The notes under the pieces: generated by a model | Databases searched by the model: none | What the model saw: the letters and a program-made list of their open reading frames with translations, nothing else | What the model was told of the DNA's origin: nothing | Assembly: GCF_020745735.1 (NCBI RefSeq) | Contig: NC_083409.1 | Location: 5,693,534 to 5,757,533 of the forward strand | Direction: 5' to 3' | DNA from: Hemiscyllium ocellatum | Taxonomy: Eukaryota | Length of the DNA stretch: 64,000 nt | Translations under genes and position numbers: made by a program | Part shown: piece by piece, positions 1 to 64,000 of the stretch | Layout of the letters: every line of letters starts with the position of its first letter | Position numbering within the stretch: the first letter of the stretch is position 1

Positions 1-840
1 AGGACCATGATATTATATGTTCCCAGCTGTAAACAAACTGGTATATTTACATCTTTGTCTTATTTAACAATATTAAAACCTCGGCGAAACATGTTCCTGC
101 AGACAGTGTATTTAAAACATCAAGAGGTTTTCCGCATTGTTGGTTTGATCAGTGACGTAGCAAGGAAGCAGCAGCTGCCCCATGAACTCCAACAAAAGAA
201 TGGGAACAGGCTCTTCATACGGAGCTGGCTCCCGAGAATCCAATTCAACAGCAGGGACCAATGAACAAGGAACAATTCAGCATAGGAACAGGACCTTCGG
301 TCCTCCAAGCCTGTGCTGACGCATTTTTCCCTTCCATCCAGAAACTGTCTTCACCTACAGGATTCGTATGCCTCTATTCCCTTCCTATTCATGCATTAGT
401 GCAGGTATTTCTTGAATACTTCTACAGTAATGTGGCCCTCCACCCTGGGTAAAAGTTTAATATTTTTCACCCTAACTATCTCATTCACAACTTTATAAAC
501 TTCTATCAGGTCACGCCTCATTTTCCCGCATTGCAGTGAAAACAAACCCAGTCTATCCAATCTTTCTTCAGAAGTGCAATCCCCACATACACGACAATGT
601 TCTGTTAAAAATGTTATGCACCGTCTTCAAATATCCACATCCTTCTGGTAGTGTGGTGACCAGAACTGTATACAATATTCCAAGTGTGGCCGAACTAAAG
701 TTTTATAAAGCTCCAGCATAAAATGTCTATCCTTCTCCTCAATGCCCCTTCCAATGAAGGCAAACATGCCACAAGCCTTTTTTTACTGCCTTACCGCTCT
801 GTGCTGGACCTTCAGTGATCTGTGAACATGCACACACAGA

Positions 841-950
841 ATTTTTTATCAAAAATCTACTTTATTCATAAAATATTTTGATGATCTGTACAATTGGCCA
901 TGCCATACATCCATAACATTCCATTTGTTTGCATACTGGGACAGAATAAT

Positions 951-986
<36 letters not shown>

Positions 987-1532
987 ATTACTTTCCACAT
1001 ATGCAGCTCGGGGGTCAGTGGCGCCCTCTTACTGCTTAGTTCCACTGTGCTTAGGCAGGCAGATGTAACACGGTGGTCTTTCTGCACCTTGCCTTGACGG
1101 CAGCTGCCCCAAGCTTTAGCATGTCCCTGAACACGTAATCCTGGACCTTGAAATGTGCCAGTCTGCAACTCTCAGTCTGGGTCGACTCCTTCAGCTGTAA
1201 TATCAACAGGTTTCAGATCGCCCAGAGAGTTGATGATCCTCCACTCACAGTTGATGTTTGTCTCAGTGTGCGTCCCGGGGAACAGACCGTAAAGCACGGA
1301 GTTCCACGTCACAGCGCTGCTTGGGACAAACCTCGATAAACACCACTGCATTCCTCCCCAGACTTCTTCTGCAGAGGCACATTATAGAAGGAGATGTGTG
1401 ACAGTCTCTTTCCCCCTCCCCCGCAGCAGCTTCAAGGGCAGCGTGCGGTGTGGATGAGAATCCGGGCGTGAATAAAGGATCTCACAGGCAGAGCCCTTCT
1501 CACCACCAGCCAAGCCATGTCTTGATGGTTGT
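841..1532 (-). mobile_element. L1/Tx1-clade LINE 3' fragment with target-site duplication
   Basis: Minus strand encodes ...CRLAHFKVQDYVFRDMLKLGAAAVKAR..., typical of Tx1-like ORF2 C-termini as I recall them. Flanked by TGCACACACAGA (829-840) and TGCACACCCAGA (1533-1544); absent in units B and C. Confidence 0.75.
953..980. repeat. (TA)n microsatellite
   Basis: About 14 perfect TA units. Confidence 0.95.
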
Positions 1533-2580
1533 TGCACACCCAGATCCCTCTGCATATCAATACTCCAAAGGATCCTGCTATTCACTGTATAAGTCCCACC
1601 TGTACATCATCTTTCAAAATGCATCACTTTGCATTTGTCTGGATTAAACAACATCTGCCATTTTTCTGTCCAAGCATCCAACTGATCTATATCCTGCCAT
1701 ATCGTCTGACAATCCTTCTCTTTATCTGCAACTCTACTAATCTTTGTATGAACCGTAAATTTAATAATTAGACCAGCTACGCTTTCCTCCAAGTCATTTA
1801 TGGAGATTATGAACAGCAGAGTTCTCGCCACTGACCCCTGTGAAACATCACTAGTCACAGCCCTCCATTCTCCCATCACTGCCGTCTGTCTCCTCTGACT
1901 CAGCCAGTTTTGTATCCAATAATGGGAACATTTTAGACAAGATACTTTGTTTCCAGCTCATTACTGCAACTTGAACCAGTACGGTCAGTAAGAGAAAAAC
2001 GACAATGTGCTGATTGTTGAACAGGCCCCTACACATGGGCCTGAGGCAGGACCCCAAGCTCCAACACACTGGCATCACTTCATATCAACCGGGCCATCGA
2101 TTCCTCTGGGATCGGGACGGAATGAAGGAGCAGTGACAATTGTCGAAGAGTCAAAAAGGAGTAAAGCAAAATGGAGAGGGTGTGTTGGAAACTGCATAAT
2201 GGAGGAAACAAACTTTGTAATATCCAATATTGACAAAGTTTATGTAAATCACAGAATGAACAAAACAGCACACTGTGAAAGACAATCAAAAGTCACACCA
2301 AAGTACTTCTCTTTTGATATATCATAGCATGCAGGGAATTTTCATTGTGGTGCCATAAGTATCCTGGTCCAAGAGTTGCAATGTCTCTCTCTCCTCGTTT
2401 CTATAGATGGAACCAGTTGGATTCCTCTCAGATCCCCAGTTTATTTTTACGGTTCAGTAATGTGGGGATTCCGATGGGGGACTAGGGTACACCTGATGAA
2501 GGAGCAGCGCTTAGAAAGCTTGTGATTTCAAATGCATCTGTTGGGCTAGAACCTGGTGTTGTGTGACTTCTGACTTTGAT

Positions 2581-2878
2581 TAGATTACTTCCAGTTTGGA
2601 AACAGGCCCTGCGGCCCAACATTCCAGACCGATCACCGAAAGGCACCCACCCAGATATATCCCCCCACACCTAACACTATGGACAATTTAGCATTGCCAA
2701 TTCACCTAAACTGCACATTTTTGGATTGCGGGAGGACACTGGAGCACCCGGAGGAAACCCACGCAGACACAGGGAGAATGTGCAAACTCCACATAGTCAG
2801 TCGCCTGAGGTGGTAATTGAACCCGGATCTCTGGCGTTGTGAAGCAGCAGTGCTAACCGGTAGCACTGTGCTACCATG
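2581..2878 (-). mobile_element. HE1-type tRNA-derived SINE
   Basis: Reverse complement of the ggcacagtggttagcactgctg...gggcctgtttcc...gtaatcta SINE; absent in B and C. Confidence 0.85.
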
Positions 2879-5289
2879 GTACCATCTAGCCAAGAATAGA
2901 GGATTATGAGTAATAACTCCACCCATTATCCATGAATAAATCCGCAGTCACTCCAGTGGATTTCAGTGGGAATGACCTGTCATTTGCTTCCAGATATAAC
3001 ATGGTTCACCACCGCCCACTCCATGACAATTAGGAAACAACAACAAATAACCGACACGTTAACGCCTGCCCATCCCAGGTGAAATCAAAATAAATGGCAT
3101 ACAATTCAAATGATCAAACTGGCGAGGCTTGAATTCATCTCTTTGAAGGACTGGAGCCTTGGCCAGAAACAAAGTCATGACCTGGTTTGTCAGACTGAAA
3201 GGCGGAGTGCCCTGTTGATTGACACTGGGATCAGCAACAAATGAATTATACTCAAAGATCTAACAAACGACTGTGAAGGTGTGCCCCCAAACTGCAGAGA
3301 ACAGATATGGAGTCTTCGCGTCCTCATCTCCATCCTTGGCGGTTGCCCTTCCCTAATTGTTCTGGAGAGTATGGTGGTGAGCCATGAGATTCTCGAAGAG
3401 GATCTGACAGAGGGACACGGTCATGTCCTCGGCCTGAGCACAACCGCCTGACCTGCTGTGATTTTCCAGCACCTTACTTTTTGACTCCGATCACAACTAG
3501 CCCTCAGGAGAATGCACTGTGACACAAGAGGAAACGTGGGAGTGTTGGAAAATGGGGACATATTGAGAAAGGTAGAGAATATGACCAGGTTGGTCGATGG
3601 GAGGATTCATTTTTCCCATTGACTAATCAGGTCGTACCCTCTACCTAACTTCCTCCCCCACTCCCTTGATCTGCAGCTCCCTTAACAACCCACCCCCCCA
3701 ACTTCCTGATGAGGCGTTGCACCCAAGACGTTGACTGATCCACCTCCTAATGCTGGCAGACTTGCTGTGTTCTCCCAGCCTCCTGCTTGTAATTCTTGGA
3801 TTCCAGCTTTTTTTTTTCTCTAGTCTCTTCAGGGGCCAGGATGAGTGTGAGGAGATTGGGCTTTGATGGAACTACCCACAGACTAAAGTCAAAAGAAGCA
3901 AAGCAGGAAAGACAAGTGGATCGAACACAAGAGAGCAAATTGCAAAGGAGAGAGGGACAACATTGAATTGCTTCTGATGTCATCCTCTGTGCCCAAACAT
4001 TTCACAGAGCCAGCTCCACATCCTTCCATTGGCTTTGACATTGAGAGTCAACAGTTCCCTTCCTACAGCCCGTTTTATAATGTCCTGTTCCAGGGAACCT
4101 CTGAGACAGAGAATATGTCACCTTTCCTGGGAAAGGTGAGAAGTAAAGGATGTCAAGGAACTGTTTATCATATTTCAGGGTCTGACAGGAGAAAGTGTAT
4201 AGTCTGTGGATTCAGGAGACAGATCATTGAGATATTCCGCACTCCCATCAACACCAGTCTTTATTCTGACATCAGTTTATATTCTTCATTATAAAGTACA
4301 CCCACCAGTTTCAGACTTGACATTTCACATCCATCCCCTATTTCCCCACATTGGAATCAAGAACCAAACTTGCCCAATCTCAGGATTGCCCTCCTAACGT
4401 GGTATCAGAGTGCAAACGTTGTGTTTCAATGAAAGAACCAGGGTGGAAACTGGGGCCGTATCCAAGGAGTTTCTGAGCTACCAGCAGTCTCCCTGTGTGA
4501 GGGTCTGTTTGGATAAGACTTCAGTCCCATGGGTTCCCACTGAAACTATAGCCAGTGAGTGAGATTGCTGGAGCCACACGTGGACTACAGAACAAAACAG
4601 TCAGGACAATGAGTTGCTCTGGAATCCACCCTGAGCCCTGGATGATCCTTACTGAGATGACCCAGTGGCTACAGAATGTGACAGCAGAAAGTGGAACCAT
4701 ATTATCATCGACTGTTCTCCCCAGCCATGACTCACAGACCTCCCTAGACTGAACATTCTCAATCTGACTCCAGGGACACACGGGGCAATTCAATCTCGTT
4801 TGAAGAGTAAAGAAAACCCAGGTCTAATTTATGGAATATTTATTTCCTAATCTCTGTAGAATTGTTATTCTGAGTAACAAGATCCTGCTGGTCATATTCA
4901 TCAATACATGATTCCCAGTGATACTGGCTGCCAAACGGTTGAGTTACATTTCTTGGCCTGGGCTCTTGCTGTGCATAAGAGATGGGTGAGTGAATTCCCA
5001 TCAGATTATTGTGTTCCCCAGTGTCCCTCCTGCCTTCCTTCTTTTCCCAATTTGTTAGGGATGATTTTCTCAAGGCCCTGGATTCCTGCTGAAAGTGCCC
5101 CTTCTGGCCCTAACTGTCGTATTGCCCTCCTGCTCTCGGAACACCATCCCCCTCTCTATTCTCCCCCTCGAGTTCCGGACCTTGAGGGTGGAGGGTTTCA
5201 CTTTCAACACCCTTTCCCTGAGGCTTCAGCTCGGGCCATCCCCAAAGCACACACGAGTCAGAGGCTGAATCTTCTACATCTTTAGTCCA

Positions 5290-5605
5290 TGGGCGGCACG
5301 GTGGCACAGTGGTTAGCACTGCTGTCTCACAGCGCCTGAGACCCGGGTTCAATTCCCGACTCAGGCGACTGACTGTGTGGAGTTTGCACATTCTCCCCTT
5401 GTCTGCGTGAGTTTTCTCCTGGTGCTCCGGTTTCCTCCCACAGCCCAAAGATGTGCGGGTCAGGTGAATTGGCCATGCTAAATTGCCCGTAGTGTAAGGT
5501 AAGGGGTAAATGTAGGGGTATGGGTGGGTTGCGCTTCGGCGGGTCGGTGTGGACTTGTTGGGCCGAAGGGCCTGTTTCCACACTGTAAGTAATCTAAAAA
5601 AAATC
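5290..5605 (+). mobile_element. HE1-type SINE, full length, young
   Basis: gggcggcacggtggcacagtggttagcactgct (A-box region)...gggttcaattccc (B-box)...ggccgaagggcctgtttccacactgtaagtaatct. Confidence 0.92.
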
Positions 5606-6133
5606 TATTCCCTTTTCCAGATTGACATTGACAGAAAATAGATTACAATTAACAGCCCAGACAGAGGAAGCTGCACAAATTCAAGGCCGCAATGGAGCTT
5701 GAGGAAAACACTTGTGAAGATTTCCTCAATAACATGAGAATCCTGTCCCTTTAAACAGTGACAAAACCTTAAATTGGAACTGGCAACTGAGCAGGAAGGC
5801 GGTCTGGTTTACTGAATCAGAGATTTCTGAGCTTCACATTGTTTCTTTACAGCTGACACTTTTCAGCATCTTTGAGTGGTTTAATTGGCATTACGAGTCA
5901 TCACTGCCCCAATCAAACACTCCAAGAATGGGTCCACATGGAGTGTGATTCAGACTAAAGCTTGTTTTTAATGATCCCAATGTCCTGCCTTAAACCTTGA
6001 ACCTCACTAGTGTCGCCAAGCCAATCCCAAGAAGGAAGAGAGTTGAAGTTCAGTGCTGACAATAAGCTTTACCCTGCCAGCTCAGCGCTGTTCTGTTTAA
6101 AGTTGTGTCTCCTCTGTGGACTGTCTCGTCTCT

Positions 6134-6472
6134 CTACACACATTCTGATCGCCTGATGCTCTTGCTGAGGGGGGAGTGGAGGGTCATGTGGGTGAGGGCA
6201 CATGAGAAGCGAGCGTTGGACTCCCAGTCAGGCTCAGAGAGGGTCAGCAGGCTGCAGACACCGTAGTTGCTGTCCGAAGTTCGCAGGTAGTTGCTGCTCT
6301 GAACCCCGTCCGAAACGACTGCACCGTCCTTCTTCCACTGCACCTCCAGCTCATCTGGCTAGAAGCGATTGGCAAGGCACACCAGGGTGCCAGTGCCCTT
6401 GGCATTGACCTGCGCCAGGGAGGGGAGTGGGGGTGGGCAGCAGGGTCAACTTGGACTGAGAGTTTTGACCAC
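6134..6472 (-). pseudogene. IGKC: Ig kappa-type (NS4-like) light-chain constant exon, pseudogene (unit A)
   Basis: Acceptor cttttcAG precedes 6472. Translates as GQNSQSKLTLL, then a 10-nt C-rich insertion (frameshift), then QVNAKGTGTLVCLANRF*PDELEVQWKKDG...ARFSCALTHMTLHSPLSKSIRRSECV*. TAG replaces the Tyr of FYP at 6359-6361. It has 27 differences in 276 aligned nt from the exon at 54451. Confidence 0.96.
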
Positions 6473-6829
6473 CTGAAAAGCAAGAAAAACATTTTTAATC
6501 CCTGCTATTCGAAGGGATTTCAACTCTCTGAACATTAACTGGTAAAACAATCCATTTGAATATTTATGCCCAAAACTAAACAAACCTCATAAAAGGACAG
6601 GGTTTTTGATACATTCTCCCCCTGTCTACTTGGGTTTCCTCCCATTCTCACAAGGATATGTAGGCTAGAAGGATTATCCATGGGAATTATAGGGTGGGTG
6701 GGATACTATTTGGAGGATCAGTCTGGCTGAATGGCCTGCTGTAGGGTTTCTATGAATTCGAAAGGCGATAACTATGAGAAGGAGATAAACAATGCATGAC
6801 TGAGGGTGCTGTATTTCGTTGCATCGAGT

Positions 6830-9800
6830 ATACGAAACTAGGTAAATGAGCTGTAGCGCAGGGGCGTGGCTGCAAGGGGATCATGGCTGGGAACTAAACA
6901 TACAAGGATGCACATCTTATTGAAAGGAAATGCAAGGGGATAGAGGGTCAAGTGTGAAGGAGGTAATGAAGGTAATCTTTGTTAGCCAGGAAATAATCAT
7001 GGGGAGATTGATGGTATCAAAACATTGTCAGTCCCCAGGGCCTGATGCTTTACATTCCAGAGACCTTAAGAAAGTGGATGTAGAAATAGTGGACACATTG
7101 GTTATCGTTTTCCAGCATTCTGTAGACTCTGACAGAGTTCCTGTGGACTGGAGAGCATCCAATGTAATCCCACGTTTTAATAAAGAGGAAGGAGAGTGAA
7201 AATGAGGAATTATACATGAGGAAAACTCTGGAGGCACTTATTAAAGATACAATAACCGAACATTTGGAAAGCAGTAACAGGATCTGTCCAAGTCAGCATG
7301 GATTTACGAAAGGGAAGTCAGGCCTGACACATCTTCTGGAAGGTTTTGAGGATGTGATCAGTAGACAGTGGACAAGGCTGAGTCAGTGAACAACAAAAAC
7401 AAAAAAATGGATGAAAACGTTCAGCCGGTCTGGCAGCATCTGCGAAGAGAAACTGAAGTTAGCTTTTTCGGATTGAGTGACCCTTCCTCAGATATCAGTG
7501 GATGTTTTGCACCTGAACTTTCAAAAGATTTTTGACAATGTCCAATGCGAGAGATTACTCTGTCACTTGGAAATAACATTAAATCAACAGCAAGAGGAAA
7601 TTTTGTGTTGGGCTGCGTAGAATCTGTGTGAATCAACTTAAGACACCACAAAGGAACAAAGAGCCTGATGGGAGTTATGTACAAGCCTCCTCGCAGCAGT
7701 CGGGATGTGGGTCAGAAAATAAATCAGGAGATAGAAAAGGCATATAAGAATAGTTATGGGGACTGCAATGTGCTGGTGGACTGGAAAAGCCAGGTTGGGA
7801 ATGGATCTCAAGGAAAGGAATTCATGGAAAGTCTGCGAGAGGCTCTTTTTGCAGAAGCTAGTGGTCGATCCACTAGGAAACAGATAATTCCGGATTCGGT
7901 GATGTGTAATGAGGCAGCCCTGATTGGAGAGCTGAAGGTGAATGAACCCTGAAGGGGCTGTGACTATAATGTGATAGATTTCACCCTACAGTTCGAGAGG
8001 GAGAAGCTGGACTTCGATGTAATAAGAGGAGTTAATGAGCAAGTTAGATAAAGGAGAGCCAATGGACATGATCTATTTGTATTTCTAGAAGGCCTTTGAA
8101 CGTTTGCCACACACGAGGCTGCTAAATAACATAAGAGCCCATGGGGTTTGGGGCCCGGTATTGGCATGGATAGAGAATGGAAATAAATGGATCTTTTGCA
8201 GGATGGCAGCTGGTACCTAGTGCAGTTCAGCAGGGGGCAGTGTTGAGACTTCAGCTATTCATGTAACAATTAATTATATATTAATGATCTGGGAAAAGGA
8301 ACTGAGGGCATTGTTGGTTCAGGGGGACACAAGGAAAAGTGGAAGAGCAATAGTGAGAGGAGGTTCGAGAGTGAGGGCAATCGATAGGTGTTTCTGGGGC
8401 ATCAGATGGGAATCCAGGATTGTGTGTTGTCTCCCTGGTGCCAGGTTAAAGGATGTCACTGAGCGGCTACATAGCAGCTTGAGGAGAGAGGGAACAGGTA
8501 GCACTCGTAATCTACATTGGTCCCAGTGACAGAATTTAGGGAGCTCAGGAGGGAATTAGCAACAGGAGCTCAAAAATAGAAATCTCCAGATTAGTGCCAA
8601 TGACCAATGCAAGTAAGGAGAGGAACAAGAGGATAAGGCAAGGTGTATGTGAGGCTGGAAAGATGGGCGAGGAGGGAGGGATTTAGATAGCTGTGACATT
8701 GGGAATGACTCTGTGGGAGATGTGACCACTGTATACTTAATGGGTTGCTCCTGAACAGAGCAGAAACTCTGCTCCTTGTGGGATGATTTGCTGGTGCTGT
8801 TCGAGTGGGTTGAAGCTAACATGGAAGGACCGTGGGAACCAGGATGTAAAATCAAGGAGGAACACCAACGAACACAGAATCCTGAAAAAGACAGATAGCA
8901 CGAGAATAAGGAATAGTAATTTATTAGGCAGGGTCAGAGAGACAGAGAGAGCAATAAATTCTAGGTCCGGCTGACTGTGCATGTATGGGACTGTACGGAA
9001 TGTGGAGAATAAAATTGGGGAGTTAGAGATGCACATTACCAAGTGGAAAACTGATTTATCGCTCTAACAGATAAGGCTCAAATGAGGACAGGACTGGTTG
9101 TTAAATATTCCTGCAAACAAGGTGTTCAGGAAAATAGGAAAATATAGAAAGTGTGAGAGGTGTGGGATTGGTTAAGGAAATCGATGCAGAGCTGGAGAAG
9201 GAGGATGTCTCAGATGGATCAATAACAGAACTGATTTGGTTCGGGATACAGAACAAAAAAGGTGCAATCAGGTTGTTCAGTGCAGTCTGTCGATCACCAA
9301 CTAGTGGGGAGGGTGTAGGGGAACAAAGCTGCAAGGAGTTCACCGCAAACATTAGAGGGACTTTAATTTTTGGAATACAGACTGGGACAGTAGCAGTGTG
9401 AAGGGCAGAGAGGGGCCAGAGTTGAGAGAGTATGCTCAGGTGAATTTTCTTCAGCCATGTGTTTCCATTCAAATGAGAAAGGAAGCTCTGTGAGACCTGA
9501 ATCTTGGGAGTGAGTGTGCCCAAGTAGATCAAGTGTCAATGAGAGGACATTTAGGGAAGAGTGATCATTGTATCACAAGGTTTAGGGTGAAAGTGGAAAA
9601 GGACAATGGAGAATAAAGAATAAAGTCATGATCATGGATCAGATCCCATGGATAACCTCCAAATGTCTCACACTTCGAAATGTTCACTTTTTTTTTCAAA
9701 CAGAATATGGATGAGTTACAAAACTAATATTTTGCCGCAGTACTTATTGTTGACAACTATATGGAATTTTGGGAAATAAATATTGCTGTCTTGAGAAGAG

Positions 9801-12175
9801 TCCATATTACAGAAGGAGAAGAGGTGCAGTAATCTGTTCTTATAACTTATAAGGGTAACTAAATCCCTAGGCCTGATCAGGTCCATCCCAGTAAGCTTGT
9901 GGGAAGCTTGCGAAGAGACAGCGATGCCCCTTGTGAAGATGCTTGTATCACCAACAGCCAGTGTTGGAAGATCGGAGAGTGGCTGACATCGTGCTGATAT
10001 TTCAGAAGGTCTGCAAGGAATACCCCGGAAAGTATAGACCGGTGAGTCTGATAACAGTGGGGAGTAAGTTGTTGGGAGGGATTTTTACATACAGGATGTA
10101 CACACATTTGGAAAGACTTTGTTAGTGGGAAATTGTGTCTCACAAATTTGAGTGAGTATTTTGAAGTTGTGACCAAGAAGATAGCTGAAAGCAGAATCAT
10201 AGACATTGTCGACGTGGACTTTAGCAAGGTAGTTCATGGACTACTGCTTAGCAAGGGTAGATCAAGTGGAATCATGGGAGAGCAAGCCAACTGGTACAAA
10301 ATTGGCTTGATGGTTGGAGACAGAGAGTGGTGGTAGTAGATGGTTGTTCAGAATGGAAGCCTGTGACCAGCGGTGTGGCAAAAGGATTGGTTCTGGATTC
10401 ATCATTGTTCATCATTTATAGAAACAAATTGAATGAGAATATAGGAGGTAGGGGTCGAGAGTATGCAGATCACATTAAATTTGGTGGCAAAGTGGATAGT
10501 GACGAAGGCTATTTGAGAGTACATTTACATTAGGTATTGAGATAATAGCGAGGCGTTGATAAAAAAAAACCAGACCAGGGTTTACACAGTTAGTTGTGGG
10601 GTCATGGGAAGTTGTGAAAGAGCGAGACCAAGGAAAGGAGGCATATAGCGCCTTGAAACTCATGCCACATGCAGACAGGATGGTGAAGAAAGCATTTGGT
10701 ACACTTGGGTATGGGAGTTGAGATGACATGTCATGGCTGTCCAAGATATTGGTCAGGCCACATTTCCAATCACCCTGCGTTTGGAAGGATGGCATTAAAC
10801 TGGAAAGGATGTAAAAAGAATGACAAGACTGTCTCTGAGACCGGATGGCATGAGTTATAAGGAGAGGTTGTTTCGGCCTAGGCTATTTTCTTTGGAAGAT
10901 CAGAAGTCGCGGGGTGACATTTCAGAGGTTTACAAAATCATAGTGGACAGAGATAAGGTTACTAGCTAAGGAATTTTCCCTAGAGTAGGGTCGTCCAAAA
11001 CTACAGGGCAGCGGTTTAAAGCAATAGAGGAAGGATTCAAAATGGACCTGAGGTACACCTCTTTCACATAGAGGGTGGTGCGTGTATTGAATGAACTGCC
11101 AGAGAACGTCATAGAAGTGAGTCTGATTATAACATTTAAAAGACATTTGAACAGGTTCTGGTCACGACATGATCGGAAGGATGGGACTGTACTGGAGGGG
11201 GTGCAGAGGATATTTACCAGGATGTTGCTTGGGATGAAGCAGGTCATTGATGAAGAGAGGCTGGATAAGCTAGGGTTGTTTTTCTTTGAAGCAGAGAAGG
11301 TTGAGGAAAACCTGATAGAATTGTATAAGGTTATGAGTTAAATGAACAGAATGAATAGAAAGCAATTATTCATGTTATTCGTTTTTGCCACAGATTCACT
11401 GTGAAAGACAGGAGCTTCAGAGGGGATTTGAAGAGGACGTTTTCACCCAGAGGGTGTTGGCTGTCTGGTTTGCATTTTCTGGGATGGTAGTTGAGGTGGA
11501 CTTTAAAAAGTACTTGGATGAACCCTTGAAATATCATAACATTCAAAGCTATGGGCCTTGTGTTGGAAAGTTGGAAGAATGCAGGTTTACTGTAGTTTGG
11601 TTGGTACAGGTACAATGGGTCGAAGGGCCTCTTCTGTATTGTGTGATTTTATGATTGTATTGTGTCCCGTTTTGGTCTACTAATCTGAGGAAGGATGTTC
11701 TTGCTGTGGAGGGAGGGCAGCGAAGGTTTACCAGGATGATTCCGGGGATGACAGCACTGAGATCTGATGAGCAACTAGATCAGTTAGGATTATATTCACT
11801 GGAGGTTAGAAGATTGAGGGAAGTCACACTGAAAACTCTAAAATCCTAACAGGACAAGGCAGGATGTTCCTGATGCCTGTGGAGTCCAGAATCAAGGTTT
11901 ACAGTTTAAGGATACGGGAAAGGACATTTCTGGCTGAGATGGAGAGATATATTTTCATTCACTGAGTGGGAAGCCTGTCGAAGTTTCTATCACTGAAAGC
12001 ACTTCAGCTCAAACCACTGAATATTTTCCAGAAAGAGCAGGATATGGTTCTAGAATTAAAGAGATCGATGATGGGGAGGAAACAGGAACAGGCAACTGAG
12101 TTGGATGATCAGCCATGATCGTATTGAATAGCAGAACAGGCTCGAAGAACTGAATGCCCTACTCCTGCTCCGAGT
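6830..12175 (+). mobile_element. Nested, decayed CR1/HER1 LINE fragments in the unit A J-C intron
   Basis: Fragmented EN/RT motifs (SPGPDALH, YRPVSL, VDFSK, WKPVTSGV, GVQRIFTRML); many stops and frameshifts. Confidence 0.8.
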
Positions 12176-12783
12176 TTCACTGTTTGAGAGACTGTTCATC
12201 AACGTGGAAACACATTGAATTAGAGAAAAACATTTGCCGTGGATTAGGAATTATTTTCACATAAAGGGTGGTGCGAGATAGGAGACAGAGTGAGGAGATA
12301 ATGTGTGTGTCCTCCAATGAGCAAGAGATGAATAGTGGAGTGCTCAGGGATTTCACATATTTCTCAGTGACTTGGAGGAAGGAGTAGAGAGCCATATATC
12401 CAAGATTACTGACCACACTGAGTGAGGCAGCTAGGAGGAAGTTACAGAGATGGGGAGGGTGAATGGACAAGGAGGGACCTTAGCACAAGGACGATAATTT
12501 GAAAATCGAGGTGTTGTTGGACCGGTAGCCAATGTAGGTCAGTGAGGATTGTGGGGGGATGGGGATGGGAATTGTTGCGAGTTCGGAAGAGGGCAGCAGA
12601 GTTTGGGATGAGCTGAACTTTACAGAGGTCAGTGGCCGTGATGTGGCCTTGGATAACATTACAATGATCATGTTTGGATTCCCAAAAAAGTGGCCAAGAT
12701 TTTCAGTGAGTGATCTCTGTGATATGGAGGGCTTGGGGGCTCAGATCAGCCTCGAAGACGAGGCCAGGATTGTAAGGAGTCTG

Positions 12784-13019
12784 ATACTAAATAAAAGCTG
12801 AAAAAGCTGCAGATGCTTCAAATGAGGAACACAAACAGAAATTGCAGGAAAAGCTCAGCAGGTCTGGCACCATCTGTGGAGAGAAAGCAGAGTTAACATT
12901 TTGGGACAGGTGAACCTTCTCAGAACTGTTCTGAAGAAGGGTCACTCGTCCTGAAAGGTTATCTCTGAATTCTTTCCTCTGATGCTGCCAGACCTGCTGA
13001 GGTATTCTGGTTTTGTGAA
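12784..13019. mobile_element. Palindromic Penelope-end-derived short element with TSD
   Basis: Perfect 16-bp inverted arms ctcagcaggtctggca (12854) and tgccagacctgctgag (ending 13001). GAGTCTG direct repeats at 12777-12783 and 13020-13026; empty site in unit C near 42205. Confidence 0.75.
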
Positions 13020-14469
13020 GAGTCTGGTTGACCAGCAGACAGTGCTCAGGGAGAGGGATGGAGTTTATACAGGGAGCTGGTTTTGATCTGCCCAATGTGT
13101 TTCACAGTGAGCCTGGCTCCTCAGTCCTGACGGCTCTTAGCTGCTGTGATTGTCACTGATTGGACACTTACTATCAGTGATTCTGACCACAGCAGAAAGC
13201 CCCTGTGTAAAAAATAACTGCAAAGACTGTCAGAGAGCAAGGTTGAAACTTCATCAATAGAGGAAGTGAAAGAAGGAGCTCAGAGCAGCTGGACGTTTGT
13301 TACTGAGACGGGAGAAAACTGTAAACTGTCTGCACTCTCTGGAATCTGACAGCACATAAGAACATTAGAACTAGGAACAGGAGCAGGCTATCTGAACTCT
13401 TGCGCCCGCTCTGCCATTCATTACGATCATGGTGATCTTTTCATGTCCTCAGCTCCCCCTACCCACATTTTCACCAAAACTATTGATTGGGCTACTGTTC
13501 AAAAATTACCTGTCTTAGCTTTAAAAAAGTTTACTGAGGAAACCCCAACGACTTCACTGGGCAGTGTATTCCATAGAATCACAACCCTCTAGGTGCAGAA
13601 GTTCCTTCTCAATTTAGTCCTAAATCTGCTCTCTCTTGCACACGAGGCGGCCATTCAGCCCATCCTGTCTGTGAGCGATCCAATTAGTCCCACTGCCACC
13701 CTCTCAGCCCATAACACAGCAAATCTTTCCTTTTCAGCCCGATGTCCAGCTGCCTCTTGCGGACCTGCCCCTAACCTGGGCTCCAAATTGGCACCTCATC
13801 CATTTATTGGAAGGCAAACTGCCTGGGATGGGAAATGGAGCTCAGCACCCTGAACATTCTATCTCCCCTCCTGAGGGACATCTGACGCTGAGGTTTAGTT
13901 CTGTGGAGCTATGCAATATATTCCTCCCATGCACACTACTGCATTCTGTGTCTAAAAGGCTGGAGCCTGCCAGCAGGATATTCAATTACAAGAACCCTCA
14001 TCAATTTGACCAATTCTGACCACACCCACTCTCTGTAACTTTTCAACTAATTGCTATTATCAAATCTGTCCATCTCCTCCTTGGTGTGAGACAGGGAAGG
14101 GGCCACGCCATTTCAGACAATTTGGAATTTATGGAGCACAGATGGAGTAAGCTGAGAGAGAACATCAGAATGATGAAGTTTGGAGTTGGGATGAGCGGGA
14201 ATAAGAGTTTCTGTGGTCAAGGGGCTGATGTAGAGTAGAGAAGGGCAATGTTGTGGAGTTTGAAATAAGAGAGCTATGTGATGGAGAGGATGTGGGGTTT
14301 GAAGCTCCAATACTGAAGGGTCCAGTTGGAAAGAGTTCCAGGCTTATTGATGTCCATTGGAAATTCCAGTGGTTTGGAGGCCCATGTTTCCTGATCTCTG
14401 TTGGAGGTTCCAATGAGGTTCCATGGAATTGGAATATTGGCATTTCTTGCAGCAATTGGAATCTTGGTA

Positions 14470-15500
14470 TTTATTATAAAAGGACTTGATTACAGAAATA
14501 AAGAAATATTGTTACAATTCTATGAGGCACTGGATAGACCACTGAAGCATTGAGTCCAGTTTTGGTCTTCTTACTTGATGAAAGATATGGTGGCACTGAA
14601 TGCAGTTCAGAGGATGTTCAGCAGACTGATTCCCAGAATGAAAGAGCTGTCATATGAGGAAGGGTTGAATAGCTAGGGCTTGTACTCACTGGAATTCAGT
14701 CGCATGAAGGGAGAATATGAGGGAAGTATATAAGATGCTAAAGGGGATTGATAGGGCAGGTGCGGAACAGATGTTCTCTCTTGTGGACCAGTCTCGAACA
14801 ATAGATCATAGATATAGAGTGAGAGGAGGTATATTTAAAACTGAGATGAGGAGAAACTACTGGTGGCACAGTGGTGCAGTGGTGAGTACTGCTGCCTCAG
14901 TGCCAGGGACCAAGGTTCAACTCCACTCTCAGGCAATTTCGTGGAGTTTGCACATTCTCCTCCTGTCTGTGTGAGTTTCATCTGTGTGCTCTGATTTCCT
15001 CCCACAGTCTAATGATGTACACACATTCGGAGGATTGGCCATGCTAATTTACGCATAGTGTCCAGGAAAGTGTAGGTTAGATTCATTAGTCATGGGAAAT
15101 GTAGGGTTACAGGGAAAGGATTCGGGAATGGCTCTGGGCGGAATGTTCTTTGAAGGTTCGGTGTGGACTAGTTGGGCTGAATGGCCTGGTTCCATACTGT
15201 ATGGAATCCATTCCAGTCCAACTGCTTCTCTCGGAGGGTTGTGAATCTGTGGAAGTTAGTGCACAACATCATCAACCCCACCACCTCTCCCACCCCCTCC
15301 CCACTCCCCCACTTCCTCAAGCACAATGGAGGCAGAATCAATCAACAGCTTCAAGAAAGAAACAGATGTCTTTCTGATGAAAAGCAGGATAGAGGGCAAT
15401 AGGGAGCAGTCTGGAAAGTGGGGAGGAGGTTGAGATCAGCTATGATCATGTTAAATACGAAACTGGCTAGAAGGGCTGAATTACCTCTTCATGCTCCTCA
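14470..15500 (+). mobile_element. CR1 3' fragment split by an HE1 SINE (about 14861-15215)
   Basis: CR1 text gagatgaggagaaactac is resumed after the SINE as aactgcttctctcggagggttgtgaatctg. Confidence 0.8.
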
Positions 15501-15524
15501 TTCCGAAGTTCAATCTTGCTAAGG

Positions 15525-15890
15525 CAATGAGATCCTTGTTTACTGGTCTGTATTGGAGCATCCAGTCACAAAGAGTCACATGTTCACTGGTCTGTATTGG
15601 AGGGTCCAGTTTAAAGCTGTTCCATATTTACTGGTCAGTACTGGAGAGTTCAAAGTAATGGAGGCCTTTCTTTCCGGGTTTCTATTGGAGGGTCCAACAG
15701 GAATAAGGTCCATGTTAACTAATGACTGCTGGAGTATTCAGTGGGAAATAGACACATATTTACTTGTCTCCATTGGAGGCTCCAGTGGCAAAGAGGCCCA
15801 TGTTTAATGCTCTTTATTGGAGAGTTCAGTGGGAATGTATTCCATGCTTACTGATCTCCATTGGTCAGTCCAGTGGGACATGGATACGTG
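15525..15890. repeat. Degenerate ~44-bp minisatellite (about 8 units); further units near 14300-14470
   Basis: Unit like catatttacttgtctccattggaggctccagtggcaaagaggcc; inverted paralogs at about 38525-38665 and 39880-39945. Confidence 0.8.
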
Positions 15891-15922
15891 GTGAGTGTGG
15901 GGTCATAACCTTTCTGTTGTAA

Positions 15923-18800
15923 ATAACGGATTTTCCATAGGCCTCCAAAATCAGTCAGGCGCATTAACCACGCGGCCGCTACAGCGCCAGCGCCAACAAC
16001 CGCCGCCACCACGACGTCACTTCCGGACCCACCGACCTCGCCGCCTCCACGATCGCTGACCAGACAACCGCCTCCACGATCGCCAGGAAGTCCATTGCCG
16101 ATGGATTCGCGACGTCCGCGGCTATCATGAATAACACGGTTTCTTTCTTCACCGCAGCCACTACCACTCCTTGGGTTGCCGTCGCCGCAGCCACTTCGCC
16201 CCCAGTGAAATCACTAACCTGCACGACCACAACGCCACTTTTATCTCCGCCCCCAAGCCGATCTCCATCACCACGCCTAACCCCGCCCGCACGCCGATCT
16301 CCGTCCCCGCCACCGCACCTAACCCCGCCCTCACTCGCAGATCCAGCCCCACAGTAGGTCCTAGCTCCCAGCCCTGCCATATTGTCACCATCCCTCCAGA
16401 ACTACCCCTCTCTGACGATGAAAGGTCAGTCCTCAGCAGAGGCCTCACCTTCATTCCCCTATGCTCTCGGATTAACGAATTCAACTTGCGGAGAGAAATC
16501 TAACAATTTTCTGCTGCCTTCGCCTCCGTGCCTATTTCTTCAACCAAGATTCTCGCCCACCCTCTGACGACCCCTTCTCCCACCTCCAACACAGCTTGGA
16601 CGCCCGTGCTGGCCTCTTACTGCCCTCGATCTCTTCATACTCAACTGCCGCCGTGATATTAACCGCATCAACCTCTCCAACCCTCTCACCCACTCCAACC
16701 TCTCACCCTCGGAACGTGCAGCCCTCCGTTCCAATCCCAACCTCACCATTAAACCGGCAGACAAGGTGGGCGGAGTAGTAGTTTGGCACACCGATCTTTA
16801 CACCGCTGAGGCTAAACGCCAGCTCTCAGACACTCCCTCCTACTGCCCCCTTGACCATGACCCCACCTCCCACCACCAAACCATCATCTCCCAGACCATC
16901 CATAACCTCATCACTTCAGGGGATCTCCCAACCACCGCCTCCAACCTCATAGCCCCACACCGCCCGTTTCTACCTCCTGCCCAAAATCCACAAACCTGAC
17001 TGCCCCGACGGATCCATTGTCTCAGCCTACTCCTGCCCCACCGAAGTCAACTGTGCATACCTCGACACGGTCCTGTCCCCCTTAGTTCAAGAACTCCCCA
17101 CCTACATTCGGGACACCACCCACGCTCTCCACCTCCGCCATGATTTTCGCTTCCCCGGTCCCCAACGCCTTATCTTCACCTTGGACATCCAGTCCTTGTA
17201 CACCTCCATCCCCCATCACGAAGGACTCAAAGCCCTCCGCTTCTTCCTTTCCCGCCGTACCAACCAGTAGCCTTCCACTGACACCCTCCTTCGACTGAAT
17301 GAACTGGTCCTCACCCTGAACAACTTCTCTTCCCAATCCTTCCACTTACTCCAAACCAAAGGAGTTGCTATGGGCACCCGCATGGGCCCTAGCTATGCCT
17401 GCCTCGTCGTAGGATATGTGGAACAGTCCATCTTCCGCAACTACACTGGCATCACCCCCCATCTTTTCCTCCGGTACATCACTGACTGTATCGGCGCTGC
17501 CTCTTGCACCCACGAGGAGTTTGAACAGTTCATCCACTTTACCAACACCTTCCATCCCAACCTCAAATTCACCTGGACCATCTCAGACTCCTCCCTCCCC
17601 TTCCTAGATCTTTCCATTTCTATCTCCGACGACTGAATCAACACGGACATTTACTATAAACCGACTGACTACCACAGCAAACCTGATCACACCGCCTCCC
17701 ACCCTGCCCCCTGTAAAAACGCCATCACATATTCCCAATTCCTTCATCTCCGCCGCATCTGCTCCCAGGAGGACTACTTCCAATACGTACAGCCCAGATG
17801 GTCTCCATCTTCAAGGACCCCAGTTTCCCCCCAAAAGTAATCGACGATGCCCTCCACCCCATCTCCTCGACTGCCCGCTCCTCCGCTCTTGAGCCACGCC
17901 CCTCCAACCGCCACCAGGACAGAACCCCACTGGTTCTCACCTGCCACCCCACCAATCTCCGTATACAACGTATCATCCGCCGTCATTTCTGCCACCTCTA
18001 AATGGACCGCTCCACCAGGGATATACTTCCCTCCCCTCCCCTATCAGCGTTCTGAAAAGACCACTCCCTCTGTGACTCCCTCGTCAGGTCCACACACTGC
18101 ACCAACCCAATCTCCACTTCCGGCACCTTCCCCTGCAACCGCAAGAAATGCAATACTTGCGCCCACCCCTCCTACCTTACATCTCTCCAAGGCCCCAAGG
18201 GATCCTTCCATATCTGCCATAAATTCACCTGCACCTCCAATCACATCATCTATTGCATCTGCTGCACCCGACGTGGCCTCCTCTGTATTTGGGAGACAGG
18301 CCGCCTACTTGCAGAACGTTTCATAGAACAACTCTGGGACACCCGGACCAACCAACCCAACCACTCGTGGCTCAACACTTCAACTCCCCCTCCCACTCCA
18401 CCAAGGGCGTGCAGGTCCTTGGAATCCTCCATCGCCAGACCATAACAACACGACGGTTGGAGGAAGAGCGCATCATCTGCTGCCTAGGGACCCTCCAAAC
18501 ACAAGGGATGAACTCAGATTTCTCCAGTTTCCTCATTTCCCCTCCCCCCACTTTGTCTCAGTCAAATCCCTCGTACTAAGCACCGCCTTCCTAACCTGCA
18601 ATCTTCTTTCTGACCTCTCCGCCCCACCCCACTCCGGCCTATTGACCTCCTTCCACCTATCGCATCTCCAACACCCCTTCCCCAAGTTCCTCCTCCCTAC
18701 CTTTTGTCTTAGCCTGCTGGACACACTTTCCTCATTCCTGAAAAAGGGCTTATGCCTGAAACGTCGATTCTCCTGTTCCTTGGTTGCTGCCCAGACCTGC
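15923..18800 (+). mobile_element. Penelope-like retroelement, near full length, decayed (RT + GIY-YIG)
   Basis: LSDDERSVLSRGLTFIP, KPADKxG, LPKIHKP, DIQSLYTSIPH, KGVAMGTRMGPSYA and a YIDD-like motif. The GIY-YIG region reads IYCICCTRRGLLCIWETGRLLAERF; typical 3' end gggcttatgcctgaaacgtcgattctcc. Multiple stops and frameshifts. Confidence 0.9.
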
Positions 18801-19769
18801 TGTGCTAGATCAGGATCATAGGACGCAGAATTGAGAGTAAGTTGAGGTGGCAGCTAAGAAAGGTGAATGCTGAGAGTGTATTCTCAGTAAGGGAGGCATT
18901 TCTGACGCAGTGTGCACTGTGCTCCCTAATGTGCTCCCTAATTGCAAGTCGACTTTCTGGAGCCAGGGTCATTGTCACAGTGATTGCCTGCTCAGCCAAT
19001 GCTGGCGACCCATAGTCATATTGTAATGGTCAATTAGCCCTAAACGAGTGGCAGCAATATTAACTTACAGGGAGGGGAGCTGTCTGAGTGAGGGAGGTTG
19101 AATTTTTGTAGCCCCAAGAGACGTTACAGTGGAATAATGAAGCTGCCAATTTCTCTCCCCGCCTCAGCTGTGTTGCCCCTCAGTATAAACGTACCATTAG
19201 TCTCTGTCTCGAATGGGCAAGTGGGACTATTCTCCTCAGGAATGATGACCATGAGAAAGGCAATCTCTCCTAAAGGAAGCACAAGTTGGATTGTAGGGGC
19301 ATCAAGAGTAAGCATGGAGAGATTGAGGGTGACAGAAGGAGGGAGTTGTTATTCAGAGTCAGGTCCCAGAGTATCAGTACTTTTGATACTCTGCTTTATT
19401 TTTTTGATTTTATTCCCCTTTTTATTTCTTTTGCCTTTATCACACTGTCATATGAACCACTCTATGGAGAGAGCTGAATTCCACAGCAGTGTCGGGCTCA
19501 GAGGCAAGGATACTTCTGGGATAAGAAAAAGCCTAGTTGTATCATAGCTAGACTCTAAATCTGAAGAACCAAGTAAAGTTCTGGGGACCTGAATTTGAAT
19601 CCCACCATGCAGGTGGAGGAATTTCAATTCAATAACAATCTGGAAATCAAATGACCATGAAGCCATTGGCGATTGTCAGAAAAAAAAATCACTTTGTCCT
19701 TGAGGTAAGGAGGACTGCTGTCCTTACCTGGTCTGGCATACACGTATCACCAGGCCCAAGGAGTAACCC

Positions 19770-20015
19770 ACCCAGAACCATTCCACTCCCCTAATGTGCC
19801 TAAATGATACATCCCTGAACACTATGGGCATTTTTAGCATGGCCAATCCACGTACCCTGCATATGTCTGGATTGTGGGACGAAACCAGAGCACCCACAGG
19901 AACCCCACACAGACACGAGGAGAATGTGCAAATGCCACAAAGTCAGTCACGTGAGACTGGAATCAAACCCCGCTCCCTGGTGCTGTTAAGCAGCAGTGCT
20001 AACCACCGAGCCACC
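19770..20015 (-). mobile_element. HE1-type SINE (partial)
   Basis: Reverse-complement HE1 body ending gtgctaaccaccgagccacc. Confidence 0.8.
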
Positions 20016-20709
20016 AACCCACCCACAGCAAAAGCCCAAAGATTTGAACTTTTATTAACCTCTTTAAACTTGACGTGATATAAGCTATAAGCATGAGTCC
20101 TCTGTCAGGGAAGGTAGTGGAGAGTGGAAAGCTTATGACATTTAAATATCATAACATTCACGGATTTGAGACAAGTGCAAGAAATTGTGATTACAGTGCC
20201 TTTAGTGGAAGTTATGCCAGCGCAAACTCAATGGGCCATAGGACCTTCTCTGCGCTGAATCAGTCTATGCACCCTGCTGAGAGGGCAGTGCAGGTTAATG
20301 GTGACCAGGTTCGTCATTTCCAAGATGGCAGACACATGATAAAGGTTCAGAGGAAATGACTCAATCTTCAGTGAAGGCCCAAGTAGGTGGTTGGAAGGAG
20401 GTTCAAAGCTAATGGAGACAAGGTCAATGGAGACTGAGCAAGTGCACAAGGTGCTGGCTGGCATCTCCAGGAGTTGTAGTGAGGCATGTGGGGAGTGTGT
20501 AAGGAGGGAGGGCAGTTTCAGTACAAATGCAACCTTTACCAGCAGCATCATGATCTTCAGCACCAGGGGTGTCTCTGAATGTGTCAGGCTCACTGACTGA
20601 TTCCACACAGACACCAATCTGGTCACAACACAATTATACACTCGTCAATCTAACATCTCTTTTGAGGTTTTCTTTGGAATCTATAATTAACAGCAGACAG
20701 AATGAAGGT

Positions 20710-21010
20710 TAGATTACTTACAGTGTGGAAACCGGCCCTTCGGCCCAACAAGTCCACACAGACCTTCTTAAGACCCACCCACCACGATCCATTCCCTTAC
20801 ATTTACCCCGTCACCTAACACTATGGGCAATTTAGCATAGCCAGTTCACTTAACCTGCACATTTTTGGACTGTGAGAGGAAACCCACGCAGACACGGGGA
20901 TAATGTGCAAATTCCACACAGAGAGTTGCCTGAGGCGGGAATTACACCCTGGTCTCTGGCGCTGTGAGGCGGCAGCAATAACCACTGTGCCCTGTGCCAC
21001 CGTGCTGCCC
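20710..21010 (-). mobile_element. HE1-type SINE
   Basis: agattacttacagtgtggaaaccggccc...ccactgtgccctgtgccaccgtgctgccc. Confidence 0.88.
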
Positions 21011-21039
21011 CTTCTTAAGCAGAGAATTGGAAATAGTCC

Positions 21040-23720
21040 ACATAGATTAGTGATGGGTAATTTCTAACTAACAAATCAAATGCATTGACTAAAATAGTTG
21101 ATAGGACGTATAGTCTTAGCAACTTTCAGAAATACACAATAATTTTCACAAAACAGTCTGATGACCAAAGTTAAAACCCATGGGATTAAAGATGAATGTT
21201 TGACTTGGTTAGGAGACTGGTTTAGTGACAGACAACAAGGAAAAAAAGCATGATGAATGGTGTTCCACAAGGATTCTGTGATGAAGCCTTAACAGGATAC
21301 AAATGCTGCAGGGAGGATAGAAAAGGAGGCAAGAGAGGAGGTGGAGTGACATATTTGATAAGGGATAGCATTACAGCTGTACTAAGAAGGGTATTCCTGG
21401 AAATACATCCAGCAAAGTCATTTTGGTGGAACTGAGAAATAAGAAAGAGATTATGACCTTGTTGGGATTGACCCTCTGATAGTGAAAGGGTAATTGAGAA
21501 GCAAATTTGTAAGGAGATCTCAGCTATCTGTGAGAATAATAAGATGGATATGATATTAAGTTTCCAAACATAGACTGTGACTGTCATCATGTTAAGGGTT
21601 TAAATGGAGAGGAAGTTGTTAAGTGTGTACAAGAAAACATTTTGATTCAGTATGTGGATGTACCCAATAGAGAAGGTGCCAAACTTGACCTACTCTTGGG
21701 AAATAAGGCAGGGCAGGTGACTGAAGTGTCAGTGGGGGAGCACTTTGGGCCAGCAAGCATAATTCTATTAGATTTGAAGGAAAAGAATAAGACCAGATCT
21801 AAAATTTGAAGTTCTAAACTGCAGAAAGGCCAATTTTGACGGTACTAGGCAAGAACATTCGAAAACTGATTGGGTACAGATGTTCACAGGTAAAGGAACG
21901 ACTGGAAAATGGGAAGCCTTCAGAAATGAGATAACAAGAATACAGAGAAAGCATATTCCTTTTAGGGTGAAAGGAAAGGCTAGTAAGTATAGCAATCCTG
22001 GATGACTAAATATATTGAGTGTTTGATTAAGGAAAAGAAGGAAGCATATTTCAGGTATAGACAGGATAGATCGAGTGTATCACGAGAAGAGTATAAAGGC
22101 AGTAGGAGTATACTTAAGAGGGAAATCAGGAGGGCAAAAAGGGAACATGAGATAGCTTAAGAAGAATCCAAAGTGTTCTAACAAATATATCAAGGACAAA
22201 AATGTAACGGGGGAGAGAATAGGGCCCCATAAAAATCAGCAAGGCAGACTTTTTGTGGAGCCGCAGGAGATGGGGGAGAAACTAAATGAGTATTTTGCAT
22301 CAGTATTTACTGGAGAAAAGGATATGGAAAGTGTAGAATGTAGGAGAAAATGGTGACGTCTTGTGAAATGTCTATATCACAGAGAAGGAATTGCTGGATC
22401 ACTTGAAACGCACAAAGGTGAATAAATCCCCCGGACCTGATCTGGTGTACCTTAGAACTTTGTGGGAAGTTAAGGAAGTAATTGCTGGGCCTCTTGCTGA
22501 GATAGTTGTAACATCGATAGTCACAGGAGAGGTGCTGGAAGACTAGAGGCTGTCGAAAGTTTTGCCAGTTTTTAAGAAATCTGGCAAGGATAAGCCAGGG
22601 AACAATGCACCTGTGAGCCTGACGTCGGTGGTGGGCAAGTTGTTGGGGGAAATCCTGAGGGACAGGAGGTATATGTATTTCAAAAGGCAAGGACTGATTA
22701 GCGATAGTCAACACGGCATTGTGCGTGGGAAATCCTATCTCACAAAACTGATTGAGTTTTTTGAGGAAGTAACAAAGAGAATTGATGAGGCCAGAACGGT
22801 AGATGTGATCTATATGGACTTCAGTAAGGCATTCAACAAGGTTCCCCATGGGACACTGGTTGTAAAGATAGATTTCACATGGACAACTAGCCATTTGAAT
22901 ACAGAACTGGCTCAAAGATAAAAGACAGAGGGTGGTGGTGGAGGGATGCTTTTTAGACTGGAAGTCTCTGACCAGTGGAGTGTAACAAGGATCAGTGCTG
23001 GGTCCACTACTTTTTGTAATTTATATAAATGATTTGGATATGACCATAAGAGGTACAGTCAGTATGTTTGCAGACGACACCAAAATTGGCGGTGTGGTGG
23101 ATAACAAACCAGGGAACTATAGATCAGGTTACCTCAGATTACAACACGGTCTTGATCAAATGGGCCAATTGGATGAGAAGTGGCAGATGGAGTTTAATTC
23201 AGATGAGTGTGAGGTGCTGCATTTTGGGAAAGCAAATCTTAGCAGGACAAATACACTTAATGGTAAGGCCCTAGGGAATGTTGCTGAACAAAGAGACCTT
23301 GGAGTGAAGGTTCATAGCTCATTGAAAATGGAGTCGCAGGGAGAAAGGAAAGAGAAGAAGGTGTTTGGTATGCTTTCATTTATCGGTCAAAGTATTGAGT
23401 ACTGGGTTTGGTAGGTCATGTTGCAGCTATATAGAACATTGTTTAGGCTGCTGTTGAAATATTGCATGCAATTCCAATCTCCCTCCTTTCGGAAAGATAT
23501 TGTGAAACTTGAAAGGGTTCAGAAGAGATTTACAAGGATGTTGCTAGGGTTTGAAGATTTGCGCTATTGGGAGAGGCTTAGCAGGCTGAGGGTGTTATCT
23601 CTTGAGCATGTGAGCCTGAGAGGAGACCTTATAGAGGTTTACAAAATTATGAGGGGCATGGATAGGATAAATAGACAAAGTCATTTCCCTGGTGTGGGGA
23701 GTCCAGAACTGCATGAATTC
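21040..23720 (+). mobile_element. CR1/HER1 LINE, long fragment (EN C-terminus to RT C-terminus)
   Basis: ORF pieces 22562-22921 (PVSLTSVVGKLL, YMDFSKAFNKVPH), 22995-23414 (LGPLLFVIYINDL, FADDTKIGG) and 23418-23726. Confidence 0.92.
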
Positions 23721-23724
23721 ATGT

Positions 23725-24118
23725 AAAACACTGTTATCTCATTTTTCAGTTTACAATCTTTCTAAACATTATGGCAAAACAGAGAACACAGGAGGCTAAC
23801 ACCTACAAATATTGTCTAGCTAACAGCTATTGTTACAGTTAACCGGTGAATGCAACTTCAAAACAAAAGGTTTTGTGATTTTCACTTGAAAGAAGTGAAA
23901 CTATCATAGTATTCGCACAGATGAAAGCCTCAAGAAATAATTAAGGTATTATTTAACGTATAATTTCAGTTACATCACACTGTAAACTTTTGCTATAAAT
24001 TCTCTGTCTGACAATTGTACCCTCCACAACCATCTGATGGAGGAGCGGCGCTCCGAAAGCTAGTGTGCTTCCAATTAAACATGTAGAGCTACAGCCTGTT
24101 GTTGTGTGATTTTTAACT
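23725..24118 (+). mobile_element. Penelope-like element 3' end
   Basis: Ends in ctgatggaggagcggcgctccgaaagctagtg...gttgttgtgtgatttttaact, the terminal motif repeated across the window. Confidence 0.65.
24031..24065 (+). ncRNA. Hammerhead-like motif with a core mutation (CTGATGG)
   Basis: cat-CTGATGG-a-GGAGC-ggc-GCTCC-GAAAGCTA-gtg. Confidence 0.45.
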
Positions 24119-24755
24119 GAATAAATTCAAGATAGAGATTGCCCACGTGTCGGCAGGCAGTGGCCTCGTGGTATTATCACGAGCTTGTTAATCCAGAGAG
24201 CCAAGTAACGTTCTGGGGGACGTGTATTCAAATCTTGGCAAGGCAAATCAACTCAAAAAAACTCTGAAATTACGAGTCTAATGATGACCATTATTGGGGG
24301 CAAACTTCATTGCTCCCACCAATGTCCTTTAGATTGCTGTCCTTGCCCAGACCGACTGACACATGACTCCAGACCCGCAGCAATGTAGAATCAAAGAATC
24401 CCTACTGTCTGGAAGAATGCCATCAAGTCCAAGCAGCATTCCACCGAGAACCACAACCATCTCCTATTGCTGTAACCTGACACTTCCCATGGCCAGTTCA
24501 CCTAACCTGCTCATCCTTGGACTGAGAATGGAAACTTGCACACCCGGAGGAAACCCACACACACATGGGGAGAGCATGCAAACTCCACAAAGAAAATCAC
24601 CGCAGGGTGGAATCGAACCTAGATCCCTGTTTCTGTAGGACAATGGTGTTTGTCATTTTGCTGGACATTCCTCATCTTTGATCTAAATGTCTAAACCCTT
24701 ATTCCCACACTGCGACTTTGCTTTAGAATCCCCAGGTAGGGGACAAAAAAATAAA

Positions 24756-24916
24756 AATCACACAATACCAGGTTATAGTCCAACAAGTTTAATTGTAAGC
24801 ACTAGCTTTTGCAGCGCCATTCCTTCATCAACCTTTACCTGATGAAGGAGCGGCGTTCCGAAAGCTCGTGAGCTTCCATTAAACCTGATGGACCATAAAC
24901 TGGTGTTGTGTGATTT
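24756..24916. mobile_element. Head-to-head pair of Penelope-type ends (foldback)
   Basis: aatcacacaataccaggttatagtccaac...ccttcatca, then ctgatgaagg...accataaactggtgttgtgtgattt, are reverse complements. Confidence 0.8.
24836..24870 (+). ncRNA. Minimal type-I hammerhead-ribozyme-like motif (best-preserved copy)
   Basis: tac-CTGATGA-a-GGAGC-ggc-GTTCC-GAAAGCTC-gtg: CUGANGA core, stem II, GAAA, self-complementary AGCU stem III, H17=C, 3-bp stem I. Activity untested; there is an extra A after the core. Confidence 0.55.
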
Positions 24917-27900
24917 GTAACTTTGTACACCCCCGTCCAACACCGGCATCTCCAAACCCAGATAGGGGCACATTCTTCCAAAAACTACCCTGTCTGGGCC
25001 CTGGAGACTTCAAAATGTTTCAGTGAAATCTCCTCCCAACTTCTAAATTCCAGAGAATCCTGACCCAATCCCCTCCCTCGATCATTAGACAATCCTCTCA
25101 AGCCGTCGCGTGAACTGTTGCTGGGTTTGATCATCTTAGTAAGCGTTTCAAGGAGGGAAGGAGAGAAATAGACACTTTCTACTTTGAATTGATACCACAC
25201 ATTGAAAAAAGCAACAACATATTCTGAGCAAGAATTTTTCACATATTCGGATGTCACTGATGTGGTGTCCTTATATTCTTTATTGTTGCCTTTTCTCTTG
25301 TTCATGTCATTTCGGAGAACAGGGTCAACTGAGAAGGAAATGAACAGCAGAGATTGTTTTCTCTGTTGATTAAATTCACCTTGTTTGCTCCTCTGATCAC
25401 GTGAAAGAAGGGGCAAGGCTCCGAAAGATTGTATTTTCTAATCAAACTGTTGGACTATAACCTGGTGTCGCAAGATTTTTGACCTTGTCCTCTGATCATA
25501 TTCAGGTTGTTCCCAAAAGCACTACATGTTCTTGCTTCTCCAGGTTTGCAGTTGGCGATGTTGACTATGGCTTTCACAATGGTCTCCATCAGAGAGGACC
25601 CACAAATGAGGGACAGAGACCAGAGATTGCTGGCCCCTTCTTGCTCCTCAGTCCGACATCCAAACGCAATGGAACCCCTGGAATCCCGAGCCATGTGCAT
25701 AATGCAAATATTGTGACTGAACCTTGCGATTGTTACCAACCTCACCAGGTCTCCACAGTCACTGAGATTATTTAAATACAGCCTTTGCCTATTAGGGACC
25801 CTGATTGATGGGATACACACTGAAATGGGTTACTAATACTGTATTGGGGAGATACAGATGCAAATTAACAAGTGGAAATCTGATGTTGTGGGTCTAACAG
25901 AGATCCGGGATTGGGGATTCCTGGGGATACAAGGTGTCCAGTAAAGTTAGGAAAGAGGGAAAACTGTGGTAAGTGTCAGGATTGATCTGGTGCAAGACAG
26001 TACTGACTAACCTTAGGCCCTGAAATATGATTGAGATGAAGGGTGAACTGTGGTGGGCTTTAACTCACTTTTACCAGAGTAAAACAGGGATTAACCATTT
26101 CACAAGAGAGTAAATAGATCTAACAAACCAGGTGCATGTGAAACACTTACCCAGTCCCTGAGAGAGGGAGGGACAAGAACAAGATATTCTCAGATAAAAA
26201 GGATGCTAAAAATGGTATCACCCCGAGAGTGAAGGGTGGGGTGGAGATAGTGACAGCGGCATCCCCCAGAGCGTGGTGAAAGTAGCACTAACACATTTAA
26301 AACTGTATAATCACAAGTGAGAATTCAAACAGACACCGAATCAGACATACGGTTTTGAAGATGCACCGTCCTCATCAAAACACGTTTGCAAAGCTCTTCA
26401 TAACACGTAAGGGGAGAGAGACATTGAAAACTGCATTATCACGAGCGAGAGATGGTGCATTTAAATTTTGGATCATGATGGTAAATGTTCCAAGCTGTAA
26501 ACAACACTGGTACATTGACGTCATTAACTTATTAAACAATATTAAAACCTCAGCCAAACATTTTCCTGCAGACAGTGTATTTAAAATATTAAGAGACTTT
26601 CCGCATTGTTGGTTTGATCAGTGACGTAACAAGGAAGCAGCAGCTGCCCCATGAACTCCAACAAAAGGATGTGAACAGGCTCTTCATACGGAGCTGGCTC
26701 CCGAGAATCCAGGTCAACAGCAGGAATCAAAGAACAAGAAACAGTACAGCACAGGAACTGGCCCTTCGGCCCTACAAGTCTGTGCTGACACATTTTGGCC
26801 TTCCTTTCTGAAACTGTCTTCACCTACAGGATTCATATCCCTCTATTGCCTTCCTATTCAAGCATTAGTACAGGTATTTCTTGAATAATTTTATTGTGTC
26901 TGCTTCCACCCTCTTCTCTGGCAGTGTGTTCCAGGTACTCAACTCCCTTTGTGTAAAATATTTACCTCATACATCTCTTTTAAATTCCCCCGCACCTTGA
27001 ACCTCTGTTCCTGAGTAAGTGACGCATGCATCCTGAAAAAAAAGCCTCATTTTTTCCAACCTAACTATGCCGTTCACAACTCTGTAATCTTCTATCACGA
27101 CACACCTCATTTTCGCGTATTCCAATGGAAACAAAGACGTTCTATCCAACCTTTCTTCAGAAGTACAATCCCCCACACCAGACAATACCCAGATAAGCAT
27201 TTTCTGCACCATCTTCAAAACATCCACATCCTTCTGGTAGTGTGCTGACCGGAACTGCATGCAATATTCCAAGTGTTGCATAACTAATGCTCGATAAAGC
27301 TACAGAATGACTTGTCAATCCTTATACTCAATGTCCCTTCCAATGAAGGCAAACATGCCATCAGCCTTTTTTTACTGCGTTACCTCCCTGTGCTGCCACT
27401 TTAAGTGATCCGTGAACGTGCACATCCAGATCCCTCTGCATCTCAATACTCCAAAGGATTTTGCCATTTACGGTATTATTCCCACCTGTACATTACTTTT
27501 CAAAATGCATAACCTCACATTAGTCTGGATTAAATTACATCTGCCATTTTTCTGTCCAAGCAGCCTTCTGATCTATATCCTGCGGTATCCTCTGACAAAC
27601 CTTCTCATTCTCCACAACTCTACCAATCTTAGTACCAACTGTAAACTTACTAATTAGACCAGATGTGCTCTCCTCCAATTCAGTTATGTAGAACACCACT
27701 GACCCCTGTGGAACATCATGTGTCTCCACCTTCTGTTCTGCAAACTATCCTACCATCACTGCCCTCTGTCTCCTGTGACTAAGCCAGTTCTGTATATAAT
27801 ACTGGGAACATTTTAGACAAGACACCTTGTTGCCAGCTCGTCACTGCAACTTGACCCAGTTCATTCAGAAAGAGAAAAAGGACAATGTGGAGATTATTGA

Positions 27901-30900
27901 ACAGACCTCTACACCTGGGCCTGAGGCAGGGGCCCAAGCTCCAACACACTGGCCTCACTTCACACAGTGCGGGGTCATGAACTCAGGCCATCAATTCCTC
28001 TCTAACCGGGACAAAGTGAGAGAGGAGGGGGAATGTCCAGGAGTCAATAAGGAATAAAGCAAGATGGAGTGAGTGTGTTGGCAAGTGTTCAATGGAGGAA
28101 ACATGCTTTGTGATACCAAACATGCTTTGTGATACCCAATACTGACATAGTCCACGCATGATAGAATGAAAAAAAAGCACAATCTGGAGACAATCAAAAG
28201 TCACACCAAAGTACTCCGTTTTGATATATCATAGCATGCAGATCATTTTCATTATGAGGCGATAAGTATACTGGTCCGAAAGTTGTTCTCTCTTTATATT
28301 GCTCTCTCTCCACGATTCTTCAGATGGAGCTGGTTAGAACCTCTTAAAGCCACAATTTATCTGTACTGTTCAGTAATGTGGGGTTGCCGATGGTGGACTG
28401 GGGGACACCTGATGAAGGAGCAGCGTTTCGGAAGCTTGTGATTTAACATATACCCGTTGGCTCGAAACTGCTTTTGTGTGACTTTTGACTTTGTATTTTT
28501 CGGGCAGAGAGAAACAGCTACCTTCTAGTAAGTATAAAGTAGTTGCACAGCAGCTGAGACTTATGGGTAATGCCTCTTCCCATTAGCCATGAATAAACCC
28601 ACATTCATTCCAGTCGATTCCAGCGGGAATGACCTGTCAGTTGCTTCCCAGATATTACATGGCTCACCACCGCCATCTCCAGGACAGTTCGGGAAGGGAA
28701 CCAAATAACATACACGTCAACGCCCGCCCCATCTCAGGAGAAATCAAAATAAATGGCATACAATTCAAATAATCAAACTGGTGAGGCTTGAATTCATCTC
28801 TTTGAAAGACTGGAGCCGTGGCCAGAAACAGGGCCATGACATGGGTAACCCTGATTTGTCAGACTGCAAGGTGGAGTTTCCTTTGGATTATCACTGGGAT
28901 CAGCAAAAAATGAATTATACTCAAAGATCTAACAAACAGCAATCAAAGCGTGCCCCAAACTGCAGAAAACAGCATTTGAGGCCTCGCATCCCCATCTCCA
29001 TCCTTGCTTGTTGCCCTTCCCCTCTGTCCTGCAGAGTGTGGTAGTGACCCATGAGTTTCTAGAAGTGCATCTGACAGAGGGCCAAGGTGAAGTCCTCGGC
29101 CTGAGCACAACTGCCTGACCTGCTGTGCTTTCCCAGTCCCACACTTTTTGACTCCGCGTACACTATCTCTCAGGAGAATGAGCTGTGACACAAGAGGAAA
29201 TGTGGGAGTGTTGGAAAGGCATCGGCAACCTGGTCAGCCTGCAGAGGGGCAGATACAGATTTGATGAGTGAGCTGATATCCTTTCGATCTGAGATGCAGA
29301 CACATGCTTTCAGAGCCACACAGATTACATTGTTACTGACCGTGGCTCCATGGACAATGCTCCTGCCTCATCGTCAAAATGGTCATCAGATTGAAAGCCA
29401 CCTCAGAATTGAGAGCACAGAATCCAGGCTGAGACCGCGATGCACTGTTGAAAGTTGCACAGTCTCTGACTCCGTCATTTGAGGCTCCACCAGCACCACA
29501 CCCCGACCATCCCCACCTCAGGGGGCTCGATAAGATCCCATTCTGAATAGAATCCATCAGTTATCCTGCTCACTATTCAACGAGTGCCAACAAAGGAGAT
29601 TTGTCTCGTCATTCGTTTCCTGTCTGCGGGACCTTACCATCTTGTCCGGGGACATGACTGCTCTGTGCTCACAGCTTTGAATATTCTGAGATGATTAAAG
29701 AAAAACTGCACCAACAAGAGGTCTGTCTTCATTATCATGTAAAAGAGAGAAGTTAATTTTCGCCGTTCAATTATGTTTTATCAAAAAAGCAGCAACATTT
29801 TATTTTATTTCATTTTAAGTTGTTTTGTATTATTTTATTTAAATTTTGTTTATCAAATTTTAGCCCGCTTGATTGGCACCATTTCCACACATATCCATTC
29901 CCTCCACACCAAAATTCAGTAACATTTATGTGTACTATCTAAGAGATTCATTGCGGAAATTCACCAAAGGTCCGAAGACAACACCTTCTAAACCCATGAT
30001 GACTTGAATAAAGAAGGAATAGGGCAAATAACCCCAGCAAGTTCCTCTACAGGCCATTCACCAGTTTGACTTGGAAACATCGACACGGGGTCAGAATCCT
30101 GGAACTCCCTTCTTCAGGATATTATGAGTCTAGCTACGGCACACAGCCTGCAGCGGTTGAAGAAGGCAGGTCAGCACCATCTTGTCCAGATCAATTAAAG
30201 ATGGACAGTAAAAACGCTGGTAAAAGTAAGAGTAGGCATGATGCGGGACCAGAAAGTGTGACTGTGATGTCTCAGTTATTCCTGGACATTGGAGTAATCA
30301 CATCTCAAATACTGTATTGTGTGTAGTTTTGGTCTCCTTATTGAAGGAAGAATATAAATGCATTAGAGGTGTTTCAGAGGAGTTTTTCCCGATTCATCCC
30401 TGTTTTGAGTGGGCTGTGAGATGAGGAAAGATTGGAAAGACTGGCCTTGTTCTCACTGGAGTTTGGAAGTCTGAGGGGTTTCCTGTCCCACTCTATTCTC
30501 CAAATCCCTATCTACCTCCCATGTGTGTTCTACCCTCCTGCCGCTTACTACACGTGGAAATGAACTGTGCAGTCCTGAGGCCTATAACTTCCTTCTGGAA
30601 CTAAGTTTCCAGGTATCTCCGGCACTCCCTGATGTATCTCTGCTTTTTTAATTCAGCCTTCATTCCAAACTCCCTGAGTGAGATTTCCTGTAGTTTTATA
30701 CATTCACTGCAGATGCATTTACTCTGAATCATTTCAACGCAATAAAGAAATGTTGCTTCTACTTCCAACTGAAAAATATCCATTCCTTCATTGGACCAGT
30801 AATTGTCTTCAGTCTCTGTTTTGACATTTCAGTACTTTGTCTTTATTAATCTTCCCGAATTGACATGTCCTGAAGCAGTCTATTTACGCATTCCCTCATA

Positions 30901-31347
30901 CTAAACAATTTCCAGATTCGTATTTTCTTGTTTACCATTTTGTTTCATTCAAACCAAGTGCATGTGCAGGCTCCCAGCAGCTGAAGTGACAGTTCCAAAT
31001 CATTTTGGAAAAGCAAAGGTGGACTCCTTCGCAGAGTTCGCCAAACTCCCACACTGACCAAACCTCCCAGCATTCCCCCCTATGCTGCACTGAGTGCGAT
31101 CTTCAGTATATGAGTTGCCCTGTATTTATATTGTTTTCTGATTTTTCTCACTCCATTCTGTTGTGCTGTTGTTCAGGATTTGGGTTAAGCTCACTTATTT
31201 CTCAATCGAAAGCTTCCTTCTTTCGGCCTGAAAGAGACTTTACATGTGCAACCAGCAAATGGGACTTCAATGTAGAAATCTGTTTTCTGGATTGATGGGC
31301 TCGATAGTTTGATTCAATGAAATAGCCTCGGCTAATCTCTTCAGGTT

Positions 31348-31657
31348 TCGACGTTTTAGGTGTAACCCTTCTTCAGGAAGGTGAGGGTAGGTGTCAGTAG
31401 AGTTGCAGATAAAGGAGTGGGTGGAAGCGAGGTGGTGAGGTGGAGATAGGTTGAGAAAGATAGGGAGTATGACTTGATTGGTCGATGGGAGAGAGGAATC
31501 CAGAATTATGCCTCCCTTTGACCAACCATGTACTACCCTCGACTTGTCTCCACCTATCCCCACCTAACCACCGTGCCCCGGCCACTCCATGTATCTGCAG
31601 CTCCCCCCAACACCCGACGCTCCCAACTTCCAGAGGAAGGGTTCCACCCAAAACGTC
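31348..31657. mobile_element. ~310-bp foldback element built from two Penelope-type ends
   Basis: Left arm gacgttttaggtgtaacccttcttcaggaag... is the reverse complement of the right arm ...cttccagaggaagggttccacccaaaacgtc. Paralog at 56815-57124; right half only at about 3550-3735. Confidence 0.8.
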
Positions 31658-31954
31658 TAATTCTCTATCTCCTGATGCTGCCAGGCTTGCTGTGTTCTCC
31701 CAGCCTCCTGTTTGTCAACCTTGGATTCCACCATTTGCAGTTTGTCTCTAATCTCTTCAGGGGCCACGATGAGTATGAGGAGGTTGGGTTTTGATGGAAG
31801 TACAACAGACTGAAGTCAAAAAAAAAACAAAGAAAGAAAGGCAAGAGGATCAAATTCGAGAGAGCAAATTGTGAGCAAAAAGTGCTTGTTCCCAGTTTAG
31901 CAATTGCAAAGGAGAGAGTGATAACATTGAATTGCTTCTGGTGTCATCCTCTGT

Positions 31955-32890
31955 GTTCAAAGTTTGTGAGAAGATTTGTAGCTCGCGTGCTCGTTGTTGT
32001 GGTTCTGTTCGCCGAGCTGGGAGTTTTGTTGCAAACGTTTCGTCCCCTTTCTAAGTGACATCTTCAGTGCTTGGGATCCTCCTGTGAAGCGCTTCTGTGC
32101 TGATTCCTCCGGCATTTATACTGGTTTGAATCTGCCGCTTCCGGTGTCAGTTGCTGTCCCCTGCAGTGGTCGGTATATAGGGTCTAGTTCAATGTGTCTG
32201 TTGATAGAATTTGTGGATGAGTGCCATGCCTCTAGAAATTTCCTGGCTGTTCTCTGTTTGGCCTGCCATATAATAGTGGTGTTGTCCCAATCGAATTCGT
32301 GTTGTTTGTCATCTGAGTGTATAGCTACTATGGATAGCTGGTCGTGTCGTTTTGTGGCTAGTTGGTGTTCATGGATGCGCGTTGTTACCTGTCTTCCTGT
32401 TTGTCCTATGTAGTGTTTTTTGCAGTCTTTGCATGGGATTTTGTACACTACGTTGGTTTTGCTCCTGCTGGGTATCGGGTCCTTTGTCCTGGTGAATTGT
32501 TGTCTGCGAGTGGCTGTTGGTTTTTGTGTGCTGTTATGAGTCCTAGTGGTTGCAGCAGTCTGGCTGTCAGTTCAGAAATGCTCCTGATGTATGGTAGCGT
32601 GGCCAATCCTTTAGGTTGTGGCATGTCCTCATTTCGTTGTCTTTCCCTAAGGCATCTGTTGATGAAATTACGCGGATATCCGTTTTTGGTGAATACTTTG
32701 TACAGGTGTTCTTCCTCTTTTTGTAGTTCAGGTGTGCTGCAGTGTGTTGTGGACCTTTTGAATAATGTCCTGATGCAACTTCGTTTGTGTGTGTTGGGGT
32801 GGTTGCTTTCATAGTTCAGGGCTTGGTCTGTGTGTACGGCTTTTCTGTATACCTTAGTGGTGAATTCTCCGTTCGGTGTTCTTTGTACCA
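31955..32890 (-). mobile_element. Penelope-like element, 5'-truncated (RT C-terminus + GIY-YIG), young
   Basis: ORFs 32448-32891 (TKVYRKAVHTDQALNYESNHPNTHKRSCIRTLFKR) and 32116-32448 (YKIPCKDCKKHYIGQTGRQVTTRIHEH), about one frameshift apart. Confidence 0.93.
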
Positions 32891-32979
32891 TAACAAAGGA
32901 GCTGGTTGTCCTTTTCTTCCTCTCTCGTGAATCGGATTCCTGTGAGTGTGGCGTTCATGATCCGGCGTGTGTTCTCTAT

Positions 32980-34820
32980 TTCTGTGTTTTGCTGGAAGAC
33001 TGGAGCGTGGCTAATGTCCTGCCAATATTTAGAAGTGGCTGCAAGGAATACCCAGGGAATTATAGACCAGTGAGTCTGATATCAGTGGGGAATAGGTTGT
33101 TGGAGCGGATTTTGAGAGACAAGGTATAAATGCATTGGAAATTCAAGGATTGATTAAGGATAGTCCACAAAGCGTTGTAAGTGGGAAATGATGTCTCACA
33201 AATTTGATTGAGTTTTTTTTTGAAGACATGACCAAGAAGATAGCAGAGAGCAGAATGGTAGACATTGCCTACATGGACACAAGCAAGAACTTTGACAAGT
33301 TACTGCATGGAAAACTGGTTAGTAAGTTAGATCAAGTTGGATCCAGGGAGGGCAAGCTAACTAATACAAAATTGGCTTAATGGGTGGAGACAGACAGTGG
33401 TGGTAGAAGCTTATTGTTCAGGATGGAAGCCTGTGACCAGCAGTATGGCAAAAGGATTGGTTCTGGGTTCATCATTGTTCATCATTTATAGAAACAAATT
33501 GAATGAAAATAAACGAAGCACGGTTTGTGAGTTTGCAGATGACACTAATATTAGTGGTTTCATGGACAGTGAAGAAGGCTATTTGAGAGTACATTTACAT
33601 TATACATTGAGATAATAGTGAGGAGTTGCATTTGGTACAAAAACTAGGCCAGGGCTAACACAGTTAATTGTGAGGCCATGGGGAGTGTTGTCAAACAGAG
33701 TGACCAAGGGGTGGAGGCACATAGAGGATTGAAACTGGTGTCTCATGTAGTCAGGGTGGTGAAGAAAGCATTTGGTACAATTGCTTCTATCGGTCAGCGT
33801 ATTACGTGTGGGAGATGTTACGACTCTCCAAGGTATTCATCAGGCTACATTCCCAGTCATCCTGCTATTGGAAGGATGTCATTAAACTGGCAAGGGTTTA
33901 AAAAGGATGTCACCGAGACTGGAGGGTTTGAGTTTTAAGGAGAGGCTGGTTAGGCCTCGGCTATTTTCGTTAGAAGGTCAGAGGCTGTTGGGCGACATTT
34001 CAGAGGTTTATAAAAACATAATGGACATAGATAAGATGACTAGCTCAGATTTATTCCCCAGGTAAGGGAGTCCAAAGCTAAACATCAGAGGTTTAGAGCA
34101 AGAGGGGAAAGATTCAAAAGGGACCTGAGGTGCATCTCTTTCACATAGAGGGAGGTGCTTGTATTAAACGAGTTGCCAGAGAAAGTCGTAGACGTGAGTA
34201 TGATAACAAAATTTAAAAGACATTTGAACAGGTATCTGGATAGGAATGGTATGGGGAAAATTAGCTAAATGCAATCAAATGGGATTACGGGAATAGATAA
34301 GGGAAATAATTCATAAAGGATGTGAATATTTTGTAGATTGGGTAAACAAAGAAGCCATGGAAGGTTCAGGGATGAGGAAAGTCAGTTATGAACAAATTTT
34401 GGAGAAGTTTAGACTGTCTAACTTGGAGAAGTGAAGGGTGAGTGGAAATTTGTTTGAGCAATTCAAAATCAGAATGTGCCTGGACAGAGTAAATAGGGGA
34501 AAAAAATGTTCCCACTCATGAAAGAATTGAGAAGGAGAGGGCACAGATTTAAAGTAATTAGGGAAAGAATCAAAAGTGAGATGAAGAAAAAATTATCAGC
34601 CAGTGAATGGTTAAGGTGTGGAATGCACTGCCTGAGATTGCAGTGGAGGCAGCTTCAATTAAAACATTCCGAAGGGAATGAGGCAGTTATTTGAAAAGGA
34701 ACAATGTGCAGGGTGACAGGGAGAAAGCAGGAGAATGACACTCAGTGAATTGTTCATTCAGAGAGCCGGTCCAGACAGGATGGTTGGAATAACCTCCTTG
34801 TGCACTGTAACAATTCAGTG
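32980..34820 (+). mobile_element. CR1/HER1 fragments in the residual unit B J-C intron
   Basis: YPGNYRPVSLISV, WKPVTSS; about 32980-34230 shares derived deletions with about 9950-11155. Confidence 0.8.
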
Positions 34821-34875
34821 GTTGTGTGATTGAGCAGAGCTAAAGCTGGGGGTGGTGGGAGCTCGGTGTCTCACT

Positions 34876-34903
34876 GTGCTGCTGCTGCTGTTGCTGCTGC
34901 TAC
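34876..34903. repeat. Imperfect (CTG)n tract 3' of J
   Basis: gctgctgctgctgttgctgctgct. Confidence 0.8.
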
Positions 34904-35236
34904 TGAAGTCAGTGAGATCAGAGACTCGGACAGGGAGCCAGAGCTCACATCAAACTCTGCCCGTGTCCGTCACACTGAGACTGGCTGGAGGCGACTCACT
35001 GATTTCACTCCATGCTGCAGAAATGGGACCACAAGCTGCAAATGGGCAGAGCTCCTCCACCCACTTATATCTTGCTGCTTATCCGGGACAATGGAACTAA
35101 AGAAATACAGCAGGGCACCCTGTGAGACATAGTGCTCCTCAATCAACTATTTCATTCACTGCAGCTCCCCTCTAACACCTTCAACAATTCAGCATTTGTG
35201 TTTTAGGAGGTTTCAGTACTGAAAGGGTTTACTTAC

Positions 35237-35271
35237 TCAGTCTGAGCTTGGTTCCTTTACCGAAAGTAAGC
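35237..35271 (-). other. IGKJ: J-kappa gene segment (LTFGKGTKLRL), apparently intact
   Basis: G CTT ACT TTC GGT AAA GGA ACC AAG CTC AGA CTG A|GTAAGT: FGxGT motif and a canonical donor at 35236-35231. Confidence 0.96.
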
Positions 35272-35310
35272 CACGGTGAGAGCTCCCTGTGTAGAGCCTG
35301 TACAAAAACC
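35272..35310 (+). other. 23-bp-spacer RSS of J
   Basis: CACGGTG + agagctccctgtgtagagcctgt (23 nt) + ACAAAAACC (consensus nonamer). Confidence 0.95.
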
Positions 35311-35814
35311 TCTGCTCTCTGCTTCCCTCCATAACTCTCACCCTCTCCCTGTCTCTCACTTACTCTCATATTCTCTTTGTCATTCATATCTTTCTGTTTT
35401 TCTCATTCTGTTTTTCTCTCTCACTCTGTCTGTCTGTCTGTCTCTCTCTCTCTCACACACTCCCCGCCCCCCCAACACCTTTCTCACTCTCTTTCTTTAT
35501 TTCTATCTGGATTATGTCCAGCTGGCCTCGGGAGGTATGTGGAATTTATTTTTCGATGTTAAATCTTGCAGCTGCTCTCCCCATGTGGCCATGGAGTGTA
35601 AGAGGGAAACTTTAGGCCTTCAGTGAGTGGTGGACAGCACAGGGACTGGAGTGTGTAATGGACAGTGACCATCCCAGCATGGGGTAATTTGTTCAGTTTC
35701 ATTTATATCTAACTGTGGACGTGTCAATGCAGGAGGTGGATGTGTGTGTTCTCTATTTAGAATGATATATAATTGTGGTATGTGTCAGTACAGGCGGTGG
35801 GACTGTGTGCATTG

Positions 35815-35842
35815 AGATTTTGTACAGCTGTGTATCATTGTG
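35815..35842 (-). other. 12-bp-spacer recombination signal sequence 3' of V
   Basis: CACAATG + atacacagctgt (12 nt) + ACAAAATCT, directly after the YYC-QQSYSYPL end; kappa-type configuration. Confidence 0.92.
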
Positions 35843-36134
35843 TAGAGGGTAGCTGTAACTTTGCTGACAGTAATAATCAGCGACATCCTCATTCCGAACG
35901 TTGCTGATTGTCAGGGTGAAGTGTGTGCTGGACATTTGTGTCCCGGTGAATCTGTTGGAGACTCCTGTAAATCGAGTTGCTGCATTGTAGATCAGGAGAG
36001 AGGTTTTTTGCCCTTCTTGCTGCTGAAACCATTCGACATTACCACTGGCACTCTGACTGGATTTACAGGTGATGGTCGCAGTCCCACCTACAGCACCGGG
36101 GGAGACTGAGTCATGGTGATGTCCCCACTGATAC
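35843..36134 (-). pseudogene. IGKV: V-kappa exon pseudogene, unrearranged
   Basis: Acceptor ccccttAG. Reads ISGDITMTQSPPVL*VGL, then a frameshift, then TITCKSSQSASGNVEWFQQQEGQKTSLLIYNAATRFTGVSNRFTGTQMSSTHFTLTISNVRNEDVADYYCQQSYSYPL. TAG at 36088-36090 and an out-of-frame FR1 deletion. Confidence 0.95.
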
Positions 36135-36319
36135 CTAAGGGGTCAGAGAGAAACACAATGAATTCAGAACTGTCACAGAAAGAGCCTGTCAAATGAGAGA
36201 TTGTTGGAGACACTGAGCATTCCTCTGGTTTCAGCATTTTCCCTTCAATAAAAAGTCAGTGGAATTGGAGTGAAATGGAGAGCAGCTAAAGATTCAGGTG
36301 GAAGGAGAGAGATTTGTCC

Positions 36320-36368
36320 CTGCAATACAGAATGCCAGTGGCCAGATCAGCTGTATGTGTGAAATCAT
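36320..36368 (-). pseudogene. IGKV: V-kappa leader exon (MISHIQLIWPLAFCIA-G) with a dead splice donor
   Basis: ATG at 36368-36366; 49 nt of signal-peptide coding. The phase-1 donor reads GCAG|GGACAA instead of GT. Confidence 0.88.
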
Positions 36369-36427
36369 GATGTGTGCTCCTGTCCCTGGGCCTGGTTCCT
36401 GATAAACTCCCCCCTCACTGTGCTCAG

Positions 36428-36482
36428 CTTTGTAAAGCTGCAGTCTGTGAGAGTCTGACTGGGTATTCCTCAATATGTAAAT
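36428..36482 (-). promoter_or_regulatory. V promoter remnant: octamer variant and TATA-like box
   Basis: Minus-strand ATTTACAT at 36475-36482 (one mismatch to ATTTGCAT, light-chain orientation), about 107 bp upstream of the ATG. TTTACAAA lies about 40 bp closer to the ATG. Confidence 0.6.
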
Positions 36483-36521
36483 GGCATCAGGCAGAGAGAG
36501 CCACGTTAGTCCCTCACACTT

Positions 36522-36522
<1 letters not shown>

Positions 36523-36592
<70 letters not shown>

Positions 36593-36596
36593 TCCA
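36523..36596. repeat. (CT)n/(GA)n microsatellite upstream of the V promoter
   Basis: Near-perfect CT run about 40 bp upstream of the octamer variant. Confidence 0.95.
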
Positions 36597-37869
36597 GAGA
36601 GTCATTGATGTGAACTGCAGTGTATGAGGCCATTTGGCCCATTGTGTCTGTGTTAGTAAACATAGATCTGATGACACTAATCCCATCCTCCAGGTCATGG
36701 CCCATTACCCTGGAGGCTACAGCAACACAAGGAAATATCTAAACACTGCAACAATGTCACGAGAGTTTGTGACTCAGGCCGTGAGTTCCAGACTCCCACC
36801 ACCCTCTGGGTGAAAACATTTCTCCTCAACTCTCTTCTCACTCTCCAACTCGACTGGGTCTAGACTCATTCAAGTTTAGAAGAGTGAGAGGGAATCTGAT
36901 TGAAATGTATAAAATTCTAACAGGGCAGGGCAGAGAGGAGGTTTCCCTTAGTTGGCGAGTCTGGAACCAGGGGACCCAGTCTCAGGAGGATACAGGGTAG
37001 ACCATTTAGGACTGAGATGAGGAAACATTTCTTCACTCAGAGGGTGGTCAACCTGTGGATTTTCCACCACTGAATATATTCAAGAAAAAGAGAGAGATGA
37101 TTGTTTTGCATTTTAACAGCATGAAAGGAATGGGGAGAAAGCAGGAATATGGCTTTGAGAGAAAGGGTCAGCCATGATAATACTGAATGACAGAGCCGAC
37201 TCAAAGGGCCGAATGGCCTGCTGCAACTCTGAGTTTCTGTGTGTCCATGTCTGTGCTACCTTCAATCTCTGCCCCTGGTTATGGAGTCCTTTACTCATGT
37301 AAAACGTGCCTTCCTACCCACCCTATCACTGCCCCAAATAATCTTCTACCCCTGTATCAGGTCCCTTCTCAGCCTTCACTGCTCCAAGGAAAAACAACCC
37401 CAACCATTCTATTCTTATCTCAAAGCTCACAATGACGCAGCATCCTTGGAAATCTGCCCATACCCTCTAAAGTACAATGACATCCTTGCCAGAATATGGT
37501 GACCAGGACCTGCCCTCTTCTCTCTCTCTCTCTTTTTCTCTATCTGCCTCTCTACCTCCCTTTCTGACTCATACTTCACATGTCTTTCTCTCTACCTCTA
37601 TCTCTCTCTCCCCCACTGTTAATCTCTTTCATAATCACTTTCTCTATCTCAAAGTTACTCCCTCCAACCCACTCACAGTTCCTCACACCGTCTCATAATC
37701 TCTGTTTCTGCATCTTTATCTGTCTCCGTCACTCACTCAATCTCTCGCTATAATTGAACGAATTCAAATGTTATCTGCCCCTCTCTATTCCTCCCTCTGT
37801 TTCTCTGCCACCCTCTCTGCATCCCAATCTACAGTCTCCCTCCCTCCCTCTCTGGCATTCTGTCTCTAA

Positions 37870-38059
37870 NNNNNNNNNNNNNNNNNNNNNNNNNNNNNNN
37901 NNNNNNNNNNNNNNNNNNNNNNNNNNNNNNNNNNNNNNNNNNNNNNNNNNNNNNNNNNNNNNNNNNNNNNNNNNNNNNNNNNNNNNNNNNNNNNNNNNNN
38001 NNNNNNNNNNNNNNNNNNNNNNNNNNNNNNNNNNNNNNNNNNNNNNNNNNNNNNNNNNN
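37870..38059. other. Assembly gap (190 N)
   Basis: N run, preceded by a CT-rich low-complexity tract at about 37520-37869. Confidence 0.99.
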
Positions 38060-38679
38060 TTTCTGACAGTATCCAGGGTAGTGTCAATTGAATGAAAGAT
38101 AAATCTCCCTCTGCGCTGCACCACTAACGGGCATTAACCCTTGACCACAGAAGCATGTATTTTCCTGGAGTAACTCCCCATTTCCCACAATGACCAGGAT
38201 TTGGCCTCGCTCAGGAAGATGGACGAATTCTTGTCAAAAGAAAGGCAATTCTATGCTTTTGGCCGATTCTCACTGGGGACTGGTTTGGACACAAAGGTCA
38301 TTCGATGAAGGCCCAGCAGAGAGAGGATATCCTCAGGCCATCTGTGTGAGCTGGAGAGACAGGACAGATTCTTACCCACTGACCCTTCCTGTACATTCAC
38401 AACATGCTCCAATCCTTTTCCCTTTCCTTCCACTTCCATGGTGAGTCTCTGAGTCAGGCTCTTTTACTGGGATGAGGGTGGACAATCACACAGTTACAAC
38501 AGAAAGGAACTGAACCCCATACCCAATGGCGACCAGTAAACATGGGCCTCCTTCCTGCTGGAACCTCTAAACAGAGACCAGTAAACATGGATCTCCTTCT
38601 GACTGGATCCTCGAAGAGAGACCAGTAAACATGGGCCTTCTATTCACTGGAATTTCCGATGGAGACGAATAGATGACTG

Positions 38680-39870
38680 AGTTTCTGAAGAAGTAATCAC
38701 GGAGATAGATAAAGGTAGAGCAGTACACTTTGTTTGCATGGACTTTAGAAAAGCCTTAGACAAGGTTCCCCATGGTAGACTGCTTAGTCAGATTATATTA
38801 CATCGGATCTAGGGAGAGCTCGCCAATTGGATATAAAATTGGCCTGATGATAGGACGCAGAGGCTGGTGAGAGAGGGTTGTTCTTCAGACTGGAGGCCGG
38901 CGACCATCCGTCTGCCAGAAGAATCGATGCTAGATCCACTGTTGTTCATCATTTATGTGAACAATTTGGATGAGAAAATAGCAGGAATTGTCAGGAGGTT
39001 TGTGGGTGACATTAAAGTTGTTGGCATCGTGGACAGGAAAGAAGGTTATCCAAAAATGCAATGTCATCTTGATCAATTGGGCCAGTGGGTCAACAAATCC
39101 AGATGGAAATTTTGATAAATGGAAGGAGTTGCATTTTGTTAAGACAAACCAGTGCAGGAATTATACAATTAATGGTAGAACCAAGGGGAGTGTTGTTGAA
39201 CAGAGACTGAGGGGTAGAGGTACATAGCTCCTTGAAAGTGGTATCTCAGATAGACAGGATGGTGAGGAGGGTATTTGGCACGCTCACCTTCACTGGGACA
39301 TCATGTTACAGCTGTACAAGGCATTGGGAAGGCCACATTTGGATACTGTGTACATTTATGCTCACCCTGCAATAGGAAGGAAATTAAAACACTGGTTTGG
39401 GTAAAGGAAAGATTAATTGGAAGGTTTGAATGATCAGGCAAGGATGGATGGGCTGAGATACTTTCCAGGGAATGCAGGATATTGAGGGGTGACCTTGTAA
39501 AGGTTTATATAACCATGAGGGTCATGGGTAAGGTGAATAAGTAAAGTCTTTTCCCCAGTGTAGGGGAGTTCAGTACGAGAAGGAATAGATTTCAGTCGAG
39601 AGAGGAAAGAATTAGAAGGGGCCTGAGAGACAACCTTTTCACACAGAGGTTGGTGTGTATGTGTAATGAGCTGCCACAGGAAGTGGTAGAGGGGAGTACA
39701 ATTACTACATTTCAAGGACATTTTTACAGGAACAAGGATAGGAAGGATTTAGAGAGGATTGGGCCAAACACAGGCAAATGGGACTAGTTCAGTTTTGGAA
39801 ACTTAGTCAGCATGGATGAGTAGAGCTGAAGAGTCTGATGCCATGCTGCAAACCTCTATGATTCTATGAT
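38680..39870 (+). mobile_element. CR1/HER1 RT 3' fragment
   Basis: MLDPLLFIIYVNNLDE, RRFVGDIKV; inserted between the minisatellite blocks. Confidence 0.82.
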
Positions 39871-40879
39871 AATGTATACATGGACCACCTTCCCATAGGA
39901 CCAGTCAACATGGGCCTCCTTCCCACTGGATTGTCCAGTATCTGAGCTGCAAAACCGACATTGTGCCCACCACATATGTCTATTATTTCAATCTCAATCA
40001 CATTGACTGTCCTCTGCACAGAAACCCTAATTCCACCTCCTAACTCTATGATTCCAATGTCCTCTCCGAGCTTCCTAAATCCACATTCCATAAATGCCAG
40101 CTTGTCTGATATAGGGTGGTATCTTTCCTGTTTTACCATGTGCTGTTCCAGAATGACCTCCGACCTCACTGCCAGCCAATTGCCTCCATGGCCTCCCTCC
40201 TCCCTCAGTCTGTGTCCTGCTGCAGACTCACATTACCTCCCTTCCCCTTCCATCTTCTGTCTCTGGTTTCCTGCCCATTGCTGCTTCCTCCATTCTATCA
40301 CTGACAGCAGAGCCTTCAGACCCCAACTGCGTGCTCTCTGACCTCCTTCCCTTCATCCAAACCCCTCTCGATCGCTGTGCTGTTCGCTTCCATCACTTTT
40401 TGTTCACTGTTGCTTTGCCATTGATTTGCTGACTTATTCTGGTAAATCTAGTCTGGCCTGTTCCCTGAGTTAGCTCAAGAGCGTTTTGCTTGAGAAAACA
40501 CTCTTCTGTAAACTGGGTTGTCTGTTTCTCCCAGTCTTTATGTAAAGGTTAGTCTAAGTCTGCGTCAGCTCTTATACAACACAGACAGAAGTCAATGGGC
40601 CGATTGTGACAGTCAAATTAGTTCAATTAGTCCCATTTACCTAGCCCTTCTTGTAGAACCCTGCAATTATATCCTTTTCAGCTATTTCGCCAAAGGCCCT
40701 TTTGAAAGTTGCTGTTAAATCCAAACCCCTTGCAGACCGTCATCATGAACTCGCTGGATAAAAATGTTCCTATCTTCTCGCCTGTTCTTTCGACTCTTTC
40801 TGAAATGTGCGTCCTCTGGTTACTGATCTTCCTGACTGTAGAAACAATTTGTCCTGTATTTATTACATCCAAACTCTCT

Positions 40880-41700
40880 AATTATGAACCCCTCATTGAG
40901 TGAGACCTATTTCCAACACAGGGGGGAGAACATTCAGCCTGTCAGGGAAATGCTGTCATTTCATGGAGCAATCAAGTCAGCCCCACCCCCTCCACGACTC
41001 GACCCCCAGAATCATGCAGGTTTATTTCCATCAAGAGCCAATCCAATCTGCCATTGCAATAACTGAGTGTCTTCACCTACCTCACCTGAATGGGCACTGA
41101 TTTCCAAGTCATTACCAATTGCTGCTAAAAAGAAAGTTCTTCCTGATATCCCATATCTCTTGCCCAACAAAATGCAAGGCAATCTCAATGTGAAGATGGG
41201 ATTTTGTCTCCACACGGACTGTGCGGTGGTCACTCTTACTGATACTGTCATGCACAGACACACCAGCAGAAGGCAGATTGGTGAGGGTGATAGTGAGTAT
41301 GTTTTTCCTTCCTGTTGGTTCCCTCACTACCTGCCCCAGGCCCAGTCTAGCAGCTGAATCAGGTGGAACTTGACTAGCTTGCTCAGTAGTGATGCTTCTG
41401 AGCAGTTCTTGAAAGTGGGCTTTCCAGTCCCTTACTCAGAGTATATCCTGCATCCTTCCCATCCGTAGTGCTCCCTCCAAGTGTTGTCCAACATGGAGGA
41501 GGACTGACTGCTCAGTTGAGGTTGGAGGGGAGGGTGGAGATCCGTGGTAATCAGCAGGAGGGTTCCTTCCCCAAGTTTGACCTGCTGTCATGAGGCTTCA
41601 TGGGTTCTATAGTTAATGGTGAGGACTCCCAGGGCAACGCCCTTCCGACTGTACGCACCACTGTGTTGCCACCTCTGCTTGGTCTATCCTGCGAGTTAAA
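40880..41700 (-). mobile_element. Non-LTR retrotransposon AP-endonuclease fragment (CR1/L2-group)
   Basis: REPTGRKNILTITLTNLP...SKSDHRTV: endonuclease C-terminal SDH motif. Confidence 0.65.
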
Positions 41701-43082
41701 AACTGAATGAGGGAACAATTCTGTGCAGGTTTCACAACTTGGAGACAGAGATGCTGCTGGATTGTGTTTTTGATCTCCGAGGGCAGGCGTGTGTGTTTGT
41801 GAGAGAATGACTGACATTTCTTCCATTACTGTGCTGTTTCTGCAAAACAAATCCCAGAACCAGCCTCCATTGCTGTCAGGTTTCAGGGAGTGCAGACAGT
41901 TCACAGTTTTCTCCCGTCTCAGTAACAAACGTCCGGCTGCTCCGAGCTCCTTCTTTCACTTCCTCTCTTGGTGAAGTTTTAACCTTGGGATCTGACAGAC
42001 TTTGCAGTTATTTTCGCCACTGGGTCTTTCTGCTGTGGTCAGAATCTCTAATAATAAGTTTCCAATCAGTGGCAATCACAGCAGCTAAGGGCAGTCAGGA
42101 CTGAGGAGCCAGGCTCACTGTGAAACACGTTGGGAAGATCAAAACCATCCTCTTCAGATTCTTGTATAAACTTCATCCCTCTCCCTGATCACTGTCTGCT
42201 GCTAAATCAGACTCATAACATACTTGGTCACATCTATGTAAATGATCTGAGCTCCAATGCCAATGAAAATCTCAGCCACGTCTGGGACTACAAACATGAC
42301 CATTCCAATGCTGTACTTGCACTCATCACAGTCACAACCCTCCATAATCTTGAGCTCATCCCAAGTTCTGCTGCCCATATCCCAACTTGCACCAAGTCCC
42401 ATTCCCCCAACCTCCTGCACCTCATGTTTACATTGGCTCCTGGTCCAGAAACACTTCAATTTTCACATTCTCATCCTCGTTCTCAAATCCCTCCCTGTCC
42501 TCTACCTTCCTTATCTCTGTGACCTCCTCCTAGCCGCCTCACTGAGTGTGGTTAACACTCTTGGGTATAGGGCTCTCTAATCCTTTATGCACATCATTGA
42601 GAAACATTGTGTATATCTCAGCACAGATCCCTGGGGACGCCACTATTCTCATCTTGCTCATTAGAGGACACACACATTATCCGTCCTCTCTGACTCCTAT
42701 CTCCAAACTAATTCCTGACATAAGACAAATACTTTTCACTAATTGGTTTGATGGGAGAAAGCAGAGGTTAATCGTGGAAAGATGCTTGTCAGACTGGACG
42801 CCTGTGTCTAGTAGAGTGCCTGAGGGCTAGGTGCTGGGCCCATTACTGTTTGTCATGTGTATCAATAATTTGGGCGAGAATCTGTAAGGCATGATTAATA
42901 AGTTTGCAGAAGACATTACAAAAAGTGGTATCATGGAAATTATCAGATATTGTGGCAGGACCTTGATCAGCTGGGGAAGTGGGAAGAGAAATAAAAATTA
43001 AATTTATGTAGATTAATGTGTGGTCTTGAATTTTAGAATATTAAATCAAGTTCGGGCTTTCATTGAGTAAGGCTTAAGGAGT

Positions 43083-43775
43083 AGAACATAGAACATAGAA
43101 TAATACAGCACAGAACAGGCCCTTCGGCCCACGATGTTGTGCCGAACATCTATCCCAGATTAAACACCCATCCATGTACCTATCCAATTGCCGCTTAAAG
43201 GTCGCCAATGATTCTGACTCTACTACTCCCACGGGCAGCGCATTCCATGTCCCCACCACTCTATACCTTCCACCCTTCACCTTAAATTTATGTCCCCTTG
43301 TAAGACTCTGTTGTACCCGGGGAAAAAGTTTCTGACTGTCTACTCTATCTATTCCTCTGATCATCTTATAAACCTCTATCAAGTCACCCCTCATCCTTCG
43401 TCGTTCCAACGAGAAAAGGCCGAGAACTCTCAACCTATCCTCGTACGACCTATTCTCCATTCTAGGCAACATCCTGGTAAATCTTCTCTGCACCCTCTCC
43501 AAAGCTTCCACATCTTTCCGAAAGTGAGGCGACCAGAACTGCACACAGTACTCCAAATGTGGCCTAAACAAAGTCCTGTACAGCTGCAACATCACTTCAC
43601 GACTCTTGAATTCAATCCCTCTGCTAATGAACGCTAATACACCATAAGCCTTCTTACAAGCTCTATCCACCTGAGTGGCAACTTTCAAAGATCTATGTAC
43701 ATAGACCCCAAGATCCCTCTGTTCCTCCACCTGACTAAGAACCCTACCGTTAACCCTGTATTCCGTTGTTGAAAC
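43083..43775 (-). mobile_element. Young 5'-truncated CR1/HER1 inserted antisense into an older CR1 (about 42740-44510, +)
   Basis: Stop-free ORF 43074-43730 (QRDLGVYVHRSLK...HLEYCVQFWSPH...ERVQRRFTRML) and an (AGAACAT)n tail at 43083-43100. Confidence 0.92.
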
Positions 43776-44519
43776 CCTGAGTGTTGTGGAACAGTGGGAT
43801 CTTGTAGTTCAGGTGCACTGTTCCCTGCAAGTTGAGTTACAGTTAGTCAGGGAAGGGAAGAAAGCTTTTGATGTTCTGGCCATTATCAGTCGGGGCACTG
43901 GGTACGGGCGTTGAGAAGTTATGTTGCAGTTGTACAGGACATTGGTGAGGCCGAACCTGGACTATTATGTTCAGTTTTGGTCACATTGTTATAAGAAGGA
44001 TATTATTCAACTGGAAAAAGTGCAGAAGAAATTTACAAGGATGTTGCCAAGTTTCAATGTCTGAGTATTTGGGAGAGGTTGGAGAAGCTAGGACATTTTT
44101 CTTAGAGTGTAGGAGGCTGAAGGGTAATCCTTTAAAAGTGTACAAGACCATGAGAGACAGGGATAAGGTGAATGCACCCAGCCTTTTTCCCAGGGTTGGT
44201 GAATCGAGAGCGATAGGGTAACAGTTTAAGGTCAGAGGGGAAAGAGAAAAAGGGAACCTGAGTGGCTACATTTTTACACAGAGGATGGTACACATATGGA
44301 GTGAGCTGCTAGTCGAAGTGATTGAGGCGGGTGCATTAGCAACATTTAAAAGGCATTTGGACAAATACATAGTTAGGTAAACTTTTGAAGAATATGGGCC
44401 AAGTGAAGGGAAATAGGGTTGGTGTGGAGGGACATTTTGGTCAGCACGGACAATTTTGGGCCAAAGGGCCTGTCTCTGTGCTGTAGGACTCGATGACTCT
44501 ATGACTCTATAACTTCATA

Positions 44520-47500
44520 TGTTTCTATTTTTATGAAAAGTCTCTCAAACATAGAAGCGAAGGAACTAGGAGCAGGAGGAGGCCATTTAGCACTTCGAGT
44601 GGGCTCTGCCATTCAATAAGACAATGGCTTATCATCCAACTTAGTCCTCTTTTCCCACTTTCTCCCCCTAACCTTTAGTCCCTTTTGTCCTAAGGACGAT
44701 ACCTATCTCCTTCTTGAAACTATTTAATTTTTTGGTCTCAACTGCTTTCTGTGACAGGATATTCCACTAGCTTCCCAGTCTCTGTCTAAGGAAATGTCTC
44801 CTCATCTCAGTCTGAAATAGCCTTTCCCATTTCTTTGAACTGTAATTCCTGGTTCTGGATTCCCCAGTCATCAGGACCATCCTTCCTGCGTTTTTCCGGT
44901 CTTGCCCTGTTAGGACTTTACAGATTTCAAAGTGATTCCTCCCAATCTTCTTATCTCTAGTGATTATAGTTCTTACCAATCCAGTTTCTCATCAGAGCTA
45001 AGTGCTGTCCTCCCAGGAATCAGTCTGGTAAACCTTCGCTGCCCTCCCTCCACATCCAGAACATCCTTCCTCAGATAAAGAGACCAAAACTGCACACAAT
45101 AGAATCATAAAATCACAGAATACAGAAGAGGCCCTTCAGCCCATTAACTATGTACCAGCCAAACTACACTAAACCTCCACCAGTCTAACTTTCCAACATG
45201 AGGCCCATAGATTGAATGTTATGACATTTCAACTGCTCATCCAAGTACTTTTTAAATTTTGTGAGGCTTCCCAATTCAACTACCCTCCCAGGCTGTGCAT
45301 TCCAGACCCACACCACCCTCTGGATAAAAAAAATCTTGAAACCTCTTATCTTTCTCATTGCATGTGAGCCAACTTGTTATTGACCCTCCCACGAAGGAGA
45401 ACAGCTGCTTCCTTTCCACGCTATCCATTCCCCTCATAACCTTATACACCTCGATCAGGTCCCCGCTCCACCTTCTCATCTCTGAAGAAAACAACCCGAG
45501 CTGATCCAATTTCTCTTCATCACTGAAAGGTTCCATCCCACACAACATCCTAGTGATGCCCCTCGGCACTTCATCCAGTGCAATCACATCCTTCCTACAG
45601 TGTGGTCCAGTACTCCAGCTGTGGCCAAACAAATGTTCTGCTTAACTGCAAGATATCCTCCTGCTTTTATAACCAATACCTGAAACGATAAAGGAAAATG
45701 TCCCATATGCCTTCATAACTGCTCTGTTAACCTGCCTTGCCACATTCAGGAATCAGCGGACAAGTACACAGAGATCGCTCTGTTCATCTGAGTTTCCTCA
45801 GTTCAAAGATCAAAGAACAAAGAAAATTGCAGCATAGCAACAGGGCCTTCGGCCCTACAAGCCTCCGCCAATCCAGATCCTCTATCTAAGCCTGAGACCT
45901 ATTTCCCAAGTATCTGTATCCCTTTGCTCCACGCGCATTTATGTATCTGTCTAGGTACATCTTAATTGAGGTTGTCATGCCTATCTATATCATCTCCACT
46001 GGCAACATATTCCAGGAATACACCACCTTCTGCGTAATCAACTTTCCATGCATATCTCCCTTAAACTTTCCCCCCCTCACCTTGAACACATGACCTCTGG
46101 TAATTGAGTCCGCATCCTGGGGAAAAGCTTCTTGCTATCCATCATGTCCACACCTCTCACGGTTTTGTCGACCTCAATCTGCCCCCATCTTCATATTTCC
46201 AATGAAAATAATCCTAATCTACTCAACCTCTCTTTATAACTAATACCCTCCATATCTCAATGCTGATGAACCTCCTTTGCACACTCTCCCAAGTACGCAC
46301 AATCTTCTGATAAAGAGGTGACCGGAATTCTACGCACTTTTCTAAATGTGGCGTAACCAAAGTCCGATACAATTTTAACATGACTTCCAACTCTTTTACT
46401 CAGTACCCTGTACGATGAAGGAAAATATGTTGTCTACCTTTTTAACCACTCTATTGCCTTGCATTGCCACCTTCAGGCCAAATGGACCTGAACACCCAGA
46501 CCCCTCTGTACATAATTTTCCCCCAGGGCTTTTCATTTACCATATAGTTCACTCTGGTATTGCATTTTCCAAAATTCATCACCGCACATTTGATCAGATT
46601 GAACTCCATCTGTCTATTTCTCCGCCCAATTCTCCAATATTCTGCTGTATTCTCTGACAAACCCCTGCACTACCGGCTATTTCACCAATCTTAGTAACAT
46701 CTGCAAACTTAATACTCACTCAACCTACGCTTTCCTCCAAATCATTTGTGCATGTCACAAATAAGAGTGATCCCAGCACAGATCCCTGTGGAACACAACT
46801 GGTCACAGTTCTCCATTTTGAGAAACTCCCTTCCACTATTACTCTCTGTCTCCTGTTGCCCAGCCTGTTCTCTATCCATGCAGCTAGAACACCCTGGTCC
46901 CCAAGTGACTTCATTTTTTTTTCGTCGGGCTACCATGGGGAACCTGATCAAACATCTTACTGAATTCCATGTATATGACATCTACAGCCCTCCCCCATCA
47001 ATCAATTTTGTCATTTCTTCAAAGAATTTTATTGCATTGGTCAGACATGACATTCCCTGCATAAAATCATGCTGCCTATCACTGATAAGTCTAGTTTTTT
47101 CCAAATGTAAGGAGATCCTATCCCTCAGTATCTTCTCCAGCAGCTCCCTTACCACTGACGTCAGGTTCACTGGTCTATAATTACCTGGATTATCCTGACT
47201 GCACTTCTTAAACAAGGGAACAACATAAGAAATTCTCCAGTTGTCTGGGACCTCACCCGTGTTCAAGTTTGCGACAACGCCCTCCCAGCTACTTCCTCTC
47301 TTATTCCCCTCAGATAACTGGGATAGCTCCCATCTGGACCTGGGGACTTGTCCACCTTAATGCCTTTTTGAACACCCAAAACTTCTTTCTTCCCTGTGTT
47401 GACTTGATCCAGAATAATCAAACATCAATCCCTAACCTCAACATTCATCATTTCCCTCTCCTGGGTGAATACCAACACAAAGTACTCATTAAGAATCTCA

Positions 47501-48830
47501 CCCATTTTCTCTGACTCCATGCCTAACTTTCCTCCTTTGATCTTGAGTGGGCCAATCCTTTCTCTCGTCACCACCTTGCTCCTTATATACGAATAAAAGC
47601 CTTTGGGATTGTCTTTAACCCTGTTTGGTAATTATATTTCATGACCTCTTATAGTCCCTTTGATTTTCCATTTCAGATTAGTCCTACTTTCCTGATAGTT
47701 TTCCAAAGACTCATCTGTTGTCAACCATTTAGACCTTATGTATGCATTCTATTTCTACTTGGCCAGTCTCACAGTTTCACATGTTATCGAGGGTTCCCTA
47801 ATCTTGCCATTTCAATCCCTCAGTTTCACAGGGACATGTCTGTCCTGCACTCTAATCAATCTCTTTTATTTAAACGCCTCCTACATATCAAATGTGGATT
47901 TACCTTCAGACTGCGGCTCCCAATCTACATTCCCTATCTCCTGCCGAATTTTACGAGAGTTGGCCTTCCCCCAGTTTAGCCCTCTTCATTTCGGACCACT
48001 CTCGCCTTTGCCCATGAGCATTCTAAAAGCTATGAAATTATGATCAGAGTTCCCAAAATAATCCCCGACTGAGATTTCAACCACCTGGCTGGTCTCATTC
48101 CAATACAAGTATCCAGTATGACCCGTTCCTGAGCTGGACTATTTACATATGTCTCCATAAAACTCTTCTGGATGCTCCTTACAAATTCTGCTCCATCTAA
48201 ACATTTTGCTCCCAGTGAGGCCCAGTCAATGTTGACAAAGGTAAAATCTCACATCACCACCACCCTGTTGCTCCTACATCTTTCCATAATCTGGTTCCAA
48301 ATTTGTACCTCTATCCCGCGCTCGCTGTTGGGAGGCCTGTAGTACAGCCCCAACATTGTTATTGCATACTTCCTATTTCTGAGCTCTGCCTATATTGTCT
48401 CACGGCTCGAGACCTCCATCGTGCCCTCCTTCAGTACACCTCCTTCAGCTGTGATATCTTCTCTGACCAGTAATGCAACTCCTCCATCCCTTTTACCTCC
48501 CTCTCTTTATCCGCCTGATGCATTTATAACCTGGGATGTTTAGTTGCCAATCTTGCCCTTCCCTCAACCAAGTCTCAGTCATAGTAATAACATCATACTC
48601 CCATATACTAATCCAAGTCCTCAGTTCCTCTGCCTTACCTACTACACTTCTTGCATTAAAACAAATGCACCTCAGACCACCTGTTTCTCTGCATTCCTCA
48701 TCTGCTCCCTGCCTATTCTTCCTCTTAATCACACTGACTTCATTATCTAGTTCCTTACAGGCTTTAATTACTACCTTCTTCCTGCCCACTAATCTCCTCA
48801 TTTTGTTCCCATTCGCCTGACAGATGTGAA
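44520..48830 (-). mobile_element. Stack of CR1/HER1 fragments, including a long EN-RT copy (about 46400-48830)
   Basis: CICFNARSVVGKAEEL...ETWLREGQDWQLNIPGY; PGNYRPVNLTSVV; [12 protein letters not shown]. Confidence 0.88.
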
Positions 48831-49549
48831 AGACAGCATTAGGATTTGTTAGATTCATCAAAGGCAAAGTGCCAATTTCTAACTAGAGTGATAATCATGA
48901 TGCTAGCCAACTATTACCATCCCAAATGCTGGTATTATTGGACAACACAGATCTCAGACTGCAATGCAAACAGAAACAGCTGAAGAAATGCAATTGGTCT
49001 GCAGCATCTTTGGGGCATAAGCACACAATGCTGATGATTTAGATTTAGTAATTAGTCCTCCTTACAGAATCCAAATGAAGATAAAATAAAACATACTGAC
49101 AGAAAACACAAATGCAAAATATGGAGCTCTCAGCCTCATGGAAGCTCCTCACCGACACCAGCTGCTGCTCAAGCTCCGAAACCTGGAGCTCCAACTGCTG
49201 TCACTGACTCATGGTATTCCAGGAGCTGGAAAGCATCCTGAAGTTCCCACATGGAACAAGATAAGCCTCTTTCCATTCCCTGATTACCTCTTGGCAAAGT
49301 TCTGATGACAAACAGCTCCAGCAGGGCTCACCATCCAGTGCTTTCAGTGTTCTTGGGTTTTGCAGAGTCTCTTAAAACAACATCAAAATTTGACCATTCA
49401 CCCCATCAGGTCTGCTGTGCCATTTGGTCATGGCTGATGTGTTTCTCAAGACCATTGTCTTGCCTTCTTCCCATTATGTTTGATTGCCAGTCAAAGACCT
49501 ATCAAAACCTGCCCTAAATACACTCAATGACTTCACCATCAGAGCAACG

Positions 49550-52500
49550 GGTTAGCCTTTAACTCTGCGGGTGTGCCCACTGGTCCAATTTTCTCTTCCT
49601 TGTGGAAACAGCTTCTCCACGTCCACTCTATCCAGGCCTCTCGGTATTCTGTAAGTTTCAATGTAATCTCCCCATGCCCTTCTGAACTCCATCAAGTACA
49701 CAGCCAGAGGCCTCGTTCGCTCCTCATCAGACCAGGCTGTCACCCCCAAGGTCATTCTTATAAACCAACTCTGGACCTCCCCAATGCACGCACATCCCTC
49801 CTTAGATATGGGCCCAAACTGCTCACAATATTCCAAATGCGGTCTGACCAGAGTCTCATACAGCCTCAGCAGGACACACCAGCTCTTGTATTCTAACTCA
49901 GTTGAAATGAATGATAACATTGAATTTGTTTTCCTAATTGATAACAGAACGAAAATGTTCACCTTCTGAGTAACCTGAAAGAGGACTTCCAAGTCCCTTT
50001 GTAATTGAGAATTCTGAATTTCCCTATCTAGAAAACAGTTTGAGCTTCTATTCTTCGAACCAAAGTGCATAACCTCACACTTTTCCACATTGTATTACAT
50101 CAGTCATTTCTTGCCCACTCTCTGAGCCTTTCCAAGACACTCTTCAGCCTCCCTGCTGCCTCAACTATGCCTGTTATTCCCCTCATCTTTGTGTCATCAG
50201 CAAATTTATCAAAAAGCCCTCAGTTCCTTTTCCTAGATCGTTAATATATAATTAATTTTTACATGAAGAGCTGAGGTCCCTACACTGCCACCTGCTGAAC
50301 TGCACGAGGCACCAGCTGCCATTCTGCAAAAGAACCATTTGTTTGCCCTCTCTATCCATGTCAGTACCTGGCCCCAAATCCCATGAGCTCTTATGTTATT
50401 TATGTGTGGTAACTCGTCAAAGGCCTTCTGGAAATCCAAATAGATCATGTCCAATGGCTCTCCTTTGCCTAACGTGCTCATTAACTCCTATTACTACATC
50501 CTAATTTCAGCTTCTCCCTCTGGAACTGCAGGGTGAATTCTAACACATTATGATTACTGCCCCCTCAGGGTTCATTCACCTTCAGCTCCCCAATCAGGGC
50601 TGCCTCACTACACATCACCGAATCCGACATTACCTGTTTCCTAGGGGCTCCACCACAAACTGTTCCAAAAAAGCGTCTCATAGACATTCCATGAATTCCT
50701 TCACTTGAGATCCATTCCCAACCTGACTTTCCAAGTCCACCTGCATTTTGCAGTCCCCATGACTATTGTAATAATCCCTTTCTTATATGCCTTTTCTATC
50801 TCATGATTTATTTTCTGATCCACATCCCGATTATATGAGGGGGTTTGTACATAACTACCATCAGGGGTTTTGTTTCTTTGTGGTTTCTTAAGTTGACTTT
50901 CACAGATTCTATGCATTCTAAAATTATACTTCCTCTTCCTGCCGATGTAATTTCAATTCTAACTGACAGAGTAAACCCGCTCACCAACACCCCAACATGC
51001 TCATCTACCGATCATTAGAAACATAGAAAATTGCTGCTGGAATAGGCTACTCTGCCCTGAGAGCCTGCACCACCGTTTAATATGATCATGACTGATTATG
51101 CAATCTCCGTATCTCATTCCCACTCTCCCCCATATCCCTCGATACTTTCAGCTGCAAGTGCCACATCCCTCTTGATATATGTCGAACAAACTGGCCCCAC
51201 GAGATTTCTGTGGTAGAGAGTTCCACAGGTTCACAACATCTGAATTACCTAGCCCTTATTTGTGATCTTTGACCCCGAGTTTTGGATTTCCATAATATCG
51301 GGGACATTCTTCCAGCATCGAGCCTGTCAAATCCCATCAGGATTTTACATGTTTCTGTAAGATTCCCCTCATTCTTCTAAATAACAGTGAGTACAAGCCC
51401 AGTCGATCATATGTCAGTCCTGCTGTCCCAGGAATCAGTCTCATGAACCTTCGCTGGACTCCCTCAAGAGCAAGAATGTCCTTCCTCAGACTAGGAGACC
51501 AAAACTGCACACTATACTCAAGGCGAGGCCTCACCAAGGCCCTGTTTAATTCTGCAAGACATCCTTACTCCAATACACAAAACCTCTCACTGTGAAGGCC
51601 AACATACCATTAGCTTTCCTCACTGCCTGCTGCACCTGCATGCCACCTTTCAGTGACTATTCCACCATGACACCCAGCTCTCATTGCACCTCACCTTTTC
51701 CTAAACTTTCACCATTCGTTAATAATCTGAGTTCCTGTTTCCCACCAAAGTGGATGATCTCACATTTATCCATATTATATTGCATTTGCCAAGCATTTTC
51801 CCACTTAGCCAGCCTGTCCAACTAACCCTGCGTCCTCTTAGCATCCTCCTCACACCACACACTGTCACCCAGCTCCGTGTCATCTGAAAATTTGTAGGGG
51901 TTGCATTCAATTCCTTTGTCTATATCGTTTATCAATATTGTGAACAGCTGGGGTCCCAGCACTGAACCCTGTGGTACCCCACTCATCACTGCCTGCTACT
52001 CTGTGAAGGACCACTCTGAGAAGAACTCATTTATTGCAACTCTCTGCTTTCTATCTGGCAACGAGTGCTCTCTCCTTGTCAATACATTACCTCCAATACC
52101 ATGAGGTTTAATGTAACTCACCAATCTCTTGTATTGGACCTTGTCAAAAGCCTTTTGAAATTCCAGATACACACTATCACTCAACCCGAAATTCTAACTT
52201 CGATTGTTCTCCACAATACAAATTTTGTATTGGTTGTCCACTGATTCAGCCTTGTCCACTCTCAACTGATCACATCCTCAAAGCCTTCCAGAAGATATGT
52301 CAGGTCTGATTTCCCTTTCGTTATTCCATGCTGACTTGGACCGTTCCTGTTACTGCTTTCCAAATGCTCGGTTATTGTATCTTTAATAACTGACTCCGGT
52401 GATTTCCTCATGTATAATTCCTCATTTTCATTATCCCTCCTTTTATTAAAATGTGGGGTTATATTGGATACTATCTGGTCAATTGGAACTCTGTCAGCGT

Positions 52501-54080
52501 CTGCAGAATGCCAGAAAATGATCACCAATATGCCCACTATTTGTACACCCGCTTCGTTAAGAACTCTGAGTTGCAGAGCATCAGGCCCTGGGGACATATT
52601 AAGTTTTGGTGGCGTCAACGTCTCCAAAACCATTTCCTGACTAATAAGGACTACTTTCAGTTCCTCCTTCACACTTGACCCACTATCCCCTCTCATTTCC
52701 TTTCAATAGGATGTGCATCCCTGGATGTTTAGTTCCCAGCCCTTATCCCCTTGCAGCCATGTCTTTGAGCTATAGACTCATTTACCTTATTTCATATACT
52801 AGATGCATAGAAGTACAACACCCACAGTCGTGCATTGACTGCCTCCTTCTCATAGTTAACTTCTTTAGAAATCATAGAAACCCTACAATGTGGAAGCAGG
52901 CCATTCAGCCCAGACTGACCCTTCAAAAAGCATCCCACCCACCCAGAAATTCCCATGGATAATCCTCCTAACCTACTCATCTTTGTGACAATGGGAGAAA
53001 CCCAAGGAGACACGGGGAGAATGTGTAGACTTCACACAGACAGTCAGTTGGAATTGAGTCTGTGTCTCCGGAGCTGTGAGACAGCAGTGCTAACCACTGA
53101 TCCATCATTCCACTCTGCGGGGCCTCAAGTTCAATTCCTGATCCTTTCCATACTCTCGATCCTATTACTTGCTCAGGATACTTTAATAAAGTGTCCTGAG
53201 CCCCTACCTTCTTTAATTAGTTTAAATTCATCGGAAGCTTGATTTACCTTGCTTTGTATGGTACCACTTTGTCTACATCATTCCGAATGATTCATGCGTT
53301 AAGAGACAAAGCCTTTAAGTTTGTTCTAGTGCTGAGCTTCCCTGAACTTTAAAGTTTCCTCAGTACAATATGACATTCACAATACTCTGTCCCTTTCCTT
53401 TTATTTTCTGGTAACAATCAATCCCATCACTATCCAGTAACGCTACCTTCTCCTTTAACTTTCATTTTCTCATTTTCCATCCAACTGTTACTTTCACCTT
53501 GAATCATATTCAGGCAGATATTTATCCCTGAACAAACATCTCTCAAAATGTTCCTTGGTTCATTGTTGCTTGTGAGATCTTGCTGTGTACAATCAGGCTT
53601 CCACATTTCCTTTATTACAACAAGTGACCACATTCCAAACAAGTCCCACACTGTCTGCAAATGTCTTTGGGACAGCATGAATCTTTCTTTTCTTTGGATG
53701 AACTGGGAGTCTTTCAGATGTGAAAGATGCCGTTCCAATGTTGCACAGTCCTCCTCCTGAATTACGGTTTCTGCTTTGTCCCTCTCTTTTGTGAAAACAG
53801 ACCTAAAGTTTTCATGAGGAACCATTGCTCCATTTTCCACCACCGCACACAGGTTCCCTTCCTGCTTTCGAATGGGCCTCATACATTCCTTCATTCTCTT
53901 GTTCTTTTCGTGACAATAAAACATCATTGGGATTTCCGGGACTTCATTTGGCCACATTTCATCCTGTCGTTTCTTTGCTTTCCTCAGGTCCTGGTAAATT
54001 TCATCTTTCCTTTTTTTCTTTCAGCCCACTTTTACCCAATCGCTGCTCTGTTCAGTAAAATGGTTTGTTCCTAAATGAAA
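49550..54080 (-). mobile_element. Stack of decayed CR1/HER1 fragments, with an HE1 SINE at about 52870-53125
   Basis: RPHLEYCEQF, YLDFQKAFD, RPRLEYSVQFWSP, SPGPDALQ; parts are paralogous to 6830-8300. Confidence 0.82.
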
Positions 54081-54450
54081 ACTTTTCCACTTGTTCCCTG
54101 GTTCTCCATTTCCATCCATACTCTCAATCTCACTGAATACTGATTACTGTCACTCAAATGCTCCCCCATTGATAGCCCTTCCAGCGGCCACATTCATTCC
54201 ATAAATGATTGTCCAAATCTGTCCCTTCTTTTTCACCATCACCTTCTCAGGGGCAATTAGGAATGGACAATAAATTCTCGCCCTACCAGTAACACTGACA
54301 TCCAAAGAAGCAATTTTAAAACTCCCTGTCGTTTTATGGGTTTGTTAAGTATTGATTACAAATGTTCAAATGGATTGTTTTGCCACTGAATGTTCGCAGT
54401 TGAAATCCCTTCAAATGGCAGGGATTAACATTATTTCTCTTGTCTTTCAG

Positions 54451-54779
54451 GCCGTGAGAACTCTCTGTCCAAGCTGACCCTACGGCCACCCTCCCCGGAG
54501 CAGGTCAATGCCAAGGGCACAGCTACCCAGGTGTGCCTTGCCAATCACTTCTATCCCGATGAGCTGGAGGTGCAGTGGAAAAAGGATGGTGCAGTCATTT
54601 CGGACGGGGTTCAGACCAGCAACTACCTGCGAGCTTCGGACAGCACCTACAGTGTCAGCAGCCTGCTGATCCTCTCTGGGTCTGACTGGGAGTCCAACGC
54701 TCGCTTATCCTGTGCCCTCACACACGTGACCCTCCCCTCTCCCCTCAGCAAGAGCTTCAGGAGATCAGAATGTGGGTAG
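54451..54779 (+). CDS. IGKC: Ig kappa-type (NS4-like) light-chain constant exon, open frame (unit C)
   Basis: Acceptor tgtctttcAG ends at 54450; phase-1 exon RENSLSKLTLRPPSPEQVNAKGTATQVCLANHFYPDELEVQWKKDGAVISDGVQTSNYLRASDSTYSVSSLLILSGSDWESNARLSCALTHVTLPSPLSKSFRRSECG*. Both intradomain Cys, the Trp, FYP and the penultimate Cys are present. Confidence 0.95.
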
Positions 54780-55302
54780 AGTGTTGCAGACAGTCCACAG
54801 AGGAGACACAACTTTAAATAGAACTGGGCTGAGCTGGCAGGACAAAGGTCATGGTTAGCACTGAATGTCAACTCTCATCCTTCTTGGGATTGGCTCAGAG
54901 ACACGTCTGAGGTTCGAGGGTTAAGGCAGGTCTTTGGGATCATCAAAAACAAGCTTTACTCTGTATCAAACACCATGCCCTCTAATCTAGGAGTGTTTGT
55001 TTAGACAGTGAAGACTGGTGATGCCAAGTAAAACCTCTCGAAGATGCTGAAAACTGTCAGCTGCACAAAACAATGTGAACCTCAGAAGTCTCTGCTTCAG
55101 TAAACCAGATCTCCTTCCTGCTCAGCTACCAGTTCCAATTTAAGCTTCTGTCACTGTTTAAAGAGACAGAATTCTTATATTATTAAGAAAATCTCTACGA
55201 ATGTTTTCCTTAAGCTCCAAAGTGGCTGTGAATTTGAGCAGCTTCCTCTGTCTGGGCTGTTAATTGAAGTCTATTTTCTATCAATGTCAATCTGGAAAAA
55301 GG

Positions 55303-55308
55303 AATAAA
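55303..55308 (+). terminator. Putative polyadenylation signal of unit C constant exon
   Basis: First AATAAA I found downstream of the stop at 54779; no transcript evidence. Confidence 0.5.
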
Positions 55309-56814
55309 GATGAAGAAGATTCAGTCTCTGTCTCGCGTTTGCTTTGGGAATGGCCAGAGCGGAAACCTCAGGGAAAGGTGTGGAACAAGGCCTGGAACAA
55401 GAGGGGGAGAATCAAGAGGGTAATGAGGTCCCTGGAGCAGGAGGACAATTCTACAACTGCGTCCAGAATTGGTTCTTTCAAAAGGAATGCACGGCCCCAA
55501 GGAATTCTTTCCCAATAAATGGAGAAAAGAAGGAAGGCAGGAAGGGACACTGGGGAACACAATAATCTGATGGAAATTCCCTCACCTATCCCATAGGCAC
55601 AGCAACATCGCAGGCCAAGAAGTTTAACTCAACTGTTTGTGAGCCAGTGCCATTGGGAACCCTGCATTAATGAATATGACCAGCAGGCTCTTGTTATTCA
55701 GAATAACAATTCTACAGGTTTTAGGAAATAAATATTCCATAAATTAAACCTAGATTTTCTTTCCTCTTCAAATGGGACGGAATTGCCCCGTGTGTCCATG
55801 GGGTCAGATTGAGAATGTTCAGTCCGGGGGCATCTGGGAGTCACAGCTGGGAAGGTCCATCAATGATGGTCCTTCTGCTGTCGCATTCTGTAGCCTCTGG
55901 GCCATCTCAATGAGGATCATCCAGGGATCAGGGTGGATTCCAGAGCAGCTCATTGCCCTGACTGTTGTGTTCCTCAGTCCACATGTGGCTCCAGCAATCT
56001 CACTGCATGGCTCTAGTATCATTGGGAATCCATGGGGCTGAACTCTTACACAAACAGACCCTCACACAGTGGGGAGTCTGCTGGTGGCTCAGAAAACCTT
56101 TGGATGCAGTCCCAGATTCCACCGTAGCTCTTTCATTCAAACACAGCATTAGCACACTGACACCACATTCAGAGGACAATCCTGAGAAGGGGCAAGTTTG
56201 ATTCTTGATTCCAATGTAAGGCAATGGGGGTTGGGTGTGAAATGTCCAGTCTGAAACTGGTACTTTATAATGAAGTATAGAAACTGTTGTTAGAATAAAG
56301 TTAGGTGTTGATGGGAGTGAGGAATAGCTCAGTGATCTGTCTCCTCGACAGCCCTCGACATCCTATATTTCTCTACCTTTCCCAGAAAAGGTGAAGTATT
56401 CTCTGTCTCTCTGGGACAGGACATTTTAAAGAGGGCTGTGGGAAGGAAACTGTTGACTCCCAATGACAAAGCCAATGGATGGATGTGGAGCTGGCTCTGT
56501 GAAATCTTTGGGGCAGAGGATGACAACAGAAGCAATTCAATGTTGTTGCTATCTCCTTTGCAATTGCTAAACTGATAACAATTACTTTTTTCTCAAGATT
56601 TGCCCCCATGTATTCGATCCACGTGCCTTTTTTGCTTTGCTTCTTTTGAATTCAGTCTGTGGGCAGTTCCATCAAAACCCAATCTCCCCACACTCATCCT
56701 TCCCCCTGAAGATTAGAGACGAATAAAAAAAAACTGCAAATGCTGGAATCCAAGGTTTACATACAAGAGGCTGGGAGAACACAGTAAGCCCAGGCAGCAG
56801 CAGGAGGAAGAGAA

Positions 56815-57124
56815 GTCGACGTTTTGAGTATAACCTTTCTTCAGGAATTGGGGTGGATAGGTATTGGGGGAGTTGCAGATTAAGGGAGTGGCGGGGGAAG
56901 GGTGGTGAGGTGGGGATATATGGAGACAGGTCGAGGATAGGACCTGGTTGGTCGAGGGGAGGGATAACTCTGGATTCATCTCTCACATCGACCAATCAGG
57001 TCACATTCTCTATCTTTCTCAACCTATCCCCACCTCACCACCTTGCTCCAACCCATCCATTTATCTGCAACTCCCCCACGCCTTTCCCCGCTTCCTGAAG
57101 AAGAGTTACACCAGAAATGTCGAC
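56815..57124. mobile_element. ~310-bp foldback element (unit C copy)
   Basis: gtcgacgttttgagtataacctttcttcaggaa...ttcctgaagaagagttacaccagaaatgtcgac. Confidence 0.82.
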
Positions 57125-58771
57125 CCCTGAACAGATTAGGCGAGGTTATTTCACAGAATCAAATCATCGAACCCATCAATCCTGAGATAAGATTGCAGCT
57201 TTGAAGTAATATTTCCTGGTTGCAAATGTAAAATGTCTCTCAGGCTGAAAAAAGGAAGCTTTCGATTGAGAAATTAGTGAGCTTAACCCAGATCCTGAAA
57301 AACAGCACTACAGAATGGAGTGATATAAATCAGAAACAAAATAAATAGAGGGCAGCCTATATACTGCAGCTAGCACTGAGTGCAGTCAGCGCAGAGGGGA
57401 ATGCAGGGAAAGTTGGTCAGTGTGGGAGTTCGGTGAACTGGGGGAAGGAGTCAACCTTTGCTTTTTCAAACTGATTTGGAACTGTCACTTCAGCTGCTGG
57501 GAGCGTGCACATGCACTTGGTTTGAATTAAACAAAATGATAAACAAGAAAATAGGAATCTGGGATTTGTTTAATTTGAGGGGCGGTATAAATAAACTGCT
57601 TCAGGACTTGTCCATTAGGGAAGGTTAATAAATAGAAAGTACTGAAACTTCAAAAGAGACTGAAGACAATTACTGCTCTAATGAAGGAATGGATATTTTT
57701 TCATTTGTAAGTTAGAACATTTCTTTATTGCATTGAAATAGTTCAGGGTACATATATCTGCAGTGAATGTATAAAAATACAGGAACTCCCACTCAGGGAA
57801 TTTGGAAAGAAGGCTGAATTGAAAAACCAGTGATATATCAGGGAGTGCCAGAAGGAAGCTATAGGCCTCAGGACTGCACAGTTCAATTCCACATGTAGTA
57901 AGAGGCAGGAGGGTATGTCCATTGAGGGAGGCAGTCAGGGAGTTGGAGTATACTGTGGGACAGGAAACCCCCTCACTATTCTAAACCCCAGTGAGAACAA
58001 GGCCAGCCTTTCCAATCTTTCCTCATCACACAGCCCCCTCATTCCAGCGATCAATCGGGTAAAACCCCTCTGAATCACCTCCATTGCATTGATATCCTTC
58101 CTTCAATAAGGAGGCCAACTCTACACAAAATACAATATTTGAGATGTGATCACAACAATGTCCAGGAATTGCTGAAACATCACAGTCTCACTTTGTGGTC
58201 CCAAACACACCTACTATTACATTTACTAGCCTTTTTACTGTCCATCTTTAATTGTCCTGGACAAAATGGTGCTGTAGGTAGACCCACAATGTCTTTAGGA
58301 AGGGAATCGCAGAAATCTGACCCAGTGATGATATTTCCAAGTCAAACAGGTGAATAGCTTAGAGAGAACTTGCTGAGGTGATGTTCCCATTGTATCTGCT
58401 GCCCTTGTCCATCTTAATTCAAGTAATCACGGTTTTAGAAAGTATTGTCTCAGAACTTTTGATTAATTTATTGCAGTGCATCTTGTAAACAGTACACACA
58501 GACATCACTGAGTATTGATGTGGTGGGAATGGATGTGTGTGGAAGTGGTGCCAATCAAGCAGGCTAAAATTTGATCAACAAAATTTAAATAAAATAATAT
58601 AAAACAACTTAAAATTGAATAAAATAAAATGTTGCTGCTTTTTTGTTCAAACATCACTGAACCCCAAAACGTTAACTCCTCCTCTCCCCACAAAAGCTGC
58701 ACCTGTTCCCTTTCTCGCACTTCTCCAGCATTGCACTTCTATTTGAGATTTGCAGTATTTTGTTTCTATAT

Positions 58772-59072
58772 CGGCACGGTGGCACAGTGGTTAGCACTGC
58801 TGTCTCGCAGGGTCTGAGACCCGGGTTTAATTCCCGACTCAGGCGACTGACTGTGTGGAGTTTGCACGTTCTCCCCGTGTCTGCGTGGATTTCCTCCGGG
58901 TGCTACCGTTTCCTCCTACCGCCCAAAGATGTGCGGGTCAGGTGAATTGGCTATGCTAATTTGCCCGTAGTGTTATGGGGTAAATGTAGGGGTATGGGTG
59001 GGTTGCGCTTCCAACAAGTGTTGGACTTGTTGGGCCGAAGGACCTGTTTCCACACTGTAAGTAATCTAATCT
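58772..59072 (+). mobile_element. HE1-type SINE, full length, young
   Basis: Closely similar to 5290-5605; ends gtaagtaatctaatct. Confidence 0.92.
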
Positions 59073-62000
59073 GCCAATGCCATTGGTTATAAGAGAAGTA
59101 TTGGCCAGAACATTGGCGGGGGGGGGATTTGTCTGAGATGATCGGAAAGCCCTTACATTCACAATGACCTGTGAAGGCAGTGGTTTAACCAATTATCCAG
59201 CAGATGGCAACTTTGCCTTTGCCAGCCTCAGGATAGTGCTCCAGTCTCTGGGATGTGGGTTTCATTGGTAAGACCAGCATTTGTTCTCCATCCCTAACCG
59301 TCCTGAAACTGAGTGGCTTACTCGGCCTTTCAAATGTCAGGTAAGGGTCAGCCACATTGCTGGAGTCCTGGCAGAGTCAGACATCTACAACACGTCTACA
59401 AGATCAAGGCTCTTGGCCCAATGAGCCTAAGCCAGTCAAACAACCACCTCACTATTCTAATTCCATGTTCCAGCACTTGGCCCGTAGTCCTGTCTGCCTT
59501 GGCATCACAGCTGCACATTGAAATACTTCAATATTATGGGAGAGCTTCTGCCTCAATCACGCTTACAGGCAGTGAGTCCCAGACTGCCAACACCCTCTGG
59601 GTGAAAATGTCTTTCCTTATGTTTCCTCTGAAAATTCTACCATTTATCGTTAATCTGAACCTCTCCAGTCATTAATCATGACGCAACCCTATGGCACCAG
59701 GTCTCCCTTTATTGACACATGAACAGTCCTTGACTGTAATGCCTCATAGGGAGTCAGGCACCAGAGTCTCAGGCTCTCTGACACTCAGCCTGTTTATGTC
59801 AGTGAGGATTCTCCCCGTTGTATCCTCGTAACGATTTGAGTTTTCTTTGTGAAACCCAGTTGGGAATTCTATTGGCACTGAATCTTCCACACACTCCCAT
59901 CTCTCTTGATACTCACCGTTGTCTGGTTAATTCTTCCCATTCCCTTCTCCTCTCTGAGTTCATTCCATTTCAGTTAATTCTGTGATAATTCCATGGAGGA
60001 TGTGCACGAGAAACTGCCACAGAGAATCTACAAGCTCTTCAATGTTTGCAGAAAGCCTGGACTGTGCCTTTGTGTACCTTTCCTGAATTATTCCATATGA
60101 TCTGTCAGCCTCCATCCCAGCCTGATAACCATCTTGGACATTGGAAGGAAATGCCCAAGGAGCAGATTAACGTTGTGCATAAATCCTTTCAGCCGAAGCT
60201 TCAGTGTTTGCGCTCAGTGTGCATTTTCCCTTGCTAAGTGCTCCCTTTTGATGTGATAATGAGGAAAGAACACTTGTTGATGCAGTTTTCTTTTCATCAT
60301 CTCAGAATATTCAAAGCTGTGAGCAGAAAGCAGACATGTTCACGTACAAGATGGTGAGGTCCCACAGCCAGTAAACGAATGACGAAACACATCTGTTTTG
60401 TTGGCACTAGTTGAATAGTGAGCAGGTTGCCTGAGGGAATCTTTCAGAATGGGATCTTGTCGAGCTCCCTGTGGTGGGGGTGGGGGTGGTCAGGGTGTGG
60501 TCGTGGTAGAGCCTCAAATGATGGAGCCAGAGACTGCAACTTTCAGCAGTGCACCACATCCTCAGCCTGGATTCTGTGCTCTCATTTCTGAGGTGGCTTT
60601 CAATCCGATGACCATTTTGACGATGATACAGGAGCATTGCCCATGAAGCCAACGTCAGTAACAATGTAAACTGTGTGGCTCCGAAAGCATGAGTCTGCAT
60701 CTCAGATCGAAAGGATATCAGCTCATTCATCAAATCTGTTTCTACCACTCTGTAGGCTGACCAGGCTGCTGGTGCCTATCCAACACTCCAACGTTTTTAC
60801 TTGTGCCACAGCTCATTTTCCTGAGGGACAGTTTACGCGGAGTCGAAGAGTGTGGCGCTGGAAAAGCACAGAAGGTCAGGCAGTTGTGCTCAGGCCAAGG
60901 ACATGACCTTGTCCCTCTATCAGATCCTCTTCGAGAAACTCATGATTCAACACTGCCCTCTGCAGGACAATTAGGGAAGAGCAACAAGCAAGGATGGAGA
61001 TGGAGACGTGGAGCTTCAAATACTGATCTTTGCACTTTGGTGGCACGCTTTGATGGCTGTTTGTTAGATATTTGCGGATATATATTTTTGATGATCCCTC
61101 TGCTAATTGGAAGGACACTGCATCCTTCAGTCTGGCAAACCAGGTTCACCAATTTCAAGACTCTGTTTCTGGGCGACGCTCGAGTCTTTCAAAGAGATGA
61201 ATTCAAGCCTCACCACTTTGGTCATTTGAATTGGATGCCATTGATTTTGATTTATCCTGGGATGGGGTGGGCGTTGACGTGTCGGTTATTTGTTGTTCTT
61301 CCAGAATTGTCCTGGAGATGATGATGGTGAACCATGTAATATCTGGGAAGCAACTGACAGGTCATTCCCACTTGAATCCATTGGAAAGACTGCGGGTTTG
61401 TTCTCGGGTAATGGAAGGCGTCGTTACCCATAATCTGCAGCTGAAGGGCAAGTACTCTATAATTACTTGAAGGCTGCTGTTTCAGTGTGCCGGCACAATA
61501 CAAAGTCAGAAGGCACACAACACCAGGCTCTTGCTCAACAGGTTCATTTGAAATTGCAAGTTTCTGAAGCACTGCTCCTTCATCAGGTGCACCCCAGTCC
61601 ACCATTGGTATCCCCCACAGTACTGAACACTACAAATAACTGGGGCTCAGCGAGGATCCAACCAGCTCACTCTCAGAGAGTACAGCTCTCGAATCAGGAT
61701 ACCACAATGAAAATGCTCTCATGCTATGATATATCAAAAAGAAATACATTGATGTGACTATAGATTGTCTTCAGATTGTGTTTTTTTTTCCTTTCCGTGA
61801 TACACGTAGACATTGTCAGTGTTGGGTATCACAAAGTATGTTTCCTCCATTAAACACTTTCCAACACACTCTCTCCATCTTTCTTTCCTCCTTATTGACT
61901 CTTCAACATTGTCCTTGTTCCATATCTCCGTCCCAGTCCCAGAGGAATTGATGCCCGGAGTTCATGACCCCGCACTGTGTGAAGGTTAGTGTGAAGTAAG

Positions 62001-62169
62001 GCCAGTGCGTTGGAGCTTGGGCTACTGCCTCTGGCCCAAGTGTAGGGGCCTGTTCAAAAATCTGCACATTGTCCTTTTTCTCTTTCTGAATGAAGTGGAT
62101 CAAGTTGTAGTAACGAGCTGGAAACAAGGTGTCTTGTCTAAAATGTTCCCAGCATTGGGCACAGAACTG

Positions 62170-63200
62170 GCTTAGTCAGAGGAGACAAAGGGTAGCGATG
62201 GAGGGCTGTGACGAGTGATGTTCCACGGGGATCAGTGGTGGGAACTCTGCTGTTCTTGATCTCCATAAATGATTTGGAGCAAAGCGTAGCTGGTCCAATG
62301 AGTAAGTTTACGGTTGATACAAAGATTGGTAGAGTTGCAGATAATGAGAAGGATTGTCAGAGGATACAGCAGGATATTATATCAGTTGGATGCATGGACA
62401 GAAAAATGGCAGATGTCGTTTAATCCAAACAAATGTGAGGTGATGCATTTTGAAAGGTGATGGACAGATTGAAATTATATAGTGAATGGCAGAATCCTTT
62501 AAAGTATTGATGTGCAGAGGGACCTGGGTGCGTATGTTGACAGATCACTGAAGATGGCAGCACCAGGAGGTAAGGCAGTAAAAAAGGGTTATGGCATGCT
62601 TGCCTTTATTGGAAGGGGCATTGGGTCAAAGGATAGACAAGTTATGCTGCAGCTTTATCGAACATTAGTTAGGCCACACTTGGAATATTGCATGTAGTTC
62701 TGGTCACCACACTACCAGAAGGATGTGGATGTTATGAAGATGGTGCAGAAAAAATATGGCGGATAGTAGTCCTGAAGGAAGTTTGGATAGACTGGGTTTG
62801 TTTTCACTGGAATGCAGAAAAATGAGGCCTGTCCTATTAAGTTGTGAATGGGATATGTAGAGTGGAGAATATGAGGCTTTTGTATGCCCAGGGTTGTGGG
62901 GTCAATCATTGGGGGACAGAGGTTCAAGGGGCGGGGGAATTTAAAAGAGATGTGCGAGGCAAGTATTTCACACAAAGGGAGTTGAGTACCTGGAACACAC
63001 TGCCAGAGGAGGGGGTGGAAGCAGACACAATAGAAGTATTCAAGATATACCTGCACTAATGCATGAACAGGAAGGGAATAAAGGGATATGAATCCTGTAG
63101 GTGAAGACAGTTTCAGTATGGAAGGCCAAAATGTGTCAGCACAGGCTTGCAAGGCCGAAGGGCCTGTTCCTGTGCTGTATTGTTCCTTATTCGTTAATCC
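62170..63200 (+). mobile_element. CR1/HER1 3' fragment (paralog of 270-1920 and 26730-27800)
   Basis: TSDVPRGSVVGTLLF, QRDLGAYV, RTLVRPHLEYCM. Confidence 0.85.
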
Positions 63201-64000
63201 CTGCTGTTGAATTGAATTCTCGGGCGCCAGCTTCAGATGAAGAGCCTGTTCTCATTCTTTTGTCGGAGTTCATGCGGCAGTTGCTGCTTCCTTGCTACGT
63301 CACTGATCAAACCAACGATGCAGAAAGCCTCTTGATATTTTAAATGCACTGTCTGCAGGAAAATGTTTGACTGCTGTTTTAATATTGTTAGATAAGATAA
63401 TTACGTCAATACACCAGTGCCGTTTACGGCTCAGAACATTTAACATTATGGTCCAACTTTTAAATGGATCCTAACTCGTGATCATATATTTTACAATGTT
63501 TCTCTCCCCTGACGTGTTATGAAGATCTTGCAAACGTGTTTTGATGAGGAAAGTGCATCTTCAACAATGTGTGACGGAGTGGGTGTCTGCTTGAACTCTC
63601 GCTTGTTTTAAATGTGTCAATGTTACTTTCCTCACTCTCTGGATGGTGTCGCTGTCATTGACTCCACACCACCCTTCACTCTCGGGGTGATACCATTTTT
63701 AGCATCCTTTCTGTCTGAGAATGCCCCTGTTCTTGTCCCCCTCTCTCAGGGACTGGGTGGGTGTTTCACATGCATCTGGTTTGTTAGTTTCATTTATTCT
63801 CTTGTAAAATGGATAGCCACTGTTTTAGTCTGGTAACAGTGAGTTAAAGCCCGGCACAGTTCACCCTTCATTTCCATCATATCTCAGGACGTAAGGATGG
63901 TCAGTTCTGTATGGGCCCAGAACAATGCCACCACTTCACATAGTTTTCCCTCTTTCCTATGTTTACTGAACACCTGATATCCAGAAATCCCCACTCCCGC

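Follow-up and report, generated by a model that had tools for sequence, protein, structure and literature searches.

In sharks the antibody light chains come from dozens of small V-J-C clusters, which arise by duplication and are lost by decay. In the stretch of Hemiscyllium ocellatum DNA that we analysed as a whole (64,000 nt, called the window below), one cluster shows a V gene and a J segment without a C exon, and a fragment of a Penelope-like retroelement is found where the missing part of the cluster would be expected. This raises the question of how the C exon was lost and whether the element itself had a part in the loss. Using self-BLAST we found three copies of one unit in the window, named A, B and, for the inverted copy, C-unit:

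1-13354, unit A, with its light-chain gene on the minus strand (self-comparison)
25906-31955, minus strand, unit B, a copy of the DNA 3' of a light-chain C exon (self-BLAST and three-way alignment)
64000 down to 41871, the inverted C-unit, with its light-chain gene on the plus strand (self-comparison)

For this part of unit B the homologous stretches are A 1-3991 and C-unit 64000-56514, with the homology stopping at 31955. According to the three-way alignment the 3' flanks of A, B and C-unit share 82.1-82.7% identity in every pair, and the site patterns of the three-unit alignment (AB 229, AC 235, BC 246) are those of a star tree. Thus, rooting gives no help to a sister status of A and B. Ten ORFs from the flanks, including 3968-4294 which spans the breakpoint in A, matched zero Pfam families.

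The array shows several other irregularities. About 2.3 kb of 3' flank is common to B 29217-31582 and C-unit 60778-56900 and is missing in A at 3550; this gap in A is another large deletion within the array. In the J-C intron, A 8312-11175 and C-unit 50213-45595 are non-homologous (2.9 kb vs 4.6 kb) with homology on either side, and each of the two stretches carries a different CR1-type copy in identical orientation. Homology between A and C-unit is over by 13354, well short of a Penelope-type RT at 16661-17804. For the read evidence we used Logan contigs from three samples of the species and one relative. At 31379-31685 about 282-306 bp are missing from contigs of all four runs. The stretch left out is very highly repeated, its depth being about 10^5, and in Rfam both of its strands match a miRNA family weakly and in a palindromic manner (E 7e-4 and 8e-3, the scores falling far short of the gathering score). 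Probably it is a SINE- or MITE-like insertion which close paralogs lack, or which is polymorphic.

The coding parts of the light-chain genes are distributed unevenly over the three units, with the sole V and the sole J of the window both lying in B (tblastn, motif and RSS scans):

35815-36368, minus strand, V gene of B (Pfam V-set, E 1.4e-15)
36368-36329, minus strand, leader exon of this V gene
36134-35843, minus strand, V exon of this V gene
35842-35815, minus strand, 12-spacer RSS of this V gene
35271-35237, minus strand, J segment of B, reading LTFGKGTKLRL, with a GTAAGT donor at 35236-35231
35278-35272 (heptamer) and 35310-35302 (nonamer), minus strand, 23-spacer RSS of the J segment (35237-35310 together with the J)
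6134-6472, minus strand, C exon of A, a pseudogene in which, compared with the C-unit exon, 10 bp are inserted close to the 5' end and FYPDE has a TAT>TAG change
54451-54779, plus strand, C exon of the C-unit, open (Pfam C1-set, E 1.3e-17)

The V exon of B opens in the leader frame as GDITMTQSPP and then runs into a TAG (36090-36088) at codon 12 in FR1, and the remainder, from SVSPGAVGGTATITC, is open in a different frame (minus strand; region 36088-36123). FR1 therefore carries a small frame-shifting indel. The C domain of the C-unit is nearest to kappa constant regions among solved structures. Neither A nor the C-unit has a V or a J in the window according to tblastn, YYC/FGxG motif scans and RSS scans, and the 12.6 kb upstream of the C-unit C exon that are homologous to A (41871-54451) contain no V, J or RSS. 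No C exon is present between the J of B and its 3' flank, as tblastn with the C domain matches A 6433-6140 and C-unit 54489-54773 only. B is a V-J without a C exon, and the orphaned V-J described in the first-pass annotation is therefore real: A and B are colinear to the left and to the right of the gap, and B holds the sole V and J but has no C exon of its own. Taken together the window is without any complete light-chain gene, the V of B and the C exon of A being broken and the C-unit being without V-J, and for this reason the locus has no bearing on antibody function.

Contigs from runs X1 and X21 fuse the J (from 35270) straight to the V (to 35851) plus 3 bases, at about twice the single-copy depth, and the relative (run X5) has a comparable J-V joint with 28 added bases. 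When placed on the sequence of B, the V-J joint of X1 and X21 is out of frame. The contigs would seem to come from a paralog at another place in the genome, with at least 90% similarity to B and with V and J joined in the germline, and they agree with the germline-joined NS4 genes of the nurse shark (PMC2193156).

In order to see what B has lost we compared it with A, in which one long interval has no counterpart in B:

3992-9961, minus strand, interval of A without a counterpart in B, 5.97 kb in A coordinates (self-BLAST and three-way alignment)

Of this interval, 2.1 kb are 3' flank including the 3' UTR; next comes the C exon, and about 3.5 kb of C-proximal J-C intron make up the rest. As proposed earlier, the C exon of A (6472-6134, minus strand) lies inside the missing interval, and the order and orientation of B relative to A are kept on both sides of the gap (self-BLAST). 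In B the following features take the place of the missing DNA:

31956-32988, minus strand, 5'-truncated Penelope-like element of 1,033 bp (translation, protein search, tblastn and read contigs)
32903-32451, minus strand, RT C-terminal/linker piece of the element, an open stretch of 151 residues (translation)
32161-32454, minus strand, GIY-YIG endonuclease domain of the element, reading ...VVYKIPCKDCKKHYIGQTGR..., in another frame than the RT piece

The Pfam match for GIY-YIG on the fragment is weak (E 0.008, below the cut-off). The 147-aa RT piece matches 4098 proteins in an exhaustive protein search with a best E of 6e-66, and in the long homologs RVT_1 lies just upstream of the matched stretch (an 832-aa protein has RVT_1 and a 720-aa protein RVT_1 and GIY-YIG). 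The homolog P0008 has RVT_1 and GIY-YIG, and the fragment aligns across both. Using tblastn the fragment could be placed at residues ~529-807 of the 832-aa homolog, with the RT piece at ~529-688, and thus represents the C-terminal third of a Penelope-like ORF. While the protein matches and this placement agree with the 5'-truncated Penelope fragment of the first-pass annotation, the "~90 bp of filler" (32890-32980) that it described next to the fragment is actually Penelope sequence, whose frame was moved by an 8-bp indel at 32891-32898. This stretch reads ...NTEIENTRRIMNATLTGIRFTREEEKDNQL right after the RT YVDD box; other copies of the family read LPFLDVMVQRT, and B is 8 bp shorter at the indel and matches them on either side. 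The truncation point at 32988 adjoins the YVDD box, and the RYVDDTF of the homolog would fall just beyond it, where B has antisense CR1. The reading frame is shifted near 32451-32523 and again at 32891-32898, stops are also present, and this copy of the element is dead.

The family to which the element belongs is very abundant. Its summed depth in the Logan contigs is about 10^6, compared to tens for single-copy parts, corresponding to about 10^4-10^5 times single copy, and along the fragment the depth drops towards the 5' end, a gradient to be expected if most copies of the family are 5'-truncated. Comparators for this family were not found elsewhere in the window. The second Penelope-type RT, at 16661-17804 (plus strand), was considered as a comparator and rejected, since its protein is about 26% identical to homologs of the fragment in B, which places it in another family. 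We detected no hammerhead at E<=1 in 25000-37800 (Rfam gave only sub-threshold RNA noise) no pseudo-LTR in the fragment and no repeat partner in the window; as the fragment is without the 5' part in which such motifs and structures lie, little can be read from their absence.

At the left end of the element, A, B and C-unit align through ...TGTCATCCTCTGTG, and past this point A and C-unit stay together and B departs. The final common base is B 31955 = A 3991, which refines the break formerly placed at B 31954 and A ~3993, and the element begins with the next base without any filler. In run X19 the match of 98 contigs is lost exactly before 31956, from where they run into dissimilar AT-rich flanks. 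As all these contigs end at the same base with unlike flanks, 31956 is the natural 3' terminus of the Penelope family, so that on the left we see a primary integration junction and not a random break. The element therefore did integrate at this point of the flank (31955/31956). A target-site duplication was not found, the flanks at 31955 and 32990 being unrelated, and this absence is expected if the target DNA was lost.

On the right side the element reaches to 32988 and a CR1-type sequence starts at 32990, leaving at most one base (32989) ambiguous between them. Three CR1-type fragments have to be distinguished here:

32990-34335, plus strand, CR1a, a CR1-type LINE RT fragment with its 5' side cut by the Penelope junction and its ORF end preserved (near 34266)
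9860-11165, plus strand, A copy of CR1a, reaching further 5' than the B copy, with its 3' side cut near 11165
34340-34830, plus strand, second CR1-type 3' fragment, unrelated to CR1a (sequence reading; weak matches to other CR1 copies)

The last of these sits between CR1a and the J-proximal intron. In A and B, CR1a is a plus-strand RT fragment with many stops, frame 2 of B reads LEDWSVANVLPIFRSGCKEYPGNYRPVSL..., and the aligned copy at 22562-23414 of the window matches RVT_1 in Pfam (E 2e-5 and 2e-4). Judged by translation and alignment, the rejoined segment reads as a LINE-type RT fragment of the CR1/L2 clade. B 32990-34239 matches A 9962-11161 (self-BLAST), and in an alignment of six copies this pair is 80.3% identical over 1185 columns, compared to 54-64% for the other CR1 pairs in the window. 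A 41-bp deletion (B ~33601/A ~10531) and an 18-bp deletion (B ~33848/A ~10761) are present in A and B only and absent from the four other copies. That B rejoins A in a segment with common derived deletions had been noticed before and could be confirmed, with the rejoining at B 32990/A 9962 and the 41-bp deletion at the very string quoted at that time. With 80.3% identity next to 82.1-82.7% in the flanks, the CR1 pieces have diverged as much as the flanks have, and this is good, though not conclusive, evidence for a CR1 in the ancestral J-C intron. We thus consider it highly probable, from the aligned copies, that the ancestral intron would already have contained this CR1. The CR1 at the colinear position of the C-unit (47238-45988) was tested as the same insertion and rejected, as it is 54-55% identical and both deletions are absent.

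The homology of A and B to the right of the gap is restricted to this 1.2-kb CR1 piece, and from A 11165/B 34240 onward the two units are unrelated; a comparison of B 34240-36800 with A and C-unit gave nothing beyond generic matches of CR1 and simple repeats. The two CR1a copies also end differently, A extending further 5' (~9860) and B further 3', and they have no element-to-flank junction in common. The right junction itself is bridged by 133-bp contigs from X1 (study P1) and X21 (study P8), with 54 and 78 bases on either side.

This restricted homology would also be expected if the CR1 pieces of A and B were independent insertions of one subfamily that already carried both deletions. B from 32990 and A from 9962 would then not be equivalent in position, and B would combine a 3' flank with a V-J unrelated to it, a chimera produced by another rearrangement such as ectopic recombination between two Penelope copies. 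In addition to the right-hand homology being transposable element only, without unique DNA, the lack of a close copy in the C-unit fits such a chimera, as do the many contigs at least 90% like the B CR1 in the reads, which point to a sizeable related family. Nevertheless we regard it as improbable: the identity of the two pieces equals that of the flanks (80.3% vs 82.1%) with all other pairs far lower, both copies share orientation and side relative to the C flank, just two such copies exist in 64 kb, and the 41-bp deletion breaks the RT frame, which argues against an active, transposing master copy already carrying it. Still less credible, and in our opinion very unlikely, is an assembly artefact in which the highly repeated Penelope sequence joined two unrelated regions. 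The enormous depth of the element, inside which contigs break, makes such a mis-join conceivable, and of the 31-mers across the left junction the two that were sampled occur together only in runs from what may be the source sample of the assembly, while in other species one of them occurs, a match without clear meaning. However, contigs from two samples and two studies bridge the right junction, long reads easily span a 1-kb repeat, and both sides are colinear with unit A, unlike in a random mis-join. We therefore have strong confidence in the combined statement that the element-bridged deletion is real and that CR1a is common to A and B by descent.

For the origin of this structure a single event can be envisaged. 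The ancestral unit, on the minus strand, would have consisted of V and J, then an intron in which an old CR1-type LINE lay, and after it the C exon and 3' flank. The Penelope-like element may have started target-primed reverse transcription from a plus-strand nick after B 31955, and the cDNA would have been copied for about 1 kb only, giving the 5' truncation, before its far end was joined to a second break about 6 kb off, inside the intronic CR1. The DNA between the breaks, with the C exon, the 3' UTR and the C-proximal intron, would have been lost, and the leftover V-J, unable to make a light chain, would later have decayed up to the stop codon in FR1. An intact 3' end and frequent 5' truncation are hallmarks of target-primed insertion, and the natural 3' terminus, the 5'-truncated end, the absence of a target-site duplication, the at most one stray base and the colinear flanks together make up the structure expected of a target-primed insertion joined to a distant break. 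The event is old, the copy being already frameshifted. Comparators for the state before the insertion are the paralogs A and C-unit, which are about 82% identical, and the read tables for the window (Logan contigs, four samples) contain no empty-site contigs.

The same structure would also result from two steps, namely a normal Penelope insertion of any length at the A-equivalent position 3991/3992, with a target-site duplication, and a later, unrelated end-joining deletion of more than 6 kb, which took away the 5' part of the element together with everything from the adjoining flank through the C exon to the CR1 in the intron. Its ends would be identical to those observed, with the natural 3' terminus on the left, an arbitrary break in the RT on the right and the target-site duplication gone, and other homology breaks or large indels do exist at this locus (about 2.3 kb at A 3550, A/C-unit 8312-11175 and A/B 11165). 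On the other hand, two independent events would be required where one suffices, and a 1-kb 5'-truncated copy is the usual insertion product of the Penelope family. By our own rough estimate the rates of both routes are comparable, assuming about 0.1 family insertions per 10 kb, of which about 1% come with a large deletion, and setting this against an equally frequent insertion that is later hit by a multi-kb deletion, one of whose ends lies within the element. The evidence fits one event and insertion followed by deletion equally well, and a single sequence cannot separate them. We would put insertion and deletion in one event at slightly below an even chance, and the two-step course is possible, if somewhat less probable. 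From the original proposal that the insertion, or repair with this element, deleted the C exon, the colinear loss and the integration of the element at the left junction can be kept; the causal part is no more than plausible, as a deletion from within the element to within the CR1 after the insertion leaves the same structure. It had also been taken as established that Penelope-like elements are linked to target-site deletions, but the precedent in the literature is for L1, Alu and SVA, which makes this premise an analogy and not a documented property.

The locus presents one mode of light-chain cluster death at base resolution, with the C exon lost and a retroelement in the gap. Events of this kind are known, and pseudogenes are a familiar feature of this gene family, to which the locus adds a new example. 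For annotation this means that the V-J of B and the C exons of A and C-unit are not to be counted as working light-chain genes. The GIY-YIG-based integration of Penelope-like elements is poorly understood, and if the insertion did make the deletion, the locus would be a clear natural example of a large target deletion by such an element and would extend the insertion-associated deletions of the L1/SVA type to Penelope-like elements. A wider reading, in which the Penelope-like element removed the C exon in one deletion of about 6 kb and its abundant GIY-YIG family recurrently kills light-chain clusters, is at present tentative, and we see it as somewhat doubtful; since the genome has tens of thousands of copies of this family, a certain number of coincidences must be expected.

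Among the known systems, unit B belongs with the kappa-type (NS4/type III-like) light-chain clusters of sharks, as a copy that is dead. It resembles nurse shark NS4 and horned shark type III (kappa) in its split V and J with 12- and 23-spacer RSS and its split leader. The leader intron of 194 bp and the V-J distance of about 570 bp are close to the 186 bp and about 500 bp of NS4, and, as in NS4, the final base of the J ahead of the donor is A (PMC2193156). NS4/type III comprises about 50 genes per genome including pseudogenes, with about 10% being germline-joined (PMC2193156). The difference lies in the absent C exon; in the published pseudogenes it is the V gene that carries point mutations or is out of frame.

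The inserted element shares with the EN+ Penelope-like elements (Penelope/Poseidon/Neptune type) the single ORF with RT followed by a C-terminal GIY-YIG, the strong 5' truncation and the very high copy number. Unlike these it retains only the last third of the ORF and shows no pseudo-LTR, tandem or inverted partner, hammerhead or target-site duplication. In the literature examined, Penelope-like elements are described with 5' truncation, internal deletions and target-site duplications that vary or are missing, and large target deletions are not among the features described there. Insertion-associated deletions of 14 bp to tens of kb have been documented for the non-LTR retrotransposons L1, Alu and SVA, and the locus agrees with them in that an element with an intact 3' and a truncated 5' end exactly fills a multi-kb gap, that a target-site duplication is missing and that the loss of about 6 kb falls within their size range. 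In contrast to these, the element is Penelope-like with a GIY-YIG nuclease and not an APE-type LINE, and the link between insertion and deletion is inferred. With NCLI, the endonuclease-independent L1 insertion at double-strand breaks, it has in common the absent target-site duplication, the linked deletion and a site unlike the AT-rich flanks that dominate the other copies of the family. However, NCLI copies are 3'-truncated and without the element terminus, so that endonuclease-independent capture at a break is less likely here, and the complete 3' terminus points to ordinary priming at a nick.
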